Origin: a virus
Reading direction: 5' to 3' (one strand)
DNA: 64,000 bases
IMG/VR virus record: IMGVR_UViG_3300045988_122711
Shown: piece after piece, positions 1 through 64,000 of the stretch
Layout of the letters: each line of letters starts with the position of its first letter
How positions within the stretch are numbered: position 1 is the stretch's first letter
Translations under genes and position numbers: made by a program
The notes under the pieces: model-generated
The model's database searches: none
Seen by the model: the letters and a program-made list of their open reading frames with translations, nothing else
Told to the model about the DNA's origin: nothing

Positions 1-6
1 GAGTTT

Positions 7-1050
7 TTGAATAATGTAGCAGATTTCCTTAGCGGCATTCCAGAGTATGATGCTGTTGTGGAATCTATAGAGTCAGAATCAGATAATATTTTAAATAATG
101 AGAAAGAAGGAAGCACAGGAGGTGGTACAGCACAGGCTAATGAAGAAGGCGGTGCAGTACGCGCTGAGGAAGATGGCGATAAAAAGGGAGATGGAGAAGG
201 CAAAGGACAATCCAGAACAAATGTCGAAGTTGAAGGAAATGTCGAATTACCTGGATCTCAAGAAGGAAAAGTAGATAACTATAGAAAGAACGGAGATAAG
301 TTCTCTGATATTTCCGAAGTTACTTTATGGCTACTTAGAAGGGCTGCCGGCACAACTTCTATCCCGGAAGGAGAAGAGGTTTATGTAGAGGGAGATGAGG
401 TTAATAGTATTATGACCGATATGGAATCAAGGTACGGGATAGACACCATCAACCACTCACATACGACTAAGGCTATAAGGGATCTTGACGGCGTGTCAGG
501 TTATAAAGTAGAATACGGCTTAACCTTTTTGACATACGATCCTTTTATTAGAATATCCAATCCAAGGAAAGAATCTAAGGCCGCAAAAGACGAGCCTCGT
601 ATATCCGAAGAACCGCTTACTCACATATCAAGGGTGACAACCCCTTATTTCCTGTATGGTGGTGACGAAGCATATACATCTGTTCCGGCTAAGGTAGAAC
701 CTATACCGGAGAAGATAATGGGTCGTAATGGTATTAAATTTGGTATGAGTGTAGTCGAGCTAACCAAATTAGGGTACAAAAAAGCTGGTGGAAACTGGAT
801 ATATAAATTCTATATGAACTCAGGTGTGTATGATTTGTATAATATCAGTACCGGTGAAGCGTTTAGGGCAAAACCGGATCTTGGAGTTAAGATAAGTTCC
901 AGTGCATTCATCCGTTCTTTATCTCAATCTGGTAGAAAAATACAAAATATGATGAGTAACATGAGCCAGGAAGAGATAGATAGGAATAAGAATCTTGTAG
1001 AAGGTTCTGATAATTCGGATTCGATAAATGAGTTAAACAAGGAGTGTTGA
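7..1050 (+). CDS. hypothetical protein (probably 5'-truncated by window edge); G/E/K-rich low-complexity N-terminal part
   Basis: long ORF open to window start; stop at 1048-1050 immediately followed by next gene; no recognisable motif. Confidence 0.45.
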   Translation: MNNVADFLSGIPEYDAVVESIESESDNILNNEKEGSTGGGTAQANEEGGAVRAEEDGDKKGDGEGKGQSRTNVEVEGNVELPGSQEGKVDNYRKNGDKFSDISEVTLWLLRRAAGTTSIPEGEEVYVEGDEVNSIMTDMESRYGIDTINHSHTTKAIRDLDGVSGYKVEYGLTFLTYDPFIRISNPRKESKAAKDEPRISEEPLTHISRVTTPYFLYGGDEAYTSVPAKVEPIPEKIMGRNGIKFGMSVVELTKLGYKKAGGNWIYKFYMNSGVYDLYNISTGEAFRAKPDLGVKISSSAFIRSLSQSGRKIQNMMSNMSQEEIDRNKNLVEGSDNSDSINELNKEC

Positions 1051-1066
1051 GTATGAGAAGGAGATT
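1019..1066 (+). repeat. R2 direct repeat copy 1 (~48 bp; contains AAGGAG + ATGAGAAGGAGAT start)
   Basis: near-identical to 1636-1683 (2 mismatches); spans stop of gene 1 and start of gene 2. Confidence 0.8.
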
Positions 1067-1583
1067 TTTTAATGCTGCGGATAATTTCGTGGGAGGATGT
1101 TATAATAAGTTATCCAATGAAGATATAAAAAGGCTTGGAGGGAAAAGACCTTATGTATGTCAGTTTAATAAAATTCATATACATATAGGACCTGTATTAA
1201 AAGATCATGATTCTGATGTTAGTTACATAATGTTTAATAGTAATTGGAATTATGGTGGTTATGATTCTATGGTTTATAATCATAGCAATAATGGTATTTT
1301 TATATTAGGCGAAAATAAAATTGGTAATATAGAAAATCATATACAGGATCTAACATATTGGTACGAATATGATCCAAACATTAATGAAAATTATTGTTAT
1401 TATTATTATGAAGCTGATAATAGTGGAAATGCTATTAAGTTGAATGGTGAGTTTAGTGATGTTAGCACTGTTTTTAACATTCCCAGTTTGAAGGTTACCA
1501 CTCTTCGTGATGGCAGTTTGAGTTTTCCAGAGATTTATATAGAAGGAGTTTGGGATCCGTCATTGTATAAGTCGATTTTATAG
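1053..1583 (+). CDS. small N/Y-rich protein, MRRRF N-terminus (possible receptor-binding/tail accessory cassette protein)
   Basis: ATG at 1053 preceded by AAGGAG; track ORF uses GTG 1044; N/Y/G-rich composition; member of 4-gene MRRR[FY] family. Confidence 0.45.
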   Translation: MRRRFFNAADNFVGGCYNKLSNEDIKRLGGKRPYVCQFNKIHIHIGPVLKDHDSDVSYIMFNSNWNYGGYDSMVYNHSNNGIFILGENKIGNIENHIQDLTYWYEYDPNINENYCYYYYEADNSGNAIKLNGEFSDVSTVFNIPSLKVTTLRDGSLSFPEIYIEGVWDPSLYKSIL

Positions 1584-1584
1584 T

Positions 1585-1592
1585 TAATTTTG
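1585..1592 (+). promoter_or_regulatory. TAatTTTG Bacteroidetes-type -7 box
   Basis: exact TAnnTTTG match 16 nt upstream of R1 repeat. Confidence 0.35.
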
Positions 1593-1607
1593 AAAAAAGT
1601 TAATTAT

Positions 1608-1635
1608 TATGGGTGTCAAATGTCAGATAGAAAAA
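1608..1635 (+). repeat. R1 direct repeat copy 1 (28 bp, identical to 2288-2315)
   Basis: TATGGGTGTCAAATGTCAGATAGAAAAA identical at both sites; here opens only a 12-codon mini-ORF and abuts R2. Confidence 0.85.
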
Positions 1636-1683
1636 TTCGATAAATGAGTTAAATAAGGAGTGTTAAGTATGAGAAGGAGATAC
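1636..1683 (+). repeat. R2 direct repeat copy 2
   Basis: matches 1019-1066. Confidence 0.8.
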
Positions 1684-2247
1684 GAAGATGTTTCAAGTCT
1701 TGTTCAGTATCAGTTGAAGACCAATCAGCAGGGGAATATAGAGGTTTATGTTGATGACAGGTTTGTTGGAAACGTAAGTGAAGGAGTCTGTAATTGGAAG
1801 GATATTGAATACAAGAGTAAGGTTACTATATCTTTGAAAGGAGTCGAGGATAAGGCTAAAACTTCAAGTAAAAGAGTCGGTCCTTATTGTCACATTTATA
1901 GCATATTTGGAGGGAATGAATCTTATCATGCAGGTCCGGATAGTAATATAAAAAAGAGTCCGGTTACCACCTTTATAATGTATTGTTATAAAAATGGGGA
2001 TATTACAACTACCACTACTTATACTAAAAATTTATCTGGAACTCTTCAGATAGGTAAAACACAATTGACTATCAATTACAAACAAAGTAAAAGTCAGTCT
2101 TTCTCCGGTGGTTCTGGAGATTATGTAACATCCGTATCTGATTTCCCTTTTGTTACTGGTCCAGGAAATGATAGCGTTGAGTTCGAAGGAGAGGGAAGAT
2201 TGATAGTTGAGACAGAGGCTTCGCATTATGAAATAGAAGTTTCATAA
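1669..2247 (+). CDS. small Thr/Ser/Gly-rich beta-type protein, MRRRY N-terminus
   Basis: ATG 1669 within R2 repeat; track ORF uses GTG 1660; MRRR[FY] family. Confidence 0.45.
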   Translation: MRRRYEDVSSLVQYQLKTNQQGNIEVYVDDRFVGNVSEGVCNWKDIEYKSKVTISLKGVEDKAKTSSKRVGPYCHIYSIFGGNESYHAGPDSNIKKSPVTTFIMYCYKNGDITTTTTYTKNLSGTLQIGKTQLTINYKQSKSQSFSGGSGDYVTSVSDFPFVTGPGNDSVEFEGEGRLIVETEASHYEIEVS

Positions 2248-2262
2248 TTTCTATTTTTATAC

Positions 2263-2270
2263 TATCTTTG
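2263..2270 (+). promoter_or_regulatory. TAtcTTTG Bacteroidetes-type -7 box
   Basis: exact TAnnTTTG 18 nt upstream of ATG 2289. Confidence 0.4.
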
Positions 2271-2287
2271 TCTAAAATATTTATCAC

Positions 2288-2315
2288 TATGGGTGTCAAA
2301 TGTCAGATAGAAAAA
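2288..2315 (+). repeat. R1 direct repeat copy 2 (contains start codon of 2289 gene)
   Basis: identical to 1608-1635. Confidence 0.85.
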
Positions 2316-4547
2316 AAGGAAAATGAAATAAAACGGGTTAAGGCTCCTAACGGGGAGCCTTCCGTCCTTTACGAAAGTGCTTTAAAAGTATTAGGAAACA
2401 GCGAGCGGGCTCTTCAGGTATGGGCTAAGGCTTACACTCCTGGTTTTTTGTCGTATTACGGTCATTGGAATAACCCGGCTCCAGGGGAGATGTTTAACAC
2501 CGATCCCAATGACGAACCTCTTTTAGAAGATGTGCTGTCGTATATGAAGCGTCAGACTTATTTTGCTGATCCTTTAACGGCTCAGGATGTTAAGGATGTA
2601 AGGGATTTCCTTTTGTCTACTCATTATTTTTTCAATGCGTCTTCATTGTCTAATGCTATTCTCTTCGATTTTTATGTAGATGGCAGTTTGATACTGAATG
2701 AGCAGAAATTAAGGAGATCCGGTTTGTATGATGAAACAGAAATAAGTCGTATTTTATCCGATCCTTCTGTTTTAAACGAGGTTTCGACTTCCATGAGAAA
2801 GTTAATAGATTCTTCTATTAACGAACATGATAGGGAAAAGGATAATTATTTTATGTCTGTTGACTATCAGTATGGTCCTATTGTTTACAAGGAGGGAGTG
2901 TTTAACCAATTTGGTAAAAAAGTACCATATAATCCTTCTGAGCTTTATTGGGCTATGGGCAAAACAGTAGCCGGCATAAAAAACTTTTCTGAATTTTCAT
3001 CTGCTTTTGAATCGTTGAGAAATTCATATCCTGAACTGGTTGAGAAATTCGTTTCTGATAAAGAATTTGCCGAATCTATGTTTGATGAGTTCTCATCTAC
3101 GAATAAGATTCCGGTAATAAACATAGAAGGGGATGATGTGGTAGAAGGCAAGAGAAGATCCTTGTCTAAGCTACAAGATCTGTCTTATTACAATCCTGGC
3201 AAAATAGAGTTCCTAAGAGCTCGTATATCGGCTTATTTACATAGGGCTAATGCCGACACCGAATCCGATTTAAGAAGCATGATATGGGATATAGAAGAGG
3301 CTTGTACGTGGTTTGGCATAGATATAATAGGGACATCGGAAACTTATGATGGCACAGAAGAATCTTTGAATAAGATAGATAATTTGATGCTGGATCTTGA
3401 TATTTATGTGGCCAGGCATAATGATGTAAATTATGCTCCAACGCTGGCATCTTCTATAGATGATGTTCTTGGTGATAGCACAGATTATTATTCTGAATTA
3501 TTGCCGGAGTATATGGATAATTTGAATATCGTTTATTCTGAATCCGATATAGACCCAGTAGAGGCATTTGAGAAACATTCATTGCTTAAGGTAGGAGATA
3601 ATCTATATCAAAGGATCAGCAAAGATGATATTAACGAGATGTATCAAATATCAACAGTGTTAGCCAAGCACAACCTAACTCATTTTTCTACTAAAATATA
3701 TCCTGAATCTTGTTTTAAGAACGGCGTTTTGGATAAAGAGAAAGTACGGAACGTAGATAATAATACGCTCATGGATTCCATTAAAAAATACGTCAGATCG
3801 TTCATGGATTCTCAGAACACGGAGGACATGATAATGACCAGGATGGCGTTTGGACACCCGGCGGTACTTGACGTTCCTTACGTGGATGTGGATCGGGAGT
3901 ATAGTCGATACATGAACAAAAAACAAGATAGCGAAAACCCATTATCCTTATTCGATTTATACCAATCTTACCTTGACAACAAACTCCATAAAACAAAATT
4001 ATATGATAATGCCTATAAGTATCTTGACTTCAAACCTGGTCCATCTTTGGGCCTTATTTCTGATGATCCTGATATTTTGAAATCAATAGAATTATCTTTA
4101 TCTGGAAAAGACAGGTTGATGTTGTTTGATTATAGCATGACCAGTACCGACCCTTCTTTATCAGAATTGTTTTATTTGGAGAAGTATGACCCTTTGTATG
4201 CCGGGAATGATTTTGAACACTATTTTTACACCAGGCACCCGTATTTGTTAAAAGAAAAATCGGGCCCTAATATCGTAGAGCAAGATGGTGTTATAACAGC
4301 CGAAGGTATTTATGATAATTTTATAAGAGTAGGTAATAAGATATGGTCTAAAGTAAGCGAGAGTAGTTCCGGCTCTATCTACCAAAATCTGACAGGAACC
4401 GAATCAGAGGTAAAATACGATTCTACTCAGAAGGCTAAGACGGTAGAAACCGATTACGCTCCATACCAAAACAGATCTGGCTTGACGCAAGACATGACCG
4501 TAAGCAAGCCTGAATTGGATGATCTTAACAAATTAGAATGCAGGTAA
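2289..4547 (+). CDS. large hypothetical protein (752 aa), possibly virion/tail-associated
   Basis: long ORF; ATG 2289 just after promoter box (track start TTG 2268 lies inside promoter); no motif recognised. Confidence 0.5.
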   Translation: MGVKCQIEKKENEIKRVKAPNGEPSVLYESALKVLGNSERALQVWAKAYTPGFLSYYGHWNNPAPGEMFNTDPNDEPLLEDVLSYMKRQTYFADPLTAQDVKDVRDFLLSTHYFFNASSLSNAILFDFYVDGSLILNEQKLRRSGLYDETEISRILSDPSVLNEVSTSMRKLIDSSINEHDREKDNYFMSVDYQYGPIVYKEGVFNQFGKKVPYNPSELYWAMGKTVAGIKNFSEFSSAFESLRNSYPELVEKFVSDKEFAESMFDEFSSTNKIPVINIEGDDVVEGKRRSLSKLQDLSYYNPGKIEFLRARISAYLHRANADTESDLRSMIWDIEEACTWFGIDIIGTSETYDGTEESLNKIDNLMLDLDIYVARHNDVNYAPTLASSIDDVLGDSTDYYSELLPEYMDNLNIVYSESDIDPVEAFEKHSLLKVGDNLYQRISKDDINEMYQISTVLAKHNLTHFSTKIYPESCFKNGVLDKEKVRNVDNNTLMDSIKKYVRSFMDSQNTEDMIMTRMAFGHPAVLDVPYVDVDREYSRYMNKKQDSENPLSLFDLYQSYLDNKLHKTKLYDNAYKYLDFKPGPSLGLISDDPDILKSIELSLSGKDRLMLFDYSMTSTDPSLSELFYLEKYDPLYAGNDFEHYFYTRHPYLLKEKSGPNIVEQDGVITAEGIYDNFIRVGNKIWSKVSESSSGSIYQNLTGTESEVKYDSTQKAKTVETDYAPYQNRSGLTQDMTVSKPELDDLNKLECR

Positions 4548-4589
4548 TTTTTGTACATATATATAGTTTTTTCATAGTTATAATTTGGG

Positions 4590-4615
4590 AAGTGAGGCTT
4601 GTGAAAGTCTCACTT
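4590..4615 (+). other. subterminal hairpin (AAGTGAG...CTCACTT), candidate left-end structure of IS200/IS605-like element
   Basis: 7-bp stem hairpin in AT-rich non-coding stretch upstream of tnpB-like gene. Confidence 0.3.
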
Positions 4616-5071
4616 TTCTCATATATGTACGTATATCAATAACATACAAGAAAAGTTAGATTTTCATTGTTTATGAATTATTTTTATTAAGTTTGCAATA
4701 TTAGTTTCAGGAAGGGATTATGGAAATAAGGAAAAAGTAAGAACCGAACGTAACTAATAACAGTAGGAAATGAGAATCAGTACCATCAAACGTAACAACA
4801 GCATTCATCTTATGTATAAAAACATTATGAATGATTTAGGTCAATTAAGAACTGTAGTTTCAAAATCCTATATTTATAATCTGATACAAAATCAAACCGG
4901 ATTAAGTATCAGAACTATATCCCATGTCTTGAATCACACAAAAGAACAGGATACAGATTCTTTGTGAAAGGCATACATTTTCCTACATTTGTGTGTTCTT
5001 TAGTTTTTAGATAGTCAAACTATTTGTTTATTTTATCAATAATAATCATATTTGTTATATAAATAATTAAA

Positions 5072-6259
5072 ATGAAACTCGTTGAAAGATATATAGTTAA
5101 AGACAACCGGTTTGAGGATATTTGCCTCAAATCCGGTTTGTTGTATAATTATGTTCTTTACAACATTCGTCAAGGAATTTTTTCTGGTAACTATTTAAAG
5201 GAATTTGATTTATCAAACAAACTTTGCAAAGAAAACCAATTCGATTTCAGGAATTTACCTAATCATGTTTCACAGCAGGTAATTAAACAGGTATTTAAAA
5301 ACATAAAATCCTGGATGAGATTAAAGAAAGATTTTGAAAAGAATCCTTCGAAATACGGTAATCATCGTCCTCATCTTCCTTCGTATAAGAAGGGCAAAAA
5401 ACAAAACATGGTTGTTTTTACCAACTGTGATTGTAGGATAAAAGATGATAATCATATCCATTTTGTCAAAAACATAATCAAACCGATCAAAACAAATGTA
5501 AATAAAGATGAATTAAAACAAGTTAGAATAATACCTCAAGCTACCTGTTATGTAGTAGAGGTAGTTTATGAAAGAAAGGAAATTGATCTTGGTTTAGATA
5601 AAGACAATTTTCTTTCGATTGATTTAGGATTGAATAATTTATGTTCATGTATTAGTAATGTAGTTAATTCTTTCATTATAAACGGACGAGTTATGAAATC
5701 AGTAAATCAGTGGTACAATAAGAAGAAAGCTAAGTTGATGTCTTTCATTGGTAATAAGGGAACTTCAAATAGAATAAGAAAAATTACTTTGTTTAGAAAT
5801 TGTTGGATAGAAGACAAATTGCACAAAATCAGTAGATACATTGTAGACTTTTGTAAATCTAACAATATAGGAACAATCATCATCGGATTAAACAAAGAAT
5901 GGAAAAACAAGATAAATATTGGTAAACGAAATAATCAACATTTTGTTTCTATTCCTCATTCTAAGTTGATTGAAAAGATTGTTTACAAAGCAAAACTTTT
6001 AGGAATAGAGGTAATTACTCATGAGGAATCCTATACATCAAAGATTGATCATCTTGCTTTTGAACCTCTAAAGAAACAGGAATCCTACTTAGGTAGAAGG
6101 AAGAAACGTGGATTATTCCAAAGTTCTGTTGGAAAGATATTAAATGCTGACATAAACGGAGCTATCGGGATAGCAAGAAAAGTAATCGGTGATTCTTTTA
6201 TTGGAAAGATAATCGATAGTGGATTTGTGTTTAATCCAGTTAGAGTAAATATTTTGTGA
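5072..6259 (+). CDS. tnpB: TnpB-like (IS605 OrfB / Cas12-ancestor) RuvC-fold protein; Zn-finger absent and RuvC-II Glu apparently replaced
   Basis: P.YKKGKK..F motif; RuvC-I SIDLGL; HEESYTSK (TSK motif); RuvC-III NADINGAIGIARK; no CxxC pairs between RuvC-II/III; expected hhhEDLN is TIIIGLNKEW. Confidence 0.7.
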   Translation: MKLVERYIVKDNRFEDICLKSGLLYNYVLYNIRQGIFSGNYLKEFDLSNKLCKENQFDFRNLPNHVSQQVIKQVFKNIKSWMRLKKDFEKNPSKYGNHRPHLPSYKKGKKQNMVVFTNCDCRIKDDNHIHFVKNIIKPIKTNVNKDELKQVRIIPQATCYVVEVVYERKEIDLGLDKDNFLSIDLGLNNLCSCISNVVNSFIINGRVMKSVNQWYNKKKAKLMSFIGNKGTSNRIRKITLFRNCWIEDKLHKISRYIVDFCKSNNIGTIIIGLNKEWKNKINIGKRNNQHFVSIPHSKLIEKIVYKAKLLGIEVITHEESYTSKIDHLAFEPLKKQESYLGRRKKRGLFQSSVGKILNADINGAIGIARKVIGDSFIGKIIDSGFVFNPVRVNIL

Positions 6260-6546
6260 TACAAGGTTGAATCTAATAGATAAAATGAGTAATTTTAATA
6301 ACATTTAAGTTTTTCATGGTATTAGTTTAGATTAGTGTAGATCAGGGCTCGCAGTGATGCGGGCCCTGGTTTGATTTAAAAAGTATTAAAATATTTGCTA
6401 TTTAAAATCCTGTTCCTATCTTTGCTCCAGAAACAATGAACAACGAGATCCCACCTCTGGTTGTTTGATGTTGAAAGATATTTTTGGCTCATTAGGGTTT
6501 GTCATAGTGGGATCTGACATTCTCTTTTGGGCCTATTTTTTTTATC
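6260..6546 (+). ncRNA. putative omega-RNA/right-end region of TnpB-like gene (structured non-coding)
   Basis: 287-nt non-coding region immediately 3' of tnpB-like ORF with 10-bp stem hairpin 6343-6368 and second pairing GAGATCCCAC/GTGGGATC; position matches TnpB omega-RNA architecture. Confidence 0.35.
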
Positions 6547-7431
6547 ATGGATAAAGTTTCTGTTTTTGAAAGTTCGGATTTTGGAGAGCTTAGAATTATT
6601 GTAGATCCAAAAGGAGATGTTTGGTTTGTGGCGTCAGATGTGGCTAAATCTCTTGGATATATAAATGCTAAAGATGCGGTAAAAAGACATGTAGATGATG
6701 ATGATTCTATGCTTTTGCAAGTATCTGATAATCAATGGGGCGTAAAACGATCTATATTGAAAACCAGATATATAGATAGTATAAGAATAATTAATGAATC
6801 TGGTTTATATTCTCTTATATTATCTTCAAAATTAGAGTCTGCTAAGAGATTTAAGAAATGGGTAACATCTGAGGTTCTTCCTTCTATTCGTAAAACAGGA
6901 GAATATAAAACAAGTTCCGGTGGAAAGGGAATTTTGGTCCCTGACTTTTCTAATCCGGCAGATGCAGCAAGAGCCTGGGCTGATCAGTATGAAGCTGCTC
7001 AGAGAGCTATAGCCGAAAAGTCGCAGGCAGAGGCAGAGAAGCAACAAGCTTTGAAAACAATAGAAGAACACAAGCCCGATGTAGAATTTGCCGAGTCTTT
7101 TAGGAAAGTAGACCATAACAATATGTGGCTGATTCGTGATATTGCAAAGAAGTTAGAGCAAAATGGTGTTATTATTGCTGAAAAGAATCTTCGCTCATTC
7201 CTTGAAGAAGCTAAATTCATGTTTAGGAACGGTCTTGGCAAATGGGAGCTATATAGTAATGTTGTAGTTAAAGGGTATGGAGTGTATAGGTCTTATTTCA
7301 TAGACAAGTATTCTGGTGATAGAATCAATCAACAAACCATATACATGACAGGCTCCGGATATGAAGTGACCTTAAATGGTATAAAAGGAAAACTCAAAAA
7401 TGTGTTTCTAAAATATGGCAAGTTTGCTTAA
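6547..7431 (+). CDS. Bro-N domain / KilA-C (ANT-like) phage antirepressor family protein
   Basis: N-term FGELRIIVDPKGDVWFVASDVAKSLGY...A...H is classic Bro-N; C-terminal half resembles KilA-C/ANT. Confidence 0.75.
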   Translation: MDKVSVFESSDFGELRIIVDPKGDVWFVASDVAKSLGYINAKDAVKRHVDDDDSMLLQVSDNQWGVKRSILKTRYIDSIRIINESGLYSLILSSKLESAKRFKKWVTSEVLPSIRKTGEYKTSSGGKGILVPDFSNPADAARAWADQYEAAQRAIAEKSQAEAEKQQALKTIEEHKPDVEFAESFRKVDHNNMWLIRDIAKKLEQNGVIIAEKNLRSFLEEAKFMFRNGLGKWELYSNVVVKGYGVYRSYFIDKYSGDRINQQTIYMTGSGYEVTLNGIKGKLKNVFLKYGKFA

Positions 7432-7443
7432 GTTTATTTACAG

Positions 7444-7482
7444 GTGGTGTTTTGAAAGAATAAAAAACACTACCTTTTTTTT
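7444..7482 (+). terminator. rho-independent terminator
   Basis: GGTGGTGTTTT...AAAACACTACC stem followed by T8. Confidence 0.7.
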
Positions 7483-7608
7483 GTTTCTGTTTTTGCTGAA
7501 AATATTTCTCTTCTATAAGAAATAAACACACCTATATTCCACCTTATAATCATGAACTTTGTTACGTGCTTCATGCACGTATGTTTAACAATTAAATACT
7601 ATAAAATT

Positions 7609-8616
7609 ATGGGTGGTGATAAAATCGTCCTTTTAGATGGAGCCGGGGCTAACGGTGGTGGTGCAGCCACTAACGGTCTTCTTTCAATGATTCCCGGCAT
7701 GTTTGCTAATTTGATAGGTGGTAATAAAATGGATCCGAATCTGGTGGCGGCTTTGATGAACGGTCGTAACAACCAGGACGGTTTCGGTGGGGCTAACGGT
7801 TGGTGGCTCTGGATAATTGTTTTGTTCTGGCTGTGGGGTGGACGCGGCTTCGGTAACGGTTTTGGAAATGGCGGTGATTGTTGTGCCAATGGTTTGCCGG
7901 CTCAGTTGAATAACGATTACGGTCGTGAACTTTTGATGCAGGCAATTCAAGGTAATCGTAGCGCCATAGATCAGATTGCTTCTGCTTTGAACTGTTCTAC
8001 TACTCAACTTCAGAACGCTATCTGCAACGTACAGGGTGCTATTGATAAAGTAGCTGGTCAGGTAGGTATGACTTCTCAGGCTGTTATCAACGCAGTTCAA
8101 CAACAAGGTTGTGAAATAGGAAATCAAATCAGCTCTTGCTGCTGCAATCTGAGTTCGTTGATCAATCAAAGCACTTGCCAGACTCAGGGAATGATTACTC
8201 AGCAAGGTTTTGATAACCAGCTTCGCACGTTGGAACAAACCAATATCTTGCAGAACGGTCTCAACCAAGGTCTGGCTAACAATCGTGAGCAAGCTACAAG
8301 CCAATTCAATATCTTGTCTGCGAAACTTGACGCCCAAACCGTTATGATCAACGACAAATTCTGTCAGTTGGAAATGAGGGAGATGCAGAACACTATTGCT
8401 CAACTTCGTGAAGAAAAAGCGGCTTTGACAGCTTCGGCATTATCTCAGCAACAAACCCAGAATATCGTTGGTCAATTACGCCCGACGGCCGTCCCGGCCT
8501 ACCCCTCTTGTTCTCCTTACCAGGCTTATACTTGGGGACAGGTATTCGGAGGAGGTTGCTGCAATAACGGATGTGGATGTAACAACGGATGTTGCAATAA
8601 CAACGCTGCTGTCTGA
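7609..8616 (+). CDS. Gly-rich / Asn-Gln-rich / Cys-rich low-complexity protein with one TM-like segment and CCNNGCGCNNGCCNNN C-terminus
   Basis: ORF with ATG at 7609 (track TTG/ATG 7552 upstream); GGxGxG N-term, WWLWIIVLFWLW hydrophobic segment, C-terminal AACGGATGT-type codon repeats. Confidence 0.45.
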   Translation: MGGDKIVLLDGAGANGGGAATNGLLSMIPGMFANLIGGNKMDPNLVAALMNGRNNQDGFGGANGWWLWIIVLFWLWGGRGFGNGFGNGGDCCANGLPAQLNNDYGRELLMQAIQGNRSAIDQIASALNCSTTQLQNAICNVQGAIDKVAGQVGMTSQAVINAVQQQGCEIGNQISSCCCNLSSLINQSTCQTQGMITQQGFDNQLRTLEQTNILQNGLNQGLANNREQATSQFNILSAKLDAQTVMINDKFCQLEMREMQNTIAQLREEKAALTASALSQQQTQNIVGQLRPTAVPAYPSCSPYQAYTWGQVFGGGCCNNGCGCNNGCCNNNAAV

Positions 8617-8639
8617 TTTTATTAAGAGAGGAGGCTAAT

Positions 8640-9053
8640 ATGGCTTGTGTTTCTAAAATAGGATCGTTGTATGAGATGGTTACGAAGAATGTTATTGTCA
8701 GTACGACAAATACAGTCTTCGGTATTAACCCACGGGCTTGGATCGCCCTTCCGTGTGAGGGTCTTATCCTTCTTAAGATAAGGCAAGTAGTCCCCACAGC
8801 CGGAAGTGCTCTACCGGTACAGATTGCGGTCCCGGCAAACAGCACAGTTTCAACAGTAGGAGCCGACACCTGTTGCCCGGTTACGGGAGTGAATGTCGTG
8901 AACCCTATTAACGTAGCTGTCACGGGTGCTGCTATGGTAAATGGCACAGAACGCCTTCTGTACTTCAATAAAGTTCGTGGCGTGTTAAGATTAATGGATT
9001 GTTGTGTTCCGACAACAACAGCCCAGGCGTCTGAAGTTAAAGCAGGTAAATGA
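8640..9053 (+). CDS. hypothetical protein (137 aa, Val/Thr/Cys-containing)
   Basis: ORF 24 nt after previous stop, followed by strong terminator. Confidence 0.45.
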   Translation: MACVSKIGSLYEMVTKNVIVSTTNTVFGINPRAWIALPCEGLILLKIRQVVPTAGSALPVQIAVPANSTVSTVGADTCCPVTGVNVVNPINVAVTGAAMVNGTERLLYFNKVRGVLRLMDCCVPTTTAQASEVKAGK

Positions 9054-9061
9054 TTTCAGTA

Positions 9062-9091
9062 GGGTGATGAAGATCATCACCCTATTTTCAC
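9062..9091 (+). terminator. rho-independent terminator
   Basis: AGGGTGATGA/TCATCACCCT 10-bp stem, 3-nt loop, then ATTTTCA. Confidence 0.7.
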
Positions 9092-9103
9092 CTAACTAAT
9101 ATT

Positions 9104-9598
9104 TTGATCATGTTTTCAGATTTGAAGAAAGGGTTTCAGGTACATACCCTTGATACTAATACAGTACCTAAATACGAATTGGGAAAGGTAGTAGCCGTAT
9201 CCGAACCCAGGTATCTTCCTCCTCAGCCAGGTCAGTATCAGGCGATGCAGACCCGCGTGGTGGATCTGACGGTAGAGCTCACTGGCGAAACCAAGACCTA
9301 TACGGTCCCGGAATCCCAGAATGTGGCTAAGGCTATGGGCATAACATTATCTACCAGCATAGATCCGATTATGAACGAACTGAATGCTATAAAAAACACC
9401 AGTCAAGACATAATAAACAGCGTAGATGCCCATCGTGCCAAGATAGAGGCTTGTGAATCTATATTAGAAGACATCAATCCGGCATTCAAACAAACGAGAG
9501 AGCAGGATCGTAAAATAGCTGGTATAGAAAATAAGGTGAATGACCTTACTGATTCATTCGAAGATTTAAAGAAGTTAATTGTAGAACGTTTGAAATAA
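9104..9598 (+). CDS. hypothetical protein with C-terminal coiled coil
   Basis: ORF; C-terminal heptad-like region. Confidence 0.45.
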   Translation: MIMFSDLKKGFQVHTLDTNTVPKYELGKVVAVSEPRYLPPQPGQYQAMQTRVVDLTVELTGETKTYTVPESQNVAKAMGITLSTSIDPIMNELNAIKNTSQDIINSVDAHRAKIEACESILEDINPAFKQTREQDRKIAGIENKVNDLTDSFEDLKKLIVERLK

Positions 9599-9605
9599 GT
9601 ATAAT

Positions 9606-9974
9606 ATGATAGTATATGATTTAAATTCAGGACACAGAGAATATCCTGGATATGACGAGATAGAAGACAGACGAGGTGGAGGCAGAGGCAGAAGCCGGCG
9701 TTCTGATGGGACGTACATGGGGTACGGTGGTGGTATTTACGACCATTACGGTATGCATGAGAAGATGAAGGAAATGGAAGAACGCGAAAACGAGCTGGAA
9801 GAAAGGGAAAGAAGGCTTGAAGAGCGCGAACGTCGTCATGAAATGGAGGACCGGGAATACCGGAGGATGGGTTACGAATCCTACCCGACCGATTACTATG
9901 GAGACGACAGATACTACGGTGACGGACCTCAGATGCGTAGAGGTCGCGGACGTGGCAGAGGTCGTTCTTATTGA
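9606..9974 (+). CDS. RGG/RG-box and ER-repeat protein (RGGGRGRSRR ... EERERRLEERERRHE ... RRGRGRGRGRSY)
   Basis: ORF with striking Arg-Gly and Glu-Arg low-complexity; candidate nucleic-acid-binding/condensing protein. Confidence 0.45.
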   Translation: MIVYDLNSGHREYPGYDEIEDRRGGGRGRSRRSDGTYMGYGGGIYDHYGMHEKMKEMEERENELEERERRLEERERRHEMEDREYRRMGYESYPTDYYGDDRYYGDGPQMRRGRGRGRGRSY

Positions 9975-10067
9975 GGAGCAGACGCAGAGGATCCAGCTTA
10001 TCAGAAATATGTAGATACTTACGGCTACCATTTTTCTAATGCTCTCGCTGATGAGGCGGTAAAGAAG

Positions 10068-10361
10068 ATGGTCAACGTCGATGGATCCAAGAGGATCTGG
10101 AAGCAGCCGGAAATAAAAGATATTTTTGAAAAGTGCGGAGCGAAGAAGCCGGATAAAGCGACATGGGGCGATGTCCAATATGTCTTTGCAATGTACTATT
10201 CGGATGGTTTTCCGAAGGTCTTCAAATGTGAGAACGAGTTGGTGAAAGCTACGTTAATGTATTTGGATGATCCGGATGCTCCCGAAGGAGTAGCCTTTAT
10301 AAGATGGCTTGCCGTGCAAGATTACCTCGGCGAAAAAATAAACTGGAAGGATCTGACCTGA
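10068..10361 (+). CDS. hypothetical protein
   Basis: ORF. Confidence 0.35.
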   Translation: MVNVDGSKRIWKQPEIKDIFEKCGAKKPDKATWGDVQYVFAMYYSDGFPKVFKCENELVKATLMYLDDPDAPEGVAFIRWLAVQDYLGEKINWKDLT

Positions 10362-10832
10362 GATCCAGACCCAGGTCCTTCCGGTGGTGCGGGAGCCATA
10401 GTAAAAAATATGATTCCCGCATTCCCGTTTTTCCCGTTTGGAAAAAAAAGGAATAAAAATATTATACCGGTCGGCGGGCAATAGAATACCCGTGGCCGGT
10501 TTGTTTCACATAACTTTTTTTTTGGACATGAATATAGCACACGAATCTAAATCGAATAAAACCCCCTTGTATTTAATAGGAGAGTTGATTGGCGTACCGA
10601 ATACGGTTATGGACTCAGCATTGCATGAACTGAAAGATAGAATAGACAAAGACCCTAAATATAAAGATGTTAAAAATTGGCTCGAATCTTTACCCAAGAT
10701 CTGAACCTATTTTTCCCAATACCAGGCCCGATGCGATTTTAACGTATCGGGTTTTTATTTTAATTTATATTGTTTTATTTTAAATCTAATTAATTTATGA
10801 ATGTCGTACTTTTGTTGAAAAAGTATTTTTTT

Positions 10833-11060
10833 ATGGAAAATAAGGAAGATTACGTTGGTTACGAAGATCAAGAACTGTGTAACCGGTATTACAAAGAGGC
10901 TGAAGCCATGAGGCAAAAGCAGGACTGGTCTCGGCTTAGGGCTGCCCCTGCTCCGGCTAAGGGAACGCCATCGCCCGGCTGGGGTCAGCTTGGACGTGGA
11001 AATGAAGTTCGTGTCAAGTACGTTAGCATCAATTCAGGATTGGGAGGAGATAGGTTATGA
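10833..11060 (+). CDS. hypothetical protein
   Basis: ORF; ATGA overlap with next gene. Confidence 0.3.
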   Translation: MENKEDYVGYEDQELCNRYYKEAEAMRQKQDWSRLRAAPAPAKGTPSPGWGQLGRGNEVRVKYVSINSGLGGDRL

Positions 11061-11275
11061 CCGTAGAAGAATTAGCCAGTAAAAGATACGGTGGCGAATT
11101 TGTTTTCATGTTTGGTCATCTTGAAGGTAGAACAAGATTCGTTTTTGAATGCTTTGATCCCAGACCTGATCACGAAGGTAAAAACACTTACATGGTTTCC
11201 TATTTTGAAAAGGGACTTCATAGAAGAGATGTGGTAGATGTGCCGTGTTATATGAATGTTTTGCCAAAATCATGA
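11057..11275 (+). CDS. hypothetical protein
   Basis: ORF, start overlaps previous stop. Confidence 0.35.
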   Translation: MTVEELASKRYGGEFVFMFGHLEGRTRFVFECFDPRPDHEGKNTYMVSYFEKGLHRRDVVDVPCYMNVLPKS

Positions 11276-11475
11276 AAACACTACTTTTAAATGTACCTGT
11301 ATTTTCCGGTAAGATTATTTCTCCTATATGGATTAAGGCTGTAAGAGATTTTCAATCCAGACCGAAGGAAGAAAGAGACTCGTATTGTTCGGTTTGTGGA
11401 TGTACGGAAGGGTGTAACCTGTGCGATGATATAAGTAAATATAGGATTTATGAACAATTAAAATATTACAAATAA
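11245..11475 (+). CDS. hypothetical Cys-containing small protein
   Basis: ORF; CSVCGCTEGCNLC cluster. Confidence 0.3.
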   Translation: MLYECFAKIMKTLLLNVPVFSGKIISPIWIKAVRDFQSRPKEERDSYCSVCGCTEGCNLCDDISKYRIYEQLKYYK

Positions 11476-12248
11476 TGGAATTAAAAGATTTTAAAGATGT
11501 AATTAGAATGATGACAAAAGAAGAGTTCGAATCAACAATCAATGAAGATATTAAATTCGTTGAAAGATTCAAGTATTTTTTTAAACATGATGATGCTACG
11601 AGGATATTGGAACACATCGAGTCCGTGTTAAAAGCATCAGTGGACTACTACTATCCTAATCATTCTAAACCTGAAGCAGAACCAGGAGACATGGGAGAAG
11701 TTTCTGACGGATACCATACTTTCAATGAATTGTATCGGTACCGTATGTTGTATAATGCCGCCTTCTTTAATTTATTAGCCAGAAACGGACAGGTTGAAGT
11801 TTGCAAATCAAGGAGACACAGCGACGGAGAAAGATGCTTCGGTTCTGATGACTGGTTTATTGTGATGGCAATGTTACCCACTGGTCAGGTGTCTAATCAC
11901 TATGAAAGCAAATACTGGGATTTGTTTGATGTTCCAGAAAGAGAAACCGCTTTCGAATATGATGGCCATACACCAAATGAAGCCGCAGACAGACTTGAAC
12001 AGTATCTTTTTCGAAAGAAATCGGGTTTAACATTTGAAGAAGCTTTTAAATTTTTGAAAAATGGTAATAATATCAAAAGGCATGGGTGGAAAAATGAACA
12101 TCTTGATGCTTTTAGAAAAAGTGGTGTTAGCTCAATTCATGTGGAAAAGTCATTGATCATAATTATAAATGAAGAAACACGGAGGCTGACATCGTGGAAT
12201 CCAAGTATAGAAGATATATCGTCGAATGACTGGGAGGTTGTGAAATGA
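11475..12248 (+). CDS. hypothetical protein with DUF2829-like C-terminal domain
   Basis: C-term FEEAFKFLKNGNNIKRHGWKN...SWNPSIEDISSNDWEVV resembles phage DUF2829 (GW...DWE[IV]V) signature. Confidence 0.45.
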   Translation: MELKDFKDVIRMMTKEEFESTINEDIKFVERFKYFFKHDDATRILEHIESVLKASVDYYYPNHSKPEAEPGDMGEVSDGYHTFNELYRYRMLYNAAFFNLLARNGQVEVCKSRRHSDGERCFGSDDWFIVMAMLPTGQVSNHYESKYWDLFDVPERETAFEYDGHTPNEAADRLEQYLFRKKSGLTFEEAFKFLKNGNNIKRHGWKNEHLDAFRKSGVSSIHVEKSLIIIINEETRRLTSWNPSIEDISSNDWEVVK

Positions 12249-12520
12249 GTTTGTTTGTTTGTTCACGATGTGGCTGTATAGATAATACAGCCACATCGTG
12301 TTACTGGGCTCTTACAAGACCTTGTAAGAATCGTATTTACGATAAGTCGCTAAAGGGATATGAAGGTAAGCCTCTTTGTTCTGAATGTGCTGCTATTGAA
12401 TATGATAAGGAAGACCAACTGGTGGTGGTTCCTGGAACGTGGCACGGTAAGTTCAAGAAAGAATGGCCTACTGAAGAAGAAAAGAAGCATATTGGTAAAA
12501 ACGGTATTTTAAATTATTGA
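12245..12520 (+). CDS. zinc-ribbon protein
   Basis: CSRCGC...C...CSEC; ATGA overlap with previous gene. Confidence 0.45.
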   Translation: MSLFVCSRCGCIDNTATSCYWALTRPCKNRIYDKSLKGYEGKPLCSECAAIEYDKEDQLVVVPGTWHGKFKKEWPTEEEKKHIGKNGILNY

Positions 12521-12523
12521 TTT

Positions 12524-12829
12524 ATGTGTGATAAGGAAATCGTGATATGCGCGGCCATCTGGGTGCAGGACGGCAAGAAGCGTCCCCATCAGCCCACCAA
12601 TATACCATCCGGCGCCGTGTTCTGTGGATTGAGACATTGTTCTATCATTTCTCAGTTTGCAGCTTATGGTATTGCTCATAAAAACCGCAGTGTTCAAGGA
12701 TTTTTGACAAGCAAGAACCGGTTTTTAACAAGAGAGGATGCGTCTGAACTTGTTAAAAATAATAATCAGGAAATGGTAGTAGATAGGAGTGCCATTAGGG
12801 AACAATTGTATTCAGAAGATTTATATTAA
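12524..12829 (+). CDS. hypothetical protein
   Basis: ORF in operon array. Confidence 0.4.
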   Translation: MCDKEIVICAAIWVQDGKKRPHQPTNIPSGAVFCGLRHCSIISQFAAYGIAHKNRSVQGFLTSKNRFLTREDASELVKNNNQEMVVDRSAIREQLYSEDLY

Positions 12830-12850
12830 CAACTAAAAAAACAGAATAAT

Positions 12851-13201
12851 ATGGGATTTGTAATCAAAAAGTCAATCACTTATAATATGATGGACGGCAA
12901 TCAGTTAGAGTATGTATTTGACAACATTAATTTAGATCATATCACATTTAAAGGTAATGGTAAAGAATCTTTTTCATTTAACAGAGCCCTTGTTGAAAAT
13001 TTAATTGAGACATTTGATACTATGCAGGATATATACTCTGATAATTACGGGATTAAGGTTTATACCGGTAATTGCATAATTCAACTGAATGTAAATCCAA
13101 AGAACTTAAGTGAATCCTTTTTTGACGTATATGATAGAGATGGGATGAAATTGATATATAGTATACAAAATAGTATTTTGAAAGAAATGTTTATAATATG
13201 A
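12851..13201 (+). CDS. hypothetical protein
   Basis: ORF. Confidence 0.4.
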   Translation: MGFVIKKSITYNMMDGNQLEYVFDNINLDHITFKGNGKESFSFNRALVENLIETFDTMQDIYSDNYGIKVYTGNCIIQLNVNPKNLSESFFDVYDRDGMKLIYSIQNSILKEMFII

Positions 13202-13518
13202 TTACCAAGCAGGACATACAAGCAGCAGCATCGTATATTTTCCAAAGTAGTTTTGTCTCGGAGGACCAGGCAAGGAAAGCGATGGTAAGAGCTGGCAATA
13301 ACGCTACCAAGATCCTCATCAAGACCTTCAGAGGAAAGTTGTTCAAGAAAGCTTTTGGAAGAGCTCGTAGAGGAAAGGATATCAGTTCTTTTGAAAGACA
13401 GGAAAAAGAAAGTGGTTTCAATTTTCTTTACAATTCTAATAATGGTAGTATGCAAAGCGGTCATGTAAAAATAGATGAAATTGGACTATTTAAACAAATA
13501 ATAAAGTCGGGTACGTAA
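13198..13518 (+). CDS. hypothetical basic protein
   Basis: ORF, ATGA overlap. Confidence 0.4.
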   Translation: MITKQDIQAAASYIFQSSFVSEDQARKAMVRAGNNATKILIKTFRGKLFKKAFGRARRGKDISSFERQEKESGFNFLYNSNNGSMQSGHVKIDEIGLFKQIIKSGT

Positions 13519-13547
13519 GTTATCCGACTTTTTCATATATTTGTGGC

Positions 13548-13871
13548 ATGGCACGAGGTTATTATTGGATACCGCAGACAGATGAAACGTTAAATGGCAT
13601 AAGCTATTACGTGACTAAGGTAGTAGGAGATATCACGTTTGATACTAAACGAAAAAGAATAGTGTTTCAAACTACCAGGTATTTCCCAGTAGGATCCGTA
13701 TTCCATTTTACTCACAACTGCTTTAAATACGTCATAACCTGCCGGCTCCGTAAGCCGGGGCTGTGGTATGAGGCAAGGAGGGAAGACTGCGGACCTATTG
13801 GACCGGATGATGTGGAAAGGTTCGAATCTGGAAGGTTTATTCATAGAAATGGGTACAAATATAATGCATAA
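13548..13871 (+). CDS. hypothetical protein
   Basis: ORF. Confidence 0.4.
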   Translation: MARGYYWIPQTDETLNGISYYVTKVVGDITFDTKRKRIVFQTTRYFPVGSVFHFTHNCFKYVITCRLRKPGLWYEARREDCGPIGPDDVERFESGRFIHRNGYKYNA

Positions 13872-13910
13872 GCGTAACTTGACGATTTACGTCAGATTAT
13901 AATTTTTTTT

Positions 13911-13950
13911 CATATTATTTTTAAGCCATCAGACTGAGAAGTTAGATGGC
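13911..13950 (+). terminator. rho-independent terminator
   Basis: TTAAGCCATC...GATGGCTTAA perfect 10-bp stem then T6. Confidence 0.75.
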
Positions 13951-13981
13951 TTAATTTTTTATGATATGCTTGATTTTTAAC

Positions 13982-13989
13982 TACCTTTG
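13982..13989 (+). promoter_or_regulatory. TAccTTTG Bacteroidetes-type -7 box for giant gene
   Basis: exact TAnnTTTG 24 nt upstream of ATG 14013. Confidence 0.4.
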
Positions 13990-14012
13990 TCTTATAACAA
14001 AAATGTTTTACT

Positions 14013-17000
14013 ATGACATCAACGTGTATTATTAAAAGAGATAATAAAAAGAAAGTTGTTTCTGTCTCTACCAGATCAGGGGACAGGTCTATGTTGTTTG
14101 ATAAAATAGCATCTGTTCCTCTTATGGAGAACAGGGAGCGGGCTACTACTGTTTTTAAAACCGTATTTTCCAACAAGTTCTTAAAGGCTTTTGGCGACTG
14201 GAGAAAGAGAGTGCCTATCAACAAACAGGCTTATAATAAGGTAAAATCCAACATCGATCTTATCCCAGAAGCCTATAGAGAAAGGGTGCTGGATAAGGCT
14301 TCTAAGATGAGTAATCCTGTTCTTGTATCAAAATCAGATGCAACTTATGGGATTCAAGAATCAGGCTTCGGATTCTATAGCCAAGATCTGGGTGATAATA
14401 TTATGTTGGTGGATGCTATGATCCCATCAAGTATTTCCGTACCGGAAGAACCAGGAATAGACGCCGGGCAGTATTTACAAGATGCTATATTTTCGGACTT
14501 CACTCCCGTATCTGTGGTACAGGATAAGGGTGTTAATTATATGGTTATAAAAGACGGTCTTAAGATATTTAGCCCAGAAGAGCTACCAGAAACAGATTCT
14601 AATCCTGTGGGTGTAACGTATCAGACTGGAGAGCCTCGTTTGTTTTTCATGAACGATCGTAGTCAATTATTTGAAGATTACGGAGAAGCTCTTCGCTCTG
14701 GCGGGAATGATATCAGAATAGGGTTCTTATCAGGCACCGTTCAAGAATCTACCGTGGATGGCGTGGCAGACATTACTTACAAAGCTGGAAAGTATGTTCT
14801 TAATAATCCCAAATCTTTTATACCGGTCATGACCGCTTCTGCTTCTACTTCTTTATCAACAAAAGGTGGTATAATTAACTACCTTATAAAGAAAGGTCTT
14901 TTGTCCGGATCTAAGATATTCGATCCTGAAACAAGAAGCTATTATCTTACAGGAGAAGGTCATACAGGACAAATTAGACTTTTCAATTCAGCCTTATCAT
15001 ACACCGAGCTCCGTAATCATTTTGGTTCCGATGTTTCCATGAACGACCAAGGTATGATAACCATAAGCTCGTTGGATAACAGTAAGGTAACTATGAGACT
15101 CGCCACCGGAGGAACGGAAAGGATTAGTAGGGAACAGATAAAGAACGATCTTAAGTCAGGAAGATACAATGAATTGGACGCCAAGTACGATCATTTTGAT
15201 GCGCTTGTAGTTTCATTCATATTAGAAGATAACGATCTTTATGCTGATACTAAAGCTAAGATCGTATCAGATTATAGCAGGCAGGAACGTGACCAACGAA
15301 ATTCTATTGTCGAGATACTGAAAACGCTTGGCGTTAGTGTCATAGGTATGACCGACTATATAGAGAAGTACCAAACCAAATACGGGCACGAACCTTCTGC
15401 TAAGGCATTGGCGGATATTGCTAATAACGTAATAGCAGTTGGTGAAGATGCTACTTTATCTGATTTAGTAGAAGAAACAGCCCACTTTCTTGTAGAGGCA
15501 TACAGAGATCAGAATGCTGTTGAGGCTGTTCTGCAAGATGTAGAAGGTACGGAAGAGTGGAACCAGTATGCAGGTCAGTATTATAATACATACGGTAAAG
15601 CGTATGAAGGAGCTGAGCTTGATAATGCTGTTAGGAGAGAAATTCTTGGAAAGATCCTCGCCAGGGAGATGCAGGCCGGCACAGCACAGGCGCCGGTAGA
15701 GCCCACCTCCTTCCTGGGGCGCGTCCGGCAGCTTTTCTCTGGAATCGTAAGCTGGCTTAAATCAGCTTTATCAACCCAAAGACAAGATTTGAATAACGTT
15801 ATTAAAAACATTCGTGATCTTGCCATTACTGACATAGATAAAGGATTTGACACCTCTCTGTTAAAGGATAATGACTTTACATTATACTCCCTTTCTTCTA
15901 TGAACAAGAACAAGTTTCTTGAGTCTAAGATCAGATCACTAAGAAAAACATTAAGAGACTTACGTCAGATAAGCTCTGATAGGGCTGTAACTACGTCTAT
16001 GACCCTTGCTCAGCTTAAGACCATAGAAGATAAGATAAATAAGGTAGAGACCGAAATAGACAAGAATGAGATGGCGGCTGCCATGAACAGCATGATCTCC
16101 ACAGCCGAAGCTCAGGTCAGATACTTAAGTAATGTGGTGAACACCATCCTTCATGGTGATACCAAAGACGGTAAACTTCACTTCAATACCAATGATCGAA
16201 AGAACGTAGATATTATCAACAATCAGGTTCTTCCGATCATGAACGATCTTCGAGGATATATCCGTAATAGAAGTACCGAATTTGATGAACGTGAAAAGCA
16301 GGATTATACAAATAGGATCAATACCGTCATTGCCGACATCAATGGTATTCAGTCTGATATTAAATCAGTACAAGACCTTGATGAAAGTACGTTGCTTGAT
16401 AAGTTAATGAACGAACTTCATGTGCCGGCAGATAAGGTAAAGAGAGTAAAAGAATTTTTTGACAAGGTTCAACATGATGTTTCTTGGATAAGTAGGTGGT
16501 TTGGTATATTAGAGCATTCTTCCAGTCCGTTCAATAACGCTCTTGGAGCTATGATTGCCAAAGATAATTATAATGCGATGGTAAATGCCCAGCCCGCTAT
16601 ATCTGACTTCCTGGCATATACTAAAAAGCATGGTTTCAACAAATCCGAATTTGAAAAACTACTTCAGAAAGTAGATGGCAAAACTTCCAATTACCTTCGT
16701 AGTGCTCTTGATATGGCTAAATACGATCGTAATAAGAAGCTGGCACAGATGCGTGCGTTTGCAACTGCCATGAACATAGAAATATCAGAAGAAGAAATCA
16801 ATGATGTGGTTGACAATAATCGTAATTACGTATTTAAAAGAGAAGTAGTTGACAAGGACGGAAATACGGTTACTGAAAACGCTAAATTTAAGCCCTCATC
16901 TGACAGGGTTAATACTGATATTTTCACCATCGAGCAGGAAAAGATCTATACAGAACAGATGGAAAAGTGGGATGCTGAAAATTCAGAATTGGAATTTAGT

Positions 17001-20000
17001 GAAAGTTATGCCACAAGAATGGAATCCATATACAAAAAGGCTGAAGAAGAATTAGGGCATCCAGTTTCTCAAACAACTAAAGAATATCTTAATGCTCTTT
17101 CCCGGCAAAAACGAATACTGAGGCAGCCTTTTATTGATAGCGGTGGTAATTTTGATGAGGTTGATTACTATAAGAGTAGTAACTACGAAGAAGAAGGACT
17201 GCTTCGTAAACAACGTAAGGAAGCAGCTTCGGAATACATATATGTTGGTACCAGACGTGTTGAAAAAACCGGCGACCAACTTAAGATGGCTAAAGAAATA
17301 CAAGCCATAAATGAAGTTTGGAGAAAAGAATCAAATAATGTCACTAATGCCGTATCAGAATCATTTTTGGAAAGATTGAGAACGATTCAGCGTGAGTCTG
17401 GAGGAGAAGCTGCGCTGAAGACACTTATGTTGGGAGGTCACCTGTCATTTAATGATCGGTTTTGGAATGATGTAGAATCGGAACAGTCGGCACGTACCGA
17501 ATCAAATAACAAGGCTTCGTATCTCAAAATGGCGCATGATATCATTAGTTCTACAACAAGTGATAGAGATGCGACTGACGTGGATTCTATTGTGAAAGAT
17601 ATAGAAAAAAATAAGGCCATTATCAAGGAAATAATCGGAAACAACCGCGATGTGGCTGATATCGGAGAAATTAACGAAGCGACATTTACCTCATCCGAAA
17701 GAGATGCTTTTAGGGCCGCATCTGAAGCTATTGAAGCCGATTACGCTATTTTGATAGATTATGCTAAGATGGTGGGTCTTGAAGATATTGATAAGTACCT
17801 TACTAAAAGCAGTAAGGCTGAAAACGAAGTAAATCAGTCTTATTTAAATGCTCTTGCTGACTCCAAGGAAGTGGAATGGAAGTTCGTACAACGTCATACT
17901 ACGGCGAAGAAAGCAAAAAGGATTCAGGCTTTAAGGGATAAGCTGTTTAAGGCTGCTGATAACCGATATCTGTTTACCGTATCTGAAACCAACTACCTGT
18001 CAGAAAAGCTTGGTATAAGCAAAGAATTAGACGGTAGAGATTTCAGGAATGCTGTTAATGCTAAGATGGCCAGCTTATTTTTAAATAATACAAGAGAAGA
18101 GGGTATAGAAGCTGACATAAAAGCGGGCATAGAAGAAGCTAATGCTATTGTTAATGAATTTGCCAGGAGCCAGGTTTTTTCGTACTATAAACGCATGGCG
18201 CCTACCGGATATGCGGCTATGATCGACAAAATAGGTCGAGGTGAGATAGATGTGGCGCAGATGGTTAAGGACGTACAAAACGGTACATCCACCCAAGATT
18301 ATGGCATGGACATATCGTACCTGTCTTTCGATCCTGCAAGGGCATGGGTGGCTGAATCTGAAGCCGAAAATAGCGGCCGTAATCCTGATTATGTAAAAGA
18401 TCATGGGTATGGTCATCGCATGCCTAAGAAAAGCCTGTATCGTGACGAATCGTATTTCAATGACTTTGGTATCAAGTATGATGCTGACGGTAATGAAGTT
18501 GCTACTAAAAACGTAGAGCAGTGGAATATGATTCAAAAACTCAAGGAAATAAAAAGACAATCCCTTGATCTATACAAAGAGCAGAGCCCGAACCTGTATG
18601 CTATTCCACAGATATCAAAACAAGACATAGAACGTATGGAAGGATTGGGTATTAACTTCAAAAATACGGTTCGTAATTTTGTATCAGATCTGTGCCTGGA
18701 CAGAGTAGACGATTCTCTATACGGTAAAACCAGGCAAGGAGAAGTATATGATCCGGAAGATAGACTTAGGTCTATACCTAAATACTACATATATGAATTG
18801 GAGAACCAAGATGATGTATCTCACGATTTTGGCTACTCTTATTCTATGCTTATGATGCAGTCATCGTTATATAACGAAAAGCAGAAGTCTATAGAGCTTG
18901 CCCAAGGACTGGAGCAGATGTTACTGAATAAACAATTTGAAGGCGGTAAGAAGGCTGAAGCAACCCAAGCATATCAGATGTTCAGGGACTTCTTCAACGA
19001 TCATTATTATGGCATTAGGATGAACACCAAAAAACTTACGGTGAACATCGGAGGATATACGGTAGACCTTACAAGAATTATGATGGCTGTTGAAAGATTT
19101 ATGTCGGTCATGAACTTGGCACTGTCTCCGTTTGTGGCAGCTACCGGCGCCTTAACAGGTCATATCAACCTCATCATGGAATCTGCCGTAGGACAGTATA
19201 TAAGCAAAGACTCCCTTAAATACGCATCGGCTGAATTTTCACGCCTTGCTCCATCTTGTATAGCAGAAACCGGAGACATAGATAGGAAAAGCAAATTATA
19301 TGTCATAGGTGAGAGAATGGGGATATTCAATATCCGAAATCGTATGTATGGTGCCGGATACAATAGAGCGGCCAGGACCTTAATGCGTTCGCCTATGTAT
19401 GCTTTTATGGAAATCCTGAACTACCCTCTTGATCCGCAGGTTATGATTGCTACTATGGACAATGTTCGTTATTACAAAGGTCGGTTCTACACGTTCCAAG
19501 ATTTCAAGATGGAAAAAGAACGTAATAAAGAACAGAGTACCATAAAAAGAGAATGGAACGCATTAAAAGATCGTACTTTATGGAGTATGGTAGACGTCGT
19601 GGATGGGAAGGTGGTTGTAAAGCCCGGATCAGGTGTTACTGTTGAGGAAGTTGAAACCCAGATGGCTATAACCAGGAATCAAGTCCGTAGCTTGTCGCAG
19701 ATATGTAACGGATCTTTGAATGAAGAAAACCGAACTGCCGCATCGCGCAACTGGATAGCCAGGTTCATGACCGCCCACCGAGGATGGTTGGTGCTGGCGG
19801 CTCAACGTCTGTGGAAAAGACGTGGCTTCAATTTCCAGACAATGCAAGAAGAGGAAGGGTTGTCAATTACGTTAAAGAATATGATAGCCAAAACATTTAG
19901 CCTGGCTTCCGAGTCTGGTATGAAAAACATCATAGATGCCTGGAACGAAAATAAAGACAATATGAATGAGGTAGAAAAAACTAATCTCAAACGCCTCAGT

Positions 20001-20459
20001 GTCTATGCCGGCACGTTTCTTATCATGCAAGCCGTATCTATGCTTCTTGCCGGATGGCGTGATGATGATGAAAACGAAGAAAGTTGGCTTACTCAATTTG
20101 GATCCTATGTCGGATTCAGAACCATAAACGAAATAGCTTCACAGATGCCGTTTATTATGGAGCTTAACGTGGTAGATATCATTAACGATCCGTTTGTTAT
20201 GGGGCGAAAACTGAAGGATCTTACCGATCTTAGGAATTATTCACTTGATAAAGTAACATCCGGTACATACAAGGGAGAGTCTAAGTTATTTAGGCAACTC
20301 GCCAAACAGACGTTTATCAAACAATGGTATAACATCAAGACGCCGGAAGACGTAGCGCGCGCCTATAATTGGTGGCAGCAGACGAACAACAAGTCAATGA
20401 TGTTCTTCATCGGCGCTACTCCTGATTCGGAAGGAGACGATGATGTTAGCTACAAGTAG
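14013..20459 (+). CDS. giant 2148-aa protein: candidate tape-measure / ejection / internal virion protein
   Basis: single uninterrupted 6.4-kb ORF, long predicted coiled-coil stretches, C-terminal hydrophobic TM-like segments; no catalytic motif recognised. Confidence 0.6.
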   Translation: MTSTCIIKRDNKKKVVSVSTRSGDRSMLFDKIASVPLMENRERATTVFKTVFSNKFLKAFGDWRKRVPINKQAYNKVKSNIDLIPEAYRERVLDKASKMSNPVLVSKSDATYGIQESGFGFYSQDLGDNIMLVDAMIPSSISVPEEPGIDAGQYLQDAIFSDFTPVSVVQDKGVNYMVIKDGLKIFSPEELPETDSNPVGVTYQTGEPRLFFMNDRSQLFEDYGEALRSGGNDIRIGFLSGTVQESTVDGVADITYKAGKYVLNNPKSFIPVMTASASTSLSTKGGIINYLIKKGLLSGSKIFDPETRSYYLTGEGHTGQIRLFNSALSYTELRNHFGSDVSMNDQGMITISSLDNSKVTMRLATGGTERISREQIKNDLKSGRYNELDAKYDHFDALVVSFILEDNDLYADTKAKIVSDYSRQERDQRNSIVEILKTLGVSVIGMTDYIEKYQTKYGHEPSAKALADIANNVIAVGEDATLSDLVEETAHFLVEAYRDQNAVEAVLQDVEGTEEWNQYAGQYYNTYGKAYEGAELDNAVRREILGKILAREMQAGTAQAPVEPTSFLGRVRQLFSGIVSWLKSALSTQRQDLNNVIKNIRDLAITDIDKGFDTSLLKDNDFTLYSLSSMNKNKFLESKIRSLRKTLRDLRQISSDRAVTTSMTLAQLKTIEDKINKVETEIDKNEMAAAMNSMISTAEAQVRYLSNVVNTILHGDTKDGKLHFNTNDRKNVDIINNQVLPIMNDLRGYIRNRSTEFDEREKQDYTNRINTVIADINGIQSDIKSVQDLDESTLLDKLMNELHVPADKVKRVKEFFDKVQHDVSWISRWFGILEHSSSPFNNALGAMIAKDNYNAMVNAQPAISDFLAYTKKHGFNKSEFEKLLQKVDGKTSNYLRSALDMAKYDRNKKLAQMRAFATAMNIEISEEEINDVVDNNRNYVFKREVVDKDGNTVTENAKFKPSSDRVNTDIFTIEQEKIYTEQMEKWDAENSELEFSESYATRMESIYKKAEEELGHPVSQTTKEYLNALSRQKRILRQPFIDSGGNFDEVDYYKSSNYEEEGLLRKQRKEAASEYIYVGTRRVEKTGDQLKMAKEIQAINEVWRKESNNVTNAVSESFLERLRTIQRESGGEAALKTLMLGGHLSFNDRFWNDVESEQSARTESNNKASYLKMAHDIISSTTSDRDATDVDSIVKDIEKNKAIIKEIIGNNRDVADIGEINEATFTSSERDAFRAASEAIEADYAILIDYAKMVGLEDIDKYLTKSSKAENEVNQSYLNALADSKEVEWKFVQRHTTAKKAKRIQALRDKLFKAADNRYLFTVSETNYLSEKLGISKELDGRDFRNAVNAKMASLFLNNTREEGIEADIKAGIEEANAIVNEFARSQVFSYYKRMAPTGYAAMIDKIGRGEIDVAQMVKDVQNGTSTQDYGMDISYLSFDPARAWVAESEAENSGRNPDYVKDHGYGHRMPKKSLYRDESYFNDFGIKYDADGNEVATKNVEQWNMIQKLKEIKRQSLDLYKEQSPNLYAIPQISKQDIERMEGLGINFKNTVRNFVSDLCLDRVDDSLYGKTRQGEVYDPEDRLRSIPKYYIYELENQDDVSHDFGYSYSMLMMQSSLYNEKQKSIELAQGLEQMLLNKQFEGGKKAEATQAYQMFRDFFNDHYYGIRMNTKKLTVNIGGYTVDLTRIMMAVERFMSVMNLALSPFVAATGALTGHINLIMESAVGQYISKDSLKYASAEFSRLAPSCIAETGDIDRKSKLYVIGERMGIFNIRNRMYGAGYNRAARTLMRSPMYAFMEILNYPLDPQVMIATMDNVRYYKGRFYTFQDFKMEKERNKEQSTIKREWNALKDRTLWSMVDVVDGKVVVKPGSGVTVEEVETQMAITRNQVRSLSQICNGSLNEENRTAASRNWIARFMTAHRGWLVLAAQRLWKRRGFNFQTMQEEEGLSITLKNMIAKTFSLASESGMKNIIDAWNENKDNMNEVEKTNLKRLSVYAGTFLIMQAVSMLLAGWRDDDENEESWLTQFGSYVGFRTINEIASQMPFIMELNVVDIINDPFVMGRKLKDLTDLRNYSLDKVTSGTYKGESKLFRQLAKQTFIKQWYNIKTPEDVARAYNWWQQTNNKSMMFFIGATPDSEGDDDVSYK

Positions 20460-20672
20460 ACGAAGAATATCGGACTTGCATTGTTTTTGTATGATTCCAA
20501 TATGTTATATTAGCATCGTCAAAGAGTAGATTGTACGTTTTTTGTTCTTACTTGAAAGATTATGTAGGTTAATTTTTTTCTGAAATTGTTTTCTTACCGG
20601 TTCTTAGTCAGAGATGATAGGGAACCGGTTTCTTTTATGTTGTCAATTATTGCTATCTTGCAAACAAAAATC

Positions 20673-21290
20673 ATGAGACGAAGATTTCAAATAGGGATGG
20701 GGGTAAATCCCTCGCTTATAATCAATAAAGGCATATACATCCAACATGTAGATGGAGGATTATATACGAAAGAAAATTGGTCTAATAAAGGATATTCCAA
20801 TGATCTATGCAATGGAATAGCTCTTGTAGATAAAGTGTGTTTTGTTATAGCCACCGAATATATTGGCACATTTCGTTGGGGTAAGGATGGAGAAATAGAC
20901 AATATATTTGCACAAAATAGTTCTTATATGGAGACCGTTAAAAAGGATTATTGGGGGCGTGAAAATCAGAATGCGTATCTTGAATATGATACCAGTAATG
21001 AAAATTACGCTTTTAATAAAGCTAATAGCTATTTATTTAAAAATGGTCAAAATGGATATGTAGGTGGCGCCGGAGAGTTTTTTTTGATATCATTGTATGC
21101 GAATGAAATAAACGAATGCCTTTTAATGGTAGGAGGTACGATAATGAGTAATAGAATGTGGACATCCACTCAATCTACACAATTTACCTATTCGTGGTAT
21201 TATGATATAAACATCCAAGGAGATCATTTGAGTACAAGTACAAGGAGTAATCCACGTTATGTCCGTCCTTTTACTGAATTAATTTTATGA
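20673..21290 (+). CDS. MRRRF-start N/Y/W-rich protein (possible carbohydrate-binding/tail accessory)
   Basis: ATGAGACGAAGATTT start homologous to starts at 1053/1669/21295; track ORF begins at upstream TTG 20586. Confidence 0.45.
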   Translation: MRRRFQIGMGVNPSLIINKGIYIQHVDGGLYTKENWSNKGYSNDLCNGIALVDKVCFVIATEYIGTFRWGKDGEIDNIFAQNSSYMETVKKDYWGRENQNAYLEYDTSNENYAFNKANSYLFKNGQNGYVGGAGEFFLISLYANEINECLLMVGGTIMSNRMWTSTQSTQFTYSWYYDINIQGDHLSTSTRSNPRYVRPFTELIL

Positions 21291-21294
21291 AATT

Positions 21295-22032
21295 ATGAGA
21301 AGAAGATATCAAAATAATGCTAAACTATATGAGTATAAGATAGTTAGTAACTGTATAGGGGGGGGGTGTTATGTAAACAATGAACTTATCGGAACTGTCC
21401 CTGATGGTGGTGAGCTTATATACCAATCTTCTAAAAAACGGTTGGATACTGTGTATATTCGAGGAGGTGTTCCAATAGAAGATAGGCAAGAGATCGATAG
21501 TCAGGTTGATACGACAGAGGAATTGCTTGAACAGGATTCGGTGGTTCTTGCTATTGCTTTAACAACCTCTCCTTATTATGGATTTAGAGTAAGTGTGATA
21601 GCACCTGATGAGTTTACGCTAAGAACAACCAATAGGATTAATAGAACCTTTTTAATAACAAGCTTTACTCCACCTGCTGCTATATACGGTGTAAACTTTA
21701 GTGATCCTATTGTCCTTAATTATGATAGTTACCAATATGAGATGCCAGATCTTGTAATTGATGGACCTCATGATAGAATAGTTAGGGCAGATCCTAATTT
21801 TACTTGGGCTATAAGATGTACAGATGCCGACTTTACACCTTTGCCATATCCAGAATCATGGTCTGGCCAAGGTTTAAATTCTATGTTCTTATCAGAAATG
21901 AAACGTCTTACTCCTGGTGATCATCATGTATCATATACAGCTTATATTAATTTGGACTTGATAGATGATGGCGGAAGTAAAGTTCATACTGAATATCTGA
22001 TATTAAAAAAAACACTTAATTTTACGATATGA
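21295..22032 (+). CDS. MRRRY-start hypothetical protein (245 aa)
   Basis: ATGAGAAGAAGATAT start; last gene of plus block. Confidence 0.5.
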   Translation: MRRRYQNNAKLYEYKIVSNCIGGGCYVNNELIGTVPDGGELIYQSSKKRLDTVYIRGGVPIEDRQEIDSQVDTTEELLEQDSVVLAIALTTSPYYGFRVSVIAPDEFTLRTTNRINRTFLITSFTPPAAIYGVNFSDPIVLNYDSYQYEMPDLVIDGPHDRIVRADPNFTWAIRCTDADFTPLPYPESWSGQGLNSMFLSEMKRLTPGDHHVSYTAYINLDLIDDGGSKVHTEYLILKKTLNFTI

Positions 22033-22033
22033 C

Positions 22034-22078
22034 AACAATCCCCAACCGTACGCCTATTGTATGGTTGGGGATTGTTGT
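22034..22078. terminator. bidirectional terminator between convergent blocks
   Basis: CAACAATCCCCAACC / GGTTGGGGATTGTTG perfect 15-bp stem, 15-nt loop. Confidence 0.7.
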
Positions 22079-22121
22079 AGTTACCATCTTTTCTTGTATA
22101 AGCAGAACATGAAATAAGTTT

Positions 22122-22610
22122 CTAAGCATTAACTTCATGACCTCCCCTATCCGTGAAAACTAAACCAATACCTTCTATAATATATCCTACTACAGGGGCT
22201 TTGTCAAATTCCTCCTTCGTAGCCCAAGTAGCATTATCAGGCATCAGATCCTTAAATGCGTCCGAAACATCACCTTGGCACCAGCAGTTATTTGATACAA
22301 CAATGCCTTTCCCTTCGATATTGATATACATCTTTCTTCCACCGCATCCAAGGCTGTTCCATCCGCTCGGTACGTTTTTCACCATAGGCTTAAGCACCCA
22401 GCTTTCACCGTCTATCCTAACCCATCCAGGATCGTCTTTGTGCTTGTCGTACATATTTTGCCAAAAAGAGCATTCGTAGCACCATCCCCTGTCTTCCATG
22501 ACCGTTCTTATCTCACACCTTTCAAATCCATCTGCATCCATCGTGTGCGGAGAATGAGGCTGGTGAGGGGTGCCACATTTTGGACATACGAGTTTCAAAT
22601 TATTTTTCAT
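22122..22610 (-). CDS. hypothetical Cys-rich/zinc-ribbon protein
   Basis: CPKCG...C; first gene of leftward block. Confidence 0.45.
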   Translation of the reverse strand: MKNNLKLVCPKCGTPHQPHSPHTMDADGFERCEIRTVMEDRGWCYECSFWQNMYDKHKDDPGWVRIDGESWVLKPMVKNVPSGWNSLGCGGRKMYINIEGKGIVVSNNCWCQGDVSDAFKDLMPDNATWATKEEFDKAPVVGYIIEGIGLVFTDRGGHEVNA

Positions 22611-22611
22611 A

Positions 22612-22848
22612 TTATTTCACTTTTACGATTTTAATAGAATCTCCTATATTGTATTCCCCTTGGTATCCAACGAATTTTATAAGCCTATTATTATAAAATA
22701 TTGAAATTCTTTCGTCTTCACCATAATACATTATACATCCATCTTCTAAAGGACGTAAATCATATATAACCCATCCGTTATTAACCTGACTATCATCATG
22801 CGAACATGATGATAACACAAGTGCCATCAATAAAACAAAATACCTCAT
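22612..22848 (-). CDS. small lipoprotein
   Basis: MRYFVLLMALVLSSC lipobox-type signal peptide. Confidence 0.5.
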   Translation of the reverse strand: MRYFVLLMALVLSSCSHDDSQVNNGWVIYDLRPLEDGCIMYYGEDERISIFYNNRLIKFVGYQGEYNIGDSIKIVKVK

Positions 22849-22855
22849 GTTATTT

Positions 22856-23047
22856 TCAACATAAAAATTTATAACCTGGTTTTACTGCCTCTGCTTCTTC
22901 TCTCGTATCAAACATTAATGTAGTAGTTGATTCTGTACCTTCACAAATGTAAGATACTTCCACCCACCACCTAAAAATCCCAGAGCCATAATCATCATAG
23001 TACGGCTCAGAAAGAACTTCTTCTACATACCCATCCAAATAATTCAT
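22856..23047 (-). CDS. hypothetical protein
   Basis: ORF in co-directional array. Confidence 0.35.
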   Translation of the reverse strand: MNYLDGYVEEVLSEPYYDDYGSGIFRWWVEVSYICEGTESTTTLMFDTREEAEAVKPGYKFLC

Positions 23048-23766
23048 GATCGCTCCTCCTTATTTTTAGATTCTGATTCTTCGAGTATGCTAATTACCTT
23101 ATCGACAATATCCGAATCAGACATTTTCTCAATAAAAACATCCATTGCCTTAGTTATGTTATTGGCTTCTTTTTCTTCAAGAGCTATTTCTCCACCGGTA
23201 ATAGCATCAGACAATGATGTAGATAAGTGTCTTATCTTATCAATGCTCATAAACGTAAATGGATTACCACCTTGACCTCCACCCATTTCTTTCATGATCT
23301 GATATCCACCTGAGATAAGTCTGCCTGATGTCGTAGCCAAGGAGGATACGATTAGGGACAGTACCGCCGCTTCCGTCCGCTCCTCGGACACACCCCTCGA
23401 CCACACGGCTGCCCTTATAGCGCCGGCCAGGTCGTCTATGTATGGCATGAGGCAATCTTCCATCGCTTGTGTTATATCAGCTATAACCTCACTACGCTCT
23501 TTATTTATGTAGTAGATAGAAGCATTGTACCTCTTTATCTCTTTGTCCATATCATTCAAAAATCGTTTGACATTATGTTTGTACATAGGACCACCCTTAA
23601 TCACTTCCTTCAGCTTAAGAATGTAATTATAAGCCTGGTCGTTTACGAACAACGTCATGGTTTCAACCGTCGAATGAAGCGTGTTGAGGCTGTTAAGAAT
23701 CTTATCGAAATTGTTTATCAAATAAGCTTTTCTGGCTTTTGCTGCATAGTTAATCATCGTATTCAA
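23044..23766 (-). CDS. hypothetical protein
   Basis: ORF, overlapping start/stop with neighbours. Confidence 0.45.
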   Translation of the reverse strand: MNTMINYAAKARKAYLINNFDKILNSLNTLHSTVETMTLFVNDQAYNYILKLKEVIKGGPMYKHNVKRFLNDMDKEIKRYNASIYYINKERSEVIADITQAMEDCLMPYIDDLAGAIRAAVWSRGVSEERTEAAVLSLIVSSLATTSGRLISGGYQIMKEMGGGQGGNPFTFMSIDKIRHLSTSLSDAITGGEIALEEKEANNITKAMDVFIEKMSDSDIVDKVISILEESESKNKEERS

Positions 23767-24292
23767 ATTTTAGATTTTCAAGTTCATGTATTTGTAACTT
23801 AAGAGACTTAATTAAATCCGTTCTCTGTTCCTCTGCATGTTTTAAAGCCTCTTCCTTGCTTTCAAAAGCACAATCCCCTATCTGATAAGGGGTGTAACGA
23901 CCAGGAGTGTCGGCTAATAAAAGACCACCACAATCTTCTATTCTGGCTTTTACCTTTCTTATTTTCCCATCTTTTAGACACATGTCCGTAACCCATACGA
24001 ATTTACCATATAATTTATCATACTCTTCTAATCTCTCTTCTTGCAATTCATACCATTTAGGCTTAGGAAATCTTAATGTGAATTTAACCTCAGTATCTTT
24101 TTCTAAGACATTAATATCGTATGCTTCCGGCCACAGCTCTTTTATGCTGTCTTCGTCTTCGGCATACGCTACAAGTATGAATGAATCATCGGATTCACCA
24201 CTACACCAATATGGATATTTTATAGGCCATTTGACTGGACGGTAGTCGTTATCGCAGTCGGATTTTTTAATGTAAAATCTTGTTCTAATCAT
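23750..24292 (-). CDS. hypothetical protein
   Basis: ORF. Confidence 0.45.
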   Translation of the reverse strand: MIRTRFYIKKSDCDNDYRPVKWPIKYPYWCSGESDDSFILVAYAEDEDSIKELWPEAYDINVLEKDTEVKFTLRFPKPKWYELQEERLEEYDKLYGKFVWVTDMCLKDGKIRKVKARIEDCGGLLLADTPGRYTPYQIGDCAFESKEEALKHAEEQRTDLIKSLKLQIHELENLKFEYDD

Positions 24293-25419
24293 GATTCTTT
24301 TATTCTTTTAAGTATATGTTCAATCACTTTAATAGTCCACCCGTTTCCCAACATCTTGTACTGTTGGGTTTCGCTGCATTCCCATTTATACCAATCTGGT
24401 ACAGTCTGTAACCTGGAGCACTCTGTAGGGGTTAATCTTCTTATTCTGAAATCGCCATGTAATGTTCTCTGTATGATAAAATTGTTTCTATCATATGAAT
24501 TACAAGATAATGTTGGAGCCTTATCTTCATGAAATCCACCTTTGTTAAATCCTCTTGGTATTTGTAAAATAAGATTATCTTTCTGAACTGTTTTAAGACC
24601 AGATTCTCTACATGTAGGTTTTTCTGGATTCCTACCTCTCATTGCTACACAAATAAGATCGTACATGTATTTACCCTTTACGGTAACAGTATTGGATTTT
24701 TCATCTTTTGTTTTAATATTAGCTCCATAATAATTCCCCTTGTCGTGATTTCTTTTCAAGTGAAAAGCTAAATTGTTTAAAACTTTTTCAGATAAGTAAT
24801 ATTTTTCATCTACTTCATATTCAGATATATCACTTATGGTCAAACCCTCGTCTTTAGGCTGAGGGATAATGCCGCCTTGAATATTAGTCCAATAAATACG
24901 TTTCCTGGTTTGAGCGGAAACAAGCGCTGAATTAATATGATTGCCTTTACACCCTATAGCATTATCAAATACCGGCTCCCATTTCTTTCCCATCTTAACG
25001 TTCTCAAGAAGAAACAACACATCGGGATTAGTTTTTCTTACATCATTCAAAATACGGATAAACTCCCAGAATAAGTAAGACTGACCGGAAAACTCAAATC
25101 CTTGTTTTTTTTTTAATTCAAGATACTCATTAAGTGATTTGATTTCTATTCCTTCTACGGTAGACAACCCTTTTCTTTTTCCAGAAAAGGACATATCTGT
25201 ACATGGGCTGCCGGCTAAAATAAGATCTATGTGTCCAAGATCTTCTACATTCAAATCCCTTACATCTCCTACTTGTATAGTATTAGGGAAATTTAATTGC
25301 GTTTGTTTAATAGCAAACTTATCTATTTCTGATGCATAATATACTTCAGGTGTAATCCCTATTTCTTTTAACGCTATTTGACCACATGACATTCCGTCAA
25401 ATAAACTTAACACTCTCAT
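24289..25419 (-). CDS. DNA (cytosine-5)-methyltransferase
   Basis: motif I LFDGMSCG, motif IV GSPCTDMSFSG (PCT variant of PCQ), ENV, QTRKR, GN; start taken at MRVLSLFDG (ATG 25419) rather than upstream 25494. Confidence 0.85.
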   Translation of the reverse strand: MRVLSLFDGMSCGQIALKEIGITPEVYYASEIDKFAIKQTQLNFPNTIQVGDVRDLNVEDLGHIDLILAGSPCTDMSFSGKRKGLSTVEGIEIKSLNEYLELKKKQGFEFSGQSYLFWEFIRILNDVRKTNPDVLFLLENVKMGKKWEPVFDNAIGCKGNHINSALVSAQTRKRIYWTNIQGGIIPQPKDEGLTISDISEYEVDEKYYLSEKVLNNLAFHLKRNHDKGNYYGANIKTKDEKSNTVTVKGKYMYDLICVAMRGRNPEKPTCRESGLKTVQKDNLILQIPRGFNKGGFHEDKAPTLSCNSYDRNNFIIQRTLHGDFRIRRLTPTECSRLQTVPDWYKWECSETQQYKMLGNGWTIKVIEHILKRIKES

Positions 25420-25423
25420 GGCA

Positions 25424-25732
25424 TTATACACATTTTTCAATTTTAATTGATTTTGATGATAGATACATATTCCATGTTCTTCTGCCTCTGTCACCTTTTT
25501 CGTTTTGTTTTTGGATTGTCAAGTACAGATCTCCGTCTTCACATACTTCAACTTTTTTCAAGAAGCCTATCATTTCATCTCCTGTTTCGTGTAAAATACG
25601 GATCTTATCTCCTTCTTTTAATCCATAATTGGAATCAAAATATTCTTTTTTGATTCTATCAATATTGTCTTTATGGTTTTTTATAGCATAAAGCTCTTTT
25701 CTTAATAAATAATTTAGTTGTTCTATTGTCAT
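25424..25732 (-). CDS. hypothetical protein
   Basis: ORF. Confidence 0.4.
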   Translation of the reverse strand: MTIEQLNYLLRKELYAIKNHKDNIDRIKKEYFDSNYGLKEGDKIRILHETGDEMIGFLKKVEVCEDGDLYLTIQKQNEKGDRGRRTWNMYLSSKSIKIEKCV

Positions 25733-26286
25733 TTCTTTTCCTCCTTATTTATTGGTATTAATCCTTTCCCGTGCTTGTCATACCACAGCATAGCTATGCA
25801 GTTCCATGCACATTGTGCAAGATGAAAACATCCTGTATCTGAGTCTATTCTTTCCCCTTTCATGTATTCCATTAGGTGTCTGGCAGCCGCAGCACGATAC
25901 CGTTCAAACCCGTTGTCAAGGTTCTGCCATTTATTGGGTCCGTACTTCTTTGCACCAGCATGATAGACTTTTACAATGTCCTCAATCTCTTCCATTGGAA
26001 GTAAATCCCATCGTAGTTTATCGTCAATGATGTCATTTTTCACCGATTTGTTTTCTCTGGATACTTTGACAGGAATAATACCCATAATGTCCGTTCCTAC
26101 GATAAACGTCTCTCCATTGCAACAAACCTCAGCATATTCATCATCTACCTCTATGTCTGATACTGCCTCCACTATAGCTCCTCTGGCTATTTCTAATTCG
26201 GAACTGATTACATCACTTTCCAACATGCGAAAAATAGATCCTTTTGGATAAAGGATGTTTTTAGTATTATTGTCCATCTTTTCCAT
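25729..26286 (-). CDS. dATP/dGTP diphosphohydrolase-N-domain-like protein (phage nucleotide metabolism)
   Basis: RWDLLP...KYGPNKW...RHL...HLAQCAWN resembles phage dGTP_diPhyd_N family. Confidence 0.4.
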   Translation of the reverse strand: MEKMDNNTKNILYPKGSIFRMLESDVISSELEIARGAIVEAVSDIEVDDEYAEVCCNGETFIVGTDIMGIIPVKVSRENKSVKNDIIDDKLRWDLLPMEEIEDIVKVYHAGAKKYGPNKWQNLDNGFERYRAAAARHLMEYMKGERIDSDTGCFHLAQCAWNCIAMLWYDKHGKGLIPINKEEKK

Positions 26287-26330
26287 TGTTTTATCGTTGT
26301 TTTAATTATTTGATATAATAATATAGTCCA

Positions 26331-26672
26331 TCATTTTTCTTTTGCAAAGCGGTCAAATTCTTCTCCGCTCATGACAATGCGGTTAATGATAATTATGCCG
26401 TTATTGCTATAACTATCATTTTTAACTCCCATGTCATCAAGCTCCTTCTTTAAATCTTCAAATGTAGGGCCTTTCTTGTCTTTAAAAAATAAAGTAGCAT
26501 GCACAACCCTTCCGTTGTTTTGTTTTATTCTTACGGTATAGACATACCCTTTTTCATCTTCATCCTTTTTGTTAATACCATCAAGGATGCTATTTATCAT
26601 ATCCTTGTCCTTACGTGATAGGTTGGATATGGCTATTCTTCCCTTTAATCTAAATATTTCATTTTCGTTCAT
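26331..26672 (-). CDS. hypothetical protein
   Basis: ORF. Confidence 0.4.
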   Translation of the reverse strand: MNENEIFRLKGRIAISNLSRKDKDMINSILDGINKKDEDEKGYVYTVRIKQNNGRVVHATLFFKDKKGPTFEDLKKELDDMGVKNDSYSNNGIIIINRIVMSGEEFDRFAKEK

Positions 26673-26956
26673 GACTTTCTGTTTTTATTGTTTTCAAAAT
26701 ATTGTCTTACGGCTTCTATGGCTTTATCATCATCAAAAGCTTCTTCAAACTCCGTGTAGAACCTATCTCGCTCCATGCAGAATGTGTTTTTTCCTTCCGG
26801 TATAGGACGGAACACAACCACCCTCTCTTCGGCGTGGTTGGTTCCTATTATATTGTTATCCAATATAATGGAATACCTTCTTGAACTTTTGTTGATAACA
26901 ACATCATGTTGAAGACCATACAATTTAAGTATTTCCCTTAATTCATTTGTTTCCAT
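26669..26956 (-). CDS. hypothetical protein
   Basis: ORF. Confidence 0.4.
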   Translation of the reverse strand: METNELREILKLYGLQHDVVINKSSRRYSIILDNNIIGTNHAEERVVVFRPIPEGKNTFCMERDRFYTEFEEAFDDDKAIEAVRQYFENNKNRKS

Positions 26957-27313
26957 TTATATTATTCCTACTAAATTTACTTTTATAGAACCATTTATGG
27001 TTTTAATGCTCCCATCTATGGTTGAAATCACATCATCTAAATCATTTATAATACCTTCCATGTCATCAACCACCTCCTCCATATCAGTTACAGCCTGATC
27101 TGATTCCCAATATCTTTCTGAGTCTTGTAACGATTCTGGTATATTATCTCTCGCCTCAGTCTCTTCGTCTAAAATCATATCAACATCATCTTTGGCTGAA
27201 TTTATGTTGTGCTTCAACTCCGACAACTTTGATTTGATGTATTCAAAATCTGTTTTATACTTATTTACGTTGTTAATAACATCTGATATTTTTTTTCTTC
27301 TCTTGTTGTTCAT
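26957..27313 (-). CDS. hypothetical acidic coiled-coil protein
   Basis: ORF. Confidence 0.4.
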   Translation of the reverse strand: MNNKRRKKISDVINNVNKYKTDFEYIKSKLSELKHNINSAKDDVDMILDEETEARDNIPESLQDSERYWESDQAVTDMEEVVDDMEGIINDLDDVISTIDGSIKTINGSIKVNLVGII

Positions 27314-28731
27314 GCTTTTATCCTATTATAATATTCGATAATCTTTTCTTTTCTGTCTCCTGGTTTTACTGCCATATTCTCAGCCAAGAACCTAAAATAC
27401 GACACCGGTATGTCCTTGAATCTAATTCCTTCATATTTTCCAAACCACATTATTATACTGTCAAGATCGTCTTCTCTCCTACCATCTCCATTCACAGATT
27501 TAAGCGAGGCTGCCCGACGAAGGATCTCGTCTTTGGTAATAATATCACCCATCCTTATATTAGACAGAAGTTGATTGCCGGCAAACATACACCAGCCCTT
27601 AGAAGGGAATTGCTCGATTGTCAGGTCTTCTATCCGACCGAAACGCCTCATGTTGTCGCAGCAATCAACTATCAGCGCCTCTTTCTTGTCAGGATGGATG
27701 CGGACACATCGACCGAGCACTTGGTAATATACTGAATATGAGAAAGTTGGACGTCCAAACATCACACAATCAAGTTCAGGAAAGTCAAATCCGGTAGCAA
27801 GCGTTGAATAATTAAAAACCACCTTCAACTTACCTTCTTTGAAATCGGATATGATTTGTTCTCTTTTCTTTTTGGTTGTTAGCGATGTCACGACACCGGT
27901 TATAGCTCCCATCTTGGCATTCATGAACTCTGATATTCTATTACATGATTCGATAGAATCCATGCAAACCAAAATGGCTTTACGTTCGTTCATAAGTTGA
28001 AGAAGGCGCTTGTAGATAGAGTTGTTTAAGCCGTTTCGTACAATACTTTCTTTAATAGATTCGTTGGTGTATTCAGCCCCGGTGCTGTTTAACATCAGAG
28101 CTGATTCATCAAACGACCATCGTTCGTACTTAAGTGGACACCAAAACCCTTGAGAAGTTAGTTCTTGTATTTGAGTCACATGAACTATTTTCTTGAAGAA
28201 GTTATGCTCGTCTTTCGTCAGCATATTGAGCTTGCTATAGTTTCCTTCCAGCATGGAACTGTAGGTTCGGAGGCGGCAGGGAGTGGCGGTGAAGCCCAGC
28301 ACCTTCGCCTCTGGGAACCCGTTCATAAACTCCATAAATTCAGAACCTTCTTCAGGAGAATATCCTGAATGACATTCGTCTATCAATAAGGTATCTATCC
28401 CTATATCTTTCAACCTTGCTACGTCTTTCTTTATGCTTTTAAGTGTAGCATAAGTCATAGCCGACAGCTCCTTTATACCACATGAAGCAGAATATATAGT
28501 AGGTTTAGAACCGAATGATACGGCCTTTGCATAATTCTGCTCCAGAATCTCTTTTGAGGGCTGTAATACTAATGTCGGTCTATTTATTTCATGTGCTATC
28601 TTGGATATCAGAAGGCTCTTTCCACATCCGCATGGGGCTACGATTATGCCAGGCTTCTTAGATCTTCCTGTAAGAAACTTAAGCCCGGCATCTACTGCTT
28701 CTTTTTGGTAAGGTCTAAGTTCAAAGCCCAT
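27310..28731 (-). CDS. SF2 DEAD/DEAH-box (ResIII-like) DNA helicase
   Basis: Walker A APCGCGKS, DECH box, TATP motif III. Confidence 0.75.
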   Translation of the reverse strand: MGFELRPYQKEAVDAGLKFLTGRSKKPGIIVAPCGCGKSLLISKIAHEINRPTLVLQPSKEILEQNYAKAVSFGSKPTIYSASCGIKELSAMTYATLKSIKKDVARLKDIGIDTLLIDECHSGYSPEEGSEFMEFMNGFPEAKVLGFTATPCRLRTYSSMLEGNYSKLNMLTKDEHNFFKKIVHVTQIQELTSQGFWCPLKYERWSFDESALMLNSTGAEYTNESIKESIVRNGLNNSIYKRLLQLMNERKAILVCMDSIESCNRISEFMNAKMGAITGVVTSLTTKKKREQIISDFKEGKLKVVFNYSTLATGFDFPELDCVMFGRPTFSYSVYYQVLGRCVRIHPDKKEALIVDCCDNMRRFGRIEDLTIEQFPSKGWCMFAGNQLLSNIRMGDIITKDEILRRAASLKSVNGDGRREDDLDSIIMWFGKYEGIRFKDIPVSYFRFLAENMAVKPGDRKEKIIEYYNRIKA

Positions 28732-29107
28732 CGCAATCTATTATATTATTTTTTGAAAGTTCTATTATCGCCTCTTTCAACATCTCCCTTGCTTTATTCT
28801 CATTATCTTCAAACAGGCATACACTGCATGTAGCACCTTTGGAGGGGTAGTCTCTGTAGGCTTCTGCTCTTTCTACAACGTACTCACAACAATAGTCGTG
28901 ACTCATGTCTTTTGCTATACTTATAAAATGATCTTCTCCATCCATCAACACGCAATATTCAGCATCGTTTTCGCATGCAATAACACCTTTGTTTTTTAAA
29001 ATGGATAGCACTTTATTTCCAAAAAGTCCAATATAGACCCATATATCTTTCCCTGCATTTTTGTAAAAAATATCCATTCCTTCTTTGATTGTGACTTTCT
29101 TTTCCAT
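28721..29107 (-). CDS. hypothetical Cys-containing protein
   Basis: ORF. Confidence 0.4.
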   Translation of the reverse strand: MEKKVTIKEGMDIFYKNAGKDIWVYIGLFGNKVLSILKNKGVIACENDAEYCVLMDGEDHFISIAKDMSHDYCCEYVVERAEAYRDYPSKGATCSVCLFEDNENKAREMLKEAIIELSKNNIIDCDGL

Positions 29108-29113
29108 AATCCC

Positions 29114-29464
29114 TTATTTTATATCAGTAATTAAAACATATATTTTAGCAATATCTTCAAGACTCACAGAAGAACGTATATATAGTTTTTCTTCGTACTC
29201 ATATAGAGCGTACCCTTCTTTTATGTCTAATATCTTAATCACATGCTTGCCTCTTTCAAATGGATCCTCAAAGTAGCTCTTATGTTCGTATCTTTGACCT
29301 ACTTTGATTTTGTCAGTTTTCTTCTTCATCTTATAACGCTCTACTGCTCTACCTGTTTTTATGAAAGCTGTCGTGAGTAAGTATAATAAAACTAAATACA
29401 AAAGGATCGCTACTCCACATATTAGATCTTCTTTCATTACACTCCTTTTAAATAGTTGAACCAT
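29114..29464 (-). CDS. hypothetical protein with N-terminal TM helix
   Basis: ORF. Confidence 0.4.
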   Translation of the reverse strand: MVQLFKRSVMKEDLICGVAILLYLVLLYLLTTAFIKTGRAVERYKMKKKTDKIKVGQRYEHKSYFEDPFERGKHVIKILDIKEGYALYEYEEKLYIRSSVSLEDIAKIYVLITDIK

Positions 29465-29603
29465 ATATCCTCCAGCTTCTCCTGAAGCTCAAACGCTTTC
29501 TTGAAATTCCCGCATCTTACAGCAACGTCTCTCATGTATTCTACGTTTATAACTTTCGGATCTTGCCGGTATTTCGTTCTTAACTTTTGAACATCCTCGT
29601 ATT
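29457..29603 (-). CDS. small hypothetical protein (48 aa)
   Basis: ATG-initiated ORF filling gap, 8-nt overlap with next gene; below track threshold. Confidence 0.25.
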
Positions 29604-30623
29604 TCATCGTTTTATCTTTTTAGACGGATCCCAATCTGAAGAGAAAGGGCATTCGTTTTTGTTATGTAATCCAAAGTCACAATAATAACACAGCGCCGAC
29701 GGGCAGGGTAGCTTGTTTTGCGAAACAGGCTGGCTTAGGGTGGCGCGCCGCTTGCTATACCTGGCTTCTTCTGCTCCCTGGATGTACGCTTGAAATGTTT
29801 TTACACTATTATCTTCAAAATCATACATTTTAGACAAAGTGTCATTTAGCATTTCTATAGATTTTGTTTTACGCTCTTCATCTATCTTAACCTTTTGGTA
29901 CTGCCTGGTTCTGGTAAAGAAATAGATGTTCATATCTGGCAGAACTCCACCATATTTTCTATAGATGTAAAATGAATATATAGGATGCTGTAAATTCGTT
30001 TCCAACTTCTTAGAATCAAAAATCTTATTCCCTGATTTCCAATCTATGACATAATGGTGAACTACGTTCTTGCTCTTTATAGCCAGATGAAGGTCTACCG
30101 ATCCTACTATGTACACATGAGTATGAATTACTCCATTTATATCAACAGGCTTAGGAAGACGGTACGGCAGCACAAAATCTTCTTCGACTCCAACTATAGC
30201 GCCGTGTCTGATAAGTTTCTCACAGGGATTAAGATCACTATCAGCTATCATAAACCTATTCCCGTCTTTTTTAAACAGATCCACAATCCAAGCAAGAAGC
30301 TCCCCAGATTGTTTCATGGCTATCATCATATTTTCCGGTGATAGCCAAGGTATGTCTTCTTGGTAAGCATAGTAACTTATTGCTTCTCCAAGGTCTTTAC
30401 CAGAAGGCTGTCTTCCGTTCTTAAAGAAGTATTCCAGTGTCTTATGGATAACCGTACCATAAGATGTAGCTTCTTGTTTTTCTGTAGACCTTTTGCCCTC
30501 TACGTAAGTTTTATACCATTTCATTGGACAGGTAAGAAACGTATCTATCTGGGAATAAGATATGGCAAGACGTTTCACACCATTAAACTCCTTATATAGC
30601 AAATGCGTTTCCGGGACCATCAT
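29604..30623 (-). CDS. PD-(D/E)XK nuclease, Cas4/RecB-like with Fe-S cysteine cluster
   Basis: N-term Cys (TCPMKWY), VIDWKSG + Q..IY motif III, C-terminal C...CYYC...C cluster. Confidence 0.65.
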   Translation of the reverse strand: MMVPETHLLYKEFNGVKRLAISYSQIDTFLTCPMKWYKTYVEGKRSTEKQEATSYGTVIHKTLEYFFKNGRQPSGKDLGEAISYYAYQEDIPWLSPENMMIAMKQSGELLAWIVDLFKKDGNRFMIADSDLNPCEKLIRHGAIVGVEEDFVLPYRLPKPVDINGVIHTHVYIVGSVDLHLAIKSKNVVHHYVIDWKSGNKIFDSKKLETNLQHPIYSFYIYRKYGGVLPDMNIYFFTRTRQYQKVKIDEERKTKSIEMLNDTLSKMYDFEDNSVKTFQAYIQGAEEARYSKRRATLSQPVSQNKLPCPSALCYYCDFGLHNKNECPFSSDWDPSKKIKR

Positions 30624-30979
30624 AAGTCATTGTCTTTAAATCCTTCTGGGTAATATACGACATACTTCTTACCGTCTTCTGGTGTCATGGCAAACTGCAT
30701 GTAGTTATTACGATTACGATGCTTGCCATCCAATCCTCGTTTCCAATACAGGATACCGTCTATATCCACATAAGATCGGCCGCGGTCGGCTCTAACCACG
30801 TCCGTGTGTAGCAGATACCCGTCGGAAGACACAATCCACACTTTATCCCCTTTGCTTAAATAAGATATTCTTTTTCTTACAACAACCCTTTTCTTATTAT
30901 CCAATACAAATTCCTCGTCAGTCATACTCTTCATCCTCCTCTTCTTCTGTTTCAAAATCAATTCCATAATACTGATCAT
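30620..30979 (-). CDS. hypothetical protein
   Basis: ORF. Confidence 0.4.
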   Translation of the reverse strand: MISIMELILKQKKRRMKSMTDEEFVLDNKKRVVVRKRISYLSKGDKVWIVSSDGYLLHTDVVRADRGRSYVDIDGILYWKRGLDGKHRNRNNYMQFAMTPEDGKKYVVYYPEGFKDNDL

Positions 30980-31104
30980 AATGCTTGGTCAGTTCTTCTG
31001 GTTCTAAATCTTGTCCAAAATCCATGTTAAAAATATCGTAATTAGTAAAGCACTTAAAATCACTGTCCCTGCCGGCAGGAAATCTATGAATGCTGCTTTT
31101 GCTT

Positions 31105-31126
31105 CTTCAATTAGGCCCAAGTGTAA
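31105..31126. other. GGCCCAA...TTGGGCC hairpin just 3' of flotillin stop (T-run is on plus strand)
   Basis: 7-bp stem seen directly. Confidence 0.4.
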
Positions 31127-31142
31127 CCTTGGGCCATTGTAT

Positions 31143-32843
31143 TTATTTTTTGTCATCTCCTTTTAACTTCTTTAAAGTATCTGCAATCGGAAGCTGATCA
31201 ATGACTCCCAATGCCGGAGCGACGGTCTTGACAACATTGTTAAGGAAATTACCGGTACTGTTCTGACCGCCGTCAAATACCGTGATATTTCCGAGGTTAA
31301 TGTGCTCAAATGCCTTAACCTGTTCTCCGGCAATTTCTTTCCACTGATTAACCATCTTGTACTGGATGGCGATCTGAGGATTGGATTCTGCTGCTTCCAC
31401 CATAGCCTTAAATCCGTCGGCTTCTGCCATCAACGATTTTTTCTTACCTTCGGCTTCTGCCTCCAGCTTCATCTGAATAGCTTTTGCCTCCGCCTCAGCT
31501 TTTGCCAAATGTGCTGCTGCTTCTGCCTCAGCCCGGCGTTTGATCTTCTCTGCCTCAGCATCAGCTTGCAAGATAGCCTCTTCCTTCTGGGTTTCAGCCG
31601 GCACAATCTTTTCAGCCTTAAGCGCAGCCTGAACTTTCTTAGCCTTAGCTTCTTCCACTTCTTTGTCGGCAAGCTCTTTTGCTGTTTTTACAGCCGCTTC
31701 CGATTTAACTTTTTCTTCTCCGGCCTTCTTCTCTGATTGAGCTTTGATGATCTGTAGTTCTGATACTGATACAGCAACCTCCTTCTGGGCATTGTTGTAT
31801 CCTATAGACGCATTTTTCTCAGCCTCAGCCTTCTTAATCTGAGCTTCAGAGTCTTGTATTGCTATAGCTGCTTCCTTGTCAGCTTCAGCCTTATTCTTTC
31901 CGACTTCTTCCATTCTTTCAGCCTCGGCTTTATTTACTTCAAGTTCTGCCTTAGATCTTACGATCGCCGATTCCTTGTCGGTTAAAGTTTTTGCGATAAC
32001 CGCAGCCCTGTCTCTATCTGCTTGAGCTACACCGATCTGTTTCTCTTTATCGGTTAAAGCTAAAGCTATTTCTTTTTCTTTCTTCGTTTCAGCTACTATT
32101 GTCTCCTTTTCTTTTTCAGTACAAGCAATTTGAATCTCTTGTTCTTTTTTGGTATTAGCCACAGCCGTTTCTTTTTCCTTCTGCTGTACAGCAATTTTAA
32201 TAGCACCCAGCTTCTCCTGTTCTTCGATATTAGCCTGTGCCTCGTTCAGAGCCCTACTTTCAGCTTCCTTACCAAGGTTCATAATATAACCGGCTTCGTC
32301 TCTGATGTCACTGATGTTGATGTTCAGGAGGTAAAGACCTAACTTGTTAAGCTCGTTATCAATGTTCTTTCTCGCCTTATCCAAAAACTCATCCCTGTCA
32401 GAATTAAGTTTTTCGATTGTCATTTCAGCAATAATCAAACGCATCTGACCGTAAACGATGTCCGTAATAAGATTTTCAGTAGATTCGGTATTCATCCCCA
32501 AAAGTCTTTCTGCCGCATTTTGCATGATTTCGGGATTTGTACTGATAGCTACTGTAATGGTCGTAGGTACATCTACTCTAATATTCTGAGATGACAAAGC
32601 ACCGGTAAGCTTGCAATCTATTTGCATAGGCTCCATTGACAAAACATCATAGCTTTGAATAATAGGCAAGACAAATGCCGCTCCACCATGATATAATTTT
32701 GCCGACTTCTTTTCCCCACCTGTCTTACCGTAAACGACCAAGACCTGATTAGGCTTACATCTACGATACCTTGATAAGACTCCGATGATTGTCAAAATAA
32801 TCACTACAGCTAAGATAGCTGACACGTACATGATTGTTGTCAT
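31143..32843 (-). CDS. flotillin-like SPFH/band-7 protein (YqiK-type): TM anchor, SPFH domain, long EA-rich coiled coil
   Basis: N-terminal TM, SPFH-like core, KAEAE/AEAEA repeat region typical of flotillins. Confidence 0.75.
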   Translation of the reverse strand: MTTIMYVSAILAVVIILTIIGVLSRYRRCKPNQVLVVYGKTGGEKKSAKLYHGGAAFVLPIIQSYDVLSMEPMQIDCKLTGALSSQNIRVDVPTTITVAISTNPEIMQNAAERLLGMNTESTENLITDIVYGQMRLIIAEMTIEKLNSDRDEFLDKARKNIDNELNKLGLYLLNINISDIRDEAGYIMNLGKEAESRALNEAQANIEEQEKLGAIKIAVQQKEKETAVANTKKEQEIQIACTEKEKETIVAETKKEKEIALALTDKEKQIGVAQADRDRAAVIAKTLTDKESAIVRSKAELEVNKAEAERMEEVGKNKAEADKEAAIAIQDSEAQIKKAEAEKNASIGYNNAQKEVAVSVSELQIIKAQSEKKAGEEKVKSEAAVKTAKELADKEVEEAKAKKVQAALKAEKIVPAETQKEEAILQADAEAEKIKRRAEAEAAAHLAKAEAEAKAIQMKLEAEAEGKKKSLMAEADGFKAMVEAAESNPQIAIQYKMVNQWKEIAGEQVKAFEHINLGNITVFDGGQNSTGNFLNNVVKTVAPALGVIDQLPIADTLKKLKGDDKK

Positions 32844-32874
32844 AACTTTTAAAATTTAATTGTTGATAAAAAAA

Positions 32875-33369
32875 TTAGATACTTAATTCTCCTTCTTCAT
32901 ATTTTATATTCGCCTTGTCGCCGTTTTTGTAGGTTTTTCCAGACAAGCATCTTACTCTCATTTGCTCTTGTCTTCCATTTTTAGAAATATTTACCATATA
33001 ATGATTCTTCCCTGATCTAAATACTATCTCCACTTCTCTTCCGTTTAAATCTTCCGGACATTCGTACACCATTTCTTGCTTTAACTTAAGAAGTAACTTA
33101 TATACGTAAAACAAAACGATAAAGAAAAACGACCCTATCACAACCCCTACTAAATGGGAACCCGAAAAGTAAGTAGTCCAGCTATATCCAAGAATGAAAT
33201 GTGTTATGCCCTTGAATGATATGATGTCCGACAAAGACATGCTTAAATCAGAAGCACTGTCAATGTCAATATCCGTATCCAGATCAGATCCTAATATCGA
33301 CAACAAAAACTGTATAACAAAAGCAAATGACGCTATTAAAGCCATGCATAAAATTATATCACTTCCCAT
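32875..33369 (-). CDS. NfeD-like membrane protein (TM helices + C-terminal OB-fold), partner of SPFH protein
   Basis: polytopic N-term; C-term G.EV.IV...G...MRVRC...GDKA.I..EGEL pattern; adjacent to flotillin as in bacterial nfeD-SPFH operons. Confidence 0.5.
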   Translation of the reverse strand: MGSDIILCMALIASFAFVIQFLLSILGSDLDTDIDIDSASDLSMSLSDIISFKGITHFILGYSWTTYFSGSHLVGVVIGSFFFIVLFYVYKLLLKLKQEMVYECPEDLNGREVEIVFRSGKNHYMVNISKNGRQEQMRVRCLSGKTYKNGDKANIKYEEGELSI

Positions 33370-33610
33370 ATCCTTCTGTTATTGTTTTGTAAACAAGATC
33401 AGTCATATCTTTGATGGTCTCCATATCATAATCAATAATAACAATATTGAATTTTTGTTCCACCATCATTTCAAGTTCAATTTGATCAAGAGAATCTAAT
33501 CCAAGTTCTTTAAACGTCACATCTTCTTCATGAACTATATCCATTTCTGAATTAAGAAACTGAGTAATAATTATATCCTCTATAATCTTTCTGATTTCTA
33601 CTTTTTCCAT
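33359..33610 (-). CDS. acyl carrier protein
   Basis: ELGLDSLDQIELEMMVEQKF phosphopantetheine-attachment (DSL) motif, 83 aa acidic. Confidence 0.75.
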   Translation of the reverse strand: MEKVEIRKIIEDIIITQFLNSEMDIVHEEDVTFKELGLDSLDQIELEMMVEQKFNIVIIDYDMETIKDMTDLVYKTITEGYGK

Positions 33611-34311
33611 TGCTTTCTAATTTTGTTAAATAAATACGTTTTTATGTTTTTCAATCTCTCTTTGTCTGTTTCAGAACTTCCGGTAAACAAATAATCCGGA
33701 TTGCCTTTAGCCGGCGGCGTAGGCAATTTAGATACGGCAAACAACCAATCCATTTCCTTATTCTTCTTAGACTCCAAATAAGGCTCGGTAGCGATCTTGA
33801 ATTTTTCAGCTATTAAGTCGAAGAGCTTTGAGTTTTTAAGGTTCATATGGACTGAAAAAGCCTGAGAAGGCGGTTTCCATATAAAGTTACATAAGCTCAT
33901 TGTATAATCTCCTGACTCTGCTATATAAGATTCCGTTACCTGAAGTATGACCTCTTTCTTGAATGAGGTGTTACCCATAAACCAACACAACCTGGATTCC
34001 GCTTCTTTTCTGCTGACACCTATGTCTTTTGAATACGATTCGTACATTCCTATCATAATCTTCAACGTTTCCAGAACCTCGTCTGTCATTTCCGGTGTCT
34101 CTATATAATTTACAAAAGACGTTCCTTTGTTGGTTAATCTCATCACGCCTGATTTTAATTTCTCAACCAGGCCAAGCTCTATATACCTCCCAGCATCTTC
34201 TTCCGGCATGGCTTCGATCATAACCGTATCCTTCTGTCTTATGGCAAGAAGATTAGCAAGATCATTAGGGGTCATGTCTGATGCTGCAAGTTGTCTGAAA
34301 TTGATGTACAT
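33598..34311 (-). CDS. hypothetical protein
   Basis: ORF overlapping ACP start. Confidence 0.45.
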   Translation of the reverse strand: MYINFRQLAASDMTPNDLANLLAIRQKDTVMIEAMPEEDAGRYIELGLVEKLKSGVMRLTNKGTSFVNYIETPEMTDEVLETLKIMIGMYESYSKDIGVSRKEAESRLCWFMGNTSFKKEVILQVTESYIAESGDYTMSLCNFIWKPPSQAFSVHMNLKNSKLFDLIAEKFKIATEPYLESKKNKEMDWLFAVSKLPTPPAKGNPDYLFTGSSETDKERLKNIKTYLFNKIRKQWKK

Positions 34312-34313
34312 TT

Positions 34314-34511
34314 TTAATCAGCTTTAATAAAAATAACATTCTTGTTATTTTGTCTATCAACATGTCCACATGGACCAACAATTATGTCTGTACATGAACA
34401 AGAATCGTAATCTTCGAATATACACCTATCGCATGTATCACCTTCCACACATTTTAATCTTACAAGTCCGGCATCAAATACTTCTCCTACTTTAAATTCC
34501 TTCTTTTCCAT
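34314..34511 (-). CDS. small Cys-rich protein
   Basis: ORF; C..C...C.C pattern. Confidence 0.3.
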   Translation of the reverse strand: MEKKEFKVGEVFDAGLVRLKCVEGDTCDRCIFEDYDSCSCTDIIVGPCGHVDRQNNKNVIFIKAD

Positions 34512-34526
34512 ATTCCCTCCTTGTTT

Positions 34527-35129
34527 TTAACTGTTGTACCCTTCTTTAATAATCGAATTTCTACCGGTAGATACCGACTGGCGAAGATCGTCATGTACAG
34601 AATCTACCGTAGAATACTTGTTTCTGGTTGTAAAAATCACTTCCAACATTTCCTTGTAATCACCTAAAGCTACTTCGTATCTCGGATCTACTTTGGCTTT
34701 TCTTTCAGCCTCGGCATTACTTTTAGCCAGTTCTCGATCAAGAAGATCTTCTTTGATTCGGTCAGCAATCATATCAAGTTCTTTTTTAATAACTTCTCCT
34801 GCTGCCCGAAGTTGACCTTCTACGTCACCAAGCTGGTCTTGGACGGTTCCTATTTCTTTCTTTAGACGATCGTATTCGTTAATCATACCCATATCACCAG
34901 CATAGCCAGAAAAGTCCTTGATTATTCTGGTTCCTTCTTTAAGGAGCTCAATAACTCGTCTTTTACGTTCTCTGCTTATTAAAGACGGAAGACGATAATT
35001 CATATCCGCCACCGCCTTATCATGTATGGAGTTGATTAAAAACATCTCTCTTTCATCCCCTGCAAACTCAGTAAGAACCAAAAGGAACTTACTTATCAGG
35101 TATTCGTTTTCTTCTACTGTTAGTCTCAT
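34527..35129 (-). CDS. hypothetical coiled-coil protein
   Basis: ORF. Confidence 0.4.
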   Translation of the reverse strand: MRLTVEENEYLISKFLLVLTEFAGDEREMFLINSIHDKAVADMNYRLPSLISRERKRRVIELLKEGTRIIKDFSGYAGDMGMINEYDRLKKEIGTVQDQLGDVEGQLRAAGEVIKKELDMIADRIKEDLLDRELAKSNAEAERKAKVDPRYEVALGDYKEMLEVIFTTRNKYSTVDSVHDDLRQSVSTGRNSIIKEGYNS

Positions 35130-35143
35130 GGTTCTTATTTTTT

Positions 35144-36271
35144 TTAATACAATGACTGTTCTTCTTTTGTCTCTTGTTCCTGATTGTCCGTAACGTCTTC
35201 CACAGTATAGAGCTTAGGCGGCGTCGGCGGCTGGTTGGGGTTCACGAACTTCGTCCCGCCCTCCCCGTACATCCATCCATGTCCCGGCAGTATCTCTGGG
35301 TGGATTGTATTAGTAAGCTCTTCCATACTAACTTGCCTTACCTTCAGTATATGATGAAACACAAGTCCGGCTGTCCTGAATGATGTTTTGTTTTCAGTTT
35401 TAAACCTATCAAGAGTCTGATACCAATCTTTCCCAAATATCATATACTTATCCAGCCCGTACCGACGAGGATTATGCAAACCTATCATTAACGTACATAA
35501 CTGACCCAGTGTATCAGATTGGTAAAAATCAGAAAGACGCGGAGGCTGCTCTTGTGGACTTTTTATCCTTCCTTCTATCTCTCTGTTGAATTGGGATATG
35601 ATGAGGAAAAATATGTTTTTATATACTAATTTAGCCTCATTCATAACCGCCACCAAATCATCTATAGCCGACTTAGGATCTAATCCCATTCTTTTTATCA
35701 AAGCAATATGATCGACTTTAAATATTATAAGACGTTTGTCTTTATGTTTGGTAGCTATATGATACACAGCCGCCTCAAACTCTTTTACCGTACACGGAGC
35801 ATCGATGTATATTATATTATTCCTGATTTCACCTTGAAGGATTTCAAACATCCTCATCTCTTCTACTGTATTAGAATCTTGCCTTCTTAATATTTCAGGA
35901 GCTCGCTTTTTCATATCCTGGCTCATTCTGCGAAGAAGAAGATCTTGAGGATTCATTTCGAACTCGCAATTAACAAGAAAATAATCTTCTGCTTGCGGGT
36001 TGATCATCGGATTCATCACATTTTCCAATATCTTTTGGGCCACATACGATTTACCTACAGATGGCCGGGCTCCTATGGCAATAGCGTGCTGAGGAAAAAT
36101 ACCTCCAAGCAAAGCCTCATCAATATAATCGTATCCGGTTTTAGCGGGGATAAGCTCTCCCCGCCTGTATTTCAAGATATTCTCATACGCCTCTTCCATA
36201 ACCTGTTTAGAGGTTTTGAATATCCTTCTTATATCTATTTTATTTTTCAGATCCTCTTGCATTTTTGTCAC
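35144..36271 (-). CDS. DnaB-C-terminal-like / RecA-fold replicative helicase-type ATPase
   Basis: TGYDYIDEALLGG...AIGARPSVGKS Walker A in DnaB-like context. Confidence 0.6.
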   Translation of the reverse strand: MTKMQEDLKNKIDIRRIFKTSKQVMEEAYENILKYRRGELIPAKTGYDYIDEALLGGIFPQHAIAIGARPSVGKSYVAQKILENVMNPMINPQAEDYFLVNCEFEMNPQDLLLRRMSQDMKKRAPEILRRQDSNTVEEMRMFEILQGEIRNNIIYIDAPCTVKEFEAAVYHIATKHKDKRLIIFKVDHIALIKRMGLDPKSAIDDLVAVMNEAKLVYKNIFFLIISQFNREIEGRIKSPQEQPPRLSDFYQSDTLGQLCTLMIGLHNPRRYGLDKYMIFGKDWYQTLDRFKTENKTSFRTAGLVFHHILKVRQVSMEELTNTIHPEILPGHGWMYGEGGTKFVNPNQPPTPPKLYTVEDVTDNQEQETKEEQSLY

Positions 36272-36518
36272 CTTTCGTATCCGATTTGGATCCCCTATTA
36301 GCTTTTACTGATTTATACCTAAGACCGTTCTTGGTATGAGAACAATCCTTTCCTTTTCTCCAGCCCTTACCCTTCTTCTTGTCCGTTTCGTAGTTTTTAC
36401 GACCAAGCTCTCGGCGTTTGGCTTTCTGTTCCGGTCTGGCATTTATCTCCTTGTCCTTTTTAGCCTTTTTCTTCCTGGCTTCGGGATGAGTCCTGTAGTA
36501 CTCTGTTGATCTGCCCAT
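36240..36518 (-). CDS. small highly basic Lys-rich protein
   Basis: ORF. Confidence 0.35.
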   Translation of the reverse strand: MGRSTEYYRTHPEARKKKAKKDKEINARPEQKAKRRELGRKNYETDKKKGKGWRKGKDCSHTKNGLRYKSVKANRGSKSDTKGDKNARGSEK

Positions 36519-36569
36519 ATGCTTATATTTTTTTGATTAATAATAGCACAAAGATAGGCAATTCGCGCC

Positions 36570-37136
36570 CTATTTCAACCTGCCGTAGCTCATATCAGGA
36601 TCACACCAGACATATCCGTCTTTCTCATCATGAAGATACTCAGGACATCCTCTACATGCGCTACTGCCTGACACTATTTGATTGTTTTTATTAGGGCACT
36701 TATCTCCAGGTTTATGCCATTCTATTCTCGAACCTGATCGTTCTTTGTTTACATGACAGAACTGAAAGATTTTTCCCATCGTCTTCTCGCCGAACATACC
36801 TATATGTGTGTATTCTTCCGGTATAGAGAGAAATTCAGATAAATCTTTATACATCCTTTTCCGTTCCTCCGGCGTAGACCATAGTCTGTCAAGTTCGGCA
36901 TGGACTCTTATCTTAAGAGATCTCAGTGATGGCCCCGCAAGCCGGCCTTTAGCTTTTCCCTTATTCGGCCCTGATTCATGAACACCGACATAAGCGTTGC
37001 ATGGTTTGCACATCATAACCATCCCTAAGCCTTTTCTGCTATATATTTTATCGGCATTTACCAGCTCAGTTTCTCTTCCGCAATAAGGACAAATTTCGCC
37101 TCTTAAAACCCGTTGTTGGCGCTCATTAAGTTCCAT
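36570..37136 (-). CDS. zinc-ribbon protein
   Basis: CPYCG...CKPC, C-terminal CRGCPEY. Confidence 0.4.
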   Translation of the reverse strand: MELNERQQRVLRGEICPYCGRETELVNADKIYSRKGLGMVMMCKPCNAYVGVHESGPNKGKAKGRLAGPSLRSLKIRVHAELDRLWSTPEERKRMYKDLSEFLSIPEEYTHIGMFGEKTMGKIFQFCHVNKERSGSRIEWHKPGDKCPNKNNQIVSGSSACRGCPEYLHDEKDGYVWCDPDMSYGRLK

Positions 37137-37378
37137 ACCCTATTCTTTTGTTTTTCTTTAAACTTTTCATACAAACTGCTTTCAGTTTCCATTTCTGAGA
37201 TCTCTACCTCTACGTCCTCTCTTTTGAAAATTACTTTCTTGGCTGTCGGATACGCGCATTTAGAGATACGAATAGCATTACGAATAGCGTAAACAAAATA
37301 CGTTTCTGGTGACGATTCGATCACCACTACCTCGTTTAAAGTGTTTTTGTAATTTTCCATATTATCTGCTTGCTTCAA
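37103..37378 (-). CDS. hypothetical protein
   Basis: ORF. Confidence 0.35.
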   Translation of the reverse strand: MKQADNMENYKNTLNEVVVIESSPETYFVYAIRNAIRISKCAYPTAKKVIFKREDVEVEISEMETESSLYEKFKEKQKNRVWNLMSANNGF

Positions 37379-37715
37379 TTATATAACCTGGATTATCTTC
37401 ACACGCCTCTTTATATTCGATAAGAAACTTAAGAAATGAATCATAAGACCCCCATCCGTTTTCCGGCTCGTATCTCAAAAGACTTTTTCTCTTAGAGATC
37501 ATAACACATATACCTTTTGTAAGTACATTCTTCATCTCATTGGTATATATTTCTTTATACAATTCTTCTGGTCTCCAAACATAATCGTACAGCGTTTCTT
37601 TATTTTTTGATACGAATATTCTTTGTGCCATCTTGTTCATGTTGTGGGTGATGTTTGCAACCCATTCACGATCCTCTTCTTTCTTCTTGTTCTTAATATA
37701 AACATCCAGGCTCAT
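37362..37715 (-). CDS. hypothetical protein
   Basis: ORF. Confidence 0.4.
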   Translation of the reverse strand: MSLDVYIKNKKKEEDREWVANITHNMNKMAQRIFVSKNKETLYDYVWRPEELYKEIYTNEMKNVLTKGICVMISKRKSLLRYEPENGWGSYDSFLKFLIEYKEACEDNPGYIIEASR

Positions 37716-38706
37716 GATATTTCTCTTTTACCTTGTTATTAATTATCAAATCTGCCACATCATCTCCGTCTCCTACATTTTCAACATTTTGAAGATAGTC
37801 TGATACTTTTATCCTTGACTTCATCATCATCCCATCTATCTTTTTACTCCATGTCTCAAATGCTTGTCCTTTGTCCGGAAAAGCTACAGTCTTTCTATCT
37901 TTTAAAACATCTATCACTTCCGGCCTTAGATTCTGCAACCCACCGGTAGCCACAAATAACTCATCTGGTTTATTCACAGCGCATATAATAGCCGTCTTTT
38001 CTGATTCCACTAAATTAACCACCTTATCCGGATACTGGCTTAGAAGATGTTCTCCAAACAGGCATTGTCTAAACAAGAAGTCTCTTGCATGCAACGAGTG
38101 ATAAAACATGACATGAGGTCGCTCATTGTCACCGTCTTTTTCCTTCACTCTTTTTACATCAATCTCATTCCCCTGGCTGTCGGTCTTTATACAAAAGTCC
38201 ATGATCTTGCCGGTTCTGCATACAAAATCTTTGTCTATCTGCCAGAATATACAACACCCTTTCCATCCCCATAAGTCCATTGTTCCGACATGATACCTCC
38301 TGAATACATCAGATACCCTTTCTTTTCCCCATAGAGACGATAAAAATCTAAATACGGTGTTTCTGTCGTCTGGAACCACAGTCCTCTCAAACTCGCTAAA
38401 AGGTATGTAATTTACAACGTCAGGATTTACAGGAGGACGATAAGCTCTTATACACTTGTTTCCCGAAATCCAAAGATCTTTGTCGCCCACATCCTTGCCG
38501 GTAGGCCGTTTATCATAACCGCAAGTCCGTTCATGATCGCATCTTCCGAACTCGTTTCCAACAACCTGACCGGTCGCCACATCAATATAAGGAGTAAGGC
38601 ACCGGCTTTTTCCGCAAGCCGGGCAGGTCAGCTTTAGTCGGCTCCTGCCAGGCCTGCGGTCAAGTTGAAACCGGGGTACGTTTTCGTATCTTCTAAAATC
38701 AAGCAT
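37693..38706 (-). CDS. primase-like protein (N-terminal Zn-ribbon + TOPRIM-like region)
   Basis: TCPACGKSRC...C.H..CGY zinc-binding element; E...VATGG...VAFPDKG Toprim-like acidic motif. Confidence 0.45.
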   Translation of the reverse strand: MLDFRRYENVPRFQLDRRPGRSRLKLTCPACGKSRCLTPYIDVATGQVVGNEFGRCDHERTCGYDKRPTGKDVGDKDLWISGNKCIRAYRPPVNPDVVNYIPFSEFERTVVPDDRNTVFRFLSSLWGKERVSDVFRRYHVGTMDLWGWKGCCIFWQIDKDFVCRTGKIMDFCIKTDSQGNEIDVKRVKEKDGDNERPHVMFYHSLHARDFLFRQCLFGEHLLSQYPDKVVNLVESEKTAIICAVNKPDELFVATGGLQNLRPEVIDVLKDRKTVAFPDKGQAFETWSKKIDGMMMKSRIKVSDYLQNVENVGDGDDVADLIINNKVKEKYHEPGCLY

Positions 38707-38715
38707 AATGCTTAT

Positions 38716-40044
38716 TTATATTACAAATCTTTTAGACATTTCCTCAGCAATATCATATACAACAATATGATCCTCTTCATTGTATGGCTTATTGATATTC
38801 AGCACTCCTTTTCTTACCTTAAACCTCTTATCTTTTCTGATATGATTCAACATACCTTGTTGGAATACACAGTCTGCCTTCTCCATAGCAGCATTTTTAT
38901 CAGACCATTCTTTTAGCGTATAACCTTTACTGTTCGTGCTTTTTGGAGAAAAATTCATAATACGTGCATCAATTCCGTACCAGTTTTTAACCATTCTCCT
39001 TTCAGCCTCCAATTGAAAAGCATGTTCATTTCGTATGTCACCCGATTTAAAATCTAAGATAACAATCTCTTCTTTCTCCACTTCTCTCACTTCCTTCTTC
39101 GGATCGCCTTTTTTGAACTGCCCCGTAGCCCTTTGATACACGGCTCCAAAATAACCTTCTTCTTTGTATTTGAATGTCATTTTAACCATCGCATCTATCG
39201 GCGTAGCTACCAAATAATCTTCTAATGACAATATTCTTTCAATCATCATCGGCTTAACCTTATACTCCGAACAAAATTTAGCAAACTTCATAACTCTGAC
39301 AATCATATCGTCAAGATCATCTATGCTACCAAAGAATTTGTCAAGATTCTTTTTCGATATCTTAAGCTTGCCTTCTTGCACTGTCTTAACTATAAAACTT
39401 CGATTTAAGACCATATCTCTACCCGTCAAGTACAATCCGTATAGGTAGTGCATGATCGTTCCTTTATCTGCATCATATTCTGATACTTCTTCCGGATTGC
39501 GACCAATCATCCTCATCTCCTGTCTCCATTCTTGAAGAGCCGTCTTGTCATCTACGAATCCGTCTCTAATCATGGTTGTTACCGAGGCGTATATCTTGGC
39601 TGTCCCATCGTCCATCTTTCTTACATAAAAACGATTACCGTCTAATGTCAATCTTACGAATTTGGGAGTCTCGATCTTCTTTAACTCATCACAGATATAA
39701 AACGGCTCTAACGTTTCCTGATTTTCTGTAAACGGATTCGAATCTTCTTCTCCAGGGTTAGGAGCGGCTTCCTCCGCCGGAGCTTCCGGTTCCTCTCCCT
39801 GGACCGGCTCTGGCTCAGGCGCCGGCTCTTCAACTACTGGAACCTGTCCGCCTCTTTCTGCTATGTCTCTGTTCTTTATTAAAGACATAACCTCCTTCTT
39901 CAACTGCTCTGGTGTTTGGTTAGGATCTGATACTGACATCACAACGTCGTTCATTCTAAACAACGTATTTCCTTCTCCTTCCACCATAGGTACAAACCCT
40001 AAATCTATTAATATTTTAATCTTTTCTTCTATCATACCTATCAA
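38716..40044 (-). CDS. putative PD-(D/E)XK-family exonuclease with Pro/Glu-rich linker
   Basis: ILDFKSG...QLEAERR motif like RecB-type motif III; PEPEP acidic linker. Confidence 0.4.
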   Translation of the reverse strand: MIGMIEEKIKILIDLGFVPMVEGEGNTLFRMNDVVMSVSDPNQTPEQLKKEVMSLIKNRDIAERGGQVPVVEEPAPEPEPVQGEEPEAPAEEAAPNPGEEDSNPFTENQETLEPFYICDELKKIETPKFVRLTLDGNRFYVRKMDDGTAKIYASVTTMIRDGFVDDKTALQEWRQEMRMIGRNPEEVSEYDADKGTIMHYLYGLYLTGRDMVLNRSFIVKTVQEGKLKISKKNLDKFFGSIDDLDDMIVRVMKFAKFCSEYKVKPMMIERILSLEDYLVATPIDAMVKMTFKYKEEGYFGAVYQRATGQFKKGDPKKEVREVEKEEIVILDFKSGDIRNEHAFQLEAERRMVKNWYGIDARIMNFSPKSTNSKGYTLKEWSDKNAAMEKADCVFQQGMLNHIRKDKRFKVRKGVLNINKPYNEEDHIVVYDIAEEMSKRFVI

Positions 40045-40534
40045 TTATTTCAATAATCAACCTACCTCTTTCCTTGATCATTCCTCTGCTTTCCATATCC
40101 AGTACCTTCTTTACCGCATACTTCCACACAAAAGGAAATTCTGTTTCAAGTTTATCAAATTCCATCCGGTCAAGATACATGTCGAATACCGTATGCTCCG
40201 ATTCATGAAGGAAAACTATATTATCCCTGCAAGTAGCAACCGACTTATATATCCTTTTCGGAAGTATGTGACAGACGTTACATACTGTAGGAAAATGAAT
40301 AGCCTTACCGGTCATAGACATCCGACTATTATTTAACTCTTCCAGCATAAGACGAAAAAACCCGGATAAATCCGGGTTCTCTAACTTTTTCTTCTTGCTG
40401 CTGTTTTTAATGGATGTAATTCTGTCTTTTTTCTTCGGAGTCAACTCTTTACTCCTGCAAGCCTGGCATAAGCCATGACTTCTTATCATCACTTTTCGTC
40501 CGCATCTTTCGCAGACGTACAATTTCTTTTCCAC
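40016..40534 (-). CDS. zinc-ribbon protein, possibly NinG/HNH-like
   Basis: CERCG...CQAC then basic stretch then CNVCH...H. Confidence 0.3.
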   Translation of the reverse strand: MEKKLYVCERCGRKVMIRSHGLCQACRSKELTPKKKDRITSIKNSSKKKKLENPDLSGFFRLMLEELNNSRMSMTGKAIHFPTVCNVCHILPKRIYKSVATCRDNIVFLHESEHTVFDMYLDRMEFDKLETEFPFVWKYAVKKVLDMESRGMIKERGRLIIEIIDRYDRRKD

Positions 40535-40719
40535 TCTCTATATTTCAATACAAGTGATATAATTGAAAAGGATACTGCCGTTAAAGATAACGTATATGGT
40601 AAGTTCATTAACCATCTCGGTACTTCTTCGGTCTTAATCACTATCAGCAAAGTAGCACCTGCTACTACCAATAATACAATTGCCGTCGCAAGTGCTACAC
40701 GGGAAACAACATCACTCAT
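40489..40719 (-). CDS. small two-TM membrane protein
   Basis: ORF with two hydrophobic helices; overlaps neighbours by 8 and 45 nt. Confidence 0.3.
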   Translation of the reverse strand: MSDVVSRVALATAIVLLVVAGATLLIVIKTEEVPRWLMNLPYTLSLTAVSFSIISLVLKYREWKRNCTSAKDADEK

Positions 40720-41182
40720 CAGTTTTCTTTTCTCCCAATTTTTCTACACCTTTTTGCAGATCGTATTTAAACACTTCAATGATCTTTGTTTCAGCAATAG
40801 ACTCGCAATTCCAGTCTCCCAACGTACCCTGCATACCTTTAGTCAACACAGCTTCGGCGTCTTTAGGATTGCCGGCTTGGACATACATATAGCATGGCGT
40901 TTTCTTTTCTTTACCTTTCTTTTCATTCAGTGTAATGTAATTCACCTTGCACTTATACCAGTACTCAGCTTCTCCGTTGAAAAAGATTTCTGACACTTTA
41001 ATAGGGTTAATTTTTACAACCTCGAAAGAATTGTACAAATCCTTAAAGATCTCCAACGATCTTGATTCTGCCTCTGTATAAGACAAGGCATCCACCAAAT
41101 ACTTTTCAGTTACTTTCTTTTTTTTGCCGTTCTCGATATTATCAATCTCGGCTTTTACCGTAATTTCAAACCAGCGATTCAT
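40712..41182 (-). CDS. hypothetical protein
   Basis: ORF. Confidence 0.4.
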   Translation of the reverse strand: MNRWFEITVKAEIDNIENGKKKKVTEKYLVDALSYTEAESRSLEIFKDLYNSFEVVKINPIKVSEIFFNGEAEYWYKCKVNYITLNEKKGKEKKTPCYMYVQAGNPKDAEAVLTKGMQGTLGDWNCESIAETKIIEVFKYDLQKGVEKLGEKKTDE

Positions 41183-41193
41183 TGTATTAATAT

Positions 41194-41469
41194 TTAATTA
41201 GTTGATTTCTTTCCTTTCTCTATACTGTTTTTAAATCTTTCAGAACACCACTGCAAAACATCCATCATCATCATCTCATTATTAGATAAGATGCCTTTTA
41301 TAATTAACGCCAATTGATGCTGTGACATTCTTAGGCTCATATCAAATCTTCTTTCCTCTTCATTTACTATCGTGGCTACGAAATACTTACACCCCTCTAA
41401 GTGCGTCAGGGCTTCAATCATAGCTTCTTTTATCTCTTTTTCTTCCATTTTGTTTGTTTTTTTGGACAA
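41194..41469 (-). CDS. hypothetical protein
   Basis: ORF. Confidence 0.35.
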   Translation of the reverse strand: MSKKTNKMEEKEIKEAMIEALTHLEGCKYFVATIVNEEERRFDMSLRMSQHQLALIIKGILSNNEMMMMDVLQWCSERFKNSIEKGKKSTN

Positions 41470-41524
41470 AGATATGTCTTTTGATAATAAAAAAGATTCA
41501 AAATGATTTAATTTAGCTTAATTA

Positions 41525-42190
41525 CTACTCTTTTGATTCGTCCGGCATAGGCATGTCAAACTTTTTCCTGATAAACGATTCTGTTTCTTCATTGAATGGA
41601 TAGGCCTCCTTAATAAAATTCATAGCTACCTCCATATCACCGTCTGCTATATCTTTATACCTTTCAAAGATACCAACCAGGTCATTGTTATATGAACGCT
41701 CTTGTTTTATGTTGTACACGTATTTCAACACCCTGTCTTTAATTTCATTGGCATTTTTCAAAGTGTTATTGAAGGAATTTATACTTTCCAATTCTGGATC
41801 TTGGTTTTCCTTGTTTACCTTATCAAACTCTTCTTTGCTATACCCCGCTTCCCCTTTAATAGCCGGGCAAACACTTTCTTTTATGATCCAAAACTGTTCA
41901 TACGATCCTGTCAGAAACCTTGATTCTATTTTAAATGCATTATATTTAACAAGCAAATTAGCCACCTCAGTTGCACCTTCTATGGTTCTAAAACCGATGC
42001 CGACATCTTTTAACATAAATACTGGAACTCCCGTTCTTGGATACACGACTTCTTTTTCGTTCTTTATATTCCAATTTTTAGCTTCAATTGGAATACCCTT
42101 ACCAACAAGCTCTTTGTCTATATACAGACTTATCTCTTCGTCTGTCAATGCCACAATCTCATCTCTGCTTAAATCAAAAACTGTTTTCAT
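41525..42190 (-). CDS. hypothetical protein
   Basis: ORF. Confidence 0.45.
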   Translation of the reverse strand: MKTVFDLSRDEIVALTDEEISLYIDKELVGKGIPIEAKNWNIKNEKEVVYPRTGVPVFMLKDVGIGFRTIEGATEVANLLVKYNAFKIESRFLTGSYEQFWIIKESVCPAIKGEAGYSKEEFDKVNKENQDPELESINSFNNTLKNANEIKDRVLKYVYNIKQERSYNNDLVGIFERYKDIADGDMEVAMNFIKEAYPFNEETESFIRKKFDMPMPDESKE

Positions 42191-42390
42191 TTCTTTTTAT
42201 TTATTAAATTAAACAATCTACCTCTTTGTTCAGGCTCCGTATATTCCACCCATATATCGGCTGCCACATTTCTAAGAAATTCCATAAAGTCTTGATGATC
42301 CCTGTATTCAACAGAATCAACTTTTCTCACAAAACTTAGAATTTCCTTTAACATCTTATTGTTTTCTTCAAGAAGTTCTCTGTCGGTCAT
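42187..42390 (-). CDS. hypothetical protein
   Basis: ORF. Confidence 0.3.
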   Translation of the reverse strand: MTDRELLEENNKMLKEILSFVRKVDSVEYRDHQDFMEFLRNVAADIWVEYTEPEQRGRLFNLINKKK

Positions 42391-42411
42391 GATCTCGTGA
42401 AAATATATTAT

Positions 42412-42747
42412 TCAACATGTAATAGGCAGTAAATTTTCGATGTAGGCCCATCTTACGATATGGAAAATTCTAACAGCTATTTTCCAATTAGAGTTATTTG
42501 GCCCACAGACAATAGGAGTTCCATCTTGTTTAATAGCAATCAACATTCCACTGTGTTGTGGTGTTTCGCTTGCATCATGCCACGCGCTGCTGATGCTCCA
42601 TTCTGCACCTGCCATGAAGTCTTCATAGCAATTATCCTTGCGTAAAACATAATCGTCTGCATCCACTTCTTTGAGAACGTTTCGCCGAAAATGTGTTTTA
42701 CCTATGGTATAATCTTTTGCTGCTTTTTCAATATCTTCTCGTTTCAT
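42412..42747 (-). CDS. hypothetical protein
   Basis: ORF. Confidence 0.4.
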   Translation of the reverse strand: MKREDIEKAAKDYTIGKTHFRRNVLKEVDADDYVLRKDNCYEDFMAGAEWSISSAWHDASETPQHSGMLIAIKQDGTPIVCGPNNSNWKIAVRIFHIVRWAYIENLLPITC

Positions 42748-42764
42748 TTCTTTTTAGTTATTCG

Positions 42765-43025
42765 TTAAATACAATTTGTTCGATATGTGTATTCATCAAT
42801 CATATCATTACCGATAATCTCAGGTAGCTCAAAAAATCTTGTAACCGGACAAACATGTGCTTCAATCTCCACACAAAGACCGTCACCCGGTATATAGGCA
42901 CAACCTACGTTATTATTCCAGTTTATATGCTTTTGGGCTGCTTTAGCTACTTTATCGCAAGCTGATAAGTATTCAGTATATTTACTGTTAGCTCTTTTTA
43001 TTTTCCTGAATAGTATATCGTTCAT
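42765..43025 (-). CDS. hypothetical protein
   Basis: ORF. Confidence 0.35.
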   Translation of the reverse strand: MNDILFRKIKRANSKYTEYLSACDKVAKAAQKHINWNNNVGCAYIPGDGLCVEIEAHVCPVTRFFELPEIIGNDMIDEYTYRTNCI

Positions 43026-43214
43026 TTCTTTTTATATTATTACCAATCTCCGCCATCATTCGGTATTCCATCAATGATGGTTATACTATTTTCAATGTTA
43101 CTGCCTCCATATTGCGTAAATTCCGGTGTGGGATTATAGTTTGTATCTCCATGCATCATTACATGTAATGTTCCGCTTGCTGAATAATACTGCCATAATC
43201 AGATCTTTTTAAAA

Positions 43215-43466
43215 TCAATTCGAATAAATATAATACATTCCTGCTTCATATACCTTATGTACATCAGGGTCATTCTTGTCTTCCGGTTCCAATTCACTCT
43301 CTTCACAAGTATAATCCCATTCAGAGTTGTAGTACATATTCTCATTTGTTTTCTCCAAGGAGCAATCTTTCATCAAATTCAGATATTCTCCCCAAACTGC
43401 AACTTCCTGCTGTTGCTCTTCTTCTGTCATAAGAGATATTTTGTCTTTCAATTCTTTCCAAGTCAT
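43215..43466 (-). CDS. hypothetical acidic protein
   Basis: ORF. Confidence 0.35.
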   Translation of the reverse strand: MTWKELKDKISLMTEEEQQQEVAVWGEYLNLMKDCSLEKTNENMYYNSEWDYTCEESELEPEDKNDPDVHKVYEAGMYYIYSN

Positions 43467-43495
43467 AGCTTGATTTATAAAAGGTGATTACTAAT

Positions 43496-43879
43496 TTATT
43501 CCACATCAAAAAGTTGATCCAATACCAATAATTCTGCATTCATATCTTCATCTTTTTGGAAACGAACCTTTATGTTTCCGAACTTAGATGTTTTAAATAA
43601 GATGTAAGGATTCATATCTTCGGCAGTCACCGGCTTATACTCCTTAACTTCCGACATCTTGAGATACCAGTCACCTATTTTCACAAATTTGGAGAAGACA
43701 GAACACAAATGCGCTTTCACGGACAGTATTTCCCTTTTATCTTTAAAGGGTATAATTTCCTCCTTCCCTCTTATCCTGATTGATAGGAAAGGACGAATGT
43801 TGTCTGTTTCATTTTGGAATCTGAAGCCTGTTATGGCTTGCTTTGGGATTCTTCTCCCCATTAATACAAAATAGCTCAT
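43496..43879 (-). CDS. hypothetical protein (downstream partner of ABC ATPase)
   Basis: ORF. Confidence 0.4.
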   Translation of the reverse strand: MSYFVLMGRRIPKQAITGFRFQNETDNIRPFLSIRIRGKEEIIPFKDKREILSVKAHLCSVFSKFVKIGDWYLKMSEVKEYKPVTAEDMNPYILFKTSKFGNIKVRFQKDEDMNAELLVLDQLFDVE

Positions 43880-43891
43880 TGTTGAAAATAT

Positions 43892-44689
43892 TTAATTAGA
43901 CATAAATATACAAGTTTTACTAAGATATCCTTCTGTCATCTCTATGAAATTCACACAATCTAATTTGCTTAACTTGTAAATCAATGCCGGATTGTGTACT
44001 ATGGCTATAATTTGTGTTTGTGGTTTATGGAATGACAATACATTATAAATTTGCATTATGTTATCAATATCAAGATTCCTGTCTGGCTCATCCATGAGAA
44101 CCGTGTATTCAAAACTGCTTTTTGTTAATGCTATGCGGTTTCTTTTATAATACTTCAACAGGTTATCAATTCTTTTAATCCAAAACGCATTTGATTTTTT
44201 CTTGTATTCTACAAGATCTTGTATTGGAAACGTACAATCCTTCTGACTGAACATTAAATTGAAAAGCGATTCCAATGATAACACCACTTTCTCTCCATAA
44301 GATTTTCGAATATTATTCACATACAAATCTAAATTGCTGATGTTTTTCAATATACTATCTCGATTCATCTCCGCCGATGGCAATAAACGGAATACTTTCC
44401 CTGCATAATCGGATGATATGTCAATCCCATCAAAAACCTTATCATCGTCATCAAATATAGGTGGAAAATCCAGTGCCTCGGTCGGCATTTCAGAGCACAT
44501 GGATTTCTCGCATAACGCATACATTGATATGATGTTAAGCAAGGTTGATTTTCCGCTACCGTTTTTACCTATAATTACATTCACTCCTGGCTTGAAAATA
44601 AATTCTCTGCCATTTTCAAACGCTTCTATGTCAGAAGCATATTCAAAAGGAGTTTTTGTATTGTCTTTTATTTTTACTTTATATATCAT
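43892..44689 (-). CDS. minimal ABC-type (RecF/OLD-N-terminal-like) ATPase, 265 aa
   Basis: Walker A GKNGSGKST, signature-like KSYGEK, Walker B VLMDEPDRNLD, H-loop IVHN. Confidence 0.6.
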   Translation of the reverse strand: MIYKVKIKDNTKTPFEYASDIEAFENGREFIFKPGVNVIIGKNGSGKSTLLNIISMYALCEKSMCSEMPTEALDFPPIFDDDDKVFDGIDISSDYAGKVFRLLPSAEMNRDSILKNISNLDLYVNNIRKSYGEKVVLSLESLFNLMFSQKDCTFPIQDLVEYKKKSNAFWIKRIDNLLKYYKRNRIALTKSSFEYTVLMDEPDRNLDIDNIMQIYNVLSFHKPQTQIIAIVHNPALIYKLSKLDCVNFIEMTEGYLSKTCIFMSN

Positions 44690-44889
44690 TTTATACTGGC
44701 TATGTTATAAAACATACGGATGTTATTTAATTTCATATTTTTCTTCTCTAACTTTGTTTTACTCAATCGAATCATATAGTCCCTTGTTTCGGACAAGACG
44801 GTTGGGTAAAAGAGGTCTTTGATATAAGGTTTTACCCTAAAAAAATATTCGTTGGGTAAGTAAAATCAAAAACGTTTTGTTTAGTAAAA

Positions 44890-44906
44890 GAATCCGGTGA
44901 TCTCAC
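44890..44906 (+). promoter_or_regulatory. plus-oriented partial copy of conserved CCGG-GATCTCAC motif in 340-bp intergenic gap
   Basis: GAATCCGGTGATCTCAC matches 3' half of motif family at 60440/61293. Confidence 0.25.
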
Positions 44907-45030
44907 TTTCGAGCAACCGGTAGAGGGTATTGGTGATACCCAGTATGAAGTTTCATACAAATGTATATTGTTTTACGCTTTTTTGCGTAAAGTGGTGTAT
45001 AATCACCTTGATGTTATCATTGTAATCCTT

Positions 45031-45885
45031 TTAAAAATCAATTACCGCCCGAACCATGTCTCCGATGTGCTTGTTGCCAGTGCCCGTGAGGCCACTGGAG
45101 AAGACCACGTACCACGCGACGGCCTGGCTGCTCTCAGTACTGGACCAATACCACGTCGAGGAGAGGGGAGATGCCGAAACATAAGCGAATGCTTTGTTTA
45201 GTTCGTTCATATAATGGGCCATTAAATTTAATTGACCAAGAGATGGTATATACTCGCCATCTTCCAGCAGATTTCTCAATTTTGGATTTCTGGCTACAAG
45301 GCGTTCCGTATTGCCGCGTCCGTCAATGTCAAACAGCGCATCACATTCACGTTCGTAATATGTCCCACTTCCGGATTCTTCACGGCTATCATCGTCAAGC
45401 AATTGTACGATATCATGCTCCGTCAGTGAGATTGCAAATGACATGTATCTGTGCTTCAACCCGATGTATCGTACACAATCTTTGGAGTTATCGCCGGTAA
45501 ACGGCTCTGCATGTCCGTCTTCGTAGATTATATACAGTCCGTCAGTTGACTCTTTCTTATCCTCTTCGGATGGTACTCTGTTTTCACATGTACATTTCTC
45601 ACTTTTGGATCTTACGATTATATTCAATTCATTTAATACATGATTCCTGATGACATTCTCGCACGCTCTTCTTACAAAATCATGATCTCTTTGTTTGAGT
45701 TCATCATTCACCATGCATCTGATCCAGTTTTCTATCTGGTTGTCACCTCCATATGTATTAACCATGTACCGTTTTACGTGTTTCTCTAATAACAGCTCTA
45801 TGTTTTTGATTATATCTTCTTTGGTAAGGTGAAGTTCATTTAATATATAGTTCCTTACTGCCTTGTATTCTTTACTTGTGCTCAT
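45031..45885 (-). CDS. hypothetical protein
   Basis: ORF. Confidence 0.45.
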   Translation of the reverse strand: MSTSKEYKAVRNYILNELHLTKEDIIKNIELLLEKHVKRYMVNTYGGDNQIENWIRCMVNDELKQRDHDFVRRACENVIRNHVLNELNIIVRSKSEKCTCENRVPSEEDKKESTDGLYIIYEDGHAEPFTGDNSKDCVRYIGLKHRYMSFAISLTEHDIVQLLDDDSREESGSGTYYERECDALFDIDGRGNTERLVARNPKLRNLLEDGEYIPSLGQLNLMAHYMNELNKAFAYVSASPLSSTWYWSSTESSQAVAWYVVFSSGLTGTGNKHIGDMVRAVIDF

Positions 45886-45896
45886 AATATACCGAT

Positions 45897-46364
45897 TTAA
45901 TATTGTGAATCATATTTTCTTTCTCTCCCGCTGTCTTCCCCTATCGGATTGTCCCATCCATATTTTACAGCCGTAGCTTTAAATAGAGGGAGTCCATAAA
46001 ATGCATAATCATCCTCACCCCAGCCTTCAAGACCTTCTTCCAGAATGTAGTTCCACATCATCACACATTCAAACATCAAACTGGCTGATATTCCTCTCTG
46101 ATTTAATGCCTTTTCAAAACCGAATCTTACGTCTTCTTCAAGCTGTTTCAAAACATTCTCCCTGGTAAATTCAACTACAGTACTGTTCCACCTTTCTTCG
46201 TTATTGTATTCTTCGTTCGGCTCCATACCGAAATCCTTTATCATGTTATATGGGATAAATTTAGCCAGTCTGTTAAAATCTCTACCGTCTAAACATTTTG
46301 ATGTTAATTCTTTAAGTTGTTCTAATGTTTTCATAAGCAATTTTGTTTTATAGGTTAATCCCAT
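45897..46364 (-). CDS. hypothetical protein
   Basis: ORF. Confidence 0.4.
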   Translation of the reverse strand: MGLTYKTKLLMKTLEQLKELTSKCLDGRDFNRLAKFIPYNMIKDFGMEPNEEYNNEERWNSTVVEFTRENVLKQLEEDVRFGFEKALNQRGISASLMFECVMMWNYILEEGLEGWGEDDYAFYGLPLFKATAVKYGWDNPIGEDSGRERKYDSQY

Positions 46365-47017
46365 CCTCCAGTAGTGTACAAAGATACATCTTCCTCCTCT
46401 ACGTTTACACCTTTAAGAGCCTGTAGAAGTTTTTTCTTTGTCTCCCGGCACATATTGTAACCATATCCTTTATACCGATATGAGCGTTCCCATGTGCTTA
46501 CTGGAAAAGGAATATTTTCATCAATGACCAGCCTCTTCATATGAAGATGTTCAAAGAATTTCTCATGGTAGAGTAGTTTGTACTCGTATGCTACTATACT
46601 TGCAGATGAGAATGGAAAATAATCATCTTCCTCTTCTTCGTATTTAGGCTCCTTGTAGTAAGCCATTTTTGCCACAGTAAAGTCGAAGCTCCTGAGAATC
46701 TCTTCAGGCTTTCCGAACTCTGACTCTATGAACTCTATCCATACCCTTTCTCCCTCTTTATGGAACGCACATACCTTCTCATTCCTGTACTTAAATTTCC
46801 ATCCTTCTTTCTGATGTTTTTCATCATTGAACAAATCAACAGCTTCCTGAAAATCGTCTTCGCTTTCAAAGAAAATATCAATATCTTTTACTTTTTCTCC
46901 GGAAAGGATATTCTTAAAACATCCACCAGCTATGAACCCCTTGTGACCTTCCATATATTTGTCAAGCCATCTTATTTGCCAGAAATTATCTGGAGTATCT
47001 ATTATAAAATTGTTCAT
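46355..47017 (-). CDS. nucleotidyltransferase-fold (Pol-beta-like minimal NTase) protein
   Basis: GFIAGGCFKNILSGEKVKDIDIFF = hG[GS]-x12-DhD signature. Confidence 0.45.
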   Translation of the reverse strand: MNNFIIDTPDNFWQIRWLDKYMEGHKGFIAGGCFKNILSGEKVKDIDIFFESEDDFQEAVDLFNDEKHQKEGWKFKYRNEKVCAFHKEGERVWIEFIESEFGKPEEILRSFDFTVAKMAYYKEPKYEEEEDDYFPFSSASIVAYEYKLLYHEKFFEHLHMKRLVIDENIPFPVSTWERSYRYKGYGYNMCRETKKKLLQALKGVNVEEEDVSLYTTGGWD

Positions 47018-47035
47018 ATTGTTTGTATTTTACTG

Positions 47036-47290
47036 TCACCAAGCGAGATAAAAATTCCGCTTTACTATAACACAGTGGGTATAGTTATCCAGATCAACCC
47101 CATTTTCTTTGAATGTATCCAGAACCCTCTTTTCCACATATTTCAATTTTACTATTATTCCCTTCCTAAACTCTTCTATTAACTTCCCGTTACATTCAAT
47201 AGGCCCAATAAAACAGTACCTATTTGAAGAACTGTCACATATGCAATATGTATCACACCCAAACATATTGCTTAAAATATCCTCGTTCAT
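47036..47290 (-). CDS. hypothetical protein
   Basis: ORF. Confidence 0.35.
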   Translation of the reverse strand: MNEDILSNMFGCDTYCICDSSSNRYCFIGPIECNGKLIEEFRKGIIVKLKYVEKRVLDTFKENGVDLDNYTHCVIVKRNFYLAW

Positions 47291-47324
47291 AATTTCTCTA
47301 TTGTTTTAATAATGATACTCTTTA

Positions 47325-47624
47325 TTATATTTCTTCTTCACACCATTCATCCTCCCCTATCAATTGTTTATAATATTCGCTATGCTCTATCGCCAAAACA
47401 TCTTGAGACAAATATTCTTGTAGCTCCAATTTGCGCATTGGAGCAAGGCAATCCAGATGCTTAGTGTCCATTTCTTGCCTATCTTCATCTACCCACACCA
47501 ACGTGTCGTATCCATAACATTCTGGACATTGGTCAGCTCCACGTGGAAGAAGCATTTGTGCTCCACATTGAGTACATCTCACCCAGTCTCCATGCTGCAC
47601 CCCTTTGTATGTTCTTGTTTTCAT
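47325..47624 (-). CDS. zinc-ribbon protein
   Basis: CTQCG...CPEC. Confidence 0.4.
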   Translation of the reverse strand: MKTRTYKGVQHGDWVRCTQCGAQMLLPRGADQCPECYGYDTLVWVDEDRQEMDTKHLDCLAPMRKLELQEYLSQDVLAIEHSEYYKQLIGEDEWCEEEI

Positions 47625-47626
47625 AT

Positions 47627-47821
47627 TTATTGTTTATCATTTATAACATTTACTTCTTCGCTCCACAAATGTCTCTTATATATCGGAGTGATGCCGATCA
47701 GAATACCACTATCTTCGCCCCAATACTGAAGTGTTTTAGGCTCAATTTTATGATGCAATTCTTGTATTCCTCCTTTGTTTTTGTCATAAGGAGAAAAATC
47801 AGATAACTTTACCGTTTTCAT
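47627..47821 (-). CDS. hypothetical protein
   Basis: ORF. Confidence 0.3.
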   Translation of the reverse strand: MKTVKLSDFSPYDKNKGGIQELHHKIEPKTLQYWGEDSGILIGITPIYKRHLWSEEVNVINDKQ

Positions 47822-48552
47822 TTTTCTGGATTTTCAGCAGTTCCTAAAAGATATTCATTGCCCTCAAAAGGAATGCAATAAACATACACTGTTCCATTCA
47901 AGCATTCATATTTAGTCTCCCCATCCTGATCGTCTGTAATTGTTCTTATGAATAAACTGGCCTCCCAATTATCGTCCTCATAATATTTTGCTAACACTTT
48001 GTCAAACGGCTTAAACTTATATTTCGGCCTTTCTTCAATTCCGAAGAAGCGTTTTAGATATTCTTTTGCTTTAGGATTTTTGCTTTTCTTTAACGCTTTA
48101 ATCATCCTCTGTTTTTCCGAATCTGTTGCAAGTCTATAGCGTTCTATTTCGTTATTACATGCAGAAAAATTATCCGATATATTAAGACCTACTCCCGCTG
48201 CAAGACTCGCATAAAAAGATGTTAAATATTTCCCATGTATATTTAAAATAAAAATAAAACTTCCATCTTCGTTGCTTAACACCTCTCCATCTTTAAATGT
48301 AATATATTCTGGAACTTCAAGAAGGAGGCGATTTTCGCTGCTAAGTGCTTTTCCTGTAGCAGAAAACCAATCCGCTGATACAGTAATCGAATGAATTACA
48401 ACCAATAACGGACAACTTGACGAATTGTCTTCATATACTATTTCTGCTCTATTTCGTCCTTTCTCTGTCACAATCCGACCTACTATTCCCCCTATGTTTA
48501 TTCTTTTCGCCGTTTCTAAATCAAACGGAATTGTTGCTGTTCTCTGTTCCAT
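47818..48552 (-). CDS. hypothetical protein, tandem paralog A
   Basis: shares N-term PFDL.TA.KI..G.I.G and C-term YECL.G..Y..CIP..GNE.LLGT with 48557-49300. Confidence 0.5.
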   Translation of the reverse strand: MEQRTATIPFDLETAKRINIGGIVGRIVTEKGRNRAEIVYEDNSSSCPLLVVIHSITVSADWFSATGKALSSENRLLLEVPEYITFKDGEVLSNEDGSFIFILNIHGKYLTSFYASLAAGVGLNISDNFSACNNEIERYRLATDSEKQRMIKALKKSKNPKAKEYLKRFFGIEERPKYKFKPFDKVLAKYYEDDNWEASLFIRTITDDQDGETKYECLNGTVYVYCIPFEGNEYLLGTAENPEK

Positions 48553-48556
48553 GATC

Positions 48557-49300
48557 TTATTTGCTTTTATTAGTTCCTAAAAGATGCTCATTTCCTTGGT
48601 ATGGGATACACTCTTTGTATCTCAAACCTCCCAAGCATTCATATTTATATTCTTCTTCTCTTACTCTGGCAAATAAGTGTAGATTCCAATTTCCCAAATT
48701 GCTCGCTCTCACCAAGACTTGATCGAATGGCTTAAAATCGCATTTCTTTTGTTCGTCAAGTAAATATTCGTACTTACTTAGATATTGTTTTATTATTCCT
48801 GCTTTTTTAAGGTTTTCTGTATTAGCAATTCTTTCAGCAAAAGATTTTTTCTCTTCCTCTGTGGCTAATCTAACATACTTGGATTTATCCTCACTACACA
48901 CACTTGTCCATATTGGAACTTCTTCAGATATAATCTCGCCATATGCCGATATGCCATATATGCATCCCATATCTCCTTCTCTATTAATAATACCATTATA
49001 TATAAATGGGTTCCCAAGCGTGCTTATTAATATATCTCCTTTCTTGAAATACGCTCCAGCCTCTACCCTCAATTCCAGAGTGGCGTCAGCAAAAGTACAA
49101 CCTTCTGTGTTAGCATATATAGCGCTTATTCCATATCCATCTTTTTTTACAAAAAGCAAATTATAAGGACTTGCACAGTTTTTCGACTCATATACAAATT
49201 CTATTTCAATATCATTAATTAATACCGAACCTTCTATTTCTCCGCTTTTAATTTTTCTCGCCGTATTTAAATCAAACGGAACAACAATTGGATTTCCCAT
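48557..49300 (-). CDS. hypothetical protein, tandem paralog B
   Basis: paralog of 47818-48552. Confidence 0.5.
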   Translation of the reverse strand: MGNPIVVPFDLNTARKIKSGEIEGSVLINDIEIEFVYESKNCASPYNLLFVKKDGYGISAIYANTEGCTFADATLELRVEAGAYFKKGDILISTLGNPFIYNGIINREGDMGCIYGISAYGEIISEEVPIWTSVCSEDKSKYVRLATEEEKKSFAERIANTENLKKAGIIKQYLSKYEYLLDEQKKCDFKPFDQVLVRASNLGNWNLHLFARVREEEYKYECLGGLRYKECIPYQGNEHLLGTNKSK

Positions 49301-49340
49301 ATCTTTTCGTTTTTAATTGTTATAAAATAAGATGGGTTAC

Positions 49341-50405
49341 TTAAACCCATCCCAGTTGTTTTGCTATTCTCTCCATTTCGTTATATTCTATCCTATGACA
49401 TCCAGCGGTTAGCAAATCGTTTTCGTACCGATTTAGACTCCACTGGTTACCGGTGACGTCCTCCACCAGACCGTGCCGAAACTCGGCGCCCCGGTGCATT
49501 GCCGACACAGCCCGCCACAGTTTTTTGGCTTCTGCTATTCCAATCTTTATCTGTTTACTTGTCTCAATAATATTTCCTTTTATACGGATCCAGGCGTTAG
49601 GTTTTTCATCAGGAATATAGAAAGGTGTATTCAAGAAATTGATTTCTCCTGACTTCCACTCTTCCAGTTTTTCATCAAAATCCTTGTAACGGGCTTCTTC
49701 TTCCTTTCTTAATCTCTCTAATTTTATTCTTTCTCTTTCTTCCTCACCCTTTCTCCATCTTTCAGATCTTTCTGAATACTTAATCCATGTACCTTCCCCG
49801 CAAACTTCATCTACAATCACATTAACGGTTCCAAGGACTTCCAGTGCTTGATGATTCAACAAGATCTGGAAAACACGTTTCAATTCACGGACATGCTCAC
49901 GTTTAATCTTATCTGATTTATATGATAATTCATGGTTAGTTCCAAGCCATTCGTTTGCGCTCTTTTTAAGAAGACGTTGGGGAGTTTCCATATCAAAGAA
50001 CTCAATATAATCCATAATATTTTTAAAATTCCCCCAAACATCCCGATAAGACAATTCGGTTCTGGCTTTCTTGTATTTTTCAATAGCATCTTTAATGGAT
50101 TCCAACATATTGGTAACAAAGAGCATGTTACCGATACAATATGATATATTACATTCAACATAGAACACCTTTGAGCCAGTTGGTATTGCTTCACGAACAT
50201 AATATTGATGCTTGCTTGTAGTAGAAGAATAGTATGTATCATTAATCAAATACGCCTTTTCTCCACGCTTGTTCCGTACGATTCTTCCGATTTCAAAATG
50301 TCTTCCATAGGAGTAAATACTTTCACCTTCAAAATAGAAGTTACTACCATTCGCTGATTCTTCTTGTTCATGAGCCCACAAGTGAGCGACCATTAAATTG
50401 TTCAT
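49341..50405 (-). CDS. hypothetical protein (354 aa)
   Basis: ORF; ER-rich coiled-coil centre. Confidence 0.5.
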   Translation of the reverse strand: MNNLMVAHLWAHEQEESANGSNFYFEGESIYSYGRHFEIGRIVRNKRGEKAYLINDTYYSSTTSKHQYYVREAIPTGSKVFYVECNISYCIGNMLFVTNMLESIKDAIEKYKKARTELSYRDVWGNFKNIMDYIEFFDMETPQRLLKKSANEWLGTNHELSYKSDKIKREHVRELKRVFQILLNHQALEVLGTVNVIVDEVCGEGTWIKYSERSERWRKGEEERERIKLERLRKEEEARYKDFDEKLEEWKSGEINFLNTPFYIPDEKPNAWIRIKGNIIETSKQIKIGIAEAKKLWRAVSAMHRGAEFRHGLVEDVTGNQWSLNRYENDLLTAGCHRIEYNEMERIAKQLGWV

Positions 50406-50417
50406 ATAAATATCTTT

Positions 50418-50708
50418 TTAATTGTTCAACTTACCTTTATCATATGACATTCTTTTTTCGTATTTTTCAATACGTTCGGTTATCATATCGCAGAAAATTT
50501 GCCCCTCTTTTTCGGAACCTCTGAAGTAACCAATCATCTTCAGGATATTCCCGTTAAACTCATGGACAAACTTATTGTAATAATGTTCTCCCATAACTTT
50601 CCCGTATTTTTCTATGAACAAATCCTTGTCCAACGATTCATCTTTAAAACAACGGTTGTAATCCCATATTACGACACGAAGTAACGTTTCAAAATCCAAC
50701 CTTTCCAT
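50418..50708 (-). CDS. hypothetical protein
   Basis: ORF. Confidence 0.35.
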   Translation of the reverse strand: MERLDFETLLRVVIWDYNRCFKDESLDKDLFIEKYGKVMGEHYYNKFVHEFNGNILKMIGYFRGSEKEGQIFCDMITERIEKYEKRMSYDKGKLNN

Positions 50709-50716
50709 ATCCTGTA

Positions 50717-51613
50717 TTATTTAAGTTCAAACTTGATGCCTTCCGGCAACTGAGAGCGGTCTACGTTATTCACAAAATCATCAAACTCTTCCTGTGTGAT
50801 TTTTCCTCCATAATCGTTCCAGTTGAAAAATAAAGTGTTCGTGTGAGGATAATATATAACATTATTAATTGGCAATCCATAATCAAACACACAGAGTATT
50901 ATCTTCTTTTCTGCTTCTGCTTGTCTGATTTTTTTATCGTATCGCTCACAAATTTCAGCACGTTTTGCCGCCATCTTTGCTTTATGGGCTTCCACTCTGC
51001 GTTTCTCTATATTTTCTGAGGAATAATGCCCGGCTTTAATACGCTCTTCAATAAGAGATCGTTCCTCGTCCGTTAGTGTTAAAACAAATCTTTCTTCTTC
51101 CGGCTTATATGGATTAACCCACTTCTTTCCACACAATTTTTCAAGTTCCGCAATAAGCTCTTCTGATTCTCTTTTCCATCTATCCACAATCCCAAGATTG
51201 AAAAGCTGATACTTGAAATACAACTCATCCTCAGAGGCTTTATATAATTCTGCGCATTCTTGTTCTGATATACGCAAATACTCCATTGCTACAGACATGC
51301 CACTTCTTCTAACGTGATATATGTCATTTTCCACCGGATACATAGGAGCACCATAATGGTTACAAAGATGCAACGATATGAATTTTGCCAATTCCGGAAA
51401 ATGTTTTGCAACTTCATCGTGACAGCAGCCTCCCATATACTCCTTGTATTGTCCACGTTGATTTTTCCATCTAACATCGGCTGTTACTCTCCAGTCACAC
51501 ATATTGTTATGACAATCATCATCTAAAGATACTGTGACTGTTATTCTGTATTCTTCTTTGTTTTCTGTAAAGAATTTTGTACTTAAATAAGTTAGTTTGT
51601 TTGCAGTTTCCAT
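50717..51613 (-). CDS. hypothetical Cys/His-rich protein
   Basis: ORF. Confidence 0.45.
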   Translation of the reverse strand: METANKLTYLSTKFFTENKEEYRITVTVSLDDDCHNNMCDWRVTADVRWKNQRGQYKEYMGGCCHDEVAKHFPELAKFISLHLCNHYGAPMYPVENDIYHVRRSGMSVAMEYLRISEQECAELYKASEDELYFKYQLFNLGIVDRWKRESEELIAELEKLCGKKWVNPYKPEEERFVLTLTDEERSLIEERIKAGHYSSENIEKRRVEAHKAKMAAKRAEICERYDKKIRQAEAEKKIILCVFDYGLPINNVIYYPHTNTLFFNWNDYGGKITQEEFDDFVNNVDRSQLPEGIKFELK

Positions 51614-51624
51614 ATTATTTTAGT

Positions 51625-51879
51625 TTAATCATTACACTTATGAAAAATAAAATCTGCACACTCTCCGGGAAGTGTTCCTGCGTCATTACAACGGTAAAAC
51701 CCTTGTGTTTCCAAATCTACATCTACCGGATAACCTTCTGCTTTTTTCAAAAAAGCATCTATTTCCTGTATTTCTTCTTCAGACAGTCCTGAATAATCAC
51801 CGTTTATCAGAGCGCAAGCCCAATAAATCGGAAGCCTGTATCTTATTATTTCTATCATACCACCTTCGTTTATACGCAT
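51625..51879 (-). CDS. hypothetical protein
   Basis: ORF. Confidence 0.35.
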   Translation of the reverse strand: MRINEGGMIEIIRYRLPIYWACALINGDYSGLSEEEIQEIDAFLKKAEGYPVDVDLETQGFYRCNDAGTLPGECADFIFHKCND

Positions 51880-52175
51880 TCTATTATATCCACATCATCA
51901 ATTTGAGCAACCTGTACACCTTCGTCGTTTTCTATGATATATACATTAACTGCAAAAGGCGAACAGAAACCATTTTTTGATTCTCCTCCAGTGATGGGAT
52001 TATTATCCTCATCTAACCCACCCCATACCTCAAAATGATATTTTCCGAAATCAAAATAAGAGAACCAGACATTATTGTCTTCATGTATTTCAATCTCTTT
52101 TTTATCTATTTTGTAATTATGTTTACACCCACCATATTTAAATGATATGGTTATATATTTATCAAATTCTTTCAT
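51870..52175 (-). CDS. hypothetical protein
   Basis: ORF. Confidence 0.35.
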   Translation of the reverse strand: MKEFDKYITISFKYGGCKHNYKIDKKEIEIHEDNNVWFSYFDFGKYHFEVWGGLDEDNNPITGGESKNGFCSPFAVNVYIIENDEGVQVAQIDDVDIIECV

Positions 52176-52176
52176 T

Positions 52177-52569
52177 TTATATCTTCATTAGTCTGCAATT
52201 TGCATCTTCAAATACCGGAATCATCCCTTGTTCTCTAAAATAAGCAGTGGCCACTTTAAAAGCATACAGCGGATTTACTTTCTGGATTTCCCGCTGTGAT
52301 TTGTAGAAAGATAACGGTTGACATACATAGAAGTTTTCATTGCCAAGACTCCCAAAAAGCCAATCCATACTACCTTCATCACAATTAGTGCCACCCAGTA
52401 TTATTAAATCACATCCGGTCTTTCTGGTTCCAAGAATAAATATCTTATTCTTGTTTTTCGGTTGCATAAATATCTCCTTGTCGATTTTAAACCAGTCACT
52501 CTGGCAACTCTCCACATCCCGACGAACGATTTCGTCAATTTCACGGGCATATTCTTCTTGTGTTTTCAT
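52177..52569 (-). CDS. hypothetical protein
   Basis: ORF. Confidence 0.4.
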   Translation of the reverse strand: MKTQEEYAREIDEIVRRDVESCQSDWFKIDKEIFMQPKNKNKIFILGTRKTGCDLIILGGTNCDEGSMDWLFGSLGNENFYVCQPLSFYKSQREIQKVNPLYAFKVATAYFREQGMIPVFEDANCRLMKI

Positions 52570-52606
52570 AAGATATGTTATTAAAAATGATAACTAAATA
52601 TGTTTC

Positions 52607-53020
52607 TTAAAAGAAACTCCAACAAAATGTTACGATAAATTCTCCCATTCCGTATTCAGCAAGTTGCTTAAACGATTCTATCCCATTGCAGTAACAAAAA
52701 ACATCATCATTGTCATCATCGTTGATGTTCAATGATAGTTTCATTGTCTTTCTTTGTTCATCTCCTGTCTCTTTCCGTACAATCTGACATTCTACGTATT
52801 CAGGCTCCTTCCCTGTTCTTTCTACAAATTCATGAAACCTTAAATCAATTTCATGTTTGACTTCTTCAATGTTGGATATTATCACCTCGTTTTCACAATT
52901 CGAGCAAATAGCATGCATAAAAGATCCATCAAAATAATCTATTATTTTTCCGGTATTCGGATTTACTATGGCTTCACAAGCAACATTTGTTCCACCACAT
53001 CTTGTACATATATATCCCAT
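52607..53020 (-). CDS. zinc-ribbon protein
   Basis: CTRCGG...C ... CSNC. Confidence 0.4.
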   Translation of the reverse strand: MGYICTRCGGTNVACEAIVNPNTGKIIDYFDGSFMHAICSNCENEVIISNIEEVKHEIDLRFHEFVERTGKEPEYVECQIVRKETGDEQRKTMKLSLNINDDDNDDVFCYCNGIESFKQLAEYGMGEFIVTFCWSFF

Positions 53021-53163
53021 AATTATCTGTTTTTAAAATGTTCAACAATTTCATCTACTGTAGCCTTACGCCACGCAAAGCAGGCCCCGTCTCCCCTGAA
53101 CCGGAGCTCTTCGCACTTTCCCACCTGTCTCCTGTGGCGTCCGTCACTATCAGCCATTATAAC

Positions 53164-53973
53164 CTATTCTTCTAAATCATTCTCTATCATAACTTCCTTT
53201 ATCAATTCATCTGTCTCCTCGTAACATCCCCAGCAAGAATCAACCTCTTCCCATTCTTCACAATCTTCATCCTCTCTTGATTCGTCTTTGTATTTCTTGG
53301 TAAATGCTACCTTCTTTTCAAGAACGTACCCTTTTACATCTCCCCACATCCACATACCTATGGACTTTACTTCATTATCTATAATTTTGGCACAATCTTC
53401 TTTCCAGTCTCCTTCCTTATCGCAGACTTCATTATCATATTTTTCTTTTGTAACGTATGCTATCCCTTTTATATAATCACCTTGACTATAACCCCTTGTT
53501 GACCACTCTATAGCCACCACATCTTTTCCATATTTGGATATGATATCTAACAAATCTTCGTCATCCAGATCCTCTATTAATTCCCCTCTGCAATCAAAGT
53601 CCGTCAAATCACTTGGAAAAAACTCTTGACCTATATATGGACTTGTCTTATGCTTCAACTCCCATACATTGCTACCTCTGTTGTATGTGAATGAGATCCC
53701 ATTCGCTTCCCCTTTCTTTAAATATTTTACAATGTCTTTCTGTTCTATATGCTTCATTACAATAGCATCAATAACATCTCTAAGATTATGCTTGTTATCG
53801 TAGAAGAAAGTTTTCCAATTGCATTCATCATGCAATCGATGCATATCAGAGTATTCAAAAAAGAATGACCCAAACAAACCCCAATTAGTTATAGGGCATT
53901 CTGAATCATGGCAATAATACACTTTAATGCGATAATCGCCTACTTCTTTTGTTGTAATAAGATCGTCTTCCAT
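53164..53973 (-). CDS. hypothetical protein
   Basis: ORF. Confidence 0.45.
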   Translation of the reverse strand: MEDDLITTKEVGDYRIKVYYCHDSECPITNWGLFGSFFFEYSDMHRLHDECNWKTFFYDNKHNLRDVIDAIVMKHIEQKDIVKYLKKGEANGISFTYNRGSNVWELKHKTSPYIGQEFFPSDLTDFDCRGELIEDLDDEDLLDIISKYGKDVVAIEWSTRGYSQGDYIKGIAYVTKEKYDNEVCDKEGDWKEDCAKIIDNEVKSIGMWMWGDVKGYVLEKKVAFTKKYKDESREDEDCEEWEEVDSCWGCYEETDELIKEVMIENDLEE

Positions 53974-53984
53974 GTCTTTATATT

Positions 53985-54437
53985 TTAAATAGTTCTTAAT
54001 TTTTCTTCGATAAATTCATCTATTACATCATAGTATGAGCCATCAAAATCCCCATATTTCTCTGTAAACTCTTTAGCCCACTCTTGAATGATGGCAAATG
54101 CCTCTTCCCTGCTACATTCTTTTAATCCCATTAGATCATCCACGGCTATCACCGACATCTCTTGCAGATTTCGTAAATAATTCAAATCTATGCTATATGG
54201 TAGCTTGCCTACTTCTATACATACATAATGACCTTGTTTAAAGGCATCCTGCAAGTCTTCAAGACTCTCTATCAATGACTCAGACTCATCATCTATTCTT
54301 ATCTTGTATAACTCAAAATCTTCATTTTCTGCCGACACCCATATCTTATAGGCTTTTTCGTTGGACAATCTTTTCCAAACAAATCCGTCACTGAATACAA
54401 TTAGGCTACCTGTTACTATCGTATTTTTCATAACCAC
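53985..54437 (-). CDS. hypothetical protein
   Basis: ORF. Confidence 0.4.
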   Translation of the reverse strand: MVMKNTIVTGSLIVFSDGFVWKRLSNEKAYKIWVSAENEDFELYKIRIDDESESLIESLEDLQDAFKQGHYVCIEVGKLPYSIDLNYLRNLQEMSVIAVDDLMGLKECSREEAFAIIQEWAKEFTEKYGDFDGSYYDVIDEFIEEKLRTI

Positions 54438-54439
54438 TT

Positions 54440-54754
54440 TTAATCTGTTATTCTGTAATAATAATCAAGTTCTTCTCCCTTAAAGTTGTTCATGGCATAC
54501 TCGTCAGCTTCTCGCCACAACCGGTCATACAATGCAGCCAGTTCGCGATCACCTTCATAATGCTGCCAGATTTTATGATTCAATACAAGCGTTAATTCCG
54601 TGAAAAACTTATAATCATCTTTCCATTCATTAAACGCACGTCTGTAGGTATCCTTGACACCTGCTATACCATACTTGTCGGCTATGCTGAAATCTTCCCA
54701 AAAGGTAGTCATTAGGTTATAGCCCACTTCTTTCATAAATTCTTTGAATGTCAT
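54440..54754 (-). CDS. hypothetical protein
   Basis: ORF. Confidence 0.4.
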   Translation of the reverse strand: MTFKEFMKEVGYNLMTTFWEDFSIADKYGIAGVKDTYRRAFNEWKDDYKFFTELTLVLNHKIWQHYEGDRELAALYDRLWREADEYAMNNFKGEELDYYYRITD

Positions 54755-54785
54755 AAGCTATTATTTTAGGTATATAATTACCTCA

Positions 54786-55076
54786 TTAAATTTTTGAATT
54801 GTCATATAATTCCCCTGAATATGGACTGTATATTGTTCCGGCTTCCACCGCTCCAGGTTCTACCGCCATCAGTCCTACACCTACTTCATAATACAGTTCA
54901 AGATCTATTGGCTCCATCGCCATCCTCTCAGCTTCTTTCTTGCTAAGACCTGAAAGCATTAAACATTTCACCTTATTTGCGTACGCAATAGGATACTCTT
55001 CTGGAGTTAATCTTATTAAGACTACTTCTGCTTCTTCTGCGCTGTTAAGTTTTAATTCGTTTCCCATTTTATGCAT
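54786..55076 (-). CDS. hypothetical protein
   Basis: ORF. Confidence 0.4.
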   Translation of the reverse strand: MHKMGNELKLNSAEEAEVVLIRLTPEEYPIAYANKVKCLMLSGLSKKEAERMAMEPIDLELYYEVGVGLMAVEPGAVEAGTIYSPYSGELYDNSKI

Positions 55077-55159
55077 TGTTTTCGCTGTTCACTATCTGAC
55101 TAATGTACGGTCCTGGTCACGAACAGCCAGGCCGACCTCATGGCAGGGCAGGCGTCGCC

Positions 55160-55348
55160 TTACCCTGGCTGTTCTACCCACTCCCTGTACCCTACATTAA
55201 AACCAATAGGATCATACCTTTTGATCATAGTGCCATAATTCTCTCTACCGCAATACCTGTTCTTTCCTCCAATAACCCATGCTTCATCGTCTCTATCTGG
55301 AGATATGGAGTTAAGAAACTTCTCATAATCTTTTCTACTCTTTCCCAT
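55160..55348 (-). CDS. hypothetical protein
   Basis: ORF; 3' end overlaps GC-rich inverted repeat. Confidence 0.3.
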   Translation of the reverse strand: MGKSRKDYEKFLNSISPDRDDEAWVIGGKNRYCGRENYGTMIKRYDPIGFNVGYREWVEQPG

Positions 55349-55703
55349 CTTTGTCTTGATTTAAACAATAGTTAATAAAATAAGCAACCTGTTCATTTTC
55401 CCCTGTATTATCATAATCACCTAAAGTCATATCATCATAATCCAGCAGAACTATACGAAAATCGTTTTTTTTGACATACACTTCCGTTAAATACATAGGA
55501 ATCCCAGCAATTTCTATTATCACCGGAAACTGATCATCGAAGTCAAACGCATCATTAGTTTCTTTAAACTCTTTAAATTCTTTGAATTTTAGCTTTATAC
55601 TTCCACCGTTCTCCACTAATGCCTCTTTGATGTACTTTAATCTTTTTGCATTCAGATCAACCTCTGCTTTTTCTATTTCTTTGTACAATTCATTCAGATC
55701 CAT
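55335..55703 (-). CDS. hypothetical protein
   Basis: ORF. Confidence 0.4.
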   Translation of the reverse strand: MDLNELYKEIEKAEVDLNAKRLKYIKEALVENGGSIKLKFKEFKEFKETNDAFDFDDQFPVIIEIAGIPMYLTEVYVKKNDFRIVLLDYDDMTLGDYDNTGENEQVAYFINYCLNQDKDGKE

Positions 55704-56205
55704 ATTCCACTATATTTATGTTGTCAAATTTTTCTTTTATAACATCCAAGGCGCCACACTCGTTTGTTACCATAGCATACTTTCCTGGCTTCATTCTCCA
55801 CAGATTAAAATATCTTGTCACATTTATAATGTTGTTAAATAATGATATTTCGTATCTTGTGTTCCCATTTTCACCATGTCCCGCTTTTTTAAAATAACAT
55901 AGGGTCGGCTTGTATTTGAAATAATTAAAAAGCCTATACCATCCCTTCCCGTTACATGTTTCACGATTCCATATTCCAGTAAGCTTCCTATATCCCCTTA
56001 CTGGTATTTTCTCTATTTCTTTTGGTACAATCTTGACATACTCTCCTTCTCCGATTGGTATAGTCATATTGCCTGCCTTTTCCGTGCAAAAGTATTCTAT
56101 TTCAGATGCCATGCCTTTATATACATAGAACCGGTATAGGTTCCCGTCAGGGTCTACCCGATCCATGTAATATAATATCACTTTGTCTACTTTTATCTTT
56201 TTCAT
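55690..56205 (-). CDS. hypothetical protein
   Basis: ORF. Confidence 0.4.
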   Translation of the reverse strand: MKKIKVDKVILYYMDRVDPDGNLYRFYVYKGMASEIEYFCTEKAGNMTIPIGEGEYVKIVPKEIEKIPVRGYRKLTGIWNRETCNGKGWYRLFNYFKYKPTLCYFKKAGHGENGNTRYEISLFNNIINVTRYFNLWRMKPGKYAMVTNECGALDVIKEKFDNINIVEYGSE

Positions 56206-56453
56206 TCCTTTATTCTCCTTATCTTTAAATCGTTATTCCCACAGTATTCCTTCAGCCAACTATCCGTTAGATAACGATTAACTCTATCGTATTTCTTTTT
56301 CGGGCCCTTGCTCCAGAATTTCCATTCTTTTGTGATATTGTACCCATATTTATCAAACCAATAGATATAATACACTACGTTACCGTATAAATCCACTCTT
56401 TTTCTTTCCTGTATGACTACCTCGTAAGGCATCTTCTTGTCTCTTTTCTCCAT
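56202..56453 (-). CDS. hypothetical protein
   Basis: ORF. Confidence 0.35.
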   Translation of the reverse strand: MEKRDKKMPYEVVIQERKRVDLYGNVVYYIYWFDKYGYNITKEWKFWSKGPKKKYDRVNRYLTDSWLKEYCGNNDLKIRRIKE

Positions 56454-56473
56454 CTTTGTCCTCCTTTCTTGAA

Positions 56474-56510
56474 TAAAAAAAACGGCACCTATCTTCGCAG
56501 ACCAGTGCCG
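56474..56510 (-). terminator. rho-independent terminator (minus strand); loop carries GTCTGCGAAGAT
   Basis: CGGCAC...GTGCCG stem followed on minus strand by T8. Confidence 0.65.
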
Positions 56511-56531
56511 GTAACTAACTTACATGGAAAA

Positions 56532-56942
56532 CTACTTAACCTCAACTAATTCTACAGAGTTGTAGAATTTAGTGAAGCTACCAACAAATTCTCTTATATT
56601 TTTATATTCTTCTGGTCGTTTTCTGTTACCGTCTTTTATGTAATTCACCCACAGTCTATCCTCTATGTTCTTAATCGCATTTTCTATAGTAAATTCGTCG
56701 CTGACACACATTAAACACGAAGATCCGGTTTTCTTATGTGGTTTATACACCCTTGAAAAAGACCACATTTTTATCCTGTCGTATATATATCCGTTGTTTG
56801 GATAAACGAATCCTATCCGGCTGTCACCTTCTTTGGCATAAAATACACCTGGCTCCTTCCCGCCCTTTCTATATACTACGAATCCTTTTTCTTTTAGGAT
56901 CTTAACCACTTTATTTAATTTATTTTCTACGTTCATTTTCAT
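56532..56942 (-). CDS. hypothetical protein
   Basis: ORF. Confidence 0.4.
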   Translation of the reverse strand: MKMNVENKLNKVVKILKEKGFVVYRKGGKEPGVFYAKEGDSRIGFVYPNNGYIYDRIKMWSFSRVYKPHKKTGSSCLMCVSDEFTIENAIKNIEDRLWVNYIKDGNRKRPEEYKNIREFVGSFTKFYNSVELVEVK

Positions 56943-57393
56943 GCAAAAATTTAAAAACGACCTTCATTACATTTCCAAAGTTCTCCACCTTAACCCACTC
57001 GTGAGCTACTGCTCTAAGTACGGATGTTTCGTATGTCGGAATATCGTCTTCTTCAACCACCTTACAAGAAGCCAGAACTCCTTCAGTCGGCTTTAGTCCG
57101 AGGTCATGCAGCTCGCAGAGACCGCCCGGCTGGCGGAATGCGCACCACCCGTCTTTCTCTGTTGGCTGGATCATCGCTATTGGTTTTTCTTTCACTGCAA
57201 GATACCCTACCATCCACATTGTTTCTTTTAACCTGTCAGCGTATCCGGCATCTATGATAGCCTCTATGTCTTTTGGCGTACCAATACAAGGAACTTTACA
57301 CATGTTTTTACATTTATCACATGTACAAGGTTGCTCCCATCTGTTATGATCTATGCCTACCAACTTCTTTATCCGTTCTACTTCTTCTTTCAT
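56920..57393 (-). CDS. hypothetical Cys-rich protein
   Basis: CTCDKCKNMCKVPC cluster. Confidence 0.4.
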   Translation of the reverse strand: MKEEVERIKKLVGIDHNRWEQPCTCDKCKNMCKVPCIGTPKDIEAIIDAGYADRLKETMWMVGYLAVKEKPIAMIQPTEKDGWCAFRQPGGLCELHDLGLKPTEGVLASCKVVEEDDIPTYETSVLRAVAHEWVKVENFGNVMKVVFKFLHENERRK

Positions 57394-57394
57394 A

Positions 57395-57679
57395 TTATAC
57401 TATCTCTGTTAGTTTTTCATAATACAACTTCATTTCCGGTGAAGCATATTCCATGAATGCTTCGAATAAGTAGGGTACCTCTATTATCATATTCACATTA
57501 CAACCTTCTGCCTGTGAAAGAGATTCAAGATCATTGCTGTATGAACACGTTACATGAGCTCCTACATTAAACACATGTAAATCTAATCTTACATATTCCA
57601 TACATAAATCTAACGCTTTAAACAAGTTTTCTACCTCAATCTCCTGAAATAGGTCTATAAACATCCTTAAATCCATCAT
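57395..57679 (-). CDS. hypothetical protein
   Basis: ORF. Confidence 0.35.
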   Translation of the reverse strand: MMDLRMFIDLFQEIEVENLFKALDLCMEYVRLDLHVFNVGAHVTCSYSNDLESLSQAEGCNVNMIIEVPYLFEAFMEYASPEMKLYYEKLTEIV

Positions 57680-58059
57680 TTTACTACCCTTTCTATGTGT
57701 TTAATTAATACTACCGCCATTCCATTGCCGGTTTTTATCGCACATTCCGATCCTTTTATCCATTCTACACATCCTACATACTTTTCTGTAGAATGAAAAC
57801 CTGGATTGTATTTTCCAGATGTACTGAACTCTACCGTATTCCCCACCTTCAGATCATCAAAAGCAATAGACCATGTGGTCCAAATTCTATCATGTCTCCC
57901 AGGCTGAATAGCTCCGATTACGCCTTTTTTACGACCGTTTTTTATCGCCCTTAGTATTATCTTTCTATCACCTTCGATAAGGCTGCAAAAGCGCCCGTAA
58001 AAGGTCAAATCAACCTGTTTTCCTCCTATTTCTTCTCTTATTTTTGTTATTCTGTTCAT
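57676..58059 (-). CDS. hypothetical protein
   Basis: ORF. Confidence 0.4.
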   Translation of the reverse strand: MNRITKIREEIGGKQVDLTFYGRFCSLIEGDRKIILRAIKNGRKKGVIGAIQPGRHDRIWTTWSIAFDDLKVGNTVEFSTSGKYNPGFHSTEKYVGCVEWIKGSECAIKTGNGMAVVLIKHIERVVK

Positions 58060-58303
58060 TTTCTGATTTTGTTTTATTTTTTTCCTTGTTTTTTCTATCT
58101 TCTATAGAAGATGATAATAACATTATCTTTTCTATGTTACTTTTTGACTGTAAAAAAGAATCGCATTTCATTACTACTACCACCTTCTTAAGTTCCCCAT
58201 TATCGTATAGCGATACACGCATCATGTTTTGCACCTCGTCCACTATCAGACCTGGAGTAGTCTTAGCCATTTTGCGTAGCTTATTATACTCCGGTCTTTC
58301 CAT
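58010..58303 (-). CDS. hypothetical basic-tailed protein
   Basis: ORF. Confidence 0.3.
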   Translation of the reverse strand: MERPEYNKLRKMAKTTPGLIVDEVQNMMRVSLYDNGELKKVVVVMKCDSFLQSKSNIEKIMLLSSSIEDRKNKEKNKTKSENEQNNKNKRRNRRKTG

Positions 58304-58568
58304 TTCCTCTGTTTATTACTCTATAGTATTTATCCTTATCCCCTTCTTTCAACTTCTCCAGATAGAAAATTCCATCATGTAAATGAGACAAACAAAACCT
58401 GTATCCGTATTTCTGTACTCTTCTTACATGATCCCGCAGTCTTATCTCTTCACTTTTGTCTTGTACTTTGATTTTAATACTGTCTCCTTCTTTGATTGTG
58501 TATAAAATAGTTTGAATCTCTTCTTTTTTCATCTTATAAAATATTTTAACGGCAGCACCTATACTCAC
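58284..58568 (-). CDS. hypothetical protein
   Basis: ORF. Confidence 0.35.
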   Translation of the reverse strand: MSIGAAVKIFYKMKKEEIQTILYTIKEGDSIKIKVQDKSEEIRLRDHVRRVQKYGYRFCLSHLHDGIFYLEKLKEGDKDKYYRVINRGNGKTGV

Positions 58569-58595
58569 GCACCACTACTGCCTTATGTTTAACAA

Positions 58596-59405
58596 TTAAA
58601 TACTTAACTCTTCAATGGTCAAGCCTTTTTCTTTTGCCCACTTTAGCATCGCGCATAATTCTGTTTCTGACTTATATTTCGGATCACGCCACGCCCATCC
58701 GAATTTATCCAGGACATGATGATATAATTCGTCGGCCTTTGCCGTGTAAATGTCTTTGAATAAATGCTCCGAACCTTCCGGTATAAGCATCTCTGTTGTT
58801 GCAAAATCGGAATACGATAAACATCCGTAAGCATATTCTGTTATTTCACTCCATGCTTCTCCGGCTTTAAATCCAAATTCTTTTACAAAAGCCAAAGTTA
58901 GATACATATTTAATAATATTGTTACATCATATCCGGAATCCGACTTTCTTTCTATTATTTCCTTTTCAAATTCCTTTAAATCTTCAGGTCCTAAAAAGAT
59001 GTATCCTGATACCGACCGGTAATTAGTCTCCGCATACTTCTTGCATTTATCATCATTGACAATCTTACTAATGTTAGATAACATCTTTTGCCTCCATTCA
59101 TCACAAAACTCTACCTCTACGTTCATCCAATCAGTACCATAATTATATTCTTTCGGATATCCGACCGATGTTACCTTTATACTATTCACGCCATATCCGT
59201 AAAGGCGTTCACTTACCTCATTCGCCCATTCCTGTACAAAAGGAATAAACTTATTGTAATAAGAATCAAAATCAAAATCCGATTCCTCCTCATATTCTGG
59301 CATCTCTTCATAATCCTGTTCAAAGAAATGACGAGGATCTGCTATTGTTTCGTAGAAACTTACGTTAATGAAACAAAACTCGTTGGTTGTCGTTTTTAAT
59401 ATCAT
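58596..59405 (-). CDS. hypothetical protein
   Basis: ORF. Confidence 0.45.
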   Translation of the reverse strand: MILKTTTNEFCFINVSFYETIADPRHFFEQDYEEMPEYEEESDFDFDSYYNKFIPFVQEWANEVSERLYGYGVNSIKVTSVGYPKEYNYGTDWMNVEVEFCDEWRQKMLSNISKIVNDDKCKKYAETNYRSVSGYIFLGPEDLKEFEKEIIERKSDSGYDVTILLNMYLTLAFVKEFGFKAGEAWSEITEYAYGCLSYSDFATTEMLIPEGSEHLFKDIYTAKADELYHHVLDKFGWAWRDPKYKSETELCAMLKWAKEKGLTIEELSI

Positions 59406-59656
59406 AACTTTTTGTATTTACGTACATTTTTCTTGCCATAGAATCTACACATGGCACGAATCTGACTATAAAATACTTTTGTCCTCCTGGCCTCAAAGTA
59501 TTTAAACATTTCTTCATTCTTTGTTTCCCAAACGTAATCCGTTTGGGAACTCATGCGATCTTTCTCCTTGCGTGAATAATGGTAATATGATACCACAACA
59601 CGTTTCATACCATTCTTTACAGGTACGATATTTACGTCTATACTATTCTCTGTCAT
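59402..59656 (-). CDS. hypothetical protein
   Basis: ORF. Confidence 0.35.
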   Translation of the reverse strand: MTENSIDVNIVPVKNGMKRVVVSYYHYSRKEKDRMSSQTDYVWETKNEEMFKYFEARRTKVFYSQIRAMCRFYGKKNVRKYKKL

Positions 59657-59679
59657 ATTATTATTGTTTTATGCATTAT

Positions 59680-59718
59680 ACAAATACAAAGAGCGCATAC
59701 CTTCACAGGCCGGCGCTC
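59680..59718 (-). terminator. probable rho-independent terminator (minus strand)
   Basis: GAGCGC...GCGCTC stem followed by U-rich tract on minus strand. Confidence 0.45.
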
Positions 59719-59775
59719 CTTTCAATAAAAATGAAAAAACTAATATTACATAAACATATTGTTTTCTACTCTTTA

Positions 59776-60009
59776 TTACAATACTTTTGTTCCGCAATTA
59801 TTATATCTTCCGTACTCTTTTTTCGTATCATTCAAGATTTCAAAAACCATCTTCTTGTGATCTTCGTTTGGTAACCTATCCTTAACAGCCGATATTACGC
59901 CCGCTATAGACGTAAAGCCTGAATCTGTTATTGAACACAGCAACACGCCTCTGTCGGCTCCGGTGCTTATTGCTGACGCCTTTATAATATCATTCTTGTA
60001 TATTCTCAT
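59776..60009 (-). CDS. hypothetical protein
   Basis: ORF. Confidence 0.35.
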   Translation of the reverse strand: MRIYKNDIIKASAISTGADRGVLLCSITDSGFTSIAGVISAVKDRLPNEDHKKMVFEILNDTKKEYGRYNNCGTKVL

Positions 60010-60187
60010 AATCTTTTGTTTTATTATCTACAAACTTATCTATATCGTCTCTTATTCTTTTTAGCACTCCGGCTATAATTTCCGGCATCTCTCCTTCGGT
60101 ACGGTTCAGAGTTTCTATCACCCCATCAATCCTACCAATTTGACGCCATAAGAAATTGGCGTCTTTCGCATTAAATTCCCCCATCAT
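59990..60187 (-). CDS. hypothetical protein
   Basis: ORF. Confidence 0.3.
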   Translation of the reverse strand: MMGEFNAKDANFLWRQIGRIDGVIETLNRTEGEMPEIIAGVLKRIRDDIDKFVDNKTKDYENIQE

Positions 60188-60419
60188 GTCTTATTTTACA
60201 GTAAACAACTTGCTTTTTTAAGCACCAGTCTTGCGATTCTGAGAGTGAACACCGTTCGGAGTTGTTAAAAAATATACAATCTTTGCAGAACATAAGAGGA
60301 TCTTCGTCGTCACCAACTACTTTGACATCATACTCTATGCCATACAATTTTAATCTAAATACATCTCCTGCTTCTTTAGAAGATAAATCCATGTCTGGAC
60401 TGAATGTTATTACTTCCAT
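60171..60419 (-). CDS. hypothetical protein
   Basis: ORF; conserved upstream motif. Confidence 0.4.
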   Translation of the reverse strand: MEVITFSPDMDLSSKEAGDVFRLKLYGIEYDVKVVGDDEDPLMFCKDCIFFNNSERCSLSESQDWCLKKQVVYCKIRHDGGI

Positions 60420-60439
60420 ATGATTATGATTTATTGTTT

Positions 60440-60469
60440 GTGAGATTCCTGGAATCGAACCAGAACCGA
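60440..60469 (-). promoter_or_regulatory. conserved promoter-like element copy A (TCGGTTCTGGTTCGATTCCAGGAATCTCAC), tRNA T-arm-like
   Basis: 29 nt upstream of ATG 60419; family of >=3 copies. Confidence 0.45.
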
Positions 60470-60512
60470 CACATACATACCGGCACGCCGCGCCATCCCT
60501 CTATGATACAGA

Positions 60513-60528
60513 AATAGGCATGCCTATT
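60513..60528. promoter_or_regulatory. perfect 16-bp palindrome AATAGGCATGCCTATT (operator-like)
   Basis: seen directly; intergenic, ~95 nt upstream of gene 60419. Confidence 0.4.
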
Positions 60529-60592
60529 CTCACGAACCGACATGCCAAAACCCAAAACTTAATTTGATGAATAAAATAGATTAACAAAAATA

Positions 60593-60907
60593 CTATTCTA
60601 ATTCTTTTATAATGTCTTTTACGATATTTAGCCTCACCTCCTTCGTTTCTGGACTAATACTGCCAAACCATCCATATATCCTCCATTCTTCTTCTGGTTC
60701 TGTAGCCATACTTTTCTTTTCCTCCAATTCCGGGAAATATATTCTCACCATTTCGTCTGAACGAAACTCATAAATATTTTTATGTTTTTTGAAATACATA
60801 AACACTACATTTCTTAACGCAACACATATGTATTCCCCATCCTCTTGCCAATCAATCATCTCATATACCTTTTTCCAAATGAATAATCGCTCTTCTTTTG
60901 TAAACAT
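60593..60907 (-). CDS. hypothetical protein
   Basis: ORF. Confidence 0.4.
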   Translation of the reverse strand: MFTKEERLFIWKKVYEMIDWQEDGEYICVALRNVVFMYFKKHKNIYEFRSDEMVRIYFPELEEKKSMATEPEEEWRIYGWFGSISPETKEVRLNIVKDIIKELE

Positions 60908-60915
60908 ATCTTTCT

Positions 60916-61263
60916 TTATTTTTGTGGTATTATTTGACTGTACGCAGACTTTTCCATGTACACAACACTATGTTCCTGTCCAGGTATTTTCTTTGCTGCT
61001 TCTTTCTTTATCGCACAATATCTCCCTGTACGATACGGATTCTTTTGATCTGATCCATCCTCGACTTCGATAATAAAACAACCTCCGTCATCTATTATCT
61101 TTTTGCAATTGTCACATACTCCGCCCGTGCATATATGATGCGGCGCCTGCCCTTTGATGTTATTCCCTAATAAAGCAATCCCCATCTCTTCGCCACATAT
61201 CATGCAGACTTCTATAGACGGATTCAATCCGTGTTCTGGATGTAATGTAATACCATCTTTCAT
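60916..61263 (-). CDS. hypothetical Cys-rich protein
   Basis: ORF; AGGAGG 8 nt upstream; conserved upstream motif. Confidence 0.45.
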   Translation of the reverse strand: MKDGITLHPEHGLNPSIEVCMICGEEMGIALLGNNIKGQAPHHICTGGVCDNCKKIIDDGGCFIIEVEDGSDQKNPYRTGRYCAIKKEAAKKIPGQEHSVVYMEKSAYSQIIPQK

Positions 61264-61292
61264 TTTCTTTCCTCCTTTGTTTTTAATGTTGT

Positions 61293-61320
61293 GTGAGATC
61301 GCCGGAATCGAACCGACCTA
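61293..61320 (-). promoter_or_regulatory. conserved promoter-like element copy B (GTAGGTCGGTTCGATTCCGGCGATCTCACAC)
   Basis: 40 nt upstream of ATG 61263, preceded by hairpin with GTCTGCGAAGAT loop. Confidence 0.45.
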
Positions 61321-61407
61321 CCGCACCATGAATCCCATAAAGCAAGTGCTCCGATCTTCGCAGACGGGAGCACTCTGTCTAAAGCATAAGAAAATTAATG
61401 AAGAAAT

Positions 61408-61488
61408 TTTTCTCACTTACGCCATAGCATCTAAAATAGCTATCAGCACTATTTCTATGACAAACATAATAGAAAATATCTTAAATGC
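61408..61488 (-). CDS. 26-aa hydrophobic peptide (speculative)
   Basis: ATG ORF MKKAFKIFSIMFVIEIVLIAILDAMA between gene 61494 and hairpin. Confidence 0.2.
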
Positions 61489-61493
61489 CTTTT

Positions 61494-61817
61494 TCATATC
61501 GCTATCTCCTTCTTCTTTATGTTTATAGTTCTTCTATACAGGATCTCTCCGGTCGTAATATCCTGTGCACTTACACTAATACGAACACAGTCCTTTAACC
61601 AACTCGGTCTGTATTTAAGCAATTCTTTAGCACTCGTTCTTAATATCATCTCTTTGGCATCTGATACCGGCATAGACCTGTTGCTTATTAGCCTACTACT
61701 TTCCGAACCTGTAGAAGATACCCAATTTATCCAAATATAATGTATTGTCCTTTCCATCTTTTTTCTTTTTACGTTCCACAATAAACTGTCCTGGCTCTGC
61801 TCCGACCTACGTTCCAC
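61494..61817 (-). CDS. hypothetical protein
   Basis: ORF; weaker copy of upstream motif (GTAGGTCGGAGCAGAGCCAGG) 45 nt 5' of ATG. Confidence 0.35.
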   Translation of the reverse strand: MERRSEQSQDSLLWNVKRKKMERTIHYIWINWVSSTGSESSRLISNRSMPVSDAKEMILRTSAKELLKYRPSWLKDCVRISVSAQDITTGEILYRRTINIKKKEIAI

Positions 61818-61888
61818 CTACAACCGCAGGCCTTAGCCCAAGGCGCCGCCTACTCCCCCTCTATGGCAGCCTGTTCGTACCTACAACA

Positions 61889-62110
61889 TCAGTCTCCATC
61901 TATACAACTATTGCTATGTGATAACAAACATTTATTCTTATAACAATCATCAAAAATACACCTATCACAACTGTAATCCTTAACTTCTACACAGTTAACT
62001 ACCTTAGCATATACTATACCATCACTACCTTCTATTCCTTTCACCCCAAAAATAGAACCTTCTACCTCCTTACTCAAATCTAAGTCAGGCGCAAAGTCAT
62101 ATACGTTCAT
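61889..62110 (-). CDS. hypothetical Cys-rich protein
   Basis: ORF. Confidence 0.35.
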   Translation of the reverse strand: MNVYDFAPDLDLSKEVEGSIFGVKGIEGSDGIVYAKVVNCVEVKDYSCDRCIFDDCYKNKCLLSHSNSCIDGD

Positions 62111-62181
62111 GTTGTTTATGTTTTAATTGTTATACATTCCGATTGAAAAAAATACTCACATAATACAGTCCTTAACCCTTA

Positions 62182-62390
62182 CCTACAGAATACTGTTTTA
62201 AAAACGCTGTAAGTCTTAATTTTGTTGGAAAATTCTACATTATGCTGTTTTAAAGCACTGCAATCCTTAATTTTGTTTGAAGAACCTACAGAATGCTGTT
62301 TTAAAACGCTGATCTGTTGAATTTTGCGGGAAGAACCTACAGAATGCTGTTTTAAAACGCTGATCTGTTGAATTTTGCGGGAAGAGAGTG
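62182..62390. repeat. four tandem ~51-bp direct repeats (two perfect, two diverged): CCTACAGAATGCTGTTTTAAAACGCTGATCTGTTGAATTTTGCGGGAAGAA
   Basis: period 51 seen directly; units at ~62182, 62234, 62285, 62336. Confidence 0.85.
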
Positions 62391-62569
62391 CCCTCCCTCT
62401 CCCCCTCTCCAACCCCGTCTAATCCTCTGTCTTTCCGCATAGAACCTGCGCTCTCGGTCTCACTACAGGCATACGGAGAGCGCTACAAGCTTATACTCTG
62501 GCATGAAGTATGGGGTATTTAGAGATAATATCATTCCATAGAGAGAATAGAGAGCCTTCAGCCCACGCC

Positions 62570-62755
62570 CTACCGCCTGCTCCTCCTATCAAGATAGATA
62601 TTTAAGCCTATAATCAAAGCCAATAAAGAAAAGCAAAAGACCATTACAATATTATACTGATCCGGTCCGTACTCCAACATAGAGCGAATACCAACCGACA
62701 GAAAATACAAGTCAGCTACTAATAAAAACCACCACATAAAATAAAAAAAATACAA
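62570..62755 (-). CDS. small two-TM membrane protein (speculative)
   Basis: hydrophobic ORF in otherwise non-coding region. Confidence 0.25.
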   Translation of the reverse strand: MYFFYFMWWFLLVADLYFLSVGIRSMLEYGPDQYNIVMVFCFSLLALIIGLNIYLDRRSRR

Positions 62756-63108
62756 TAAGTATGTCCGAAAATACGGGGATTATAAAACCTAACTAATTGA
62801 TAATCAAGCATACATAATTTTTAAGAAAAATACAATAAGCCTAATTTTCAATCTATAGAGACGAAAAAGGCGGAATCCGGAACCCTATTTTTGGCCAGAA
62901 AACCGCATAAAGTTTCGTTTTAGACCAATTTTAACGACATGATATAGACAAAATACCGGCATTATATCCAAACTATCCTATTTTAGTTTCGTTTTAGACC
63001 AATATAGCTTACATCCGCCGTTCACTCTCAGAATATCCTACCCGTAAATAGAAAGAGTAGGATACAAAAATAGGGCTGCTCCGATATTCGAAACAACCCT
63101 ACTCCTGT

Positions 63109-63315
63109 TTAAATACTGTTTATGTTTTCCTTCACGTAAGTTCGTGATGTATGGACTTTACGTTTGCATTTGTCCTTTCCCGTATCGGCATGATACGCTT
63201 CTTTGAGATCACGATACAACATAAATTCCCGATACGCTCTTTTCCGCTTTTCTTTAGCTTCTTTCCTGGACAGACCGCGGACGTCTACCATATAAGATTT
63301 AAATTTCCTTTCCAT
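63109..63315 (-). CDS. small basic protein (possible DNA-binding regulator)
   Basis: ORF, Lys/Arg-rich. Confidence 0.35.
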   Translation of the reverse strand: MERKFKSYMVDVRGLSRKEAKEKRKRAYREFMLYRDLKEAYHADTGKDKCKRKVHTSRTYVKENINSI

Positions 63316-63340
63316 TTTCTTTATGCTTTAATTATGATTA

Positions 63341-63510
63341 ACTCCAGCGGTTAAGAGCTTCGATATAGAAACCCTCCGCCTCTTTATACTCATTTTCACT
63401 GAGTGTTTCCACCGTCTCGATATAGTTACGCAATGTTATTTTTACGCAGATGTTTTTAGATTTATTGAACGCTTCAGTTAAAGCGTTGATCATTTCTTTC
63501 TTTTCCATGT
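63341..63510 (-). CDS. small hypothetical protein (56 aa)
   Basis: ATG ORF MEKKEMINALTEAF...; conserved motif 34 nt upstream. Confidence 0.3.
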
Positions 63511-63532
63511 TATTATATTGTTTATAATTTAG

Positions 63533-63560
63533 AGGTTGCTCCGGAATCGAACCGAACGCG
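63533..63560 (-). promoter_or_regulatory. conserved promoter-like element copy C (CGCGTTCGGTTCGATTCCGGAGCAACCTC)
   Basis: 34 nt upstream of ATG 63510. Confidence 0.4.
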
Positions 63561-64000
63561 CATTCCTATCCTGTACGAATTTTATGCTACAACCAACAGC
63601 CCGTAATTAGTACGTAGTTCTTGTGTACAGGCCCGTACTATGTTGTTATTATATTTTCCGTCTGCTACACAACTTAGCCACAAATAAAGGCGATTGTGTC
63701 CTTGCGTTTTGATACGGCACGTACCTACATGGTAGGCTACATGCTTGTACCCTGTAATTTAATCTACAGCCTTGTTCTATTTTTCGTGTAAGCAAGTAAG
63801 ACACGTTTCGATCTGGAGATAAACCTCGTACAACGGCATGTTTTCCAAACTGTAATCACATACCTAACATAAACTATACCTATTCGGATAGTCCATGCAG
63901 TAATACCAGCCCTTTAATTGCCAACGGCAAGGGCAACGGTATATCTATCTCCAATATGTAAAATAACTCTCTATTTTGTCAGCTTCAGTCTAAAGCATAC

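Follow-up and report, generated by a model that had tools for sequence, protein, structure and literature searches.

Two unrelated small genes of an Epsilon crAss-like phage, normally alternatives in one slot, appear to have been stacked in tandem by an illegitimate join

The mosaicism of lambdoid phages and mycobacteriophages includes the replacement of allelic 'moron' or accessory genes at conserved gene boundaries, and in T-even phages localised recombination is driven by homing endonucleases. Epsilon crAss-like phages, which are abundant in the human gut virome, are uncultured. In T4-type phages, modular shuffling and mini-circles are mediated by promoter-early stem-loops, or PeSLs (Arbiol et al. 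2010, PMC2839356; Comeau et al. 2014, PMC4122927). The RNA-guided TnpB nuclease of IS200/IS605 elements cuts the empty target site and triggers recombinational repair (Karvelis et al. 2021, PMC8612924; Meers et al. 2023 preprint, 10.1101/2023.03.14.532601). For ISDra2 TnpB, the guide is provided by DNA flanking the right end of the element, and the cut falls 15-21 bp from the TAM (PMC8612924). The internal proteins of T-even phages carry a capsid targeting sequence (PMC3012670); proteins of this kind are packaged in the virion, lose the leader to the prohead protease and have an anti-defence function.

The window (the whole stretch of 64,000 nucleotides analysed here) comes from an Epsilon crAss-like phage (Epsilonunovirus) near crAssE-Sib, an Epsilon crAss-like reference phage (PMC11054128). 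Identity to crAssE-Sib is 92-97% over positions 1-5000 and 20000-40000. There are no tRNA genes within the 64 kb, nor is there any sign of stop-codon recoding. A DGR at 7400-12300 was considered and dropped, as no repeat is found there and the DGR of crAssE-Sib is situated elsewhere. Near the left edge of the window, two small genes, A and B, lie one behind the other between a giant structural gene (S) and a conserved gene of 752 amino acids, together with two copies each of the short sequences R1 and R2:

7 to 1050, plus strand: the 3'-terminal 347 codons of S, the giant structural gene, which runs off the window edge (from the list of open reading frames)
1019 to 1065, plus strand: native copy of R2, comprising the last 31 nt of S (…DSINELNKEC, then stop) and, after 2 spacer nt, the ATGAGAAGGAGAT with which gene A begins (MRRR)
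1053 to 1583, plus strand: gene A (176 aa, MRRRFF…), one of the two slot alleles, an ORFan
1580 to 1607, plus strand: 12-bp hairpin rich in A/U, on the 3' side of A, enclosing a Bacteroidetes-type -7 box, TAATTTTG (1585-1592)
1608 to 1635, plus strand: displaced inner copy of R1, with the end of the 5'UTR, the ATG and the first 9 codons of the 752-aa gene
1635 to 1636, plus strand: illegitimate joint, at which R1 is broken in its A7 run and fused to the S tail 31 nt ahead of its stop; the microhomology is 1 nt (A)
1635 to 1681, plus strand: displaced inner copy of R2, with 31 nt of the S tail out of context and the start of gene B
1669 to 2247, plus strand: gene B (192 aa, MRRRYE…), the other slot allele
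2263 to 2270, plus strand: -7 promoter-like box, TATCTTTG, of the 752-aa gene, in a B-type flank
2288 to 2315, plus strand: native copy of R1 at the start of the 752-aa gene, with similarity back to 2274
2289 to 4547, plus strand: the conserved 752-aa gene, right-hand anchor of the slot (from the list of open reading frames)

In the wider population, the interval between S and the 752-aa gene is a slot occupied, as a rule, by either A or B, two small genes that are unrelated. The S orthologue in crAssE-Sib has 2208 aa and is annotated as 'structural protein' (85400-92026 in OR575929). A comparison among related phages for the presence or absence of cassettes, as suggested in the preliminary description of this DNA, was run on 80 related IMG/VR loci, across which the 752-aa gene is 93-99% identical (best tblastn segment). 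The arrangements in the slot vary:

A only: 41 of 80 loci
B only: 16 of 80 loci, and also crAssE-Sib
A-B: 7 of 80 loci
B-A: 1 of 80 loci
A with an E1 TnpB element: 10 of 80 loci
B with an E2 TnpB element: 3 of 80 loci
A with an E3 TnpB element: 1 of 80 loci
Locus cut off: 1 of 80 loci

A second sample, consisting of 112 loci that match the R2 core, divides into about 76 A, 29 B and 7 tandem loci and contains no third allele. A and B have no sequence or profile similarity to each other beyond MRRR. The ratio of nonsynonymous to synonymous codon differences is 0.98 in gene A, versus 0.56 in the 752-aa gene. The two alleles have identical types of flank: on the left (R2), the last codons of S and ATGAGAAGGAGAT, and on the right (R1), the -7 promoter box and 5'UTR of the 752-aa gene with its opening codons. 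The type of S tail assorts independently of the type of cassette. Identity to crAssE-Sib changes at R2 (76% versus 97%), and this break was considered as a parental junction; it was rejected as such, since S-tail type and cassette are unlinked and the break arises from the rarer S-tail type that crAssE-Sib carries.

The proposal that this is an exchangeable cassette locus is supported by the range of forms in related genomes: A or B alone, the two orders A-B and B-A, B-A bearing the A-B joint, and a chimera of A and B. As in moron replacement, non-homologous genes occupy one slot between conserved neighbours and are exchanged via recombination in the flanks. What differs is that the rarer stacked intermediate, scar included, has been caught here in both orders and also reassorted.

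R1, a 28-mer (TATGGGTGTCAAATGTCAGATAGAAAAA), has exactly two copies in the window and none in 100 shuffles, and the identity noted at first sight is exact, with the ATG of the 752-aa ORF (2289) inside the native copy. Similarity between the two copies reaches further upstream, over 42 nt at 88% identity (1594-1635 and 2274-2315). A TAnnTTTG box does precede both (1585-1592 and 2263-2270), at distances of 15 and 17 nt. R2, described as a 48-bp module, is indeed duplicated, but it measures 47 nt with 2 mismatches (96% identity, 1019-1065 versus 1635-1681), and its earlier coordinates were 1-2 nt off. Its 43-nt core occurs only twice in the 64-kb window and not at all in shuffles. R1 directly adjoins R2 at 1635/1636, as first observed, with A1635 common to both.

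Read in the context of the neighbouring genes, R1 is the 5'UTR of the 752-aa gene with its first nine codons, and R2 the final 31 nt of S plus the start of the next gene. The displaced R1 opens merely a 12-codon mini-ORF (1609-1647, MGVKCQIEKFDK followed by a stop). Genomes with a single cassette have R1 and R2 once each, as plain coding or 5' gene edges, which argues against the initial view of the two as dedicated modules. They are best read as duplicated gene edges and not as autonomous elements, occurring as repeats only because two alleles have been stacked.

R1 and R2 might, as initially suggested, be modules that promote cassette exchange, in which case they would be analogous to PeSLs, or a shared translation-initiation leader. 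There is a promoter-like box at R1, accompanied in the A flank by a hairpin (fold z-score -3.4) that is conserved in an A-only locus (L035), and the repeats do recombine, as evidenced by contig L250, the chimera P0022 and the hybrid of L065-type loci. In the B flank, the -7 box is present and the hairpin is absent. However, the repeats are single copies of plain coding or 5' sequence in 57 of the 80 loci and in crAssE-Sib, no extra copies of either occur anywhere in the 64-kb window, and two further genes considered below, C and D, have the MRRR codons in common while the surrounding DNA is different. A specialised function for the repeats is thus improbable. There are resemblances to PeSLs: the short repeats, with their promoter-like box, border non-essential ORFan genes, recombination between copies inserts, deletes or replaces ORFs (as in the slot forms, L250 and P0022), and the arrangement of L250 is exactly what would result if a circle, cut out between two repeats, were to integrate at R1. 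Unlike PeSLs, which are dispersed in many copies per genome and concentrated in hyperplastic regions, R1 and R2 each occur twice in the 64 kb and are unique gene ends duplicated once by an illegitimate join. Additionally, the predicted promoter here is of the Bacteroidetes -7 type.

The boundary at 1635/1636 had been thought to look like a recombination joint, and it is one by the evidence of other genomes: the same novel A-B joint is found, identical, in 12 contigs (8 from IMG/VR and 4 independent metagenome contigs from ENA/JGI). It is absent from crAssE-Sib, whose arrangement is S-B-752 with one R2 and one R1 and without the 616-nt A unit. The B-A joint, in which R1 is fused to 65 nt of the S tail, is found in 8 IMG/VR and 3 ENA/JGI contigs. 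Taken together, about 24 contigs bear the 31-nt or the 65-nt joint; IMGVR_UViG_3300045988_118548, ERZ773224 and VOFB01004085 are examples of tandem contigs. Both joints leave R1 at the same nucleotide, after …GATAGAAAAA, and a scan of IMG/VR for further junction types at that point found none beyond these two. On the S side, the joints use different positions (-31 and -65), with 1-3 nt of common bases. Integron-like or other site-specific cassettes were rejected on account of these differing S-tail positions and short common stretches, and also because the native slot boundaries are plain coding sequence.

The window is best explained as a stacked A-B form produced by one illegitimate join. 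The reading that the slot alleles A and B have been stacked in tandem by illegitimate joining, with duplication of the slot edges R1 and R2, is assigned a probability of about 85%, and no evidence contradicting this core model was found. The ancestral event would have fused an A-type genome, at nucleotide 27 of its 752-aa ORF, to a B-type genome at a position 31 nt before the S stop, giving S-R2-A-R1/R2-B-R1-752, with the joint at the slash. A tandem could also be an assembly artefact, a chimeric contig built from mixed A-type and B-type strains, and mixed strains with common flanks do give bubbles in assembly graphs. The joint, however, is novel sequence (R1 fused to the S tail), which is impossible to obtain from shared k-mers; the A-B joint occurs in at least 12 contigs from several projects and assemblers, and the second joint in 11. 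An artefact of this kind is extremely unlikely. Just as little credence attaches to the idea that A and B are diverged tandem duplicates of one gene, with the repeats as their least-diverged remnants. The tandem order with repeated 5' and 3' ends would fit such a history, but there is the lack of similarity between A and B beyond MRRR, either gene stands alone at the same site in most genomes, and flanks that are 96-100% identical enclose interiors that cannot be aligned.

Once stacked, the duplicated flanks do recombine, as is shown indirectly by recombinant forms in the population. This follows from the existence of L250, a contig with the B-A order and the 31-nt joint typical of A-B, and of P0022, an in-frame A(1-63)/B(140-192) chimera. 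L065-type loci have a hybrid of A flank and B promoter, and gene A of the A-B tandems differs from that of the window by ~7% in protein sequence despite the identical joint. As direct repeats, the flanks would now be substrates for homologous recombination, by which either cassette could be deleted or swapped, and recombination between repeats may also carry a cassette together with the joint into another genome.

The site of the break in R1 coincides with that of a transposable element. E1, an IS605-type TnpB element, is located at R1 in ~12% of related genomes, inserted exactly between (T/C)TAT and GGGTGTC, with precise empty and occupied sites. Its TnpB matches Pfam OrfB_IS605 (1e-19) and TNB (2e-12) and has RuvC D/E/D motifs. 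As expected of the IS200/IS605 family, the tnpB element lies next to a fixed motif (TAM) and has no target duplication. At R1, its right end (…CATAACAT) abuts GGGTGTCAAATG…; the same right end is found at ~25-30 different flanks, among which R1 is the commonest (18 of 70), and the left flanks end in TAT at 9 of 9 readable sites. The window itself contains a related element:

5013 to 6304, plus strand: non-autonomous IS200/IS605-type element of the same family as the R1-targeting element, with tnpB at 5072-6259 (395 aa)

The TnpB encoded there has Pfam OrfB_IS605 and a Cas12f1-like TNB and is 42% identical to E1 TnpB; at the corresponding position, crAssE-Sib has an empty site (AGAT followed by TTAAG).

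R1 can be parsed as a TAM (TTAT), a predicted 20-nt TnpB target and A5. By the rule for ISDra2, the guide of E1 should be R1, because the right end of E1 (…CATAACAT) adjoins GGGTGTCAAATGTCAGATAG there, and the nuclease target should be the empty site, TAM included. A search for an omegaRNA found no Rfam family on the window or on L009, a locus in which E1 TnpB with its 3' region spans 4702-5998. The inner R1 of both tandem types has TTAT or CTAT, and 35 of the 41 A-only genomes have CAAT or TAAT. It may be that the break at R1 was a double-strand cut made by the E1 TnpB-omegaRNA complex, although the odds are against it. In such a scheme, E1 TnpB would act on co-infecting genomes without E1 and cut them where the 752-aa gene begins. 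Repair from a genome with the other allele would copy that allele and result in cassette exchange, and overshoot would stack the two alleles in the A-B and B-A forms. The CAAT variant, which is dominant in A-only genomes, would then be a TAM-escape allele.

The similarities to IS605 TnpB systems are that the element lies exactly at R1 with a TAT left flank and a predicted guide corresponding to R1, and that both stacking joints fall at the far end of the predicted 20-nt target. There are also differences. Both joints are 24-25 nt past the putative TAM of the predicted E1 target, a few nucleotides beyond the 15-21 bp measured for ISDra2 TnpB. The described outcome of TnpB cleavage is transposon retention, whereas the outcome proposed here is the stacking of a neighbouring heterologous gene, and the setting is phage-phage co-infection. 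Several observations weigh against a TnpB trigger in addition to the distance from the TAM. A TAM-like CTAT is present in 16 of 16 B-only genomes and E1 in none, Rfam recognises no omegaRNA family, and the A7 run is itself a plausible site of slippage or template switching. Recurrence of the break rests on two events because there is no third junction type in IMG/VR, and these two may not be independent, since a deletion of 34 nt could have turned the 65-nt joint into the 31-nt one.

The same stacking history can be explained without a nuclease, and this version has not quite even odds. A replicating polymerase would stall or slip in the A7 run of R1 and, helped by 1-3 nt of microhomology, switch to a template ~650-700 nt 'behind', in the S tail of a co-infecting genome. 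Both joints are within a homopolymer (GAAAAAAAGG), and their S sides are preceded by GGA or GGAA, which provides the 1-3 nt of microhomology. At 616-712 nt, the duplicated units are as short as tandem duplications of the slippage type usually are, and there is no other junction at the R1 site that would point to a recurrent cut. Template switching leaves two points unexplained, both of them circumstantial: the A-type parent of the A-B tandem is one of the minority (6 of 41 A genomes) that have TAT before R1, and the break is at the distal end of a site used by a TnpB element.

The MRRR[FY] start of A and B recurs in two genes elsewhere in the window:

20673 to 21290, plus strand: gene C (205 aa, MRRRFQ…), downstream of the 2148-aa ORF
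21295 to 22032, plus strand: gene D (245 aa, MRRRYQ…), downstream of the 2148-aa ORF

This corrects the statement that the pair flanks the 2148-aa ORF. Gene D contains a G9 tract at 21358-21366, and gene A a T-run at 1065-1070; such tracts may mark either phase variation or assembly error. In crAssE-Sib and others, gene D is replaced by an allele 'E' (149 aa, MRRRFEN…). The sequence ATGAGAMGRAGATWY occurs exactly four times (1053, 1669, 20673 and 21295), versus 0 expected, and no other ORF of 40 aa or more in the window begins with MRRR. In all, the MRRR[FY] start is found in five clusters (A, B, C, D and E) and in F of crAssE-Sib. The MRRR[FY] starts are non-random. A four-member gene family, as first proposed, is real with respect to its four starts, but what its members have in common is an N-terminus of five residues, and homology beyond it is restricted to B and D, which have a common N-terminal domain of ~42 aa (hhalign probability 87%). 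For gene A, no similarity to B, C or D was detected beyond MRRRF. The second Arg codon varies among the genes (AGG, CGA, AGA) and the DNA upstream of C and D is unrelated, which makes a translation leader, the other option raised for MRRR, unlikely and suggests a constraint on the peptide.

Because of their hydropathy, A, B, C, D and F were rejected as carriers of a Tat, Sec or lipoprotein signal beginning with MRRRF, in which a hydrophobic h-region free of charges would come after an RRxF-type n-region. On the Kyte-Doolittle scale, the highest mean over 12 residues is 0.6 for A, -0.2 for B, 1.1 for C, 1.3 for D and 0.5 for F, and these stretches contain 3-6 charged residues in A, B, D and F and one in C. 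The E alleles alone reach 1.6-2.0. There is a resemblance to the T-even internal proteins. There too, highly diverse and unrelated small proteins have only a short N-terminal leader in common, and the locus is a variable one in the late region. Unlike the T4 capsid targeting sequence (~10 residues), MRRR[FY] has 5 residues; this is resemblance rather than membership.

Searches with genes A-D yield no credible match in Pfam, PHROGs or NCBIfam. Word-indexed homology searches with A, B and C return close, lineage-restricted relatives only, many of them with deletions; the homologues of gene B are all close, and many have in-frame deletions. A HMMER profile of gene A, run against 1.84 billion representatives, found its own cluster, fragments and one weak match, in which residues 84-139 align with a protein of eight MucBP repeats (summed profile match, E 1.6e-4; not relied on). 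A MucBP adhesin domain was rejected for gene A, as there is no Pfam match at E <= 1. AlphaFold2 models of B (14 sequences, pLDDT 30) and C (6 sequences, pLDDT 27) are unusable. The receptor-binding or tail-accessory role first raised for these proteins, with lectin or beta-sandwich folds and host-range switching, would be hypothetical. Neither the 752-aa nor the 2148-aa protein has a match in a PDB sequence search, and the 752-aa gene has no Pfam or NCBIfam match of note. The MRRR[FY] genes are positioned next to giant virion genes. A and B are lineage-restricted, weakly constrained accessory late genes, and they are probably virion-associated.

The slot is a clean, population-documented case of allelic replacement in Epsilon crAss-like phages, in which an intermediate is preserved: both alleles are stacked, the scar is datable, and the flanks recombine further. 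The coincidence with a TnpB site raises the question of whether IS605 nucleases shape phage genomes as homing endonucleases do in T-even phages. That E1 TnpB drives recombination in the phage population and, as a companion proposal, that MRRR[FY] is a minimal virion-targeting leader are speculative and somewhat doubtful suggestions. The MRRR[FY] N-terminus marks a few otherwise unrelated late genes beside giant virion proteins and is a candidate sorting signal. If this is true, it would be a leader common to unrelated, fast-turnover effector proteins that are ejected, comparable to the capsid targeting sequence of T4.

The two small genes A and B lie in a slot between a giant structural gene, S, and the 752-aa gene, and the repeats R1 and R2 lie at their edges.

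Features of the window (positions on the strand presented, 5' to 3')
7-1050: ORF forming the end of S
1019-1065: R2, native copy
1053: start of A
1608-1635: R1 (TATGGGTGTCAAATGTCAGATAGAAAAA), inner copy
1635-1681: R2, inner copy
1669: start of B
2288-2315: R1, native copy, at the start of the 752-aa gene
4770-4967: small LacI-like repressor ORF
5013-6304: non-autonomous IS200/IS605-type element; tnpB ORF 5072-6259, 395 aa
6547-7431: antirepressor gene
14013-20459: 2148-aa ORF
20673: start of C
21295: start of D
21358-21366: G9 tract of D, codons 22-24

As the preliminary description had it, the 28-mer R1 is present in two exact copies, and it arose in none of 100 shuffles; similarity extends upstream, for 42 nt in all at 88% identity. 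R2 also holds up as a repeat, but it is 47 nt long rather than 48 bp, its second copy begins at 1635, and its copies differ at 2 positions. Its 43-nt core has no further copy in the window. R1 and R2 do adjoin at 1635/1636, with one A in common, and a TAnnTTTG promoter box does precede each R1 copy, by 15 and 17 nt. R2 is made up of the 31 nt that close S (…DSINELNKEC, TGA), a spacer of 2 nt and the 13 nt that open the following gene, ATGAGAAGGAGAT. R1 covers the end of the 5'UTR of the 752-aa gene and its first nine codons. This composition accounts for the layout of the window, S-R2-A-(box)-R1/R2-B-(box)-R1-752, in which the inner R2 carries 31 nt of coding sequence displaced from S and the inner R1 starts a mini-ORF of just 12 codons. 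The 3' flank of A (1580-1607) can form a 12-bp A/U hairpin (z -3.4) around the downstream gene's -7 promoter box; in the flank of B this hairpin is absent.

A single phage record, crAssE-Sib (OR575929, 151 kb), matches the window, with 92% identity over positions 1-5000 and 97% over 20000-40000. The phage is Epsilon crAss-like and belongs to the proposed genus Epsilonunovirus (PMC11054128). There, S encodes a 2208-aa 'structural protein' and is followed by one 192-aa gene and the 752-aa gene, an S-R2-B-R1-752 order without the 616-nt unit that holds A. The 2148-aa ORF is unbroken in the window, but the annotation of crAssE-Sib divides it between two overlapping CDS (103085-103930 and 103830-109487), a difference that points to a frameshift or a split annotation in one genome or the other.

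Eighty IMG/VR loci were retrieved with the 752-aa protein as anchor (93-99% protein identity in the best tblastn segment) and classified by their upstream region. A alone is found in 41 and B alone in 16; A-B with the window's joint occurs in 7 and B-A in 1, a TnpB element accompanies A in 11 and B in 3, and one locus is cut off at a contig end. No third allele of the slot appears among 112 loci sampled separately by their match to the R2 core (approximately 76 A, 29 B and 7 tandem). Neither BLASTP nor profile-profile comparison finds similarity between A and B, and their origin as diverged duplicates is rejected on that ground. Judged from these arrangements, A and B are alternative, non-homologous alleles of one slot. 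The tail of S, its C-terminal ~300 codons (window 1-1018 against 3001-3976 of the related contig L001), occurs in two divergent types with 76% DNA identity and a variable low-complexity stretch. Each type is found with either cassette, tail and cassette assorting independently, and recombination between S and the cassette must therefore be frequent.

Scans for R1 with an MRRR start after it gave two classes of joint, A-B and B-A, and no third junction type at this position. In the A-B joint, …CAGATAGAAAAA is fused to TTCGATAAATGAG, 31 nt before the S stop, identically in 8 IMG/VR and 4 ENA/JGI metagenome contigs; in the B-A joint (8 and 3 contigs), the same …CAGATAGAAAAA is fused to TAAGAATCTCG, 65 nt before the stop. 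Assembly artefact is ruled out as the source of the tandems, which are real: they come from many projects and many assemblers, and the joint sequences cannot be built from k-mers common to genomes with A alone and genomes with B alone. In the metagenome contig L250 the order is B-A but the joint is the 31-nt one, the product expected if a circle or crossover pair moved 'joint plus A' into a B genome via R1. The database protein P0022 is an in-frame fusion of A(1-63) and B(140-192), a deletion inside a tandem. In loci of the L065 type the 3' flank of A is joined to a B-type promoter, and gene A of other tandems has ~93% protein identity to the window's A, despite the identical joint. The duplicated flanks thus keep recombining, and the earlier proposal of cassette exchange through shared flanks is borne out. 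The explanation for the repeats is that the stacking of two alleles duplicated gene edges, by a mechanism that is ordinary and here unusually well documented. PeSL-mediated shuffling in T4-type phages (PMC2839356) is closest to this behaviour, but PeSLs are defined as a dispersed multi-copy family, which these repeats are not; the behaviour of the locus is mosaic accessory-gene replacement.

All four MRRR[FY] starts that had been reported are present (ATGAGAMGRAGATWY, 0 expected), and the window has no other MRRR-start ORF of at least 40 aa, but C and D do not flank the 2148-aa ORF; both are downstream of it. In the full set of fetched loci, ORFs with an MRRR start and 60 aa or more form five clusters: A (MRRRFF), B (MRRRYE), C (MRRRFQ), D (235-245 aa, MRRR[FY][EQK]) and E (~149 aa, MRRRFE), the last in D's place in crAssE-Sib and many other genomes. 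The complete crAssE-Sib genome has only four MRRR[FY] ORFs, all in the late block beside giant virion genes: B, C, E and F (63285-64007; 240 aa, MRRRF start). Directly downstream of F come a TnpB gene and the muzzle gene. The single gene family that had been proposed dissolves, as only B and D are homologous beyond the first residues (42 aa, hhalign probability 87%, E 4e-6) and A has no similarity to B, C or D by profile comparison. A translation-initiation or leader element is also unlikely for MRRR: the genes encode the second Arg by AGG, CGA or AGA, and upstream of C and D the DNA shows no relation to R2, so the constraint is on the peptide, not the DNA. A Tat or Sec signal is ruled out for A, B, C, D and F, the N-termini lacking a hydrophobic h-region. 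The closest analogy may be the T4 internal proteins, which are diverse and unrelated and have only a capsid targeting sequence in common (PMC3012670); MRRR[FY] stands as one unexplained motif. The C/D locus (20460-22032; L097-L176) is as variable as the A/B slot. D alleles are only 27% identical and alternate with the unrelated 149-aa E, with MRRRFEN as common start. In many cases C is cut short, or other ORFs (MIENRF…, MKKNSILQ…) take its place.

All four genes are lineage-restricted ORFans without family matches. The ratio of nonsynonymous to synonymous codon differences is 0.98 for A, 0.65 for B, 0.56-0.6 for the 752-aa gene and 1.05 for the S tail; by this measure A and B are real genes, though under weak constraint. 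Many database variants of A, B and C (e.g. P0006-P0014, P0036-P0046) have in-frame internal deletions of 9-70 residues, and these genes either tolerate large deletions or are decaying. The G-tract of D is 6-11 long across related loci (L097-L176), its length switching the frame in ~45% of D-type loci; G10 is intact in 10 and G9, the window's length, broken in 9, reflecting either phase variation or homopolymer assembly error. The T6 run of A (1065-1070; codons 5-6, the FF of MRRRFF) also varies (L087, L089, L282 and others), with T5 frameshifting, T9 adding an F, or a TTC break; a frameshift at codon 5 affects ~5% of A genes. Residues 84-139 of A (1302-1469) show weak repeated similarity to a MucBP (mucin-binding) repeat boundary region of a Gram-positive adhesin (summed E 1.6e-4), without Pfam support. 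AlphaFold models of B and C were unusable.

The extra 1.3-1.4 kb between cassette and 752-aa gene in 14 loci consists of three different IS200/IS605-type elements, each with TnpB only (Pfam OrfB_IS605 and Cas12f1-like TNB). The TnpB of one of them, E1, has 410 aa and RuvC motifs SIDLG, HEESYTSK and NADVNGALNI. E1 is inserted exactly at (T/C)TAT/GGGTGTCAAATG…, and its right end, …CATAACAT, adjoins R1. This right end (…AATTTAATATTTTTCATAACAT) is found at ~25-30 different sites in epsilon crAss-like contigs (L177-L246), with flanks divergent immediately beyond. R1 is the commonest site (18 of 70), the left flank ends in TAT at all nine readable sites, and no tnpA was seen in the E1-family elements examined; E1 is an insertion sequence that has multiplied in one phage lineage. 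In E1-bearing loci (L009, L022 and others; ~5998-6003) the start codon of the 752-aa gene is kept, AT coming from the right end and G from the target. The gene is moved 1.4 kb from its promoter, and its expression must therefore come from within or through the element. The window's own element lies between the repressor ORF and the antirepressor gene. Its TnpB is 42% identical to that of E1, its end, …AATAACAT, is beside an AGAT motif, and its site is empty in crAssE-Sib (AGAT/TTAAG).

It may be that TnpB explains why both joints leave R1 at one point. ISDra2 TnpB uses as guide ~16 nt flanking the right end, depends on a TAM, and cuts in a staggered manner 15-21 bp from it (PMC8612924); when the empty site is cleaved, subsequent recombination retains the transposon (10.1101/2023.03.14.532601). 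By the ISDra2 rule, R1 is predicted to comprise a TAM (TTAT or CTAT), a 20-nt target (GGGTGTCAAATGTCAGATAG) and A5. Both joints lie 24-25 nt after the putative TAM, a few nt above the ISDra2 distance. Stacking would start with a TnpB cut at the far end of R1; the right-hand end would invade a genome with the other allele, synthesis would go back through that allele and overshoot into the S tail, and the new strand would be end-joined to the unresected left end. The outcome would be one fixed and one variable breakpoint, and the observed ones are fixed at R1 and variable at -31 or -65 in S. The inner R1 has the TAT motif in both tandem types, whereas CAAT or TAAT stands there in 35 of the 41 A-only genomes. 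These breakpoints and the TAT at the inner R1 are consistent with a TnpB cut as the trigger, a hypothesis formed after the data were seen, and we put its probability at roughly one in three. Against it speak the absence of a third junction type and the B-only genomes, which all keep CTAT although none carries E1. The main rival is that template switching without a nuclease made the joints, the A7 run being a slippage-prone site in either case. The 31-nt joint could also be a 34-nt deletion of the 65-nt joint, so that the two would not be independent. The TnpB target at the breakpoint is a new, testable lead, and the link to TnpB, if true, would widen the role of this nuclease from transposon retention to driving the exchange of neighbouring phage genes.

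Follow-up and report, generated by a model that had tools for sequence, protein, structure and literature searches.

A flotillin-NfeD2 operon of probable Bacteroidales origin in the replication block of a gut phage

Genes of the locus

The window is a 64,000-nucleotide stretch of DNA from a large phage of the human gut (IMG/VR record IMGVR_UViG_3300045988_122711) that is 98% identical to the GenBank phage csAssE-Sib, whose record already names a flotillin and an acyl carrier protein (ACP). Four ORFs, all on the minus strand, lie exactly where the first-pass annotation had placed them. Read leftward, they encode a 237-aa winged-helix protein (33598-34311; assigned from its AF2 model and replication-gene context), an 83-aa ACP (33359-33610; Pfam PP-binding and phrog_5934), a 164-aa NfeD2/YuaF/YqiJ-type flotillin partner (32875-33369; structure model and gene order) and a 566-aa flotillin (31143-32843; ORF list, Pfam and PDB relatives). 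The ACP gene overlaps the end of the 237-aa gene by 13 nt and the start of the NfeD-like gene by 11 nt, and 31 nt of sequence (32844-32874) separate the NfeD-like stop from the flotillin start. A further minus-strand ORF of 50 aa with one predicted transmembrane (TM) segment (31004-31156; ORF list) overlaps the flotillin stop codon. It has no family match in Pfam or PHROG, and tblastn finds it in 81 of 88 related viral loci and in none of 80 bacterial loci, so that it is kept within the phage lineage and missing from host operons.

The NfeD-like and flotillin genes sit between a DnaB-like helicase and a PD-(D/E)XK exonuclease, share their strand with the primase and helicases, and belong to a leftward, tightly packed replication block. 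The order 237-aa gene, ACP, NfeD-like gene, flotillin is kept in three sub-lineages of the phage. The concern that the cluster might be flanking host DNA in an assembly chimera is answered by its recurrence: more than 80 independent viral contigs, up to 155 kb long, and one deposited complete genome show the same arrangement.

The flotillin

The 566-aa protein consists of an N-terminal membrane anchor (residues ~5-24), an SPFH/Band_7 domain (30-211), a coiled coil (~212-450) and a Flot domain (450-559). The anchor, a hydrophobic stretch VSAILAVVIILTIIGVL, and the EA/K-rich region at ~212-450 can be read directly from the sequence. Pfam Band_7 (PF01145) matches residues 30-211 with 91.4 bits against a cut-off of 23.6 (9.4e-26), and Flot (PF15975) matches residues 450-559 with 38 bits against 27 (2.1e-9), which bears out the initial description of a flotillin-like protein. 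Its alignment with Bacteroides flotillins is colinear from residue 4 to residue 560. Orthology to FloT was considered and rejected, as the FloT equivalog model NCBIfam NF058507 scores 144.6 bits against a cut-off of 700; the protein is still a flotillin.

The best solved relatives are the eukaryotic flotillin-1/2 structures 9bq2 and 9l3g (E 1e-23 to 5e-19). This cage, the closest in sequence at E 1e-23 over residues 30-305, has the same plan of SPFH domain, coiled coil and C-terminal domain as the phage flotillin, and this homology suggests that the phage protein could form a cage or oligomeric membrane scaffold. Eukaryotic flotillin-1/2 differ in having neither a TM anchor nor an NfeD partner (PMC12624060).

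The NfeD-like partner

Structure and gene order, rather than HMMs, support the assignment of the 164-aa protein as a probable NfeD/YqiJ-type flotillin partner. The chain runs from TM1 through an acidic DTDIDID loop, an SFKGITHF motif, TM2, TM3 and an LNGRE motif to an OB-like beta-barrel at residues 112-163. When an NfeD-like membrane protein was originally proposed here, a PF01957 search was named as the check; the TM helices and OB-like domain have stood up in structure and synteny, but the profile finds nothing at E<=0.1. No Pfam, NCBIfam or PHROG profile matches the protein, including PF01957, YqiJ_N and YqiJ_OB. A PF01957 match is absent from the Bacteroides homologues too, and only 1 of 71 members of the partner family is recognised by this profile, at 6e-5. 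E. coli YqiJ matches both PF21001 YqiJ_N and PF07290 YqiJ_OB (1e-15 and 2e-14), whereas neither model matches the phage partner or four of its homologues (three from Bacteroidales and one from a likely phage contig, L069); an hhalign comparison of the partner family with YqiJ is insignificant (probability 1.4%).

The AF2 model of the partner has three TM helices followed by a C-terminal beta domain (pLDDT 73.5 for the whole chain, 83-89 for the beta domain). The structures that it matches best are those of the NfeD proteins YbbJ, YuaF and PH1510-C. Ranked first by Foldseek among 350,542 PDB chains is YbbJ from the E. coli QmcA-YbbJ complex (8z5g_AA; E 0.03, probability 0.96), aligned over 119 columns that span the TM region and the OB domain. 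The complex offers a solved example of an NfeD protein that binds an SPFH assembly, although QmcA is of the stomatin type (SPFH1) whereas the phage SPFH protein is a flotillin, and the YbbJ match is weak (E 0.03, 8% identity). The partner family, which is absent from Pfam, has 420 members at E<=1e-3, and the phage protein retains all of its invariant or near-invariant residues. Family members are encoded directly upstream of a flotillin in 80 of 80 bacterial and 52 of 52 other viral loci. NfeD2 proteins are defined by adjacency to, and co-evolution with, an SPFH gene (PMC2636767), and the phage partner combines TM helices followed by an OB-fold barrel with a neighbouring, co-evolving SPFH gene. 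An unannotated protein family is hereby defined as a flotillin partner in Bacteroidales.

Relationship to bacterial operons

In all 80 Bacteroidales loci found by tblastn, a partner homologue (33-41% identity) is followed by a same-strand flotillin that is 62-66% identical to that of the phage. The full-length flotillin matches at this level come from Bacteroides, Phocaeicola, Parabacteroides and Prevotella, and neighbour-joining trees place both phage genes inside Bacteroidales. The ratio of divergence between partner and flotillin (~40% versus ~69% identity) equals that seen between bacterial genera. Operons of, for example, Bacteroides finegoldii, Phocaeicola vulgatus, Parabacteroides goldsteinii and Prevotella sp. 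have the same gene order, strand and short spacer, with roughly 20-50 nt between partner stop and flotillin start in most loci, the class to which the 31 nt of the phage belong. Domain architecture and the partner motifs DxDxDxD, SFKGxxHF and LxGR are also the same. The phage pair differs in lying within a replication block, in being flanked by the ACP gene and the 50-aa TM ORF (both missing from the Bacteroidales operon), and in its coiled coil, which is more diverged and carries 33 extra residues; identity to host flotillins is 77-81% in the SPFH domain, 74-79% in the C-terminal domain and 53-57% in the coiled coil.

The constant position of the partner upstream of a flotillin in the host loci indicates that the true unit is a captured host operon of two genes, NfeD2 and flotillin, apparently taken from a Bacteroidales host by an ancestor of the phage. 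This reading fits the published finding that SPFH2 proteins co-evolve, and are laterally transferred, together with weakly conserved NfeD2 partners such as YuaF and YqiJ (Hinderhofer et al., 2009; PMC2636767). The likeness to bacterial yqiJK and nfeD-SPFH operons noted at the outset is thus stronger than first proposed, the pair being a direct homologue of the Bacteroidales bicistronic operon. In B. subtilis yuaF-floT (yuaG) and E. coli yqiJ-yqiK, as in the phage, a small polytopic OB-domain protein is encoded directly upstream of a flotillin, and YuaF, YqiJ and the phage partner are alike in being recognised by structure and operon position, not by sequence (PMC2636767). The sequence distance is considerable: E. 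coli YqiK is only 24% identical to the phage flotillin.

Distribution and selection in phages

Among 50,697 deposited phage records only 11 match the flotillin at all, and csAssE-Sib alone does so over the full length. In viral contigs of 165-193 kb, a second, unrelated clade of gut phages carries the pair in 52 of 52 loci, where its neighbours are ORFans and no replication gene lies closer than 10 kb. SPFH-family genes are occasionally carried by the T4-like phages 44RR, Aeh1 and RB43 (PMC1524935), and Vibrio phage KIT04 has an annotated flotillin family protein. The KIT04 protein is at most 29% identical to the phage flotillin and the T4-like phages gave no match; unlike the window phage, neither has an annotated NfeD-type partner.

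Purifying selection on the pair is strong in the phage: the partner has a pN/pS ratio of 0.050 and the flotillin one of 0.041 (74 close phage relatives), values similar to those of DnaB (0.059) and the exonuclease (0.077). Of 80 close relatives, 77 carry an intact partner and 74 an intact flotillin, and the pair persists in lineages whose flotillin is just 76-82% identical. In rare natural variants both genes are largely deleted, or much of the coiled coil is missing, which indicates that the module is not strictly essential.

The adjacent ACP and winged-helix genes

The identification of a canonical acyl carrier protein is upheld by PF00550 PP-binding (27.7 bits, cut-off 20.8), by phrog_5934 'acyl carrier protein' (9.5e-11) and by the presence of the DSL serine; all 63 PDB matches are ACPs. 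The protein is divergent, as it misses the NCBIfam ACP equivalog and subfamily cut-offs (37 versus 71). Its LGLDSLD motif aligns with LGADSLD of E. coli AcpP. The serine is kept in all full-length alleles of the phage lineage and of L166 and L167, and is replaced by aspartate in the sister phage L170. The gene is fast-evolving, under constraint much weaker than that on its neighbours (pN/pS 0.406), with sequence variation concentrated in the partner-recognition helix II and with truncated (nonsense) alleles in ~7 of 88 loci. The phosphopantetheinyl transferase (PPTase) or acyltransferase suggested as a companion was not found: no PPTase, acyltransferase, KAS or acyl-ACP synthetase was detected among ten products around the cluster (~29.6-36.3 kb) or in the leftward ORFs from ~37.2 kb to the window end, and the annotation of the 151-kb reference genome lists none. 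For the leftward ORFs at ~21.5-29.5 kb and the plus-strand genes, this negative is that of the GenBank annotation only. The ACP gene is an independently acquired accessory gene, whose product would depend on host AcpS.

The 237-aa protein was suspected to be the partner enzyme of the ACP, an identity that its model contradicts. AF2 (pLDDT 87.7) predicts an N-terminal MarR-like winged-helix domain, with a winged helix-turn-helix fold, and a helical C-terminal domain; no family match was found in Pfam, PHROG or NCBIfam, and no enzyme fold matched. An ACP-modifying enzyme was accordingly rejected. Homologues with 36-44% identity lie among replication and recombination genes of other phages, with DnaB and/or a PD-(D/E)XK nuclease or DEAD helicase nearby and with no recognisable ACP or flotillin beside them. 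The modelled fold and this context point to a conserved winged-helix protein of the phage replication/regulatory block. Its gene has a pN/pS of 0.026.

The ACP and 237-aa genes are adjacent to the flotillin operon and appear, from their distribution, to be evolutionarily separate from it. Neither occurs in any of the 80 host operons or the 52 second-clade loci. In the sister phage L170 the 237-aa and ACP-like genes are present and the NfeD-flotillin slot is filled by a DNA methylase and two radical-SAM genes, and in more distant phages the 237-aa gene has no recognisable ACP homologue as a neighbour. On the question of whether related phages carry the same trio, the three sub-lineages do; the sister phage is without flotillin, and the second clade is without ACP. 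The overlaps between the 237-aa, ACP and NfeD-like genes would permit translational coupling, through which a functional link to the ACP may exist. Two over-interpretations, the 'trio' and the 'partner enzyme', are thereby corrected.

Possible roles during infection

The somewhat probable reading, and the one preferred here, is that a captured two-gene flotillin-NfeD2 operon supplies or augments membrane flotillin function during infection. By analogy with known SPFH/NfeD biology, membrane scaffolding or homeostasis is likely what the phage provides, and homeostasis may be one of several benefits that the data allow. The packing of the pair in the same leftward block as the replication genes suggests that it would be expressed with them during infection. 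The flotillin would be anchored in the host cytoplasmic membrane by its N-terminal hydrophobic segment, and its coiled coil and C-terminal domain would drive oligomerisation into a cage or scaffold of the SPFH type. NfeD proteins contact their SPFH partners through the OB-like domain. By the same analogy, the 164-aa partner would be held by its three TM helices in the membrane patch that the flotillin occupies, with its OB-like cytoplasmic domain contacting the flotillin. The phage would thereby augment flotillin functions such as membrane fluidity, membrane integrity and the organisation of membrane-protein complexes, so that the envelope would stay functional and premature lysis would perhaps be held off until the progeny have been completed. 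Membrane fluidity in B. subtilis is regulated by FloA and FloT, which are induced by sigma-W, a factor responsive to membrane stress, phage infection included (PMC8581546).

An unlikely alternative is that the phage flotillin subverts the host, co-assembling with or replacing the host flotillin and so redirecting host assemblies; possible outcomes are a blocked stress or abortive-infection response, altered FtsH-type proteolysis and the exclusion of superinfecting phages. The 74-81% identity of the SPFH and C-terminal domains to those of the host makes such co-assembly or replacement possible, and the diverged, longer coiled coil, the placing of host flotillins in stress regulons that respond to phage infection (PMC8581546), the partnership of FtsH with SPFH complexes (PMC2636767) and the independent carriage of the pair by two phage clades are all in keeping with it. 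However, the cognate partner is under equally strong purifying selection, which a self-sufficient native module fits better than a poison subunit, and PADLOC gives no defence-family match. A scaffold that tethers the replisome or the assembly/packaging machinery to a membrane patch is quite improbable. It draws on the position of the pair between helicase and exonuclease, on the strand of the primase and helicases, but the methylase and radical-SAM genes in the same slot of the sister phage mark this slot as a cargo insertion site and not a functionally coherent position, and the second-clade pair has no replication genes around it.

Very improbable, and disfavoured, is the model of the first-pass annotation, which joins flotillin, NfeD and ACP, perhaps with the 237-aa protein as the ACP's enzyme, into a single unit for acylating or remodelling the lipids of the host membrane. 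The contiguity and 11-13 nt overlaps of the four genes, their conservation in three sub-lineages and the retention there of the ACP serine are what it would lead one to expect. A lipid-modification cluster is nevertheless at odds with the absence of the ACP and 237-aa genes from host operons and the second clade, with their occurrence apart from flotillin and from each other, with the winged-helix model, with the weak constraint, nonsense alleles and serine replacement of the ACP, and with the failure to detect or find annotated any PPTase, acyltransferase or KAS. Mis-assembly of host and phage DNA, or a decaying functionless passenger, is refuted for practical purposes. The host origin of the genes and the rare deletion and truncation alleles might recall such an artefact, but identity to any bacterial homologue is only 62-69% at the amino-acid level, too low for host DNA acquired recently; the same junctions recur in at least 80 independent contigs (up to 155 kb) as well as in a deposited complete genome, and pN/pS is 0.04-0.05. 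Rather improbable as a whole is a joint proposal that large gut phages captured the operon at least twice and use it to build a virus-controlled SPFH-cage compartment in the membrane of the infected Bacteroidales cell, and that the ACP-like protein is an ACP mimic. If true, the compartment might control when lysis occurs, protect the membrane against abortive-infection effectors of the host or serve to organise the making of virions, and the mimic would bind host ACP-dependent enzymes instead of carrying acyl groups.

Implications

Flotillin-NfeD operons are widespread in bacteria, and their physiological role is poorly defined. The retention of the pair under strong selection here and in a second clade provides evidence from nature that the dosage or activity of flotillin is important in the infection of Bacteroidales, and the pair offers a compact, self-contained system for dissecting SPFH-NfeD cooperation. 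The phage lineage is apparently abundant in human gut metagenomes, with more than 2,400 member sequences in one protein cluster, so that any effect on the host membrane would be ecologically relevant.

Gene layout and reference genome

The four genes of the flotillin cluster are found on the minus strand, where the first-pass annotation had placed them. In the direction of transcription they encode a 237-aa protein (33598-34311), an acyl carrier protein (ACP) of 83 aa (33359-33610), a 164-aa NfeD-like protein referred to here as the partner (32875-33369), and a flotillin of 566 aa (31143-32843). They are tightly packed: the 237-aa and ACP genes share 13 nt, the ACP and 164-aa genes share 11 nt, and the flotillin gene follows the 164-aa gene after a spacer of 31 nt. 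The cluster lies within a long leftward gene block, with a DnaB-like helicase upstream and a PD-(D/E)XK exonuclease downstream. Scanning for sigma-70 promoters and terminators gave matches at chance level only, with a consensus that is not that of Bacteroidales, and PADLOC returned no defence-system match for the flotillin, the partner or the ACP.

Over 8 kb the window shares 98% identity with “phage csAssE-Sib” (GenBank OR575929.1), a 151-kb human-gut phage that its depositors' annotation, with ring and muzzle proteins, a DGR and tRNAs, marks as crAss-like. The labels “flotillin family protein”, “transmembrane protein” and “acyl carrier protein” are already present in this record; the observation is real and partly annotated already in GenBank. 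A literature search found nothing on csAssE-Sib, on flotillin in crAss-like phages, or on the function of phage-encoded flotillin.

The flotillin

The original assignment of the 566-aa protein is upheld: it scores above threshold with the two Pfam models for flotillins, Band_7 (91.4 bits) and Flot (38 bits), and its nearest solved relatives are flotillin-1/2 (E 1e-23). It shares only 24% identity with E. coli YqiK and falls far under the Bacillus FloT equivalog cut-off. Measured against the host proteins described below, identity reaches 77-81% for the SPFH domain and 74-79% for the C-terminal domain, and only 53-57% for the coiled coil, which is 33 residues longer in the phage version.

The EA-repeat coiled coil also varies among natural alleles, with in-frame deletions of 85 to ~156 residues at approximately residues 305-460 (P0148, P0153, P0151, P0165) whose end points fall at short repeated motifs (AEAE, EE). 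The 481-aa deletion allele P0148 is unlikely to be an assembly artefact because three data sources yield it, on seven contigs in all. Should cage height depend on the length of the coiled coil, deletion alleles would form much shorter assemblies. The 3' end of the gene contains an A6 run (~31143-31150), where a conserved 50-aa ORF with a single transmembrane (TM) segment (31004-31156, minus strand) overlaps the stop codon of the flotillin. Rare A5 or A7 alleles join flotillin to the frame of this ORF or to the third reading frame (P0091, P0107, P0151). The run was considered as a programmed frameshift or phase-variation site and rejected; it is A6 in 80 of 83 loci, and the fusions therefore look like errors or rare alleles. 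The 50-aa ORF also contains a perfect 8-bp hairpin, GGCCCAAG...CTTGGGCC.

The NfeD-like partner

Sequence profiles do not recognise the 164-aa protein. Searches of Pfam (PF01957 and the YqiJ models included), NCBIfam and PHROG gave no match to it, and its Bacteroides homologues likewise match no NfeD or YqiJ profile. Phmmer against the PDB gave chance matches only, hhalign of the family against E. coli YqiJ was insignificant, and a word-indexed protein search found close phage relatives only. An exhaustive profile search recovered a family of 420 proteins of ~160-180 aa each, and PF01957 touches just one of 71 sampled members. The family plan consists of TM1, an acidic DxDxDxD loop, SFKGxxHF, TM2, TM3, LxGR and then a beta domain, and the phage protein keeps all invariant and near-invariant positions.

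Structure points to an NfeD-like fold. The AF2 model of the 164-aa protein (pLDDT 73.5 on average and 83-89 within the C-terminal domain) has three TM helices and a six-stranded barrel. Its best Foldseek match among 350,542 PDB chains is YbbJ (E 0.03, probability 0.96, 119 columns), which in E. coli forms an SPFH-NfeD complex with QmcA as its NfeD subunit. The sole non-TM match of the family profile to PDB sequences is YuaF, at a sub-threshold E of 0.66. These scores are each modest and agree with one another. The flotillin-associated “NfeD2” proteins YuaF and YqiJ are themselves ~21% identical to canonical NfeD and were recognised via structure and operon position (PMC2636767); the 164-aa protein is like them in being recognisable by fold and gene order rather than by sequence profile. 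The earlier NfeD claim is thus carried by fold and gene order, whereas the HMM search proposed for it (PF01957) gave no match. The “transmembrane protein” of the GenBank record is an NfeD-type flotillin partner from a family absent in Pfam.

Origin of the pair in Bacteroidales

A motif scan built on a 12-sequence alignment of the 164-aa family, run across one genome per prokaryotic species, gave 80 loci, nearly all in Bacteroides, Phocaeicola, Parabacteroides, Prevotella or Paludibacteraceae. The partner homologues at these loci are 33-41% identical to the 164-aa protein. All 80 have a flotillin gene downstream on the same strand, mostly ~20-50 nt away, and the likeness to bacterial yqiJK-type operons suggested in the first-pass annotation is strengthened by this homologous two-gene operon. 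The host flotillins are colinear with the phage protein, with 62-66% identity in Bacteroidaceae, Tannerellaceae and Prevotella.

Neighbour-joining trees of both proteins place the phage branch inside Bacteroidales. Phage divergence amounts to ~40% identity for the partner and ~69% for the flotillin, and the same ratio is seen between bacterial genera (P. vulgatus vs Bacteroides, 50% for the partner and 72% for the flotillin). Both genes were therefore transferred together and have co-evolved, as has been reported for SPFH2/NfeD2 (PMC2636767). An assembly chimera was rejected: identity to any bacterium is far under 100%, and 80 IMG/VR contigs, up to 155 kb long, have the same junctions, as does the complete genome in GenBank. 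An NfeD2-flotillin operon of host origin is the functional unit.

A second clade of flotillin-encoding phages

A diverse flotillin alignment, used to search viral contigs, revealed a second phage clade of 52 contigs, mostly 165-193 kb (IMG/VR; L176-L227, L256-L308). Its flotillin of 657 aa is 54-100% identical within the clade and ~40% identical to that of the window, and an NfeD-like gene lies directly upstream of it in all 52 contigs. A 22-kb context taken from the second clade has nothing else in common with the whole 64-kb window; it holds small ORFans on one strand, an AAA ATPase and a few PHROGs of unknown function. Two of the 80 “bacterial” loci (L069 and L073) carry second-clade flotillin, 100% and 84% identical. 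One contig (153 kb) is assigned to a Clostridium MAG and the other (140 kb) to a Gastranaerophilales MAG; both are probably phage sequences that were mis-binned. Since the second clade falls outside the Bacteroidales-plus-phage group in trees, a separate capture is suggested, a position that faster evolution could mimic.

Of 50,697 deposited phage genomes, just 11 gave a match of any kind, and a full-length one came from csAssE-Sib alone. SPFH ORFs were noted in T4-like phages in 2006 (PMC1524935). Vibrio phage KIT04 has an annotated flotillin (29% identity) without an annotated NfeD.

Selection in the phage lineage

Between the window and a lineage with 82%-identical flotillin, dS was saturated, and pN/pS pooled over 80 close relatives was used instead of dN/dS. 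Pooled values were 0.041 for the flotillin, 0.050 for the partner, 0.059 for the DnaB-like helicase, 0.077 for the exonuclease, 0.026 for the 237-aa protein and 0.406 for the ACP, each relative being compared with the window as shared reference, so that the comparisons are not independent. The partner is intact in 77 and the flotillin in 74 of 80 loci, and the pair is still present in sub-lineages with flotillin just 82% or 76% identical. Flotillin and partner are kept by purifying selection in the phage.

Rare variants (P0027, P0031, P0028, P0033, P0046, P0047) fuse the N-terminal half of the partner to the last ~50 flotillin residues. The fusion spans 32875-33369 joined to 31143-~31330, with most of both genes deleted, which implies that under some conditions the phage can do without the module.

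The ACP and the 237-aa gene

The 83-aa protein is an ACP, as first annotated. It passes the PP-binding model (27.7 bits vs a cut-off of 20.8), matches phrog_5934 “acyl carrier protein”, and has 63 PDB matches, every one an ACP. Its serine motif LGLDSLD aligns with LGADSLD of E. coli AcpP.

In the first-pass annotation, the combination of flotillin, NfeD and ACP was taken to suggest remodelling or lipid modification of the host membrane, with the 237-aa protein as a possible partner enzyme of the ACP. Overlapping genes place the ACP next to the pair, and the co-occurrence data count against such a trio. None of the 80 host loci has a homologue of the phage ACP, 237-aa, 200-aa, 119-aa or 50-aa protein, and ACP and 237-aa gene are likewise missing from all 52 second-clade contigs. 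In a sister phage (L170, 154 kb; region 5675-8946), a 237-aa homologue at 60% identity is followed by an ACP-like gene without flotillin. There the NfeD/flotillin position, ahead of the exonuclease, is filled by a DNA methylase and two genes of the radical-SAM type; the slot thus behaves as a cargo insertion site, which suggests a cargo hot spot. The L170 ACP-like protein has DDLD instead of DSLD and thus lacks the phosphopantetheine attachment serine, which suggests that this ACP-like protein can act without the prosthetic group. In more distant phages with 36-44% identical homologues, the 237-aa gene lies among replication and recombination genes (DnaB and/or a PD-(D/E)XK nuclease or DEAD helicase near), with no recognisable ACP or flotillin.

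The ACP also evolves fast. Its pN/pS exceeds those of all its neighbours by a factor of 5-15, and its identity is only 37% between sub-lineages with neighbour genes 76-84% identical. Amino-acid variation clusters in two places, the position that follows the serine (L/V/I/A) and helix II (QIELEMM, RIELDVM, RIELDAM), the helix by which ACPs dock on partner enzymes. Truncated ACP alleles occur in ~7 of 88 related loci.

No partner enzyme for the ACP, whether phosphopantetheinyl transferase, acyltransferase, ketosynthase or acyl-ACP synthetase, was detected among ten gene products around the cluster (~29.6-36.3 kb) or in the leftward ORFs from ~37.2 kb to the window end, and none is annotated anywhere in OR575929.1. 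PADLOC gave the 237-aa protein only a chance-level LmuC match. “Serglycin” Pfam matches in the concatenated window ORFs were rejected as spurious products of the inserted GS spacers. The NfeD2-flotillin operon thus has the ACP and 237-aa genes as neighbours to which it is unrelated.

Next to the 237-aa gene, a 65-aa Cys-rich protein (34314-34511; motif C-D-R-C-I-F) has at least two paralogues in the leftward block (upstream of 49 kb) and a 43% identical homologue just upstream of the NfeD-like gene in the second clade (L073 2754-2957). OR575929.1 carries TnpB/IS605-family genes and a diversity-generating retroelement (58986-60125, 64190-65413, 45751-47816); the latter (VR/TR and reverse transcriptase) adjoins a tail-fibre gene. 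Relatives with such elements include L166 (13180-13707) and L173 (9792-10696), and TnpB copies at differing positions imply that mobile elements are active in this lineage. A relative with 82%-identical flotillin (L167) has an 820-aa NAMPT/NAPRTase-family gene (NAD salvage; 12880-13707), a few kb downstream of the flotillin block. It sits where other relatives have TnpB and represents further variable auxiliary cargo.

Proposed role of the phage flotillin module

By analogy with known SPFH/NfeD systems, the phage flotillin would anchor in the inner membrane and, like flotillin-1/2 and further SPFH proteins (PMC12624060), oligomerise to form a cage-like scaffold. The partner would lie within the enclosed membrane patch, its OB domain touching flotillin as in QmcA-YbbJ (PDB 8z5g). 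Bacterial flotillins control membrane fluidity, and those of B. subtilis belong to the sigma-W regulon, which answers membrane stress, phage infection included (PMC8581546). Given this role in membrane fluidity and stress, the simplest reading, held with moderate confidence only, is that the phage supplies its own flotillin module and may thereby keep the host membrane functional through infection. Three other readings remain, namely that the module subverts host flotillin assemblies, that it provides a platform for replication or assembly, or that it belongs to a lipid-modification trio, the last being disfavoured by the co-occurrence data.

The system is a viral member of the known NfeD2-flotillin kind. 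Its interest comes from the strong selection on it, its abundance in the human gut, and its apparent repeated capture by large phages rather than from a new molecular mechanism.

What the first reader, a model, noticed from the sequence alone, without database searches (positions are those of the whole stretch)
60440..63560. A tRNA T-arm-like 25-30-bp motif (TCGGTTCGATTCCGG-GATCTCAC) repeated at fixed distance upstream of at least three leftward genes: candidate phage-specific promoter, not tRNA
On the minus strand, TCGGTTC(TGG)TTCGATTCC(A/G)G(C/G)(A/G)ATCTCAC occurs 29, 40 and 34 nt upstream of the ATGs at 60419, 61263 and 63510. It is followed by an A-rich AAACAAT-type spacer. Weaker copies (GTAGGTCGGAGCAGAGCCAGG at 61790-61815; plus-oriented CCGGTGATCTCAC at 44890-44906) also exist. 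The 11-mer GGTTCGATTCC is a perfect tRNA T-stem-loop consensus, which initially suggests three tRNA genes. However, no D-arm, anticodon arm or complementary acceptor 5' strand can be built for any copy. Each copy is preceded by a terminator-like hairpin. The positional conservation relative to start codons argues for a promoter or 5'-leader element recognised by a phage factor (alternative sigma, phage RNAP or antiterminator). A promoter that mimics a tRNA T-arm would be notable.
Basis: seen in the sequence. Interest (0 to 1): 0.6.

Follow-up and report, generated by a model that had tools for sequence, protein, structure and literature searches.

The report
Anticodon-less tRNA mimics before phage genes
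Three short RNA structures that copy the top half of a tRNA but have no anticodon sit just upstream of small genes in an abundant human-gut crAss-like phage; they most likely let the cell's tRNA-trimming enzymes cut long phage messages into separate pieces, and they are not promoters.

Summary
The 11-mer GGTTCGATTCC occurs three times on the minus strand (60451-61, 61304-14, 63543-53). This is far more than chance gives, and no other copy exists in the window. The longer 25-30-nt motif is shared by only two of the copies.

The copies are not tRNA genes: ARAGORN and Rfam find none. Each T arm abuts a 5-7-bp acceptor-like stem in tRNA register. Copy B (60442-60499) folds as a four-arm cloverleaf whose "anticodon" arm ends in a 4-nt loop. 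Copy A is B without that arm.

Across more than 80 related phage contigs the stems vary but keep pairing, through G-U intermediates and some double changes, while the T loop is almost invariant. G-U pairs work only on the gene-sense strand. The constraint is therefore on a transcribed RNA, not on a DNA site.

There are three copies per 151-kb genome, in a conserved order. Each sits 20-29 nt before an ATG, at points where gene cassettes come and go.

Best reading: phage counterparts of plant-mitochondrial "t-elements", that is, tRNA-like signals cut by RNase P and RNase Z. The cleavage is inferred, not shown. Novelty: a new variant of a known kind. Interest is moderate.

The parts
60442..60499 (-). 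Element B: an anticodon-less tRNA-like cloverleaf. Parts: acceptor 5' strand GGGAUG 60494-60499; 3-bp D-like hairpin 60485-60493; 8-bp arm with a 4-nt loop 60465-60484; T arm UCUGG-UUCGAUU-CCAGG 60448-60464; acceptor 3' strand AAUCUC 60442-60447.
   Evidence: RNAalifold on 25 distinct orthologues gives this four-arm structure. 99.2% of cells are paired, against 23-53% when the partners are slid. Model R1 scores 100.5 bits here. Variant L109/L186 changes both acceptor strands together, GGGAUG/CAUCUC to GGAAUG/CAUUC.
60420..60441 (-). A-rich, unstructured leader between element B and the ATG at 60419 (82-aa ORF 60171-60419).
   Evidence: In 47 of 79 relatives a different gene follows directly after this leader.
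60513..60546 (-). Hairpin or palindrome upstream of element B (GGCAUG...CAUGCC / AAUAGGCAUGCCUAUU). It has no U tract.
   Evidence: Fold; pair counts; not called as a terminator.
61294..61337 (-). Element A: a tRNA-like 'top half'. Parts: acceptor 5' strand UGGGAUU 61331-61337; 13-nt linker 61318-61330; T arm GUCGG-UUCGAUU-CCGGC 61301-61317; acceptor 3' strand GAUCUCA 61294-61300.
   Evidence: R1 aligns it to element B with the long arm deleted (19.3 bits, E 0.012 on 221 kb, 0.0003 on 5 kb). T-stem variants stay paired. The competing minimum-energy stem is broken by the variants GCGGUAG to GCAGCAA.
61264..61293 (-). Leader between element A and the ATG at 61263 (115-aa ORF 60916-61263).
   Evidence: In 30 of 81 relatives an extra gene is inserted right after ...ACAACAUUAAAA.
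61344..61376 (-). 10-bp hairpin upstream of element A (AGAGUGCUCC...GGAGCACUU).
   Evidence: Fold. Compensatory G-C to A-U (19 against 19 variants) and U-A to C-G (4 variants). No U tract.
63533..63595 (-). Element C: tRNA-like, with a 6-7-bp acceptor-like stem (U)GGUUGU/GCAACC(U) abutting the T arm. Parts: inner arm 63557-63588 (GCAU/AUGC plus AUYY/RRAU); T arm UUCGG-UUCGAUU-CCGGA 63540-63556.
   Evidence: RNAalifold on 19 distinct real variants from 89 copies. T-stem pair 3 changes C-G to U-A. Variants with ACAACCA turn the U.G and U.U end pairs into U-A. The T arm, 3' strand and trailer resemble the tRNA-Cys gene of the related phage.
63509..63532 (-). Leader between element C and the ATG at 63508 (56-aa ORF 63338-63508).
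   Evidence: In 16 of 51 relatives the 56-aa gene is absent and the next gene follows the element.
63065..63101 (-). Related hairpin with a U tract, a probable intrinsic terminator: UAGGGUUGUUUCGA-AUA-UCGGAGCAGCCCUA-UUUUUG. It reads like element C with the insert removed and the T loop lost. It is a paralogue, not a tRNA mimic.
   Evidence: Fold at -29.5 kcal/mol, z = -5.9. Shares the CGGAGCA module (family D6).

Best explanation
**What they are.** The three copies are transcribed tRNA-like RNA structures, most likely descended from tRNA genes. They have kept the part of a tRNA that the processing enzymes read: an acceptor-like stem stacked on a canonical T arm. They have lost the anticodon loop.

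**Where they sit.** They lie inside the leftward polycistronic transcripts of small genes near the probable genome end. Each is followed by a 20-29-nt A-rich leader and an ATG.

**Proposed mechanism (inferred).**
1. Host RNase P cuts at the 5' edge of the mimic. This leaves the upstream message ending just after its hairpin.
2. RNase Z cuts after the 3' strand. This frees the downstream message with a short, unstructured leader.
3. The long transcript is thereby punctuated, and the upstream and downstream cistrons are insulated from each other.

This is what plant-mitochondrial t-elements do. Because the elements are conserved between otherwise variable genes, they also serve as homology points where gene cassettes are swapped.

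**Shown:** the structure, its strand, its conservation pattern, its copy number and its position.
**Inferred:** cleavage by RNase P and RNase Z, and its effect on expression.
For: 1. **T-arm hallmarks.** The closing G53-C61 pair and the loop UUCGAUU are present in all three copies. Across about 250 copies in relatives the loop is almost invariant, with a few rare variants such as UUCGAGU.
2. **T stems vary but keep pairing.** There are 13 alternative pairing-compatible states against 2 singleton mismatches.
   - Position 1 is G-C in A, C-G or U.G in B, and U-A in C.
   - B position 3 is U-A, U.G or C-G.
   - C position 3 changes from C-G to U-A.
3. **Strand.** The commonest B stem, CCUGG/CUGGG, has two G-U pairs. 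It can form only on the gene-sense strand.
4. **Acceptor-like stems in exact tRNA register.**
   - B variant L109/L186 changes both strands together, while the distal alternative strand is unchanged.
   - C variants convert the end mismatches to U-A.
5. **Overall fold.** The B consensus is a four-arm cloverleaf. A aligns to B with one arm deleted.
6. **Same layout as real tRNAs.** In the related phage csAssE-Sib, tRNA-Cys ends 17 nt before the next ATG. tRNA processing must therefore already cut these messages. None of the six tRNAs predicted in that phage is followed by CCA in the printed sequence. This suggests that the 3' ends are made by an endonuclease; that the enzyme is RNase Z is my own inference.
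7. **Copy number and order.** Three copies per genome, in the conserved order C-A-B.
8. **Cassette junctions.** Gene gain and loss begin right at the 3' edge of each element.
9. **Precedent.** Plant-mitochondrial t-elements were found by screening for GGTTCRANYCC. They are non-canonical cloverleaves upstream of mRNA 5' ends and are cut by RNase Z and RNase P (PMC1920247).
Against: - No transcript ends are available, so cleavage is untested.
- Single-sequence folding energies are no better than shuffles (z = +0.2, -0.06, -0.56).
- The Rfam tRNA model does not match. ARAGORN reports only dubious calls at 80% of its threshold.
- The acceptor-like stems are short (5-7 bp), with a mismatch or weak pair at the top in B and C.
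- The shuffle control on the B alignment is not significant, because nearly all changes are one-sided wobble changes.
- The cores diverge about as fast as synonymous sites. The constraint is therefore on pairing and on the T loop only.
- A more distant phage with a 50%-identical neighbouring gene has no such element within 5 kb. The elements are lineage-specific and not indispensable.
Confidence: 0.45

Rival explanations
1. The released small RNA is the functional product. After excision, the 45-60-nt anticodon-less tRNA mimics would act in trans. They might be decoys or ligands for tRNA-binding factors: host tRNA-targeting defences, modification enzymes, the phage's own nucleotidyltransferase-like protein, the Ro60/Y-RNA system of the related phage, or AlaRS through the G-U pair in the acceptor stem.
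For: - The tRNA-like fold and the near-invariant T loop.
- The phage lineage invests in RNA handling. The window has a weak PolyA_pol-head protein at 46355-47017.
- In csAssE-Sib, Ro60, PNKP and NrnA are annotated, and a YrlA-like RNA lies next to rsr.
- Other viral contigs carry anticodon-less tRNA-like or tmRNA-end-like RNAs. Some have an encoded CCA and a sequence upstream (TTGACA) that I read by eye as promoter-like.
- A and B have a G-U at the third pair if the stem is counted as 7 bp.
Against: - The G-U is not strictly kept. Three of 25 B variants have A-U or G-C there.
- The element is always tied to a downstream ORF at 20-29 nt.
- No CCA is encoded.
- No Ro-binding stem and no Rfam YrlA or tmRNA match in the window.
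- This rival is not exclusive of the processing model, because release needs the same cleavages.
Confidence: 0.2
2. Decaying tRNA pseudogenes, or recombination scars, with no function of their own. They would persist only because they are young and sit between genes.
For: - Element C resembles the tRNA-Cys gene of the related phage in its T arm, 3' strand and trailer (z = 6.5, T loop included).
- The anticodon arms are lost or shortened.
- Paralogues appear to have decayed into plain hairpins (63065-63101, 61344-61376).
- The cores evolve about as fast as synonymous sites.
- The elements are absent from a more distant relative.
Against: - The 7-nt T loops are nearly invariant while the stems around them vary and stay paired. 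There are 13 compatible against 2 incompatible states, including double changes.
- The order C-A-B is conserved in all relatives.
- Relics should lose the loop and the pairing at the neutral rate.
Confidence: 0.15
3. An uncleaved, cis-acting 5'-UTR structure. A stable tRNA-shaped fold would protect the downstream message from 5' decay, or keep upstream sequence from pairing with the unstructured, Shine-Dalgarno-poor initiation region.
For: - Constant placement 20-29 nt before the ATGs, followed by A-rich leaders.
- RNA-level constraint.
Against: This does not explain why the loop must be the exact tRNA T-loop consensus, or why the stem must sit in tRNA register. Any stable hairpin would do, and plain hairpins are already present upstream.
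Confidence: 0.12
4. A DNA-level signal: a phage-specific promoter, possibly recognised as a hairpin as phage N4 virion RNA polymerase does. Together with the upstream hairpin it would form a terminator-promoter cassette like the PeSL elements of T4-type phages.
For: - A hairpin plus a conserved element lies between small early-type genes, at cassette junctions. This resembles PeSLs (PMC2839356, PMC4122927).
- No promoter is known for crAss-like virion RNA polymerase. Early transcripts of phi14:2 showed no common motif (bioRxiv 10.1101/2020.03.07.982082).
- N4 has only three early promoters (my own knowledge).
Against: - Pairing is conserved through G-U on the sense strand. The template strand would carry two C-A mismatches in the commonest B stem.
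- The acceptor-like strands 13-33 nt apart co-vary.
- There are only three copies, and none upstream of the other ~100 leftward genes.
- No sigma-70-type promoter match coincides with any of the three elements. The scan found 14 matches in the region against 15.5 expected from shuffles.
Confidence: 0.05

Closest known systems
t-elements of plant mitochondria (tRNA-like processing signals; Forner et al. 2007, PMC1920247)
   Same: - Recognised by the same GGTTCRANYCC T-arm motif outside true tRNA genes.
- Non-canonical cloverleaves with a perfectly conserved T arm.
- Located just upstream of mRNA 5' ends or downstream of 3' ends, within polycistronic transcripts.
- The proposed mechanism here is the one shown there: RNase Z makes the mRNA 5' end and RNase P makes the 3' end.
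   Different: - The setting is a bacteriophage genome rather than an organelle.
- Cleavage is not demonstrated here.
- The elements sit 20-29 nt from start codons and at gene-cassette junctions.
- One form (A) is reduced to an acceptor stem plus T arm with a 13-nt linker.
Canonical tRNA genes embedded in phage operons (for example tRNA-Cys, Arg, Gln and Met of csAssE-Sib)
   Same: - Same 11-mer T arm as tRNA-Cys.
- Same strand and same layout: a short A-rich spacer, then the next ATG.
- No CCA follows the 3' end in the printed sequences.
   Different: - No anticodon loop.
- D arm vestigial or absent.
- Acceptor stem of 5-7 bp with imperfect top pairs.
- Not detected by ARAGORN or the Rfam tRNA model.
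tRNA-like domain of tmRNA, and the short tmRNA-end-like RNAs seen in other viral contigs (L011 family; phi14:2 tmRNA)
   Same: - Acceptor stem plus T arm without an anticodon.
- A G-U in the acceptor stem of A and B.
- crAss-like phage phi14:2 carries a tmRNA in its early intergenic region.
   Different: - No mRNA-like domain, tag ORF or pseudoknots.
- The Rfam tmRNA model matches only the 11-nt T loop, at 7 bits.
- The G-U is not strictly conserved.
- The discriminator and CCA are not tmRNA-like.
PeSL promoter/stem-loop cassettes of T4-type phages (PMC2839356, PMC4122927)
   Same: Conserved intergenic modules (a hairpin plus a short conserved element) that flank small variable early genes and mark the borders of insertions, deletions and replacements between close relatives.
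   Different: PeSLs are DNA-level terminator-promoter units. Here the conserved element is constrained as an RNA fold with tRNA features, and no promoter consensus is present.
Bacterial Y RNA (YrlA), which has a tRNA-like module
   Same: A T-arm mimic in a non-coding RNA. The related phage encodes Ro60 and a YrlA-like RNA next to it.
   Different: - No Ro-binding helix.
- tRNA order of arms rather than the YrlA arrangement.
- About 75 kb away from rsr in the related genome.
- No Rfam YrlA match in the window.

Membership tests
Canonical tRNA gene | Cloverleaf with a 5-bp anticodon stem and a 7-nt anticodon loop | tested here: not met
   - ARAGORN at default settings finds none.
- In the B consensus the corresponding arm is 8 bp with a 4-nt loop.
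- A has a 13-nt linker instead.
- The pseudo-anticodon arm that ARAGORN proposes for C at -ps80 is broken in relatives.
Canonical tRNA gene | T arm: 5-bp stem closed by G53-C61, loop T54-Psi55-C56-R57-A58-N-Y | tested here: met
   GG-UUCGAUU-CC in all three copies. The stems covary and the loop is nearly invariant.
Canonical tRNA gene | Score at or above the Rfam RF00005 gathering threshold | tested here: not met
   No tRNA match at gathering score, and none up to E = 10 in 60000-64000.
t-element-like tRNA-like processing signal | GGTTCRANYCC motif outside a true tRNA, within a non-canonical cloverleaf or acceptor-like stem-loop | tested here: met
   Motif. Structures. Definition from PMC1920247.
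t-element-like tRNA-like processing signal | Lies in a transcribed region next to an mRNA end, on the sense strand | tested here: inconclusive
   - The sense strand is shown by the G-U pattern.
- Each element is immediately 5' of an ORF.
- Actual transcript ends are unknown.
t-element-like tRNA-like processing signal | Cleaved by RNase P at the 5' edge and RNase Z at the 3' edge | not testable with these tools
   Needs end-mapping or in vitro cleavage.
tmRNA / tmRNA tRNA-like domain | tRNA-like domain joined to an mRNA-like tag ORF; G3-U70 strictly kept; 3' ACCA | tested here: not met
   - ARAGORN finds no tmRNA.
- The Rfam tmRNA model matches only the T loop, at 7.1 bits.
- The G-U is replaced by A-U or G-C in 3 of 25 B variants.
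- The 3' tails read ACAA, CACA and UCUA.
Y RNA (YrlA) | Ro60-binding helix formed by the 5' and 3' ends, plus a tRNA-like module; usually next to rsr | tested here: not met
   No RF02553 match in the window. The YrlA-like match of the related phage is elsewhere, at Sib 72601-72705.
Phage-specific promoter / PeSL-type cassette | Conserved DNA motif recurring upstream of many genes of one temporal class, with no requirement for intramolecular pairing | tested here: not met
   Three copies per 151-kb genome. Variation preserves pairing, including G-U.
Phage-specific promoter / PeSL-type cassette | Sits at the borders of variable gene cassettes between close relatives | tested here: met
   Two to four alternative downstream genes follow each element.
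Phage-specific promoter / PeSL-type cassette | Transcription starts just downstream of the motif | not testable with these tools
   Needs mapping of primary 5' ends.
Intrinsic terminator | G+C-rich hairpin followed by a U tract | tested here: not met
   No terminator-like site is called at the three elements or at their upstream hairpins. The tails are A-rich. By eye, the related hairpin 63065-63101 has a U tract, but the scan does not call it either.

The most novel reading that the evidence does not exclude
The elements are genes for a class of stable, anticodon-less tRNA-like small RNAs, cut out of early phage messages. After CCA addition, perhaps by the phage's own small nucleotidyltransferase-like protein, they would act in trans. 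They might soak up or redirect tRNA-binding factors such as tRNA-targeting defence nucleases, modification enzymes, AlaRS or EF-Tu, or the Ro60 RNA-quality-control system. Similar anticodon-less tRNA or tmRNA-end mimics seen in unrelated viral contigs would then be a widespread and unannotated phage RNA class.
Probability: 0.15. Interest if true: 0.8.

Novelty: new variant of a known kind. Interest (0 to 1): 0.5.

Why it matters
If the reading is right, an abundant human-gut crAss-like phage lineage uses tRNA look-alikes to cut and insulate its early messages. That principle is established for mitochondria and for the MALAT1 RNA, but I found no report of it for phages in the paper library.

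It would matter for four reasons:
- It explains how genes with short, Shine-Dalgarno-poor leaders are expressed from long transcripts in Bacteroidales phages.
- It identifies conserved points at which small early genes, which are often anti-defence genes, are exchanged between phages.
- It shows a gap in annotation: tRNA finders and Rfam report nothing at these loci.
- It gives a directly testable prediction, namely defined RNA ends at six coordinates.

Tried and rejected
1. **Distal acceptor stem GUGAGA...UCUCAC (about 75-105 nt apart).** This is also what ARAGORN uses at -ps80 for copy B. Rejected: in variant L109/L186 the 3' strand changes to CAUUCAAC. The local strand compensates (GGAAUG), while the distal strand stays GUGAGG.
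2. **Minimum-energy stem of copy A (GUG.GGU/AUC.CAC).** Rejected: common variants change GCGGUAG to GCAGCAA and break it.
3. **GGGCUGU as the acceptor strand of copy C (ARAGORN -ps80).** Rejected: the ACAACCA variants improve pairing with UGGUUGU and break it with GGGCUGU.
4. **Copy of a host tRNA 3' half (attP-like).** A scan of 185,579 species genomes for GGTTCGATTCYNGNNATYTCAC gave 21 hits. These were two unrelated true tRNAs, chance coding matches, and one phage contig binned into a Veillonella MAG.
5. **Kinship with the L011 family found in IMG/VR.** The shared CUCAC/GUGAG was imposed by my search pattern, so it is not evidence of relationship. The same caveat applies to the GGGAU/AUCUC elements.
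6. **Alanine-minihelix identity (G3-U70).** The G-U is not strictly kept.
7. **Known RNA families.** Rfam at gathering score and at permissive thresholds found nothing.
8. **A fourth copy.** R1 with filters off finds none; 61790-61815 is not a member.
9. **Deeper conservation.** A phage with a 50%-identical orf115 homologue has no T arm within 5 kb. One context could not be fetched.
10. **Functions of neighbouring ORFs.** There are no Pfam matches apart from one below the family's score cut-off (DUF6241, E 0.006, 17.2 bits against a cut-off of 27). A PHROGs call failed on a coordinate error.
11. **The literature search 'csAssE'** was uninformative.

Full report
**Setting**

The window belongs to a roughly 151-kb human-gut phage. 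Positions 59000-63027 are 92% identical to the end of phage csAssE-Sib (OR575929.1), and 63027-64000 match the start of that record. The csAssE-Sib annotation uses crAss-type virion names such as muzzle and ring proteins. More than 170 closely related contigs exist in IMG/VR, and 80 were fetched as L090-L169. The finding lies in a run of small leftward genes with no Pfam match above a family's own score cut-off. These genes sit next to a 1-kb non-coding stretch.

**Check of the observation**

- GGTTCGATTCC occurs exactly three times, all on the minus strand, at 60451-61, 61304-14 and 63543-53. About 0.7 matches with up to one mismatch are expected in the whole window.
- A generic T-arm scan finds only these three.
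- ARAGORN finds no tRNA or tmRNA. Rfam finds nothing at gathering score. A permissive Rfam search finds only a 7-bit T-loop match to tmRNA.
- The longer motif ending in ATCTCAC is shared by two copies only.
- The third ATG is at 63508.
- The spacing to the ATG is similar (20-30 nt) but not fixed.
- The 'weak copy' at 61790-61815 is not a member.
- The one at 44890-44906 is a chance heptamer.
- Hairpins precede copies A and B but have no U tract, and the terminator scan does not call them.

**Anatomy**

I call the copies B (60451), A (61304) and C (63543).

| Copy | Acceptor-like stem | Between 5' strand and T arm |
|---|---|---|
| A | UGGGAUU / GAUCUCA | 13-nt linker |
| B | GGGAU(G) / (C/A)AUCUC | 3-bp hairpin with loop GGC, then an 8-bp arm with a 4-nt loop |
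| C | (U)GGUUGU / GCAACC(U) | inner arm GCAU/AUGC plus AUYY/RRAU |

- For B, RNAalifold on 25 distinct orthologous sequences gives a four-arm cloverleaf. It has no anticodon loop.
- A covariance model built from B (R1) finds B at 100 bits. It also finds A at 19 bits, aligning A as B with the long arm deleted. For C it finds only the T arm.
- For C, RNAalifold on 19 distinct real variants from 89 copies gives the acceptor stem, one inner arm and the T arm. An earlier run with hand-typed flanks gave the same structure.

**RNA or DNA?**

Across relatives the 7-nt T loop is almost invariant, while the stems vary and stay paired.

- T-stem position 1 is G-C in A, C-G or U.G in B, and U-A in C.
- B position 3 is U-A, U.G or C-G. 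C position 3 changes from C-G to U-A.
- In total I count 13 alternative pairing-compatible states against 2 singleton mismatches in the three T stems. By my arithmetic that is p of about 0.004 against a 50% chance.
- In the B cloverleaf 99.2% of cells are paired, against 23-53% when the partners are slid by 1-3 columns.
- The shuffle control is not significant, because nearly all changes are one-sided wobble changes.
- The commonest B T stem, CCUGG/CUGGG, has two G-U pairs. On the opposite strand these would be C-A mismatches.

The constraint therefore acts on an RNA transcribed in the sense of the genes.

**Which acceptor strand?**

A distal alternative, GUGAGA...UCUCAC, was considered. ARAGORN at 80% of its threshold uses it for B. 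It fails on variation.

- In variant L109/L186 the 3' strand becomes CAUUC. The local strand becomes GGAAUG, so G-C becomes A-U and G.U becomes G-C. The distal strand does not change.
- In C, variants with ACAACCA convert U.G and U.U into U-A with UGGUUGU. They would break the alternative strand GGGCUGU.
- In A, the competing minimum-energy stem is broken by common variants. The acceptor strands of A never vary, so they are neither supported nor refuted beyond the model alignment to B.

**Weak points**

- Folding energies of single sequences are no better than shuffles.
- The cores diverge from the window sequence about as much as third codon positions do. Selection therefore acts on pairing and on the T loop, not on the whole sequence.
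- A more distant phage lacks the elements near the homologous gene.

**Genomic behaviour**

- There are three copies per genome, in the order C-A-B in every relative that has all three.
- Right after each element the relatives differ in gene content:
  - after A, 50 have the window's gene and 30 have an extra gene;
  - after B, 30 have the window's two genes and 47 go straight to the third gene;
  - after C, 35 have the 56-aa gene and 16 lack it.
- The elements thus mark cassette borders, as PeSL modules do in T4-type phages (PMC2839356, PMC4122927).
- Short modules of the elements recur in plain hairpins nearby. CGGAGCA occurs at 61347-60, 61798-811 and 63077-90.
- The terminator-like hairpin 63065-63101 reads like C without its insert. 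This suggests repeated duplication and decay.

**Origin**

- Element C resembles the relative's tRNA-Cys gene in its T arm, 3' strand and trailer: CAA(G)CCUCUAAA (z = 6.5, T loop included).
- No bacterial genome among 185,579 species carries the A/B 3' half as a tRNA. The elements are therefore not attP-type copies of a host tRNA.

**Mechanism**

In the related phage the true tRNA-Cys ends 17 nt before the next ATG. None of its six predicted tRNAs is followed by CCA in the printed sequence. tRNA processing must therefore already cut these polycistronic messages. That the 3' cut is made by RNase Z is my own inference.

The mimics keep what, from established knowledge, RNase P and RNase Z read: the acceptor/T-arm stack. 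They lack what decoding needs.

The closest documented system is the plant-mitochondrial t-element. It was found by screening for GGTTCRANYCC. It has non-canonical cloverleaves upstream of mRNA 5' ends. RNase Z makes the mRNA 5' end and RNase P makes the 3' end, and non-templated C or CCA is found on the released element (PMC1920247).

I therefore propose that A, B and C are phage t-elements:

1. RNase P cuts at about 60500, 61338 and 63596. The upstream message is left ending after its hairpin.
2. RNase Z cuts at about 60441, 61293 and 63532. The downstream message starts with a 20-29-nt A-rich leader.

These steps are inferred.

**Rivals**

- *The released small RNA is the product.* This is supported loosely by the RNA-handling genes of this lineage: a weak PolyA_pol-head protein at 46355-47017, and Ro60, PNKP and a YrlA-like RNA in the relative. 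It is also supported by other anticodon-less mimics in viral contigs. The G-U that would give alanine identity is not strictly kept.
- *Non-functional tRNA relics.* The invariant loop and the compensated stems argue against this.
- *An uncleaved 5'-UTR fold.* This does not explain the tRNA-specific features.
- *A promoter.* The strand-specific pairing constraint and the copy number contradict it. No promoter is known for crAss-type virion RNA polymerase, so only mapping of primary ends can exclude it fully.

**Verdict**

'Not a tRNA gene' holds, and 'promoter' does not. These are anticodon-less tRNA mimics, best explained as t-element-like processing signals at cassette borders. That makes them a new variant of a known kind, of moderate interest and readily testable.

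Noticed in passing
window 62181-62385, within the non-coding stretch 62140-63100: A 51-bp unit is repeated four times in tandem. 27 independent IMG/VR contigs of related phages end inside 62150-62425. This is either a repeat that breaks assemblies or the physical genome end, with possible early promoters or an origin. The GenBank relative is linearised at window 63027.
   Followed up: partly
window 62911-62929 and 62985-63003: A perfect 19-nt direct repeat, AGTTTCGTTTTAGACCAAT, with 74-nt spacing in the same non-coding stretch (D8). A second pair lies at 62742-62759 and 62822-62839 (D9). These could be iterons or operator-like sites.
   Followed up: no
window 63065-63101 (-), 61344-61376 (-), 61790-61865 (-): Plain hairpins and a degenerate stretch share modules with the tRNA mimics (CGGAGCA, GUAGGUCGG, CAUAGAGGG..GCGGCG). 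They look like decayed paralogues. One, 63065-63101, has a U tract and probably terminates transcription.
   Followed up: partly
window 46355-47017 (-): A 220-aa protein with the GG...DxD signature and a weak PolyA_pol head-domain match (E 0.06, below the cut-off). It has no solved relative by sequence. Its 94%-identical homologue is annotated as a CCA-adding enzyme or poly(A) polymerase in csAssE-Sib.
   Followed up: partly
L003 22601-22705 (csAssE-Sib 72601-72705), outside the window: A YrlA-like Y RNA match (28.5 bits, E 1e-3, below gathering score) lies immediately upstream of tRNA-Tyr, tRNA-Lys and a Ro60 (rsr) gene. This points to a phage-encoded Ro60/Y-RNA module.
   Followed up: partly
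L011 923-1041 (-), and L015, L018, L031, L043, L044, L048, L066, L075, L077, L084-L086: A family of RNAs of about 120 nt in unrelated viral contigs. Each has a 7-bp acceptor stem (GUGAGUG/CACUCAC), the tmRNA-like box CUGGAUUCGG and a T arm, but no tag ORF. The Rfam tmRNA model matches the two ends only (29 bits, E 2e-8). Each is followed by 13-25 AU-rich nt and an ATG. No match was found among cultured phages.
   Followed up: partly
L184/L198/L200/L210/L236, L199, L207/L269, L209, L211, L213, L215/L238: Further anticodon-less tRNA-like elements in other viral contigs. Some have tRNA-Ala-like acceptor stems (GGGGAUG/CAUCUCC). One type has an encoded CCA and an upstream sequence that I read as promoter-like. 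One has a normal D arm but no anticodon arm. Many lie 20-35 nt before an ATG. The GGGAU/AUCUC stem was imposed by the search pattern.
   Followed up: no
L170 (Cellulophaga phage phi14:2) 4031-4500 and 1826-1842: ARAGORN and Rfam find a tmRNA (tag GSSVQKLAMVA*). It lies in the long non-coding stretch between g004 and g006, where abundant, stable early 'long non-coding RNAs' of unknown function were reported. A second lone T-arm hairpin lies in another intergenic gap.
   Followed up: partly
L300 (NZ_DXLG01000138.1, 'Veillonella sp.' MAG contig, 3.9 kb): This contig carries element A and its neighbouring gene nearly unchanged. It is a fragment of this phage binned into a bacterial MAG, so it is not evidence for the host.
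   Followed up: no
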